A DNA stretch of 39,098 nucleotides from Macrostomum lignano (taxonomy: Eukaryota). The notes beneath the pieces were generated by a model that was not told the origin of the DNA, did not search any database, and saw only the letters and a list, made by a program, of their open reading frames with translations. Shown in pieces: positions 1-39,098 of the stretch. The DNA lies in contig NIVC01004657.1 in the NCBI GenBank assembly GCA_002269645.1, positions 1-39,098 of the forward strand. The letters are read 5' to 3'. Within the stretch, counting starts at the first letter, position 1. The number at the start of each line of letters is the position of its first letter. The translations under genes were made by a program, and so were the position numbers.

Positions 1-660
1 ATGTACATTAACGGTTGATAAGCAAGCCCCATCAGACCCCCATTGTACATTAACGGTGATAAGCAAGCCCCATCAGACCCTCATTGTACATTAACGGTGA
101 TAAGCAAGCCCCATCAGACCCCCAATGTACATTAACGGTGATAAGCAAGCCCCATCAGACCCCATTGTACATTAACGGTGATAAGCAAGCCCCATCAGAC
201 CCTCATTGTACATTAACGGAGATAAGCAAGCCCCATCAGACCCCCATTGTACATTAACGGTGATAAGCGAACCCTATCAGACCCTCATTGTACATTAACG
301 GTGATAAGCAAGCCCCATCAGACCCCCTTTGTACATTAACGGTGATAAGCAAGCCCCATCAGACCCCAATGTACACTCGCAGTGGATAGCCAACCCCATC
401 AGACCCCAATGTACACTCGCAGTGGATAGCCAACCCCATCTAACCCCAACGTACACTCGCAGTGGATAGCCAACCCCATCAAACCCCAACGTACACTCGC
501 AGTGGATAGCCAACCCCATCAAACCTCAACGTACACTCGGCACTCGCAGTGGATAGCCAACCCCATCTAACCCAATGTACATTCGCGTGCTAGCCAACCC
601 CATCTAACCCCAATGCACATTCGCGTAGACAGCCTGCCCAATCAGCCCCCACCACCCCAG
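1..660. repeat. ~40-bp intronic minisatellite with two subtypes grading into each other (gtacattaacggtgataagcaagccccatcagacccc -> gtacactcgcagtggatagccaaccccatc), decaying near 600-660
   Basis: Tandem units read directly. Lies upstream of the first ANKFY1 exon in the window. Confidence 0.95.
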
Positions 661-693
661 TGCACACAGTTCATCAATCCTTCCCCATCGCAG

Positions 694-3600
694 TCGGACT
701 TCGCTCCCGAAGATTTCTCGGCAATGCCTGCACCGCTGCTGCTGGACATGCTGGAATCCAAGCTGGACTTCCCGCTGCACGCGCCGTCAAATCGAAACGG
801 GACGACGTTGTCTTCCTCTATTTGAGTCGGCACTTCAATCAAGTAAGCAATTTTTGCTTTAAAACATTTTGCTTTGGCTTAGACTTTAGCTTACTGAAGG
901 AATTGGCAATATCTGAAGGCTTATGATTTCATTTTCATTTGAAACCTGCGCGCATTGGCATTCCTGCCTGCAGGACCGGTCCAGCGTCAACCAGCTGGAC
1001 TCGAAAGGCGCGAGCACCCGCTGGGCCTGGCCCTCAGCCTCAAACTGGAGGGCATCGCCGAGAACCTGCTGGCGCACAACGCCAACCTCAACAGCCGCGA
1101 CCCTGACGGATTCTCGCTGCTGCACCGCGCCATCCGGGATGGTGAGCTCGACTGGCACTACTCACACTCACTCACTCACTCACTCACTCGCTCACTCACT
1201 CATTCACTCACTCACTCACTCATTCACTCACTCACTCACTCACTCATTCACTCACTAACTCACTCACCCACATTCACTCATTCGCTCATATATTCACTCA
1301 CACTCATTCACTCACTCACTCACTCACTCATTCACTCATTCACTCATATATTCACTCACTCACTCACTCACTCACTCATTCACTCACTCACTCACTCACA
1401 TTCACTCATTCGCTCATATATTCACTCACACTCATTCACTCACTCACTCACTCACTCACACACTCATTCACTCACTCACTCACTCACATTCACTCATTCA
1501 CTCATATTCACTCACACTCATTCACTCATTCACTCATATATTCACTCACACTCAATCGCTCACTCACTCACTCACTCACTCACTCACTCACTCACTCATT
1601 CACTCACTCACTCACTCACTCACTCACTCATTCACTCACTCACTCACTCACTCACTCACTCACTCACTCACTCACACACACTTTCTCACTCAGTCACTCG
1701 CTCTACCAGCTGTTCCCTTCACTACTACAAGCCATTATTCACTGGAATGAGTTCTCCAACTGCACCGAACGCCCGCCGGCCCGCAGAGGACGAATTCGCT
1801 GCCGCATTTCTCATCACCCGCGGATGCGACGTGAATTGCGAGGCGCCCGCCAACCGGCGCAGTCCGCTGCATCAGTGCGCCGCCGCGGTGTCCGACTGCC
1901 TGTTCAGCATCGCCGAGCAGCTCGTCATCAAGGGTGCGCGGGTCAACGCGCAGGACGCCGACGGCGCGTCGCCACTTCACCTGGCCGTGTCGGCCGGCAA
2001 CTCGAGCGTCTTCGGCTTGCTGCTGTCGCACCCGGACCTGGACGCCAACCTGGCGGACGCGGCTGGCAGCGTGCCGCTCTGGCTGACGCTGCGTCGAGTC
2101 GACTGCGGGCCCGGCGACGCCGAGGCCAGGCGGATGTGCGCCGAACTCGTGCGCAAAGGGGCGTCACCCGACGCGACTGGGACACGTTTCCATGGTGACA
2201 GTCTGTTGCACAGGTGAATGGATGGCTAAGCAACGGTTGCTATGCTGAGTATTGATGGGTTCTTCTGGTTGCTATGCGACAGTTGCTATTTTGAGTATTG
2301 ATGGGTTCCTCTGGTTGCTAGGCAACGGTTGCTATGCTGAGTATTGATGGGTTCTTCTGGTTGCTAGGCGACGGTTGCTATGCTGAGTATTGATGGATTC
2401 TTTTGGTTGCTAGGCGACGGTTGCTATGCTGAGTATCGATGGGTTTTTCTGGTTGCTATGCTGAGTATTGATGGGTTCTTCTGGTTGCTAGGTGACGGTT
2501 GCTATGCTGACTATGGATGGGTTTTTCTGGTTGCTATGCGATGATTGCTATGTTGAGTATTGATGAGTTCTTCTGGTTGCTAGGCGACGGTTGCTATGCT
2601 GAGTATTGATAGGTTCTTCTGGTTGCTAGAATGCTAGGCGACGGTTGCTATGCTGAGTATTTATGGGTTCTTTTGGTTGCTAGGCGATCGTTTTTTATTA
2701 GTGTCAACTTTAATAAGTTATTTTGGCTTCTACTTTGGTTATGGAGTTCTAGTTGCTACGGCAACGGTGGCTATTACTTCATGATCCCCATGCTAAAATA
2801 AAAATGCCTCATATCCCGCACTGCCAGGTGCGCCCGGGACCGGATGGAGCAGGCGGCCATCTACCTGTGCCAGCTGGGCGCCAAGCCGAACACCCGAAAT
2901 GAGAGGGGCGAGACACCGCTGCACACGGCCGCCCACCTGGGCCTGGCGGGCCTCGCCAAGGCGCTGCTGGCGGCTGGCGCGGACCCCAACACCCAGATGA
3001 CCGGCTGCCTGCAGCCCAGCGGCGAGTCCGACGTCACCATGCAGACCGCCATACACCTGGCCATCTGCGGTGGCCACAGGCAGCTTGTGCAGGTGGGGCT
3101 GAAATTCTGCCTGTGCTTTTTCCATGCTTACTGGCTCACATTGTCGATTATTCCAGTTATGTACATTTAATTTTACATGTCCATATGAGTTGTGATATTC
3201 CCATGTCGATATTACCATGTCGACATTCCCATGTCGATATGCCCATGTCAACATTCCCATGTCGATATTCCCATGTCGATATTCCTATGTCGATAATTTC
3301 AATGTCGATATTCCCATGTCGATATTCCCATGTCGATATTCCCATGTCGACATTCCCATGTCGACATTCCCATGTCGATATTACCATGTCGACATTCCCA
3401 TGTCGATATTCCCATGTCGATATTCCCATGTCGATAATTTCAATGTCGATATTCCCATGTCGATAATTTCCATGTTGATATTCCCATGTCGATAATTTCC
3501 ATGTTGATATTCCTATGTCGATAATTTCCATGTCGACATCCATGTCGATTCCATTCGCAGACTCTGCTGGTGTCCGACCTGAGTGTCCGCGACTCGCAGG

Positions 3601-6600
3601 GCAACTCAGCCTTCAGCCTGGCGCTGTGGAACGGGATGGTGGACGTGGCCGATCAGCTGCTCCGAGCCGGCGCCTGCATCAACGAGGCCAACGCCGAGGG
3701 CCTCAGCCTGCTGCAACAGGCGGTGCTGCTGCACTCGGCCAGGGCCGCCCTGTTCCTCATTGAGCACGGGGCCGACATTCACTACGTGTGAGCTGGGGGA
3801 GGTCGAATGAGTCACTTGTTTACTATGAGTGATTAAGGGTCATTTTTTGAGCTCATCAAGAAATGAGTCATACAGAGAGCTCATCAAAGTAATCATCATT
3901 TAGAATGAGTCATACAGAAAACTCACCAAAGTAATCATCATTTAGAATGAGTCATACAGAAAACTCATCAAAGTAATCATCATTTAGAATGAGTCATACA
4001 GAAAACTCATCAAAGTAATCATCATTTAGAATGAGCATACAGAAAACTCATCAAAGTAATCATCATTTAGAATGAGTCATACAGAAAACTCATCAAAGTA
4101 ATCATCATTTAGAATGAGTCATACAGAAAACTCATCAAAGTAATCATCATTTAGAATGAGTCATACAGAAAACTCATCAAAGTAATCATCATTTAGAATG
4201 AGTCATACAGAAAACTCATCAAAGTAATCATCATTTAGAATGAGCATACAGAAAACTCATCAAAGTAATCATCATTTAGAATGAGTCATACAGAAAACTC
4301 ATCAAAGTAATCATCATTTAGAATGAGCATACAGAAAACTCATCAAAGTAATCATCATTTAGAATGAGTCATACAGAAAACTCATCAAAGTAATCATCAT
4401 TTAGACTGAGTCATACAGAAAACTCATCCTAGTAATCATCATTTAGAATGAGTCATACAGAAAACTCATCAAAAGTTCATCATTTAGAATGAGTCATACA
4501 GAGCAGTAATAAAATACTCAACGAGAGTGAGTCATGCAGCGAAATAATAAATCAATTATTCACTATCGCCTCATGCCCAGAAACCCGTCAGGCGAGTCCA
4601 GCCTCCAGCTCGCCATCAAGGCGCAGCTGCCAGCCGTGGTGAAGGTGCTCTGCCAGCGGGGCGCCAACCTGGAGACCGGCTGCCCGCTCAGCCTGGCGCT
4701 GGAAGCTGGGCAGGAGGAGATGGCGGCCATCCTGATTGAGCACGGCGCCTCCGTGACCCCCTGGCTGCCGGGCCCGGAGGCCGGCCAGGAGCGCACGCTG
4801 CTGCAGCAGCTGCTGGATGGCGGCCAGGAGCGAAGCGCCGTCTTCCTCATCCGCCGCGGCGCCGAAGTCAATGTCATCACGAGGGGCTGCGAGGACAAGC
4901 AGACTCCCCTGCACGTGTGCGCGCAGTGGGGATTGGAGGTATGGGAGTTGGGGAGTGGAAGTGTGGGATATGTTGAGGTGGAGGTGTGGGAGTTGGGGAG
5001 TGGAGGTGTGGGAGTTGGGGAGTGGAATTGTGGGAGTTGGGGAGTGGAAGTGTGGGATTTGGGGAGTGGAAGTGTGGGATTTGGGGAGTGGAAGTGTGGG
5101 AGTTGGAGATTGGAGGTATGGGAGTTGGGGAGTGGAAGTGTGGGAGTTGGGGAGTGGAAGTGTGGGAGTTGGGGATTGGAGGTATGGGAGTTGGGGAGTG
5201 GAAGTGTGGGAGTTGGGGATTGGAGGTGTGGGAGTTGGGGAGTGGAGGTGTGAGATTTGAGGAGGTGGAGGTGTGGGAGTTGAGGAGTGGAGGTGTGGGA
5301 TTTGAGGAGGTGGAGGTATGGGAGTTGGGGAGTGGAAGTGTGGGATATGTTGAGGTGGAGGTGTGGGAGTTGGGGAGTGGAGGTGTGGGATTTGAGGAGG
5401 TGGAGGTGTGGGAGTTGGGGAGTGGAGGTGTGGGAGTTGGGGAGTGAAAGTGTGGGAGTTGGGGAGTGGAAGTGTGGGAGTTGGGGAGTGGAATTGTGGG
5501 AGTTGGGGAGTGGAAGTGTGGGAGTTGGGGAGTGGAAGTGTGGGTGTTAGGGAGTGGAAGTGTGAGAGTTGGGGAGTGGAAGTGTGGGAGTTGGGGAGTG
5601 GAAGTGTGTAGTTGGGGAGTGGAAGTGTGGGAGTTGGGGAGTGGAAGTGTGGGAGTTGAGGATTGGAGGTATGGGAGTTGGGGAGTGGAAGTGTGGGATA
5701 TGTTGAGGTGGAGGTGTGGGAGTTGGGGAGTGGAGGTGTGGGATTTGAGGAGGTGGAGGTGTGGGAGTTGGGGAGTGGAGGTGTGGGAGTTGGGGAGTGG
5801 AAGTGGGGAGTGGAAGTGTGGAGTTGGGGAGTGGAAGTGTGGGAGTTGGGGAGTGGAAGTGTGGGAGTTGAGGATTGGAGGTATGGGAGCTGGGGAGTGG
5901 AAGTGTGGGAGTTGGGGAGTGGAAGTGTGGGAGTTGGGGATTGGAGGTATGGGAGTTGGGGAGTGGAAGTGTGGGATATGTTGAGGTGGAGGTGTGGGAG
6001 TTGGGGAGTGGAGGTGTGGGATATGTTGAGGTGGAGGTGTGGGAGTTGGGGAGTGAAAGTGTGGGAGTTGGGGAGTGGAAGTGTGGGAGTTGGGGAGTGG
6101 AAGTGGGGAGTGGAAGTGTGGAGTTGGGGAGTGGAAGTGTGGGAGTTGGGGAGTGGAAGTGTGGGAGTTGAGGATTGGAGGTATGGGAGTTGGGGAGTGG
6201 AAGTGTGGGATATGTTGAGGTGGAGGTGTGGGAGTTGGGGAGTGGAGGTGTGGGATTTGAGGAGGTGGAGGTGTGGGAGTTGGGGAGTGGAGGTGTGGGA
6301 TTTGAGGAGGTGGAGGTGTGGGAGTTGGGGAGTGGAGGTGTGGGAGTTGGGGAGTGGAGGTGTGGGATTTGAGGAGGTGGAGGTGTGGGATTTAGGGAGG
6401 TGGAGTTGTGGAAGTTGGGGAGTGGAGGTGTGGGATTTGAGGAGGTGGAGGTGTGGGATTTAGGGAGGTGGAGTTGTGGAAGTTGGGGAGTGGAGGTGTG
6501 GGATATGTTGAGGTGGAGGTGTGGGAGTTGGGAAGTGGAGGTGTGGGATTTGGGGAGCGGAGGTGTGGGAGTTGGGGAGTGGAGGTGTGGGATTTGGGGA

Positions 6601-8039
6601 GGTGGAGATGTGGTATTTGGGAAAGTGAGGTGTGGGATTTGGGGAGTGGAGATGTGGGATTTGGGGAGTGGAGGTGTGGGATTTGGGGAGTAGAGGTGTG
6701 GGATTTGGGGAGTGGAGGTGTGGGATTTGGGGAGTGGAGGTGTGGGATTTGGGGAGTGGAGGTGTGGGATTTGGGGAGTACAGGTGTGGCATTTACAATC
6801 ACCACCGAACACCGCAGGGCGCCACCCACGCCCTCATCGAGCGCAACGCCGACGTGAACGCGCAGGACGCGGACGGCAACACGCCGCTGCACCTGGCCAT
6901 TCAGGGCGGCCACATGACGGTCGTCAGCCTGCTGCTGTCGCACCCGGGCCTCGACCTGCGCCTGCGCAACGCGCGCGGCGCCACGCCGTTCGCCTCCGCG
7001 ATGGAGTCGCGCAGCCAGCGAGTCGCTCAGGCTATCGTCGATCGCGAGCCGACGGCGCCGGAGCTGCGGGACAACCAGGTGCGATGGGATTCTCATTGTA
7101 GCCTGTCTGCATCACTCTGTCTCATTGTAGCCTGCCTGCATCACCTTGTGTCTCAATTGGGTTGCCTGCATCACTCTGTGTCTCAATTGGGTTGCCTGCA
7201 TCACTCTGTGTCTCGATTGGGTTGCCTTGGGTTGCCAGGGTTACATTTTAGCCTCATCAAATTGATCTCCTCCACCCCCAGGGCCGCAACTTTCTGCACA
7301 AGGCGGTGCTGAAGGCCGACCTGGACAGCGTCCTGTTCCTCATCTCAATCAGCGCCGATGTGAACTCGCGGGTTCGCGACCAGACCGAGCTCGCCCCGCT
7401 GCACCTCTGCGTCGCCGCGCCGTCCACTGACGCCACGTCGAGCGTGGCGCGTCACCTCCTGCTTGCTGGCGCCGACCCCAACGCCCGCACCAGCGGCCAG
7501 CGACGGACGCCGCTGCACCTGGCCTGCGCTGCCGGCAACTGCGACCTCGCCGGAATCCTGCTAGAGAACGAATCTGTCGAGGTGAACTGCACCGACGATG
7601 GCGGCGAGACTCCGCTGCACCTGGCGATGCGCGAGGGCCACCTGCCGGTCTGCCGCCTCCTCCTGCAGCAGCACCGCCGCCCGCGGCCGCAGCTGCTCAG
7701 CGCCGCCAACATCCGTGGCCAGACGCCGCTGCACCTGCTGGCTCAGTACGGCCGGGAGAACGCCGCCAGCATCTTCGACTGCGTGATGGCCGCCGAGCCG
7801 CAGACCAGCGTCGACTTGCCCGACGCTGAGGGCAACACGGCGCTGCTGCTGGCCTACATACAGGGCAACGTGCGGCTCTGCACCGCCCTGGTGCGGGCTG
7901 GTGCCAGCCTGGGGGCCATCAACAAGTACGGCAAGACCGTCTTCAACCACCAGGTGAGCTTGCTGTGTCTGTCTGCCTGTCTGTCTGTCTGCCTGTCTGT
8001 CTGTCTGTCTGTCTGTCTTTCTGTCTGTCTGTCTGTATT

Positions 8040-8094
<55 letters not shown>

Positions 8095-8147
8095 GCCTCT
8101 GTCTGTCCGCCTGTCTGCCTGCCTGTCTGCCTGCCTGTCTGCCTGCC

Positions 8148-8221
<74 letters not shown>

Positions 8222-8223
8222 CC

Positions 8224-8280
<57 letters not shown>

Positions 8281-8292
8281 TGTCTGTTTTAG

Positions 8293-8341
<49 letters not shown>

Positions 8342-8464
8342 TAGTGTCTGTCTGTCTGTCTTAGTGTCTGTCTTAGTGTCTGTCTGTCTGCCTGTCTGTC
8401 TGTCTGCCTGCCTGCCTGTCTGTCTGCCTGTCTGTCTGTCTGTCTGCCTGCCTGTCTGCCTGCC

Positions 8465-8525
<61 letters not shown>

Positions 8526-8572
8526 TAGTGTCTGCCTGTCTGTCTGTCTTAGTGTCTGTCTTTCTGTCTTAG

Positions 8573-8661
<89 letters not shown>

Positions 8662-8957
8662 TAGTGTCTGTCTTAGTGTCTGTCTGTCTGCCTGTCTGTC
8701 TGTCTGCCTGTCTGTCTGTCTGCCTGCCTGTCTGTCTGTCTTTCTGTCTGTCTGTCTGCCTGCCTGCCTGTCTGCCTGTCTGTCTGCCTGTCTGTCTGTC
8801 TGTCTGCCTGTCTGTCTGTCTGTCTGCCTGCCTGCCTGTCTGTCTGTCTGTCTGCCTGCCTGCCTGTCTGTCTTAGTGTCTGTCTGTCTCTGTGTGTGTG
8901 TGTCTGTCTGTCTGTCTGCCTGCCTGCCTGCCTGCCTGCCTGTCTGTCCGTCTGTCT

Positions 8958-8991
<34 letters not shown>

Positions 8992-9304
8992 CTGTCTGTC
9001 TCCAGTCTCCAGCCGCCCCTGCGCCACCACTCAGGTGCCAACCACCAGCAAGCAGCTGCTGCACACCCTGCTGGACATCCTGGACAAGGAGCCGGGCTGG
9101 GTGGACGGCGACTTCTGCCTGGAATGCGGCACCCGGTTCAGCCTGAAGACCCGCAAGCATCACTGCCGGCACTGCGGCCGCCTGCTATGCGCGAGCTGCT
9201 CCAAGCAGCAGTGCGCCATCGTGAAGTACGGCATGCGCAAGCCGGAGCGGGTCTGCCAGTTCTGCTTCGACTACATCACCTGCCGCTACGGAGTGTCCGA
9301 TTGA
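694..9304 (+). CDS. ANKFY1: Ankyrin repeat and FYVE domain protein 1 (Rabankyrin-5), 5'-partial (BTB-encoding exons lie upstream of the window); two apparent frameshifts near 781 and 1010
   Basis: Exons with GT-AG ends and matching phases: 694-842, 974-1141, 1787-2213, 2828-3092, 3561-3787, 4581-4938, 6818-7078, 7282-7953, 9035-9304 (TGA). Peptides [61 protein letters not shown] and the C-terminal FYVE motif [19 protein letters not shown] are collinear with human ANKFY1 as I recall it. Confidence 0.95.
1160..1700. repeat. (CACT)n/(CATT)n microsatellite in ANKFY1 intron 1142-1786
   Basis: Tetranucleotide run seen directly. Confidence 0.97.
2231..2688. repeat. ~46-bp intronic minisatellite (gacggttgctatgctgagtattgatgggttcttctggttgctaggc)
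   Basis: About 10 tandem units inside intron 2214-2827. Confidence 0.95.
3195..3550. repeat. 14-bp intronic minisatellite (cccatgtcgatatt)
   Basis: Tandem units running up to the acceptor at 3560. Confidence 0.95.
3860..4500. repeat. 42-bp intronic minisatellite (agaatgagtcatacagaaaactcatcaaagtaatcatcattt)
   Basis: About 15 near-identical units in intron 3788-4580. Confidence 0.96.
4927..6790. repeat. G-rich degenerate minisatellite (ggggagtggaagtgtgggagtt and variants) filling intron 4939-6817
   Basis: Seen directly. The many overlapping VWELGS/PTPPLP ORFs here are translations of this repeat. Confidence 0.96.
7095..7230. repeat. Short ~30-bp tandem repeat (gcctgcatcactctgtgtctcaattgggtt), 3-4 copies
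   Basis: Seen in intron 7079-7281. Confidence 0.8.
7965..9000. repeat. (CTGT)n/(CTGC)n microsatellite in the last ANKFY1 intron (7954-9034)
   Basis: About 1 kb tetranucleotide run. Confidence 0.97.
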
Positions 9305-9336
9305 CGCATTCAATTTTTTTATGACGTTACGTCTTG

Positions 9337-9342
9337 AATAAA
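9337..9342 (+). terminator. Probable polyadenylation signal AATAAA of ANKFY1
   Basis: AATAAA 33 nt after the stop codon, followed by a T-rich tract. Confidence 0.6.
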
Positions 9343-9404
9343 ATTGTTTTGCCTTGAAATTCTCCATGAAATATGCGATTCCCTTTTAAATTTATATTGA
9401 AATT

Positions 9405-10315
9405 CCCCAGTGATCAAGTGAGAAATTACCTAATGATCAAGTGAGAAATTCCCCAATAAACAAGTGAGCAATTCCCCAAAAATCAAGTGAGCGATTCCCC
9501 AATAATCAAGTGAACAATTCCCCAGTGAGCAAGTGAGCAATTCCCCAATAATCAAGTGAGCAATTCCCCAATAATCAAGTGAGCAATTCCCCAGTAATCA
9601 AGTGAGCAATTCCCCAATAATCAAGTGAGCAATTCCCCAATAATCAAGTGAGCAATTCCCCAATAATCAAGTGAACAATTCCCCAGTGAGCAAGTGAGCA
9701 ATTCCCCAATAATCAAGTGAGCAATTCCCCAATAATCAAGTGAGCAATTCCCCAGTAATCAAGTGAGCAATTCCCCAATAATCAAGTGAGCAATTCCCCA
9801 GTGAGCAAGTGAGCAATTCCCCAATAATCAAGTGAGCAATTCCCCAGTGAGCAAGTGAGCAATTCCCCAATAATCAAGTGAGCGATTCCCCAATAAGCAA
9901 GTAAGCAATTCCCCAATAAGCAAGTGAGCAATTCCCCAGTAATCAAGTGAGCAATTCCCCAATAATCAAGTAAGCAATTCCCCAATAAGCAAGTGAGCAA
10001 TTCCCCAATAATCAAGTGAGCAATTCCCCAGTGAGCAAGTGAGCAATTCCCCAATAATCAAGTGAGCGATTCCCCAATAAGCAAGTAAGCAATTCCCCAA
10101 TAAGCAAGTGAGCAATTCCCCAATAATCAAGTGAGCAGTTCCCCAATAATCAAGTAAAAAATTCCCCAATGAGCAAGTGAGCAATTCCCCAGCAATCAAG
10201 TGAGCAGTTCCCCAATAATCAAGTGAGCAGTTCCCCAATAATCAAGTAAAAAATTCCCCAATGAGCAAGTGAGCAATTCCCCAGCAATCAAGTGAGCAGT
10301 TCCCCAATAATTAGC
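9405..10315. repeat. 23-bp minisatellite (aatcaagtgagcaattccccaat)
   Basis: About 40 tandem units downstream of ANKFY1. Confidence 0.96.
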
Positions 10316-10925
10316 AATAATCAATCAAGTGATCATAATCTTGATTCCTTCTCAACCTTGAAGCGACCGTCACAAACAAGACTTTCTGGCTGTGGCAGTT
10401 CGAAGTTGTTTTCGCTGGATTTGATCTCACAGTAAAACAAAATAAGCCAGGAAATCGCAGGTCACCGAAGGCTGACATTCTCAGCACCAACTGCCTGACT
10501 TCTACAGGCGGATCGATCTTTAGTTTATTATTTTATTAAAATTTTGATTGTCTGGTCTTGTTCTAGCACAATATGCTCCTGCTTTATAAATATGCTTCAA
10601 TAATTGATCATTTATGGATTAGAATTTTTAGTAATTATAAGTTCGCGCAGAGACTTTTGTATTTTTCAATAAATCATTCTGGTTTTCACTGCGTGGCTGA
10701 TCTTGCAAGACGATTCTCCGTCATACGAGTACTTGCTGATTTTGCAATTGTTAATTTACGAGTATATATACAACCTTGATTCGTTCAATTCAGTTCAATT
10801 ATTTCATGTAGCTACTGAAGTGAGTAGTGTGTTTTGAATTTTTGCACTTTAATTGTTTGGAGAACTTTAAAGTTCAAAGCAATTTAGTGAGAGCTGTTAT
10901 TGAAGCTTTGGGAAGCTTTCATTAA

Positions 10926-11020
10926 ATGGCGCCAATCACCGCGCTCTCTTCATGGCGCCAATCACCGCGGGCTCTTCATGGCGCCAATCACTACGCGCTC
11001 TTCATGGCGTCAATCACCGC
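10926..11020. repeat. 26-bp tandem repeat (atggcgccaatcaccgcgctctcttc), ~4 copies
   Basis: Seen directly. Confidence 0.8.
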
Positions 11021-11801
11021 GCACGCTGCAAGTGACACGGCGTGATGGTCAGAGTTCGGACAACGGTAGCAAGACGGTGAAATCACTATGTAACTAACGC
11101 GCTGGGCAGCCCGAGAAGTCTGAGATGAGAATGTACATGTACAAGATTAAAAATTGACACTCAACTGCGCACAGAACTGCACTGCACTGCGCACTGCGCA
11201 CCCGGCTTCCGTGATACTCAGAGAAAGCAAGTGCGTGTGCGCTTCGAATTCCTCGGCGAATTGCCGCCATGCTGTAGAATGTTGCAATGTTGCCGTGTTG
11301 CAACAGTGTTGCAATTTAAAGTGTTCCAATTTACAGTGCTGCAATCTAGTGTTGCAACGCCCAGGGTTGCAATCTACATGTACAGGGTTGCAATCTACAT
11401 GTTCAGGGTTGCAATTCTACATGTACAGGGTTGCAATGTACAGGTTTCCAATGTACAATGTAAAATTGTTCAAATTGCAATTTTTCCAGCCTTCTGTCCG
11501 ATCCAGTGGCAGCTTTTAATGAACTGCTGCTTGAAGATTTTTGCTTGACTTGATAAACGGCTTTGGCTTGGCTTCCCGTTGAAAAATTATGGAAACATTT
11601 ACAGGAACTTTTGCCTATGAAAGTTACCAAAAAGTTACCATTCTCGCAGCCAATCGGAAGGCGTACGCGTTAGGAAACATTTACACACATAGCCAATCAG
11701 AGGGCCGGAATATGGTAACTTTTGGCAGAAAAGTTACCAAAAGTTACCATTTCAAATTTACACGTACGGGGATAGGGAGTTCCCAAAAGTTCCCAAAAGT
11801 T

Positions 11802-12125
11802 GCCATTGATGTTTCCATTCGCTTCTGGTGAGAAGCTCCCAAAAGTTACCAAAAGTTGCCATTGATGTTTCCATTCGTTTCTGTTGAGAAGCTCCCATAA
11901 GTTCCCAAAAGTTGCCATTGATGTTTCCATTCGTTTCTGTTGAGAAGCTCCCATAAGTTCCCAAAAGTTGCCATTGATGTTTCCATTCGTTTCTGTTGAG
12001 AAGCTCCATAAGTTCCCAAAAGTTGCCATTGATGTTTCCATTCGTTTCTGTTGAGAAGCTCCCATAAGTTCCCAAAAGTTGCCATTGATGTTTCCATTCG
12101 CTTCTGGTGAGAAGCTCCCAAAAGT
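11802..12125. repeat. 56-bp subterminal tandem repeat x6 in the TIR element
   Basis: Units start at 11802, 11858, 11914, 11970, 12026 and 12082. Confidence 0.95.
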
Positions 12126-12748
12126 TACAATTGATGGTTTAATTTGCCTATTGTAAGAAAATTGCTTAGGCTGACAATTTCCCATTGTAATAATTATTCA
12201 CTTCTGATTAAAAGCAAATAGAAGTTAAGGTAAAATTCTCTCAAGAGTTTTGAGTTTGGTAGTGGATCTGGGTAACAAAATGGGAGAAACAGTTTGTTAG
12301 GTGTGTATTTATAACACTGTAAATGCAAAAAATGCTGATTGGCTAGTAGTTTGTAGCAGTGAAAAAAGAAGGAAACAGCAGTATGAGAATGCAATATAAC
12401 GACTTAACGTAACAATGAAAAACATAAAAAGATTACCAAAAGCACACTATACATAGTAAATGCAGTGTGAGTATTGATGAAGAGAAAGAACAACAATGTC
12501 ATCCAAATTAAATTCAAACAAAAGTTAACGTGGAGCAAAAAATGTAAGGCAAAGGTAATCTAGTTGAATTTAAACAGTTTCAACAATGGAACAGCAATTC
12601 ATTTAACAATTAAAAAAATATTTTGATTCCCGTACACTAATCCCGGCACATGTTTGACGCAGTTGCAATTAGTCGAAAACGAATAGCCGTAAAGCTTATT
12701 AGCAGCAGCATACGAGTACACGGACTGGGGAATATTACAAAAAACTGT

Positions 12749-14302
12749 CTAGGTTTCGCGAACATTTCTCTTTGATCTCTTTGAGCTCCGAGAAGGTTGC
12801 TGCTTTGTTCGCTTCTCCCCTTTTTTTATTGTCCCGCCGCCACTTAGCGCACTCGTCTTGGTTGAGGAGGACTGATCGGTCCCGCCGCTTCTTAGCGCAC
12901 TCGTCTCGGTTGAGGAGGACTGATCGGTCCCGCCGCTTCTTAACGCACTCGTCTCGGTTGAGGAGGACTGATCGGTCCCGCCGCTTCTTAGCGCACTCGT
13001 CTCGGTTGAGGAGGACTGATCGGTCCCGCCGCTTCTTAGCGCACTCGTCTCGGTTGAGGAGGACTGATCGGTCCCGCCGCTTCTTAGCGCACTCGTCTCG
13101 GTTGAGGAGGACTGATCGGTCCCGCCGCTTCTTAGCGCACTCGTCTCGGTTGAGGAGGACTGATCGGTCCCGCCGCTTCTTAGCGCACTCGTCTCGGTTG
13201 AGGAGGACTGATCGGTCCCGCCGCTTCTTAGCGCACTCGTCTCGGTTGAGGAGGACTGATCGGTCCCGCCGCTTCTTAGCGCACTAGAATCGATCCTTTT
13301 CTTTTTCCGGCGGGCATCCAACGAGCAATATTTGAATGAATTGCGGAAAAGACCGTCTGGTAGAGGATTAGGAGAAGCAGCTGTGAGGAACTGAGTAATT
13401 GTCCTCACAATATGACAATTCGCTGGCATACGAATTTGCTGCTTCTTGGCCATGCCAGACACGGTAGTCACGCACAATTCCGAGGTCGAAAAAGGGGAAC
13501 GAATGAGGAGTCTGGTGAGCTTTCGCAACTGCTTGTCACCCGGCTCGCGACGGAGTTCAGCGACCGCATGCTCAATAGCTGCCTTCTGCTCTCTTGTAAT
13601 AGTCACGTTCGGGGCGGACGCCAGAAGCGGCACTCGTTGGTCTTCTCCCAGAATCTCGGATATGACCTCGATCGATGGGGAAGCGTGAATAGCAGGAGCT
13701 ACCGAAGCTGGGGTTTGGCTTGTTGCAAGGCTTTGAGCGGCAAAGTCTTGCATAATCCGAATAACGTTGGATTGAAATTCGGATGATTCGCCAGTCGTTC
13801 TGAGACGATCAATTTCTTGGCGCAGGTCATCCATCTCAGCATTAGCCACCTCCAAGCGCCTCTGCGTCGACTTGTGCGCATCCACCTCCTTCAGTAGCAA
13901 GTCGTGCCTTTCAGACGCTGCCGCTTTGGCGCTTTGAAGCTCGTTTTTGAGCCTGTCCATCTGCTCCTCGACAACGGCCATCTTTCGGTGCAGCACGCTG
14001 CAACTATCGCAATCCAAGTCGATGCAATAAGTTTCGTCTGGCAATTGACAACACTGCATAGCGCGAGACGCAGCCTCCTTGTTATCGAACGGGCCCTTTA
14101 ATAGTTCCGCCTGTAGCAGCTGAGGCTTTGTGTGTCGTGTGTTGTGGGACGATAAGTTCACCAACACTTTCGCGAATTGCTGTGTAGGCGCTGGTGACGG
14201 TTTCACTATTCTCCTTACAGATATTGCATAGCATTGTCTATTGTTAGTTTCTGTGCCTTGAACTACCCAGAATGGTGGGTTTTCGTAAGACAAGCTTGCC
14301 AT
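12749..14302 (-). CDS. 517-aa intronless protein: N-terminal beta-rich region, coiled coil (aa ~105-170), BEN-like domain (aa ~225-335), 16-aa repeat tail and basic C-terminus
   Basis: Uninterrupted ATG-to-stop ORF. The segment VTITREQKAAI..LRKLTRLLIRSPFSTSELCVTTVSG..IVRTITQFL..FKYCSLDARRKKK fits the BEN pattern (Ll..lF..eEL...s..G...C...RR) by eye. Not confirmed by HMM. Confidence 0.75.
   Translation of the reverse strand: MASLSYENPPFWVVQGTETNNRQCYAISVRRIVKPSPAPTQQFAKVLVNLSSHNTRHTKPQLLQAELLKGPFDNKEAASRAMQCCQLPDETYCIDLDCDSCSVLHRKMAVVEEQMDRLKNELQSAKAAASERHDLLLKEVDAHKSTQRRLEVANAEMDDLRQEIDRLRTTGESSEFQSNVIRIMQDFAAQSLATSQTPASVAPAIHASPSIEVISEILGEDQRVPLLASAPNVTITREQKAAIEHAVAELRREPGDKQLRKLTRLLIRSPFSTSELCVTTVSGMAKKQQIRMPANCHIVRTITQFLTAASPNPLPDGLFRNSFKYCSLDARRKKKRIDSSALRSGGTDQSSSTETSALRSGGTDQSSSTETSALRSGGTDQSSSTETSALRSGGTDQSSSTETSALRSGGTDQSSSTETSALRSGGTDQSSSTETSALRSGGTDQSSSTETSALRSGGTDQSSSTETSALRSGGTDQSSSTKTSALSGGGTIKKGEKRTKQQPSRSSKRSKRNVRET
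12833..13285 (-). repeat. 48-bp coding minisatellite (~9.5 copies) encoding SALRSGGTDQSSSTET
   Basis: Near-identical in-frame units within the ORF. Confidence 0.96.
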
Positions 14303-17300
14303 AACTAGTGTTTTAGTGGGTCTTGGTTAATCTCGGTTGACGTAGGGAGAACGGCCTCTTGGCGCTCTAACAACTGTAGAGCGTAGTCGTCGGTCGATGT
14401 GGCCCTCGAATTTGGTAATCTGCAATCTGGAATGGTAGATTATGAATAATATTGATGTGGCAGCATTGATATAAAATCGAGTAACATTGATAAGGTAATC
14501 CTGCAAATGTTGTAGTGAGTGCATGAGTTGCACAGAAGTTTAACTAAAGGAATTACTAACGCAGACAATCCATGCATTTTTAATGGGATATTAGCTGGGC
14601 CAGAATTTGAAAATTAATACTTTATTATTATGGCGGTGTGGAGTGATGAGGTCTGAGACATGAGAATCTAGGGGATATAAAAAACAGGAAACGCAACCGA
14701 TAAACTTAAAGCGTGCTTAACCTATAAACATGATGCTCAGCAAAATTAGCTTGTTGTGTATGAAACAGATAAGTTGAGATCAGTTGAGGGGGTAAATAAA
14801 AAAGCCGTAAGATAGGTTTCTCAAGTGAATTAATAATTTCACGTCATATTTTATATTACATATTTACTTCAAATGCAACATCGCTGAGGTTTGGCGCGAG
14901 TAGGGTAGGGTATTAAGAGGAGATTACTATTAGGAAAAATATTATTAGCAAAGTAAGGATGGGTGGAGGATGATGAGAAATAGACCGACGAGATAGAGAG
15001 GTGGGAGAGGAAGAGTAGAAGGGGGAAGACGATGGTGGTGAGGAAGATGGGAATGAGGTAGAAGATGGCACGGGGAAGAAGCGAGGATGCAGTGATTTAA
15101 CAATGGGTTGAATTTCATTGTTGATAGTATGCAAAACCTATTCACAATCTGGGTTACTGGGTTACTGGTGTTGACTTTAAAGAAAAATTATTATCTTCTC
15201 TTAACTAAATATATAAAACACAAAACTCTATCCATGTGTCTGTGTGTGTGTGTGTGCGTCTGTGTAGCCGCTTTATTTATTTTTAAAGTGGCTACACAGA
15301 TTATTATTCACACAGATTACACAGATTATTATTCCCATATTGGTACAGTAGAGCATGTGCTGGCAACCCAATAACCAGAGTAAACTTCTATCTAATTAGG
15401 GATAAATCTGAAATATTCAATATCTTAGAAACCTTTTCTTGGTTTACCTTCAAATTTTCAGTGGAGTCTAGTTATATTATGACATATATTTGACAATATA
15501 TATAATATATAAAGTCAATACATATAATTTCTTGCGTATTAATACAAAAATGTGATTCTGATTTTCAGATAAATAAGTAGACCAATTTTGGATTTGCTCC
15601 AACAAGGTAAAATTAAATTATCTAAGACTGAAAATGTGTGAGTACAGAAGCAACTTCATAATGTAACCTATAGACTAATACCATTCTTTACCATTGTACA
15701 ATTAAATCCAGTCATAAAATAATACCAAATTTTATATGTAAAGGCTACAACAGGCAGACTACTATTATTTTATACAAAATTAACTGTATAGAATCTTAGA
15801 ATTATGAGTCTAGATTATTGTAAAAATTGTAAAAAAAGTCTTTATGCATAAATATAAAAATAAATAAGATAAAATATCAGTACTTCAAGAATCCCAGGAT
15901 CATTTTAAAACATATTTAAATTTCATAACAATGCAAATCATATTTCATGAAGACAATTATTGTATACAATTATATACTAATTCTTGCTTTATTAGAACTA
16001 AAGCTTCTTTCATAATATTTCTATCTAGAGCTTTAATAAGTCTGGTTTTACCAATTCAAATCAGAGTTTTAATTGATAAAGACCTTTGTTTCATGACCTT
16101 TATACTCACATGACCATCTTAATCACATATATACATTTGACCATCACATGGAATTGTCCAGGTATTATATAGTTTTAGCAGGCTAACAAGTAATGGCTGA
16201 TCAAACTAGGTTAAAATTATATATGCATATATACTAGAAAGTATCATAAAAATTGCATTTAACTACTATAGTGATATAGTACAAAGGACATACTTAGTGG
16301 CAATGCCAAAAATATTGTAGTTATAATTTTTTGACTATAATGCCATGCAAATACAAAATTAAAAAATTAAAGTTAAAATTAGTATTTATTCCTATAACCT
16401 GTTTGGTTCAGCTTGTTTTGGTTAATGCAACAAAAAGATACAAATTTAATACATTAATATAGTGCTTCTGCTTAATTTCTGCTTAATTTTGACTGATTAA
16501 AATAACCTCAGTTGAAATATATTTTCATACTCATTAAGTTCTAATACTTAATTTCCAAAATTGCAAATTGGCATATGAATGCACATTTTTTAATAAAAAG
16601 TTACTTAGCTATTTCTACTGATACATGCAGTTCATTCATATCAGTCTAATTTAGTTTAAATTTTTACAAAACAACTTTTCTGAGTGTGTAATAGAAAACA
16701 TGGATTGTCGTACCTGGTTAATATGACATTATGATCAGGAATTGTGTACTTGAAAAATAAGAAATATTACCACTATGTCTAGTTCCTAGTTCATGCCTAT
16801 AATTATCAACCTACTTTTGCATAATTTACCTTAGCAAACAAGCAAAACTAGACGCTAATTTCTTTAAAATAAAAAACGACTATGTGATGCTATCTAAACA
16901 CTATCACGTATTAACATACATTGTATGTACCCTGGATGTTCGTTAATAAAAAGTAAGATTTCATATAGGCCTAGCTAAAATTAACACCTGCATACAAACT
17001 CTACGGAAGTTCCATCTGTAAATTCGATTATGATCTATAGAAAACGATTTAGTATAGGTGGATTTATGAGAGTCACGAGAGTCTGGAGATATTACACAAA
17101 GATAACATCATAATGTAACACATTAAGTAAATTATCTTCCCAGGTTGCCTAAGATGTCTGATGATAAGCGCAATATCAGAATATAGCTACTAGTATGGCC
17201 GCTGATGGTGCACGCCATGACTGGCGCATCAGTCATTTAAAATAGATCGATATATTGGGCAGATAAATTTAACTTTTAACAAATACCATCATCGGCATGA

Positions 17301-18876
17301 TACTTATTAAACATAGTTCCGACCTTTAAAGTTGCTTTCGAGAACTTCTACTGCATTCATAATTTAATTAACATTGTACTTGTTCTTTCCGAGGCACACC
17401 TCATATGAAAATTACCAGATGTTACCAATTTATTAGAAAAGTTCCCAAAAGTTTCCGTACGTAATGAGTCATGCAGGGCGCCCGCCACTCATGAGGCCAC
17501 TGATAAGTTACCATAAGTTGCCGAAAATTCCCAAAAACTCACCAAAAAGTGCTAAAAGCTACCAAAAGTTTCCTAAATGTTGCCATTTTTTTACCTCTCC
17601 AAAAAGTTACCAAAAGTTACCATTCGCCGCGCTCAATGTTCCTAAAAGTTGCCAAACAGATAGCCAATCAGCGCACGCCACGGCGGCGCCCACCTCTTAA
17701 ACTTGAAAAGTAACCACAAGTTACCAAAATTTACCACTATTTAGCCATAAATTGCCATAAGCTACCAAATGTTCCCACAAATTGTTCCCATAATTTTTCA
17801 ACGGGTTTTGTCTTTTATCAAGTTGAAGGTTTTGCATACATAGGTGGTTTAGAAGATCCACTCATTAAAGGTAATAAATGAAAAGAACCGAATTCCGAAT
17901 AGAGCTGATCAGAAAGTTGTTCTTTACTTCAGAATTAAATAGCAGATTAATTCCTAACTACACTACTTATTTTGCACGCTTTTCAGTAGCAGCTAACGCA
18001 TGTTTTCTTTATCAATCAATACATAAACAGTGTCAAAAAAATTAAAAAATGCCAACTGATAGGTATTTAAATTTTATTCACAGTGACGATAAACTCGCAT
18101 GCACACTTGAAATGAACTGCCTCAATAAAAACAAAGGAAAACCTGCAGTTCCCAGTCCAGCCGGCTCCAATTTCTCGTGGTGCTAAAAGAGGCCGCCCTT
18201 TTAGCTACAACTTGCAAGGCAGATTTGCTTTTCAGCATCTCGAGAGAGTGGAGCATCGGCTTCGACATGCTTGTGAGCGAGTCGAGCAGTTGCTAGGGGG
18301 GGGCTACTCGAATACTCACCTCAGCGCCTGCCGCTGCTTCGGGCTTCTTCTTCTCCTGCTCAGCCTTGCCCCTCTCCTTGCCCTGCCGGTCTCGCATGAG
18401 CTTAAATAAAGCAAAACTGCCGCCTGCCCAGACTCGGCCGGCGGTTGAGGAAACGGGAGAGGGGAAGAGGAGGAGGTGGACAGTTCACAGGCTGCTCACA
18501 GGCTGCTCACAGGATGCCCAGCACGTTCTCCGCCTCGCCTCTTCTCCCCGCATGCCTTCCCCAGCTCTGGCCGTCTCGAGAGGTGAGTGTGTCAGCCCCC
18601 GAGCCGCTCCTGCACAGGGGGGGCGCTGATCCCCCGGCAGTGGGATTTGCGGATTAGCAGTCCCTCCCCACCTCTCCACCCGCCCGGATGAGCGCCGCCC
18701 CCGTCGTGTCCCCCGCCCGCCACTGCAGACCTTGAAAAATATTTCTTCTTTTCCTCGGATCCGCTCCTATCGGCCTCCCAGACACGGAACTGGAGCCACC
18801 CCCGCAGAGAAGCGATTTCGGACACTATTGCTGCTCCAATCCTCTCTCGGGCCTGCTCTCAAATCCCCAGTTCTCG

Positions 18877-18878
<2 letters not shown>

Positions 18879-18956
<78 letters not shown>
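18879..18956. repeat. (CA)n microsatellite, about 39 units
   Basis: Perfect dinucleotide run. Confidence 0.97.
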
Positions 18957-18960
<4 letters not shown>

Positions 18961-20366
18961 CGCTCAGCGCCGTGCTCGAATCCTGGAGCACTGAGTGCTG
19001 AGCTTGCAGGGCAGGCGGATTGGCAGGCAGAATTTCCAATAACAACTCTCTCAGCCCCGTCTGCGGCCCCAGTCTGCTGGGCCAGGGACGGCTGATCGAG
19101 AAAAAAGCAGCACCTTGGAGTGGCAAATACGCAGAAGGCAGTCGGGTTATCATCAATTCTGTCCGGTTGAGCACCCGGTCGGATGACGTCGCTAAAAAAT
19201 CGAAAATCTGCCCCCCCCTAAATTGGTGTCTGGGGGAAGCTGAGTTGCTACAGCAGTCCAGACTCTGGCTCTAGATGTCCTTGGCTGAGGTGAGGCCGTG
19301 GCTCCTCCCCCCCATGGGAACCGAGGGGAGGAAGGCAGAGGGGAGGCGGGTACATGCGCATTAAGCGACCCAAGAGCTTCTCTTGAGCCCAGACAAACCA
19401 AGTTCTGGTTCCTCGGGTGGGGGCGTCTGGTCGGTGGGGAAGCGGCGATGAAGATGGCAGGGAGGCTGGAGCAGGGAGAACGGCAGCGAAAGCAGAGGCT
19501 AAAAATAGAAGCCGCCTCTTCTGCTTTATTCTCTCGACTGCATGTCTGTCCGTCCGCCGACTCGCCAGCTGCCACTGAAAGCTGTGCGCATCTCCGATTG
19601 CCATGATTCGTACCTTGGAGACTTTTGAAGGCATTTTTCAAGCACCAAATAGTTCCGCATTTCCGCTGCAGTCAGAGTAGAAAATTAATGGAAATCCTGT
19701 AGGCTACCGAACTGTTTATTGAGACAAATTCGTAGAATTGGCTGCAATTTTCGTGCCAACAACACTTTCTATCCTCACGGCTTTTTCACAACCCCAGCCA
19801 GCGGCTTCAAGTCTAAAACTTCTGCTTTCCAAAGCAGCAATTAATCTTGGCGCAGCTTGGCGCAGGAAATTAGGGGAAAACTGTAATTAATATTTATATC
19901 CACCTGGATTTGTCCCCTGTGCAGCATGGCCAAGCCCAATTCATTCACTGCTGCTGTGGGTCTGGTGGGCGGGCTCTGCCTTTAATAATGATCCGCTCGT
20001 GCCTCCAGGAGGGCTGCCGGCACCTTGGCGCAAGGCCTGCGGTCACATCATCTCGCAACCAGCGCCGGGGTCGTGGCGCTACCGACTCAGACTCATTTAT
20101 ACCGCATGAGCTGCCCGCCCCCGAGGCTTCACATGTCTTCAATGTATTTCTTGGAAACAGACTTTGAGCACTCCTGATTGCTCCTGATCTCCAACACCAG
20201 GCTTTGGTACTCAACTAGCTAATTTAGTGCGACAGCAGAGTCGAACATTTTCTGATCAATGAATTCATTTGCCGCAAAGTTAGTTCAACAATGAAAATTT
20301 GCAAATTTATGCTGAAGAAATGAAGCTTACTACTTGAAGTCATAAATTATTAGTTCAGAGTTGCGT

Positions 20367-20397
20367 TCAAAGTTCCTCATTGTTCGACTTCATTGAG

Positions 20398-20434
<37 letters not shown>

Positions 20435-22387
20435 CCGGAGTCGGCGCCGTCCGGGCGCTCAGGTCGACAATTCCAAAAGCCAGCCGCTCCCGCCGCAGGA
20501 GGCCGCTGAGCAGCCGCATCTCCGAATCATCGGCTCGATTTTCACCCAACAGCTCAGCACGGAAGTTCCGGTTGTACTCAACCAGGAAACGGAGCGACTC
20601 AGCGTAAGTCAGCTCGCCGTCTTTGTCCTCTCTGACGATGCCGCTCTCGTCCAGACGCGAGATCTCCACGGTTGCCAGGCCGTCGGCGCCCGCGCCGGCC
20701 CGCAGCTGCAGCACCAGGAGCCCCGGCACCGGGCTGGAGTAGCCGGGCGGCCCGAACCAGTCCAGCTGCTCGCCCGCCTTCGCCCGGACCAGCAGGCCGA
20801 AGTTGTACACGCTGGACAGCTTCGCCGCCAAGACGCGCTGCAGCAGAGTTGGCGTGCTGTCGCCTGCAAATGTGTTCGATTTCCTGTGCTGCAGTTTTCT
20901 GCTTTTAGCTGGTGCCTGCGGCGCTAAAATGAGTGCCTGCGGCGCTAAAATGAGTGCCTGCGGCGCCAAAATGAGCGCCTGCGGCGCTAAAATGAGTGCC
21001 TGCGGCGCTAAAATGAGTGCCTGTGGAGCTAAAATGAGTGCCTGTGGAGCTAAAATGAGTGCCTGTGGCGCTAAAATGAGTGCCTGTGGCGCTAAAATGA
21101 GTGCCTGCGGCGCCAAAATGAGTGCCTGCGGCGCTAAAATGAGTGCCTGCGGCGCTAAAATGAGTTCCTGTGGAGCTAAAATGAGTGCCTGTGGAGCTAA
21201 AATGAGTGCCTGCGGCGCCAAAATGAGTGCCTGCGGCGCTAAAATGAGTGCCCGCGGCGCTAAAATGAGTGCCCGCGGCGCTAAAATGAGTGCCCGCGGC
21301 GCTAAAATGAGTGCCTGCGGCGCTAAAATGAGTGCCCGCGGCGCTAAAATGAGTGCCCGCGGCGCTAAAATGAGTGCCCGCGGCGCTAAAATGAGTGCCT
21401 GCAGCGCTAAAATGAGTGCCGGCGCTAAAATGACAGATGACAACACCAATTCGGAAATAATGGAAATGTAGGAGTTTAGTCATGTACATGTAGAATTTTC
21501 GGTTTTGTCCCCCCACCCTAAAATCCATGGCGACGCCCCTGATACTCGTACCAGCACACACAAATCAACTTCCCAGTACGCATCGAACGAAACCCATTCT
21601 TAGTTATTTGGAATTTGTCAGTCCAATAGCTGAAGAACTGTCAATTTTTCAGCGAAAACCTGTTTCCGCCAGAGCTCCTTGTGCCGAGAAGTTTTTTAGA
21701 CCAGACCAAAGTATGTTCGGGTGACAACAAGCAACATGCTACTCACGGACTGCAAAAATTGCGGTAAACTTTGTCGGGTCAGAGCTCACAGCCTCCGTGA
21801 GCAGCCGCTGAATGTCCGCCTTCTCCGTCACGCGCACGATGGAGTCGCTCGGCACGGAGTCACTGGCGTGGCTGACAGCCGCATCGAAGGAGTCGGTGTC
21901 TAGGCAGGCCGCCAGCTTCCGTTCCGCTGGTCCGAACGGCAGGGCGCGAAACTTCAGGCCAGCCGTCATGTTCAAATTCTGCGTTGAGCGACCGATTGAG
22001 CGATTGACAAAACTGTATAAAAGAGGCCGACCCAGTCAAGAGCGCAGCTGATCTCACCAGCAGCTCGGCAGTCTCCCGATCGTCGCGGTGCACCAGGCCG
22101 AACCGGATCAGGCCGCGCAGCTGCTCGGCCGCCTCGCGGAACGGCTCGAACAGCCAGCCTTCGTGGAAGAACAGCACCCAGGCGGACTTGTCGTCCTCCA
22201 GAACCAGGGCGGTGACATTCTCCGGCCCGATCGGCACGAAAGCCCACGGAATGTTCGGCGAGGTGGCGTCGATAAAGATGGTGCTCGAGTCGGGACGACT
22301 GTCTTGGGAAGCCACAACAACGGTGGCGGCAGCCAGAAGGCACAGGGCAGCCGACAGGAGCCACTTGACACGAAATTCAGCTGACAT
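20367..22387 (-). CDS. Secreted/ER-luminal thioredoxin-fold (PDI-like, no CxxC) protein, ~352 aa, with C-terminal polyQ and -NNEEL
   Basis: Exons 22387-22058, 21978-21747, 20863-20367 with GT-AG and phases 0/1. Signal-peptide-like WLLSAALCLLAAATVVVA. AWVLFFHEGW..FREAAEQLRGLIRFGLV resembles a PDI/Trx domain. DSTPTLLQRVLAAKLSSVYNFG resembles a second Trx-like domain. KDEL-like EEL end. Confidence 0.75.
20915..21430. repeat. 21-bp intronic minisatellite (gcctgcggcgctaaaatgagt), ~24 copies
   Basis: Lies inside intron 20864-21746 of the Trx-fold gene. Confidence 0.95.
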
Positions 22388-22997
22388 ATTGACAAAATAG
22401 GCTAAGGCTCTTGCTAATTGATTTTTCGGGCATATCAACATGCAGCAGTATAGCATACTGATATCTCACTGCAGATCGGCTTATCTGACGGAATCCACTT
22501 ATCTTGACATTGCCGTTCAAGCAAGCATTTTGCAGAAGCATGTGGCTTCAGTCCCACGGACGCCAAGCCCACAACTAAGTTTTTCACAGAAAATAATCGG
22601 ACACAGCGAAATTCGAAAAAACATGGAAGGGCTTAAATCGGCGCATTAAGCTTCTTAGAAACTTTCTGAGCTGCACCTGGAAACAATTTCTAAGGCGCAC
22701 CATTCTCTATATCGATAGCAGCAAACTAGACGGAAAATATAAAAATAAACTAGCAATATTCACGTCACACATCGTCAAAGGTACCGTCTGAGAGTCCAAT
22801 TTAACTTTCATGTGCTCTCGAACAATCATTGTTTGCACTCCATTGTTCAATCCATTGGCAGGCCAGGGCCTCTGTGCACCTTACTAGTATGCACATTTAC
22901 TTCTCAGAGTATGACAGAAGGGTTAAAAATAAAAGGGCTGTAAAGTCAACACAATAAGAGACTTTACCTTGCAGGTCAATCCCAACCTTTTCCGGTC

Positions 22998-25900
22998 ATG
23001 TTGAGCACTCTGGCTGACGCGGGCGAGCAATTCTTGCAGGCCGCCTACGATGGCGACGTGTCGGCAGTAGATAGCCTGATGAGCAGCGGGCGCTACCAGG
23101 TAGACGATGCCGACGTTAAGGACGGCGAGTCCGCTCTCCACCGGGCTTCGGAGCGTCAAGCCTTCGTCAAGCCGAGCGTCTGCCTTCTGGAGAGTCAAGC
23201 GGACGCGGACGCGCAGAACCGACTGGGCCTGACTCCACTGCACCTGGCCTGCAGGTACGGCCACGCAGAGACTGTCCGGCTGCTTCTGTCCGTTGGCGCC
23301 GCGGATCCAAATCTGCGCCACAAAGATGGCGCTTCGCCGCTGTACATCGCGGCCCAGTACGGCCACGTGGATGTGGCGGCCTGCCTCGCTGATGTCGGGG
23401 CCGATTGCGGGCCGCAGCTTCGGGACGGCCGCTCGCCGGTCCATGCCGCTGCGCAGATGGGGCACGCGGAGACGCTGGCAGCGCTGCTTGTTAACGGGTT
23501 CGCGGACGTCAATCTTCGAGACTTTCACGGCCAGGCGCCGATTCAGTATGCGGCCATGCAGGTGAGGAGAGGCTTGACCAAAAATAAATATTTGCAGGAG
23601 GGTCTTAGGCACGCTAGAGCTGCGCCTCGGGCAATATCTTCCCACAACCAGCGGTGTGGCAATTCGGAACATTCCTCTGACCCCTGAGCACTTACAAGAT
23701 ACTCAAACTGTGAATCGCACGACAAGCCATTGGTCAATTTCCGTGCACGAGCCCCAAATAAAGCTGCCGCGCACGGAATCGAACCAAGGGGTCGTGGCGC
23801 GAGAGTCAGGTGCGCTTACGGATGAACTAAGTAGTAGTAAGTGGTAGTATATACTGCTCTTCGAATTCAAAGTCTAAGTAGCTCTTGAATTTGACCGTCC
23901 CAAGACTTGACTACGAGCGTATTTTGACACTAAACGCGACTTTAGTCTTTAATTTTGCTTGTTTAAGAGATTTGATTACGAGTGGAACTCCTCCTTCGAA
24001 GGAGAAAGGGGAAAAACTCCCATTACCGGAATTCCATTCCTTGAAATTTCATGACTTGAATCCTATCTTCCAAATCATATCCAAATCCTGTGTAAAGCCT
24101 TTCAAATACCATACCCTGTTTTCCCTGTTTGCAAAAACTGACTGCCATCGTTCAAGCTCTTGACATTGGTTTTCGCTTCAGTGCTGACAACCGTCCCAGA
24201 TATCCACTTGCGCTTGTGGTCCTCGCCCTAGGCCACAATCATCGATATATCATCCTGGATCATGCATGGCCCCATTCATGTCCATAGATGGCTCCATGGA
24301 TATTTCATCCATGATCTGCATCCATGTATTTATATAATTTCGGCTCCTTGGCGCAGAATCCTACTAAAAGTAGCAATATGAGTATATGTATTTTGCTGTA
24401 ATGAAAAATTCCAGCTTGCTTGTACAATATTCGAAGCATCGTAATATAAGAAAAGTAAATTCGATTTGAGAAAGTGAGATAGAAAACGATTGATTACAAC
24501 TTGGAACAAGTCGTTCTAATAAAATCCTGACGATGCACCATAGCGTGCGAAACGCGTTGAAGTTGTTAGAAATTGCAATCCTATTCAAATGTTGATACTA
24601 AGCTTTCTACTTTTTAATATTTTAAACTGTTGCTGGTGGTCAGTTGCTTGTAGAAAAACCGATTCCAGCTAAACGAGTTGTTTTGAGTAAAAAAGAAGAA
24701 ATCAATGAGGTTGCTGCAGAGAGATTTTTTCTTTAGCCCAGGCCGATTTTTAAACTCGATGAGGACGCAAATTTTTCCAAATTTCACGCTCGCACATGGG
24801 CTCCAAACTTGCTAGCCTACTAACAGCAGGCTATGGGCATTTTTCTCATTGTTATGTAATTTTCCTAGAGTTCATACTAGTAGGATTTTTGCAGCTATAT
24901 GATTTTGCCATACTTGTAGTTATAATAACATGGCGCGGTTTTTGCTACTTTTGGGGTCATAAATCATTGCTTTTGAGCTGGTCTGATAGCCACCTGCGCC
25001 TCACTCAGTGTTGAGGCTGGCGCCAGATGGTCTGAGAGGATGCGGCGGTAGATTTTTTCTCATCATTTTGACAGGCCATCAGATTTATGAGGTCAAAGCC
25101 GATTGTTTGTGTTCACTCAAGCTAGCGTTTGACAGTTTTGACAGCTATGCGTTTTACCCCTAAAAGTACTTTGGGATTAGCGATTATCGATTTCTCTTCA
25201 CCATCTTCACTTTCTATTTAATGAGATCTTTCTAATGCATATTTTTTCATTAATTTTTGTAATTCCTACGCGAAAGGTCATAAATCATTCTGTAGCGATT
25301 TTGAGTGATTAATGAAAACATCTGGCGTATTTTTATGGCCCCGAGGGAACTGATAGGATCTTCTGGTCTCGCGAGTTTGGGTGGCAACAAGCTCAACCAA
25401 TCAGAAAATTCGACGTCAGTTATAACAAATCGGCTCAACCAATCAGCGTCGAGGTGTTTCATTCCAACAAATTGCGGTCCAGTTGGCGGCTACATAAACC
25501 GGTGTTTTTGGCCCGCTAGGACCTCAACCCTACTCGGACCCAGCACACAACTTCTGGTTTCCGGAGCTCGACCGTCGTCTCTTGATCCCCGGATCGCGAC
25601 TACCCCTGTTTCATCAAGGACGAATTCCCCCAGTCGACGGCATCGATAATCGAGGTTAAGATCAACACCTGTTAGCTATTTGCGAAGACTGTGACAGCAT
25701 CATCCCGGGCCTACAGCTGCGAAGCACTAAGCCGATTCGGTCACTGTTGATTACCTGGTCTCCGGCTGTTGAGTTTCTGATTGGTTGGGTGAGAGGCTAC
25801 CTAGACTTGCTTGATTGGGTGATTCCTTATCTTTCCCCTATTTCAGTATCTGGATTAGGCGCACACTTTTGCTCATTTTGTTCAGCAGTGCTGTTATTGA

Positions 25901-27475
25901 GGCAGAAATCACTGTTAGTAGTCTGATATTCCAATTCAATCTGAAGTGTGAAGTGATTCAGTGAGAAGGTTAAATCTGACAGTTATTTTTATCGGTTTTA
26001 TTTCTTTGTTCGCCAATGGCTCAGATGAGTAGCTAAGCTAGTAGGCGCCGGTCACAGTGGACCAATGGCAAGGCAGTTCTCAGTCGATCAATCTAACAAA
26101 TCAGTGAGAAAATTGCCAATAGTGCAGAATCGGCGCTAGAGATGTACTCTGTGCACTCTAGATTCCCCAGGCGGCTCGGGTGATGAATCATGCGGTCTCT
26201 CATGTTCGAGTTAGCCTATCATCAGCGCTACGAGAGGCTGGTTGGCGCGTTGAAGGCCAAAAGTACAATTCCTCGTACTCAGCAATGTAATAGTACATGT
26301 AGCTATCCCATAGTCTCGCCACTGCAAGAATCCCCTGCACAAGTACCCTCTGTACCTGCATGGCCAATGCGATCAAGTCCCAGCAGTGTGCCTTATCATC
26401 GGCTATGACTTCGAGATTGACAGCAAAAGACACTAGTCGGCAGGTAAGTGCAAAGCCCCTCCTAGTCGGAAGCCCGATTTCGAAAGTTTCGTTTTGGTGA
26501 GCCAGGACGCACGGGCTGGTGGCAGCGAGTTAGTTAATCTGCGTATTAGCTGATCTCTACCTTCAAAAGTCTCCCTGCTCGTCTCTCGCTGTCCCTCTCT
26601 TAGCTATAGGACCTAGACTGCTCGCCAAGTACAGATCAAGCTACGTACCATGGGGCTGACCATCTGACAGGAGTGGGGGGCCAGGACTCTAATTGATTTA
26701 TTTCTGAGGCCTGAGGCCCGAAGGTGAAAATCCGGCCTTGGTTTTTCCTGATGCATAAAATACAATGAATTTTAAATCGAACTAGTAAATTGAGTAGTTT
26801 GAAAGGATCAGTACTTGCAAGTAGGATAGCTAATTATCTATAAGAGCAGTATTTGAAATAGATGCTGATTTTTGTTGTTGTCTACTTTATCGTTTTTAGA
26901 TGAGCGGTTGTAAGTATTGCACTAGTGTGATAGCTGGTTTTAGATGTAGTGCATTGTGCGTCCATAGATTATAATAGATGTCAATCTAAGGGGGATTTGC
27001 TCGTTTTCTGTCCTAAAACTTCCATCTTGCCTGCTACTCGCAGGTAACAAAATTCCTGTTCTGTTGCTGCATATGACTATTCGAATAAAACAACCTTGCT
27101 TCATGTATTTTTGCAATGACTGGCATCTAAATAGGTTCAATAGTAGTACGTCAAAAGCCGATCTAATTAAAACTAATTTCCGTTCTTTTGTTGTTTATCC
27201 AGGGTAAACTGGATGTTTTGGAGGTTCTAATCGGATCTGGAGCAGATTTGACTATCGTCGATCAAGACGGCAACTCGCCGCTGCACGCCGCAGCCATGAT
27301 GGGCCACCGGCGCGCCGTCCAACGTCTCCTGCTCGAAGGCTGCGACCCAGAGCTGGGGAACACCGCCGGACTGCGACCAGTAGATGTTGCAAGCTGCTTT
27401 GGTCAACAGAGTTGCAGCCGATCTGCTGCTGTCCCTGAAGCAGAAACAATTTTTTACAATAACCGGAATGAATGA
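22998..27475 (+). CDS. Ankyrin-repeat protein, two coding exons (22998-23561, 27203-27475); a probable frameshift near 27407 would extend it to 27506
   Basis: Canonical repeats GLTPLHLACRYGH, GASPLYIAAQYGH, GRSPVHAAAQMGH, GNSPLHAAAMMGH. The phase-0 junction ATGCAG|gtgagg ... ttatccag|GGTAAA joins AMQ-GKLDVLEVL. The shifted frame RVAADLLLSLKQKQ completes the last repeat better. Confidence 0.85.
24135..24262 (-). mobile_element. Possible degenerate remnant of a Ty3/Gypsy integrase C-terminal (SH3-like) region
   Basis: Minus strand reads IQDDISMIVA*GEDHKRKWISGTVVSTEAKTNVKSLNDG, resembling PGD.V.V....KW.PG.V....Y.V...DG. Short and contains a stop. Confidence 0.3.
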
Positions 27476-28059
27476 GCCTCGAAGCCAGAATGCAGCTCAA
27501 ATGTGAGTCTTAAAAAGTTTTTCAGAAATATACAACACCCATAGTTAGGATTCACCCGCCCAAAACTCGCACCTTAGTTTCCGGGCTTACTTCTTCGGCG
27601 TGGGCTCATTAAATTTTAGTTCACGCACGCACGCACGCACTCACGAGCAAGTGAGTCAATTTGTCTGACAGGACGCTGCGGTCACGACTGAACCCAAGGA
27701 AAAGACAGACTGATTCTATAGACTTGATTTCAGATTGCACAGACCAGTGTAAACAGTGCAAACATTGTCAGAGCTGAGAATGTGGGACAAATGAAACGAA
27801 GTTGGAATTCCCAATCCAAAGAGTTCATTTTATAAACCCTCAGCGATAGGAAAACTGATTAAGAATAAAAACGGCTCACCCTTGAGGGGCAGAGGTTAAA
27901 ATGCACAGAGCCGCATGCGCGAAAGAGCAGGTGACAAAATTAGATGAAATATGATAGCAAACACAAGCACGAAGGTACAACCCAACTTGACGCGCAAAAC
28001 TCACGCAACTATGGCTGACAGGGATGTTATTGGCTGCAAATTGCTCATTTTGCCTTCAG

Positions 28060-30035
28060 AACTGAAACTGAGACATTAGTCACCGACCGAGAGCTCTACT
28101 CGGCTCTCATCACGTCCGGCTTCATTGCCTCTCGAGCCGCGGTGCAGAGCGGTCTGGCCGACGCGATGCAGACCATCATGAGGAAGCGGTGGCATCGGAG
28201 CATTTTCCTAGTTGGCAGCTACTCAGAGGGCTGGGGCAACAACCTCACCTGCTTGAACGGTCAGACTGGGCCAAAGTCGGACATTGACGTGACTGAAATA
28301 GTGCCCGACCGAGAGGTCTTCCATCTGCGCGGAGTCTGTCAGTGCGACCGCGTGACCGGACCAGCTTTCAGATTGGTTGACTACGTCAACGGGCACGCCG
28401 TCTATCATGGCGTTGGTAAAGCTTCCAGCTCTGCGCTAACAAGCGAAAGATAGGCTATTCACAACAAATTATAAGTTTGGCAAAGTTTATGTATACTTTT
28501 CAACTAATTATATTGTTACCTGTCATTGCAGCGTCAAGTCCTGCCCAGTCGCGCATCGGGTCGGAGGCGAGGCCCACTAGGGACTGGGTTTACGCCTACG
28601 CCTGCTGCCGCTATCCCGCAATACTGGTGCTGCAAAACGACCGACACACTTTTATTCGAGTCACTGTACTCAACCTACTACGGCAGGTTGTTAACTGTCC
28701 GGACACGCCTTGCCACCTGGTGGCAGCTGCGCCTCCGGACAGGTCCGGACAGCAACTGCGCATTAGCACAACCTTTCTCGAGAAGCAGCTGTTGCGTACC
28801 TTGACTACGGAGCAGGGACAGGTGTTCGTGCTGCTTAAATATCTAATAAAGGATGCTATTTCCGCGAGGGCGGTAGGCCTAAAAACGTACCACGCAAAAA
28901 CTCTGCTTTTCCAATTGCTGGATAAAGAACCAGAAGAGTTCTGGAAGCCCCGCAACCTGATTGGCCTAGTACAGAAGGGACTAAGGATCTTGCACGACTG
29001 CCTGATTGATGGCACTGATCCCAATCAGTGCATGTGGCACTTCTTTATACCTGGCGCAAAACTATACTTGCACAAGTGCCACGCTGGCAAGCAGACAATA
29101 GCACGGATAGTCCGCTGGTCGCTTTGCAACCTCTCCAAACTGTTGTCCAACTTTATTAAGAAGCTCCGACCCTGCGGACGATTCTCCTTCTTTCCATTTC
29201 TGATCATGCCTCACCTGGACACCGTACCGTTTCCGAAGGCTGGAAAGTTAAAATACATTCACATATTCGACGCAGTTCACAATCTAGTCATTCGACTAGC
29301 AAAAGAGAAGCCTTCAGAAAAACTTTTTAGTGAACTCGAGACAGAGACAGCAAGACTGCCAAACTGCGCTGCCACGGCCAGGCTCGTCCTGGCCGCTTTG
29401 GTTCGGCTGAAGTTCGGTCTGGTCGAGTCTGCGAGACAAACTCTGTGAGCGAGGCAGCTTTAAGACTGCAGCCAAGCAGATCGCTGCCGGCTTCACTTCC
29501 AGCAGGTGGGGAGTCGCCGGAGGCTTTTGTGTGGACACACCTGACTGATAGCAACTCCACCTGGCGATTCTGTTTCCGAATGGCCGACCGGCCTGACTTG
29601 GTCTTCCTGCCGATATGCATTCGGCGCCATTTTCCCTGTAGCATCGTGTACGACCAGTGGCACTACTGGAACTTTGACGCGCTGCTGACGTGCCTTCGGC
29701 TGGCACTGACGGATCCTGTGGACCAGCCGGAGCCAGGGCACTTCGCCGACGCGCTGCTCAAACGCGAAGACGTCGACGAGCAGGATCTGCTGGTTGCGCT
29801 GCAGTTCTGCACCGACAAGGAGCTCGTCGTGCGACTCATTCGGCGACACCGGCGACTCATCTGCCGACAGGACGAGACTAGGTGGATGGTGGAGGAGCGC
29901 ATGCTTGCGGATGTAAGACCCGCTGAAGTTTACATTTTAATCCAAAACCCGTTGAGTAGGATGAGATCGCTTCAATTTCTTTCAACGCCCATTTTCGCCT
30001 CGAAATTCACCAGTGAGACTTCTTCGCGAAACTGA
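28060..30035 (+). CDS. cGAS/Mab-21-like nucleotidyltransferase (cGLR) with C-terminal helical extension; start not resolved; one frameshift or micro-intron at ~29445
   Basis: Exon 28060-28415 has GSYSEG..SDID. Exon from 28532 has RPTRDWV..CCRYP, CHLV..LRIS..EKQLL, VLLKYL, LKTYHAKTLLF..W..L, HFFIP, which are Mab-21 fold hallmarks. Phase-1 GT-AG intron 28416-28531. Coding sequence continues in ORF 29445-30035. Confidence 0.85.
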
Positions 30036-30319
30036 TCTGCATCTTATATATTCTTTCGCCCAGACGCAATAAGCAATGGTGGAATGTTTACGTGCGCTCG
30101 TATTTCGGCCATTATTCGACTCAGTTGCACACTAAACAAGAGCATTGCACATGCATTTCTCATCACAGATGTCCTCATTCCACACTTATTTTAGGCGAAT
30201 GCAAGGATAATGTGGGGTGGATAGATAATAAAGGTGGGAAAGTGATGTATTTTATAATGTGTGCAGTATTACGAATTGACCTGCATTTTTAAATAGCAAT
30301 GCATTGGCTACGCAACAAA

Positions 30320-30584
30320 GGGCCTTTTCATATTACCAATTCCAGAACCAGAATCGGTTCGGAATTCCAAGAAAAACAGCAGTATAACTATTAAACTCTG
30401 TTAATATTTGACTGCCTTAACAACCTAGCTCGTAACTTAAGCACCATTTTTCACTTTCTTAGCGATTTTCATTCAATAATAAAAACTTTATAGCACGTAT
30501 CTCCCTCTAGTTATGGAGACAAAAAGTTATACTTCACAAATTGGTTCTGGTTCTGGAACCAGAGCAAGCAATATGAAAAGGCCC
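30320..30584. mobile_element. 265-bp MITE, PIF/Harbinger (Tourist)-like
   Basis: Perfect 15-bp TIR GGGCCTTTTCATATT / AATATGAAAAGGCCC, further imperfect inner IR (tccagaaccagaa), and 3-bp AAA on both flanks. Confidence 0.8.
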
Positions 30585-32212
30585 AAAGGAACAATGCTAG
30601 GTATCATGACGTCCTTATTAGACTTTTGTTAAAGTATCCGCAAATTAAACAGCGCGCCTTTTACTGGACAAATTTTCAGCCTCAACTGCTGCAGCTGAGT
30701 CTCGAGACAACCGGATTCAATTCCCATAGCGATTTTGACTTTCAAGCCTGGTTATAGTTTGCTGAGGTACATAGTAGCATGGATAGCTGGGTCACTGAGT
30801 GCATTCCAATCAGCTACGACCATGTATTACAGGGACTTGCGTAAATCTAGCCGCCTGTTATCCTCACGAAAAGAGGATGCAAACTTAAAGGGCATTTTGG
30901 AAGCAACAAGTCAAAGAACAGAACCAGTGCTGAAAAAATGGTTGTTCAGACCTTTGCACTTCTCTGACAGAGTACAGCAGGGCTCCTATTAACTTTTACC
31001 GCCTTTTGGCAGAGCGACTGCGATCACGCCATGGCGCTGTGTGTAGCGTGGTAGGATGTGAAGGCACGTGTGAAGATCAGATCGTGATGTTCCCGGCAAA
31101 TTTTATTCTTATTTACGAGCGTAACTTGAGAAAACTGCAATAACAATACGATCAAACACCCGCATTCAATGACAGGGATCTGGCATTATGGCCGATCATC
31201 GCATCGCGGACACATGACGCGCCAGTGCGAGGCATGGCAATGTTTCTTGGCTGCCGAATAGTACCAAACTGCAATAACTTTCTCCGGGATAAGAGAAAAT
31301 ACTGGTTGGTCCAGTAGTGGGATCCGACAGAGAAACCGGCTCAATTGGCCACCTCTTCCATCTGAGAGCCTTATGTTCACACGAAATCCCGGTTTGTCCC
31401 ATATGGGGAAGCCCCTTCGTGAAGCATGGTCAATTAAGGTTTTTACTTTATCTTTTAGATCTAAACAACATACTTGTGGCATTATAGTTCAGTTTTTTGA
31501 CTTATTGCTTCCAAAATGCGCTGAATTTCACATCCTCTTTCAACTGCTTGCGACAGGTTAAAGAGCGGTTTTTGCAAAGATATACTGACTACCCTACTTT
31601 TGCAACAGGTTTTGAAACATTCCAAGCAATTGGCTTGGCCACAAGAGGCGCTAAAAATTGATTACGTGAGGATAATATCAGTTTCCTTCTGAATAAGCCA
31701 CTGTACCTCTAGAGGTGAAAATTGGTTTAGTTCACTTGTCTTCTGGTACTAATGAAATCAGTAACTGTCACAAGAATTAGCCGATTTTTACATAAAAAGC
31801 CTTTCAACTCACTTGTTAACTTTTTGCGCAGCTTTAAATTAAAAAAATTCGCGCAGTTAAAATTTTCATGAGGATAACAGAATTTATGAACATTGTTCAA
31901 AATTATGAACGTATCTTTCAATGTTCTCAAAAGATAGCTTTAGGTCTAGCAGGCATTCACAGCATGTACAACTACTCGTATTTTTTACTGTTTGTTTTAA
32001 TCATTCGAAAATTAGAGAATCGCTAGTTTCCCCGGTCCAACATAACAGAACATCACACATGAGATGTAAGTAACAACCCACAACCAATTGAGTTAGCCGA
32101 CACCTGATGCTAACCCAGAGTTCAATTCCAATTTTAACAGTTAATCCTTAGTTGTAGTTACAATTTTCCAGAATGAGCGAATAGAAAACCAGTACGCTCG
32201 TACTCATTATTT

Positions 32213-33135
32213 TTCAAGGTGAATTGAAATATATTATCATCAATTTGATTACCTCAATTTCAAGGTGAATTGAAATATTCATCAATTTGATTGCCTCAAT
32301 TTCAAGGTGAATTGAAATATATTATCATCAATTGATTGCCTCAATTTCAATGTGAATTGAAATATATTATCATCAATTTGATTGCCTCAATTTCAAGGTG
32401 AATTGAAATATATATTATCATCAATTTGATTGCCTCAATTTCAAGGTGAATTGAAATATATTATCATCAATTTGATTGCCTCAATTTCAAGGTGAATTGA
32501 AATATATTATCATCAATTTGATTGCCTCAATTTCAAGGTGAATTGAAATATATTAAATCAATTTAATTGCCTCAATTTCAATGTGAATTGAAATATATTA
32601 TCATCAATTTGATTGCCTCAATTTCAAGGTGAATTGAAATATATTATCATCAATTTGATTGCCTCAATTTCAAGGTGAATTGAAATATATTAACATCAAT
32701 TTAATTGCCTCAATTTCAAGGTGAATTGAAATATATTATCATCAATTTGATTGCCTCAATTTCAATGTGAATTGAAATATTCATCAATTTGATTGCCTCA
32801 ATTTCAAGGTGAATTGAAATATATTATCATCAATTTGATTGCCTCAATTTCAATGTGAATTGAAATATATTAACATCAATTTGATTGCCTCAATTTCAAT
32901 GTGAATTGAAATATTCATCAATTTGATTGCCTCAATTTCAAGGTGAATTGAAATATATTATCATCAATTTGATTGCCTCATTTCAATGTGAATTGAAATA
33001 TATTAACATCAATTTGATTGCCTCAATTTCAAGGTGAATTAAAATATATTATCATCATTTGATTGCCTCAATTTCAAGGTGAATTAAAATATATTAACAT
33101 CAATTTAATTGCCTCAATTTCAAGGTGAATTGAAA
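32213..33135. repeat. ~46-bp AT-rich minisatellite with an internal inverted repeat (atttcaa-ggtgaa-ttgaaat); one further unit at 34218-34260
   Basis: About 20 units; the array resumes after the solo LTR. Confidence 0.95.
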
Positions 33136-33147
33136 CACGCCTTTTAT

Positions 33148-34217
33148 TGTTGTAAGCTGCGCCTAACGATGCCATTGCCCCGACCCCTGCGCTCTCCGCT
33201 CTCCTCTCCCTGCCGATGGTTCTTTTTGTTCTACCCCCACCTTAAGCTCCTAATCTTCATTTTAGTTTTCTCGTAGTTGCATTTCATTGGCTGTCACCCT
33301 TTTTGTTTGTCCCTCATTTGGCTAGTCCAATCAGGTCTCTAGCCGCAAAGGCACCTGATTGGCTAGTTTCCCCTTCAACTCTGTGAGTTTTGCCCCCCGG
33401 CCTTGCGAGGCTTAGCCCCAACCAGCCCCTGCTCTCACCCCCGTGTGCATTATTTATGTGCGCGCACGGCCCTCGCCCTCCTTGCTCTCTCTGCCACTCC
33501 CGCCTTCGCGTACTCAGTGGTGAAGGTCAGCAAAACGAGATAATTAGCGACAGTGCGGCCAGCCTGCATGAGCGCAGTCAGTGACCACCTCGGTAAGATG
33601 TGTTTCTCTTTGTTTATTTGCCTGTTCCCAGTCTTTTCTCGGGTCTGCGAATTGTCCGTATGGCTCCAAACCCGTGTCCACACCTCTGCTGCTGCTGAGT
33701 GGCTACCTGCTCGCAGCCTCCTCATTTGCACCTCCCTCTAGCCATAGGGCTGGGCGAGTGTCTGTACGCTCCCCCCGGCCGCTCCACTTCCGCCCGAAGT
33801 GTCTGTACGCCCCTCCACTTACGCCCGAAGTATCTGTACGCCCCTCCCAGCCCCTTCACTTCCACCCGAAGTGTCTGTACGCCCCTTCACTTCCACCCGA
33901 AGTGTCTGTACGCCCCTTCACTTCCACCCGAAGTATCTGTACGCCCCTTCACTTCCACCCGAAGTGTTCTGTACGCCCTTCACTTCCACCCGAAGTGTCT
34001 GTACGCTCCCCCCGGCCGCTCCACTTCCGCCCGAAGTGTCTGTACGCCCCTCCACTTCCGCCCGAAGTGTCTGTACGCCCCTCCCAGCCCCTCCACTTCC
34101 GCCCGAAGTGCCGAGGGTCGCCGCTCTCTCCCGCCTATCCTACCCGGCAAGCTCTGGGCAGCCCTAACCCTAATCACCCATCTGCGGTCCGCACGGACGG
34201 AAGCGGAAAATACAACA
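33148..34217 (-). mobile_element. Solo LTR (1070 bp), probably Ty3/Gypsy-type
   Basis: TGTTGTA...TACAACA inverted termini, 4-bp TSD TTAT (33144-33147 and 34218-34221), minus-strand AATAAA at 33613-33618, CCAAT boxes, and an internal ~31-bp tandem repeat (33770-34115). Orientation is inferred from the polyA signal. Confidence 0.8.
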
Positions 34218-34724
34218 TTATCATCAATTTTATTGCCTCAATTTTAAGGTGAATTCAATGTGAGTCTGACAGAATGTTAAAAAAGCAAATAGATTTCCTC
34301 ATAGCAAAATCGTACAGTTAGTGAGAAGTGCAGCTCTGCATCCATCCTGCTTCATTATCATATTTTACCGAAGCGGTGCTATATTATTAAAGTACAAAAA
34401 GTACACACGACTAAGGAATTACACAACGGGAAACACAAACTTGCTATAACTGAATCCAAACAGCAAGCGATTACGAGATAAATTATTCAAAACACGCAAT
34501 TTACGAGTTTTGACGAAGGAAATTCAATAAATGCAGCTGCGCGGCGGTCTTGGCAGGTAAACAGCGCAGTGACGGATTAATTTCTCTCGGAGCCATGGGT
34601 AACAAAATCAATCATACTAGAATGGTTCGCAAAATTCTTCAATGATGTCGGGTGATTTAGCTTGGCAAAATGACAACGAGAGAACTACCGGATCTTATAA
34701 TGTTACCCCTGAAACTACCAAACC

Positions 34725-34930
34725 CCAAATAATCTCACACCCTTAGACTAAAGAATCCCAAATAATCTCACCTCTAAGACTACAAAATTACAAATAATCT
34801 CACCCAAAAACTACAGAATCCAGAATAATCTCACCCTTAAACTACCGAATCCCAAATAATCTCACCCCGAAAACCGAATCCCAAAATAATCTCACCCCGA
34901 AAACTACCGAATCCAAAGTAATCTCACCCA
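34725..34930. repeat. ~35-bp degenerate tandem repeat (aataatctcaccc..aaactaccgaatcccaa)
   Basis: About 6 units just 3' of the WDR61 stop. Confidence 0.8.
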
Positions 34931-34976
34931 GAGTCAAGAGTAAAGCCCAAGTCCAGCTGCCAGTCCGAGCCCAGCT

Positions 34977-36397
34977 TCACTGGGGCACATCATACACCGC
35001 CATCAACTTGTCATCGCCAACGCTGACCAGCCGATTTCCAAATGAATTGTACTCCTGACGCACCACACCTGATCGTTGTGCTCAAAGTAGGTGTTCTTGC
35101 TGCCTGCCGGCCAGCCGCCACTCACACCTTGACGGTCTTGTCCGAGCTGCAGGTGGCGATCTGCTGGCCGTCCGGGTGCACAGCCAGCGACACCACCCAG
35201 TTGGAGTGGCCGCTCAAAGTTGCAACCAGCTCGCCTTTGCCACGCTGAACACCTTCACGTGGGTGTCATCCGACACGGTGATCAGGTGCTGGCCGTCCGG
35301 GGTGAACTGCAGCGCCCTGACCGGCATGGCGTGGCCGACCAGAGTGTGCCGCAGCTGGCCGGCCGTCAGGTCCAGCACGTTGATGACGCCATCCACCGAG
35401 CCAGTGGCCAGCAAGCTTCCGTCGGGCTGTAGGCCAGGCTCATGCAGAACTGGCCCTCTGTGTCAGCGTGGTCACCTGGCGGGTCGCGAGCGGTTTGCTA
35501 AGCAACTGTTCTCGGTTTGTCTGCCCCAGTCTCCCGCTCCTCTGCCCAATCTCACACCCCATCTCCCCAATCTCACACTCCATCTCCCCAATCTCACACT
35601 CGATCTACCCAGTCTCACTCCACCTGCCCAGTCTTACCCTCCATCTGCCGAGTCTTATCCTCCATCTGCCCCAATCTCACCCTCCATCTGCCCAATCTCA
35701 CCCTCCATCTGCCCCAATCTCACCCTCCATCTGCCCAATTTCACCCTTCATCTGCCCAATCTCACATTCCATCTGCCCAGTCTCACCCTCCATCTGCCCA
35801 GTCTCAGCTTCATCTGCACAATCTCACCCTCCATCTAAACAATCTCACACTTTATCTCCACAACCTCACCCTCCATCTGCACAATCTCACACCTAATCTC
35901 CACAATCTTACCTCGATCTGCACAATCTCACCTTCCATATTCTACCCGATCTAACTCTATATCTACCCAGTCCCACTCCCAGCACGCGTGGGCACCTTAT
36001 TTCCGGAGGACACCTCGAACAAGTTGACCCTGGCCACGTTGCTGCCGGTGGCCAGCAGTTTGCCATCGGGCGAGAAGCTCACAGTCCAGGCATCCACTGA
36101 GCCGGCATCGATGAAGCGGGCCTGCTTGCGCTCTGTAGGTCCCAGATTCGAATCTGTGCGTCCATCGAGGCTGGCAGCCAGGGTACCGTCGCGGCTGGTG
36201 TCAACGGAGATGACTCCCAGGTGGTGGCCCTCCAGGGTGTGCAGCAGCTCGCAGTGGTCAACTGACCAGCGCCACACCTTGACGCGATCGTCGAGCGAGC
36301 CGGTGACCAGAAAGTCGGTGCGGTCCGGCTTGGCCCAGGCCACGGACCAGATGCTCTCGTCGTGTGCGTTTTCCTGCCGGTACTTCACCGAGTACAT
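34977..36397 (-). CDS. WDR61: WD40 protein WDR61/SKI8 (PAF1C and SKI complex subunit), two exons, multiple frameshifts (assembly errors or pseudogene copy)
   Basis: Exons 36397-35996 and 35475-34977 (TGA). AHDESIWSVAW, VTGSLDDRVKVW, LEGHHLGVISVD, IDAGSVDAWT, GHAMPVRAL, HNDQVW and LVSVGDDK match human WDR61 as recalled. About 7 small indels are needed to keep frame. Confidence 0.9.
35525..35960. repeat. 21-22-bp minisatellite (cccaatctcaccctccatctg) in the WDR61 intron
   Basis: Seen directly. Confidence 0.92.
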
Positions 36398-36494
36398 GGC
36401 TGCGGCATGCAGTGCGGACCGGGGGGGGTTCGAGTTGGACAGCGAATCAACAACTGCGCAACACCTGAGCTGCTGACGCTTGTGGAGGGTTCGG

Positions 36495-37050
36495 GGTAGT
36501 CGGGATAGTGGGGTTCAGGTCATCAGGATAGTGGGTTCAGCGTCATCGGGATAGTGGGTTCAGGTCATCGGGATAGTGGGGTTCAGGTCATCGGATAGTG
36601 GGGTTCAGGTCATCGGGATAGTGGGTTCAGGTCATCGGGATGCTGGGGTTTCAGGTCATTGGGATAGTGGGGTTCAGGTCATTGGGATAGTGGGGTTCAG
36701 GTCATCGGGATGCTGGGGTTCAGGTCATTGGGATAGTGGGGTTCAGGTCATTGGGATAGTGGGTTCAGGTCATCGGATGCTGGGGTTCAGGTTATTGGGA
36801 TAGTGGGGTTCAGGTCATTGGGATAGTGGGGTTCAGGTATCGGGATGCTGGTTCAGGTCATCGGATAGTGGGGTTCAGGTCATTGGGATAGTGGGGTTCA
36901 GGTCATCGGGATAGTGGGGTTCAGGTCATTGGGATGCTGGGTTCAGGTCATCGGATAGTGGTTCAGGTCATCGGATATTCGGGTTCAGGTCATCGGAGCT
37001 GGGTTCAGGTCATCGGTGTGGGGTTCAGGTTATCGGGATGCTGGGTTGAG
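36495..37050. repeat. ~23-bp minisatellite (ggggttcaggtcatcgggatagt) upstream of the WDR61 ATG
   Basis: Seen directly. Confidence 0.93.
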
Positions 37051-38115
37051 CTAGTTAACAAGCATTTTGAAATGAAAATAAATGAACACTAAATGAACAG
37101 GCAACTGCAGATACAAATATGCTGGTGTCTGAGAGTCCATGTGTATTTCATGGCAGCCAGAGGGTCACAATTTGAGTTGTGCCCTCCACCCAGGCCGTCA
37201 GAGTTTGTATTATTTTACTGACAAAGGGACAGAAGGGCAACGGACTGCAAAGTGCATGTCCTTCTCGAAGTCAGGAAAATCCAGAATATTTTGTATGTAG
37301 CCATACGAGCACTAATACGATCTGTCTGTAATTATATTTTGTAGCAAATACAAGAAGTGTCATACTTGGCGATATTGGGGCTCGTGATCGGATGAACATT
37401 CAGAGCTACAGAACAACTGGGTGCCAGTCAAACACCAGCAACTACCTGTCTAAACTGGTTATGCAATATAAATATAAATAATATGGCGTATACTATTAAT
37501 ATTAGTAAGGTTTGCGGTATAAAACAAATCCTCTCAACTGGATCACGGAGATGCCCGTAGAGAGCGGGGAGAGACAGAACAGAGGCTGGGGCACTGGTAG
37601 GCAGCAGCTGGGAGATTTGAAAATAGGGAAAAACAAGAGAGTTATTGTTTTCTTCAGTGATGGATTTTCGGGCAACACGAAAGCAGTAAAAAACAGAGGG
37701 GGGGCACACAAAGACACGCAGATTCTCAGCAAGGAGGGATAATTTAAGCCATGAAAATTTTTCCCTGTGCCTGCCGGCCCGGCGATTTGACAGTTCACAA
37801 AGCGCGCGTCAAACAAGGATCATTTAAGCTTTAAAGAACATTCTGTACTTTCGTCTGTGGGACTTTATAAGAACTTAGCAGGTTCCTTTCGGCTTTAAAG
37901 AAAAAGTACAAAATAACCGAAGCCAACAAGAAACTAAGAAAATCAAATTTTTGCTTTTTAACAACGGGCAGAATTCGCCCCATCCCCCTAATCGCGAAGT
38001 CTCCCAGCAGATTAGCGCGAGCAAAATTCTAAATAAAAAATAAACTCCTACGATGCTCCTTCCCCTAGGATAAGACCTTTCCCTCCCAGTCGAAGGTTGG
38101 GCGCCGGCTGGCAGC

Positions 38116-38488
38116 TCAGGACGCCTGGGTCGACATGCCCTGGTCGCCGCCGCTCGAGTCCTGAGCCTTCATCACGTCGGGCAGCTCGGGCGGCGAGGTG
38201 TACGGCTCGATGTCCAGCGGCGGGAAGGGCGCGTCTGGACTGTCGCGGATGACGAGGCCGAGCACTGCGGGCAGCTGGGCTCTGGCCGTGCTGGCATTGA
38301 GGCCGCCAGTCGGCCAGTGTCCGGTTGTCCAGCAGGACTTCAGTCTCATCCTTCACCAGCTGCTGGTTCTCTGGCGACACCTTCAGGATGCCTTCAATCA
38401 TTTTCTTCAGCTCGAGCACCTGCGAGGTCTCCTTGGTGTCCAGCAGCATCGTGACCTTCTTGCAGCGGATCATAAAGTACACGTCCAT
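38116..38488 (-). CDS. ELOB: Elongin B, ~123 aa, intronless, with one +1 frameshift near 38307
   Basis: MDVYFMIRCKKVTMLLDTKE..LKKMIEGILK..TLAD then, in the shifted frame, GLNASTARAQLPAVLGL..EPYTSPPELPDVMK. This matches the Elongin B ubiquitin-like domain and its PPELPDVMK tail. Observed gactggcggcctc versus expected gac tgc ggc ctc. Confidence 0.93.
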
Positions 38489-39098
38489 TGTGGCTGCAGA
38501 CTAAGGGCGCGGCCGCTGTATGAAGCATGGAAACACAATTTAGTGCAAGAAGGTAAAAATGGCTGGCACAAAAAGTACATGCACAAAAAGTACATGCATG
38601 TTTTCTACGAGCATAGTTTAAAGGTTAAATAAAAGTTTGAAAAACATTTAAATAGTTATAGATAAGCACTAGGCATAGGAATACACAGATTTCAATATCT
38701 TATAGAGAGCTATTTTTTCTTGTAAATAAATAAAATGTGGAGTAAAGAATAGTTAAATCAAGATACTTGCACTTATTAATCAACTTTTTAAAAGCTAATA
38801 CTAATAGAAAATAGCAATAAAGCTTATAAAATGAAAACAAAGCTTAAATAAAAAATATCTGACTATTAGTTTTACTTTTATATAGAGACCTATTAAATAT
38901 TTTTTTACTTTTAGATTAAAATTTAGATATATAGATTTGTAATATACAAAATCGTTTGATGAAATAAAGAGGCCCAGTTAAAGAACCAAGGACAGGTAAA
39001 GGACTACACAAGATCATATTGTATTTGCCATATACTTCTAGCACACATTTAAAACAATTTGTGCATACCCCAGGCCTACATCTTATATAGACATGCTT

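What the first reader, a model, noticed from the sequence alone, without database searches (positions are those of the whole stretch)
11575..17805. TIR transposon that carries a BEN-like DNA-binding gene instead of a transposase
Seen: 18-bp perfect (22/23) TIRs starting CCCGTT, TT flanks, dense AAAAGTT(A/C/G)CC subterminal arrays at both ends, and one intact 517-aa ORF with coiled coil plus BEN-like domain. Established: plant CACTA/EnSpm elements use a second protein (TnpA) that binds subterminal repeats, and BEN domains are sequence-specific DNA-binding chromatin factors. Inference: this may be an animal CMC-type system in which a BEN protein plays the TnpA role, or acts as an anti-silencing or insulator factor, mobilised by a transposase in trans. 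It could also be a source of domesticated BEN genes.
Basis: partly seen in the sequence, partly recalled or inferred. Interest (0 to 1): 0.8.

Follow-up and report, generated by a model that had tools for sequence, protein, structure and literature searches.

The report
Deletion copy of two-gene flatworm transposon
This is a real, recently mobile cut-and-paste DNA transposon of the flatworm Macrostomum lignano: the window copy lost its 946-residue putative transposase gene in a 4.1-kb internal deletion, but it keeps both ends and the family's second gene, an orphan coiled-coil protein whose "BEN-like" DNA-binding domain has only weak support.

Summary
Window 11575-17805 is bounded by 26-nt terminal inverted repeats (TIRs; 18 nt perfect) and TT/TT flanks. 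It has dense (A/T)AAGTTNCC arrays at both ends only, and one intact 517-aa ORF. The window is the whole M. lignano contig NIVC01004657.1.

Two further copies on other contigs (L001, L004) have identical termini, unrelated flanks and 2-3-bp target-site duplications (TSDs: GA, AGT). They are 10.0-10.4 kb long. Each carries an extra 4.1 kb with an intact 946-aa ORF, plus an upstream exon used by one ORF2 gene model. The window copy is therefore an internal-deletion, non-autonomous derivative of a two-gene element. It is not a transposon built around a BEN gene instead of a transposase.

The 946-aa ORF contains the CMC motif string D..D-19-CxxC..LH..H(4)H-20-E (2.3% of shuffles). It matches no Pfam, PDB, Chapaev3 or plant-CACTA sequence, and the termini are CCCGTT, not CAC.

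ORF2 is an orphan: only its own copies were found among 1.84 billion representatives. UniProt names it "BEN domain-containing", but Pfam, PDB and AlphaFold/Foldseek tests did not reproduce this. Targeted tests gave p of about 0.0005-0.02.

Verdict: a new variant of a known kind. A TnpA-like role for ORF2 is plausible but untested.

The parts
11573..11574 (.). Left target-site duplication (TT)
   Evidence: Sequence read. The matching TT lies at 17806-17807. The other copies have GA/GA (L001) and AGT/AGT (L004).
11575..11600 (.). Left terminal inverted repeat. This is the 3' end of the element in gene orientation. It starts CCCGTTGAAAAATTATGG.
   Evidence: The same 18 nt form all six termini of the window, L001 and L004 copies.
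11601..12131 (+). Left subterminal array of (A/T)AAGTTNCC motifs. It includes two or three inverted copies next to the TIR and a 56-bp tandem array (11781-12126, 6.2 copies) with two motifs per unit.
11649..11700 (+). Two CCAAT-box-like GCCAATC(A/G)G sites (11649-11657 and 11692-11700). A third lies at 17663-17671 (+) and an inverted one at 12335-12343.
   Evidence: The reading as NF-Y-type promoter boxes is inference from the consensus only.
12749..14302 (-). ORF2, 517 aa, intact. It consists of a Cys-rich N-terminus, a coiled coil, a BEN-like helical domain, nine 16-aa Ser/Thr-rich repeats and a basic tail.
   Evidence: It is 99% identical to BOX15_Mlig026393g5/g3, which UniRef names 'BEN domain-containing protein'. 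It is intact in L001 (549 aa) and L004 (469 aa).
13733..14005 (-). Coiled-coil segment of ORF2 (aa ~100-190)
   Evidence: Only weak coiled-coil-family Pfam hits (SOGA, TPR_MLP1_2) cover aa 102-196.
13295..13636 (-). BEN-like region of ORF2 (aa ~223-336). The core is LRKLTRLLIRS(P)FSTSELCVTTVSG. The window copy has a private L270P change here.
   Evidence: No Pfam or PDB hit. Targeted tests: a consensus probe scored 9.5 bits, above 2000/2000 shuffles. A 4-sequence BEN HMM gave p=0.013 (an earlier build scored no better than shuffles). hhalign gave P=0.012, with 4 of 200 shuffles scoring higher. L270P.
12831..13285 (-). 48-bp in-frame coding tandem repeat (SALRSGGTDQSSSTET). The window has 9 units, L001 has 11 and L004 has 6.
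12752..12835 (-). Basic C-terminal tail of ORF2 (KKGEKRTKQQPSRSSKRSKRNVRET), possibly a nuclear localisation signal
   Evidence: Translation. It is conserved in the diverged metagenome copy L002. The NLS role is inference.
14353..14424 (-). Small exon used by the alternative ORF2 gene model (P0002). It has an AG acceptor and a GT donor. Exon 1 of that model lies in the segment deleted from the window copy.
15150..15156 (.). Internal-deletion junction. L001 5061-9152 (4.1 kb: the 946-aa ORF1 and exon 1 of the P0002 model) is missing. Five filler bases repeat the adjacent TAACC.
   Evidence: In L001 the left breakpoint sits in a perfect 10-bp hairpin, AGTAACCCAG-ttatc-CTGGGTTACT.
15157..17408 (-). 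AT-rich (29% GC) non-coding 5' region. It is retained from the full-length element, where it lies upstream of ORF1.
17409..17779 (+). Right subterminal array of (A/T)AAGTTNCC-type 10-bp units. It runs into the TIR.
17780..17805 (.). Right terminal inverted repeat. This is the 5' end of the element in gene orientation.
17806..17807 (.). Right target-site duplication (TT)

Best explanation
**Shown.** Window 11575-17805 is a non-autonomous copy of a young TIR DNA-transposon family of Macrostomum lignano.
- Full-length members are 10.0-10.4 kb and carry two same-strand genes between CCCGTTGAAAAATTATGG termini.
- ORF1 encodes 946 aa. ORF2 encodes 469-549 aa: a coiled coil, a small helical C-terminal domain, a variable Ser/Thr repeat and a basic tail.
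- The window copy lost ORF1 in a 4.1-kb internal deletion with filler DNA at the junction. This is the usual product of interrupted gap repair after excision.
- It kept both TIRs, both subterminal (A/T)AAGTTNCC arrays and an intact ORF2.

**Inferred.**
- ORF1 is the DDE transposase, of CMC (CACTA/Mirage/Chapaev) type. It makes staggered cuts that leave 2-3-bp target duplications.
- The window copy can move only if ORF1 is supplied in trans by copies such as L001 or L004.
- ORF2 is the element's accessory DNA-binding protein. It would dimerise through its coiled coil, bind the repeated subterminal motifs through its BEN-like domain, and bring the ends together or recruit and regulate the transposase. 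TnpA does this in En/Spm, and the Myb-like protein does it in PIF/Harbinger.
For: **Mobility**
- Three TIR-bounded copies sit on three contigs of one assembly, with unrelated flanks and identical 18-nt termini.
- TSDs are TT, GA and AGT. The chance of a 2- or 3-bp match at all three copies is about 4e-4 (my calculation).
- Copies are 98.8-99.8% identical.
- Older decayed fragments also exist: L005 at 87-94% identity and L002 at ~77%.
- Gene tags Mlig026393g1, g3 and g5 imply at least 5 loci.

**Deletion derivative**
- Alignment to L001 breaks at window 15150/15156, which corresponds to L001 9153/5060. Five filler bases lie between, and the missing segment has no TIR or TSD at its edges.

**ORF1**
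- It is intact at 946 aa in both long copies, with 5 aa differences.
- It has a zinc ribbon, CLNC-x12-CSSC.
- The motifs are D370 (VDGF), D459 (MDAP), +19 to C478xxC481, L566-H567, H711-x4-H716 and +20 to E736.
- This is the C(2)C / LH / H(3-4)H string that PMC12730594 and the PMC4079192 supplement give as diagnostic of CMC/Transib.
- The loose pattern occurs in 117 of 5000 shuffles of ORF1.
- D2-to-CxxC spacing is 19 residues in ORF1. Positions for Chapaev3 Garfield_BM are listed.

**ORF2**
- It is present and intact in all three complete copies.
- Its only relatives among 1.84 billion representative proteins are its own copies.
- UniRef names it 'BEN domain-containing protein'.
- The layout, a coiled coil followed by a single C-terminal BEN-like domain, resembles BEN-solo factors (my knowledge).

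**Candidate binding sites**
- 25 motif copies occur only in the two ends.
Against: **ORF1**
- No Pfam family matches at E<=10, whether scanned whole or in five pieces.
- There is no PDB sequence match.
- There is no similarity to Chapaev3 Garfield_BM.
- There is no significant similarity to a plant CACTA probe that itself scores 375 bits on Transposase_21. 175 of 2000 shuffles did as well.

**Termini and TSD**
- Termini are CCCGTT...AACGGG. CMC elements normally end in CAC...GTG or CA...TG (PMC4079192, PMC12730594).
- TSD length varies (2, 2 and 3 bp) on only three copies.

**BEN**
- No Pfam BEN or DUF4806 hit and no PDB BEN hit.
- The AlphaFold models had pLDDT 40 and 51, and Foldseek found no BEN structure.
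- My BEN consensus probe was written from memory after I had seen ORF2, so its p-value may be biased.

**Other**
- Nothing shows that ORF2 binds DNA, or which protein recognises the motifs.
- The motifs point the same way at both ends, unlike a simple symmetric arrangement.
- The window ORF2 has a private L270P change in the putative domain core.
Confidence: 0.65

Rival explanations
1. The element is a two-gene transposon, but ORF2 is not a BEN protein and does not bind the ends. It could be a coiled-coil regulator (an inhibitor or scaffold), or a selfish passenger. ORF1's own N-terminal or zinc-ribbon region would then recognise the subterminal motifs.
For: - No BEN hit by Pfam, PDB or Foldseek.
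- The 4-sequence BEN profile scores are marginal.
- ORF1 has a zinc ribbon and a 270-aa N-terminal region of unknown function.
Against: - The UniProt rule-based name is BEN.
- The alignment to BEN is collinear over nearly the whole domain, and the score beats 2000/2000 shuffles.
- The gene is kept intact in every complete copy.
Confidence: 0.3
2. ORF1 is the transposase but belongs to a superfamily other than CMC, possibly an undescribed one. The CMC-like motif string would then be coincidental.
For: - Termini are CCCGTT, not CAC.
- No Transposase_21/DUF4218 hit, no Chapaev3 similarity, and the plant-CACTA probe is not significant.
- The loose motif pattern still occurs in 2.3% of shuffles.
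Against: - The motif order and the D-19-CxxC spacing fit CMC, and the 2-3-bp TSD lies within the CMC range (PMC12730594).
- Dense subterminal repeats and a second gene are CACTA hallmarks.
Confidence: 0.25
3. The short 6.2-kb form is ancestral, and the 4.1-kb segment with ORF1 in L001/L004 is a nested insertion of a different element.
For: A length difference alone cannot give the direction. The left edge of the segment in L001 lies in a 10-bp hairpin.
Against: - The segment has no TIRs or TSD at its edges.
- The window junction carries 5 filler bases that duplicate the adjacent sequence, which is typical of deletion repair.
- Exon 1 of the P0002 ORF2 model lies inside the segment and splices to exons outside it, with proper AG/GT signals.
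- Two independent loci share the identical long structure.
- Without the segment the family has no transposase candidate.
Confidence: 0.05
4. ORF2 is a host gene captured by the transposon (a Pack-type transduplicate), not a transposon gene.
For: Transposons do capture host fragments, and ORF2 GC content (54%) differs from the AT-rich remainder (29-39%).
Against: - No host paralogue exists. Searches of 5.8 billion clusters and 1.84 billion representatives found only element copies.
- Every locus recovered lies within the element or a fragment of it.
Confidence: 0.05

Closest known systems
En/Spm (CACTA) of maize and its dSpm/I deletion derivatives
   Same: - Short TIRs plus dense arrays of a ~10-12-bp subterminal motif at both ends.
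- Two element-encoded proteins: a large transposase (TnpD) and a smaller protein that binds the subterminal repeats (TnpA).
- Very short TSD.
- Internal-deletion copies that keep the ends and move only in trans.
- One ORF2 gene model splices from an upstream exon across intervening sequence.
   Different: - Termini are CCCGTT, not CACTA.
- TSD is 2-3 bp rather than a fixed 3 bp.
- ORF1 gives no Transposase_21/DUF4218 match.
- ORF2 has no similarity to TnpA (Transposase_24).
- The host is an animal.
Animal CMC elements: Chapaev and Mirage
   Same: - Animal hosts.
- The C(2)C, LH and H(4)H motif set in the same order.
- 19-residue D-to-CxxC spacing in ORF1, compared with the Garfield_BM positions.
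- TSD of 2-4 bp.
   Different: - Chapaev has invariable CAC...GTG termini and a single ~550-aa transposase (PMC4079192).
- No detectable pairwise similarity.
- This family has a second gene and long subterminal arrays.
PIF/Harbinger two-gene transposons
   Same: A transposase plus a separate DNA-binding protein is needed to bring the transposase to subterminal sites. TSD is short (3 bp).
   Different: - The Harbinger transposase (DDE_Tnp_4) and the Myb/SANT partner would both be seen by Pfam, and neither is.
- The TWA target preference is absent.
BEN-solo DNA-binding factors (Insensitive, Elba1/2, BEND5/6)
   Same: - A coiled coil followed by one C-terminal ~90-aa helical domain.
- The core F-x-x-x-E-L...(S/T)-G pattern aligns.
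- UniProt labels ORF2 as BEN.
   Different: - No significant HMM or structure match here.
- ORF2 is encoded by a mobile element, carries a variable Ser/Thr repeat, and has no host orthologue.

Membership tests
Class II TIR (cut-and-paste) DNA transposon | Terminal inverted repeats at both ends | tested here: met
   26 nt at 92% complementarity, 18 nt perfect. Identical in three copies.
Class II TIR (cut-and-paste) DNA transposon | Target-site duplication flanking each insertion | tested here: met
   TT/TT, GA/GA and AGT/AGT. Length is 2-3 bp, based on only three copies.
Class II TIR (cut-and-paste) DNA transposon | Several copies at unrelated loci | tested here: met
   Window, L001 and L004 have unrelated flanks. 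Fragments L005 and L002 also exist.
Class II TIR (cut-and-paste) DNA transposon | Element-encoded DDE transposase in autonomous copies | tested here: inconclusive
   A 946-aa ORF is intact in L001 and L004 and has a D/D/E-type motif string. No HMM or structure match was found.
CMC superfamily (CACTA/EnSpm-Mirage-Chapaev) | 5'-CAC(TA)...GTG-3' (or CA...TG) termini | tested here: not met
   Termini are CCCGTT...AACGGG. The norm is taken from PMC4079192 and PMC12730594.
CMC superfamily (CACTA/EnSpm-Mirage-Chapaev) | TSD of 2-4 bp | tested here: met
   2, 2 and 3 bp.
CMC superfamily (CACTA/EnSpm-Mirage-Chapaev) | [quoted passage not shown] | tested here: inconclusive
   All are present in the right order. 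The loose pattern is found in 2.3% of shuffles. A tighter pattern shared with Garfield_BM occurs in 0 of 5000 shuffles, but it was defined post hoc.
CMC superfamily (CACTA/EnSpm-Mirage-Chapaev) | Sequence homology of the transposase to known members (Pfam Transposase_21/DUF4218; Chapaev) | tested here: not met
   No Pfam hit at E<=10. No similarity to Garfield_BM. The validated plant-CACTA probe was not significant.
BEN domain (Pfam PF10523 / DUF4806 subtype) | Match to the family HMM | tested here: not met
   No PF10523 or DUF4806 hit at E<=10, on the whole ORF or on the 114-aa segment, with either L or P at position 270.
BEN domain (Pfam PF10523 / DUF4806 subtype) | Similarity to BEN domains of known structure | tested here: inconclusive
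   phmmer against PDB found none. A 4-sequence HMM of BEND6, Insv, Bsg25A and BANP gave 3.4 bits, with 26 of 2000 shuffles as high. hhalign gave P=0.012, with 4 of 200 shuffles higher. A memory-written consensus probe that does retrieve PDB BEN chains gave 9.5 bits, with 0 of 2000 shuffles as high.
BEN domain (Pfam PF10523 / DUF4806 subtype) | BEN fold (small all-alpha domain) | tested here: inconclusive
   Single-sequence AlphaFold models had pLDDT 40 and 51. They were all-helical with four helices, but Foldseek against PDB found no BEN structure. No deep alignment is possible because only self-copies exist.
BEN domain (Pfam PF10523 / DUF4806 subtype) | Sequence-specific DNA binding | not testable with these tools
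   Needs EMSA, SELEX or DAP-seq.
PIF/Harbinger | DDE_Tnp_4 transposase, Myb/SANT partner, TWA 3-bp TSD | tested here: not met
   No such Pfam hits. TSDs are TT, GA and AGT.

The most novel reading that the evidence does not exclude
A previously undescribed animal lineage of CMC-like DNA transposons with non-CAC termini. Its obligatory second gene encodes a BEN-type DNA-binding protein that recognises the AAAAGTTNCC subterminal arrays, so it would be a functional analogue of TnpA. If so, BEN would join THAP, BED, Myb/Harbinger and CENP-B/pogo as DNA-binding domains with a transposon-borne form. That would give a concrete route by which host BEN-solo repressor and insulator proteins could have been domesticated.
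Probability: 0.25. Interest if true: 0.75.

Novelty: new variant of a known kind. Interest (0 to 1): 0.45.

Why it matters
Two-component DNA transposons, with a transposase plus an end-binding accessory protein, are well studied in plants (En/Spm) and in PIF/Harbinger. They are poorly documented for animal CMC-type elements.

This family looks young. It has intact genes in two copies and a natural non-autonomous derivative, and its host is a flatworm in which stable transgenesis is available (PMC8717057). Trans-mobilisation and the accessory-protein hypothesis could therefore be tested directly.

If the BEN assignment holds, this would be a transposon-borne BEN gene. I found no paper in the searchable library describing a BEN protein as a transposon accessory gene. 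That would bear on the origin of BEN chromatin factors. It may also relate to the expansion of the BEN-subtype DUF4806 alongside transposase domains in Hydra (PMC7642931).

If the assignment fails, this remains an ordinary, well-delimited transposon family with an orphan second gene.

Tried and rejected
**BEN tests on ORF2**
- Pfam scans of ORF2, whole and by segment, gave only coiled-coil noise.
- PDB sequence searches with ORF2 found no BEN chains.
- The exhaustive representative search with the BEN-like region returned only the family's own proteins, so no deep alignment could be built.
- Two single-sequence AlphaFold runs had low confidence, and Foldseek hits were meaningless.

**ORF1 classification**
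- No Pfam hit for ORF1 whole or in five pieces, and no PDB hit.
- BLASTP and phmmer against Chapaev3 Garfield_BM, taken from the PMC4079192 supplement, found nothing.
- A plant CACTA probe written from memory and validated on Pfam was not significant against ORF1 by phmmer or hhalign.
- Three search for homologous proteins attempts with ORF1 segments timed out. The fourth returned only a 92%-identical metagenome fragment, P0007.

**Searches for more copies**
- The metagenome scan with ORF1 found no relatives.
- The 18-nt TIR in metagenome contigs gave 20 exact hits. All are chance: none extends beyond 18 nt or has motif arrays.

**Ideas dropped**
- That the flanks of the insertion form the TIRs of a host element. 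The match is only 10 bp with E=0.75.
- That there is an upstream coding exon for ORF1 in the 2.6-kb AT-rich 5' region. No ORF was found there.
- One PDB search merely repeated.

Full report
**Source of the window.** The 517-aa ORF is 99% identical to Macrostomum lignano protein BOX15_Mlig026393g5. An exact look-up places it on contig NIVC01004657.1 of assembly GCA_002269645.1. That contig is 39,098 bp long, so it is the window itself. The DNA is therefore from a free-living flatworm with a very repeat-rich genome; one search lists dozens of minisatellites in the window.

**Check of the observation.**
- The terminal inverted repeats are real. Arms 11575-11600 and 17780-17805 are 26 nt and 92% complementary.
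- The first 18 nt, CCCGTTGAAAAATTATGG, are perfect. They occur only at these two places in the window (expected 0.03).
- TT lies directly outside both arms.
- AAAAGTTVCC occurs 16 times against 0.45 expected.
- The looser (A/T)AAGTTNCC occurs 25 times, all within 11620-12083 and 17438-17653, and never in the remaining 32.9 kb.
- Much of the left array is a 56-bp tandem repeat (11781-12126, 6.2 copies).
- Apart from two or three inverted copies next to the left TIR, the motifs point the same way at both ends.
- ORF 12749-14302 (-) is intact at 517 aa. Residues ~100-190 give only coiled-coil-type weak hits.

**It is a mobile element with longer relatives.** The cluster of the ORF has four members from four contigs, with gene tags g1, g3 and g5. 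This implies at least five annotated loci. I fetched three of them.

| Copy | Contig | Element | Length | Identity to L001 | TSD |
|---|---|---|---|---|---|
| Window | NIVC01004657.1 | 11575-17805 | 6,231 bp | 99.5-99.8% | TT / TT |
| L001 | NIVC01000581.1 | 2406-12826 | 10,421 bp | reference | GA / GA |
| L004 | NIVC01004357.1 | 2417-12418 | 10,002 bp | 98.8% | AGT / AGT |

- All three have the same 18-nt termini. Similarity stops exactly at the TIR ends, and the flanks are unrelated.
- A 2- or 3-bp direct repeat at all three insertions has a chance probability of about 4e-4 (my calculation). The TSD is therefore real but 2-3 bp long.
- L005 (NIVC01000038.1) holds an older fragment at 87-94% identity. 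It is truncated at both ends and lies within the span of a DER1-like gene model.
- A JGI metagenome contig (L002) holds a ~77%-identical, frameshifted relative. In it the BEN-like and repeat regions are deleted.

**The window copy is a deletion derivative.**
- The window aligns to L001 in two blocks: 11575-15150 and 15156-17806.
- L001 5061-9152 (4.1 kb) has no counterpart in the window.
- Five filler bases at the junction repeat the adjacent TAACC.
- In L001 the left breakpoint lies in a perfect 10-bp hairpin.
- The missing segment has no TIR or TSD of its own. This argues for a deletion, as in Ac/Ds or Spm/dSpm, and not for a nested insertion in the long copies.
- The lost segment contains a 946-aa ORF (L001 5235-8075). 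It is intact in both L001 and L004, with five amino-acid differences between them.
- The segment also contains exon 1 (L001 8224-8403) of an alternative ORF2 gene model, P0002. Its other exons remain in the window, with proper AG/GT signals.

**What ORF1 is.** Every homology test on ORF1 came back negative.
- There was no Pfam hit at E<=10, whether ORF1 was scanned whole or in five pieces.
- There was no PDB sequence hit.
- There was no similarity to Chapaev3 Garfield_BM from the PMC4079192 supplement.
- A plant CACTA probe that itself scores 375 bits on Transposase_21 gave no significant similarity. 175 of 2000 shuffles did as well, although the best local alignment paired the DGF(N)PF...(W/C)PV...(N/E)LP stretches.

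The case for a transposase rests on the following observations.
- ORF1 has a zinc ribbon, CLNC-x12-CSSC.
- It carries, in order, D370, D459, C478xxC481 (19 residues after D459), L566-H567, H711-x4-H716 and E736 (20 residues after H716).
- A loose version of this pattern occurs in 2.3% of shuffles of ORF1.
- A tighter pattern shared with Garfield_BM occurs in none of 5000 shuffles, but I defined it after seeing both sequences.

Taken with the 2-3-bp TSD, the subterminal repeats and its position in the element, I read ORF1 as the transposase (about 0.9) and as CMC-like (about 0.7). The termini (CCCGTT, not CAC) and the failed HMM tests mean I cannot file it as a CMC member.

**What ORF2 is.**
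- It is present and intact in all three complete copies: 517, 549 and 469 aa. The length differences come from 9, 11 and 6 units of an in-frame 48-bp repeat.
- It is an orphan. The word-indexed search and the exhaustive search of 1.84 billion representatives found only its own copies. A captured host gene is therefore unlikely.
- UniRef names two members 'BEN domain-containing protein'.
- I could not reproduce that name with Pfam, PDB sequences, or AlphaFold plus Foldseek. The models had pLDDT 40 and 51 and gave no BEN hit.

Targeted tests gave weak but consistent support.

| Test | Result |
|---|---|
| HMM of four PDB BEN domains | 3.4 bits; 26 of 2000 shuffles as high |
| Earlier build of the same HMM | no better than shuffles |
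| hhalign | P=0.012; 4 of 200 shuffles higher |
| BEN consensus probe written from memory | 9.5 bits; 0 of 2000 shuffles as high |

- The consensus probe does retrieve BEND6, Insv, BANP, NAC1, BEND3 and Bsg25A from the PDB. It aligns collinearly over positions 22-98 of 102.
- I wrote that probe after seeing ORF2, so its result may be biased.
- I put the BEN assignment at about 0.6.
- The window copy has a private L270P change in the most conserved stretch, LLIRS(L>P)FSTSEL.

**Mechanism.**
- Shown: this is a TIR element with 2-3-bp TSDs, two genes in full-length copies, and a young non-autonomous deletion copy in the window that keeps all cis elements.
- Inferred: ORF1 cuts and pastes. The window copy moves only with ORF1 supplied in trans by copies such as L001 or L004.
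- Inferred: ORF2 dimerises through its coiled coil and binds the repeated subterminal motifs. It would pair the ends or recruit the transposase, as TnpA does in En/Spm and the Myb-like protein does in PIF/Harbinger.
- The GCCAATC(A/G)G boxes in both ends may be promoter elements. That is also inference.

**Comparison and novelty.** The element works like En/Spm with its dSpm derivatives, and it shares its motif string with animal Chapaev. It differs in several respects:
- its termini;
- the lack of detectable transposase homology;
- a second gene unrelated to TnpA;
- its flatworm host.

Searches of the held literature found no paper describing a BEN protein as a transposon accessory gene. A Hydra genome paper lists DUF4806, which PMC11075544 calls a BEN subtype, as expanded together with transposase domains. 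Transposon-borne BEN-like genes may therefore be more common than described.

I rate this a new variant of a known kind, with moderate interest. The structural conclusions are firm. The two family assignments that would make it remarkable, CMC and BEN, remain unproven.

Noticed in passing
L005 8954-11447 (NIVC01000038.1), compared with L001 9800-12400: The old truncated copy differs from the young copy at 104 of 1801 aligned sites. 83 differences are G>A or C>T in the direction young to old. 58 fall on CpG sites, which make up only 188 of 1801 positions. This CpG-decay signature suggests cytosine methylation or deamination acting on old transposon copies in M. lignano.
   Followed up: partly
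window 12831-13285; L001 11018-11568; L004 11018-11328: The 48-bp coding tandem repeat in ORF2 varies between copies (9, 11 and 6 units) but stays in frame. The NCBI 389-aa gene models splice most of it out, probably because a transcript from a short-repeat copy was mapped onto them.
   Followed up: partly
window 13493-13495 (ORF2 codon 270): The window copy has a private Leu-to-Pro change in the most conserved stretch of the BEN-like region. L001, L004 and P0002 all have Leu. The ORF2 of this non-autonomous copy may be impaired.
   Followed up: no
window 11649-11657, 11692-11700, 17663-17671 (+); 12335-12343 (-): GCCAATC(A/G)G sites that match the NF-Y-type CCAAT-box consensus lie in both ends of the element, next to the AAAAGTTACC dimers. 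Only two other matches occur in the window.
   Followed up: no
L002 (JGI metagenome 3300040801, contig Ga0450804_0826007) and P0007 (JGI, 1.4-kb contig): Environmental metagenome contigs hold relatives of both element genes: ORF2 at ~77% nucleotide identity and frameshifted, and ORF1 at 92% amino-acid identity. Macrostomum-like DNA carrying a sister family is therefore present in public metagenomes.
   Followed up: partly
window 955-9304 (+): Exons of an ankyrin-repeat/FYVE gene are separated by very large minisatellite and microsatellite arrays, for example 4927-6789 (22-bp unit, 83 copies) and 7966-9001 (TGTC, 258 copies).
   Followed up: no
window 28477-29448 (+): An ORF with a Mab-21 C-terminal (HhH/H2TH-like) domain, E=1.6e-9. 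This is a Mab-21/cGAS-like family gene downstream of the element.
   Followed up: no
L001 5050-5080: A perfect 10-bp hairpin (AGTAACCCAG ttatc CTGGGTTACT) lies exactly at the left breakpoint of the deletion that produced the window copy. It may have promoted the deletion.
   Followed up: no
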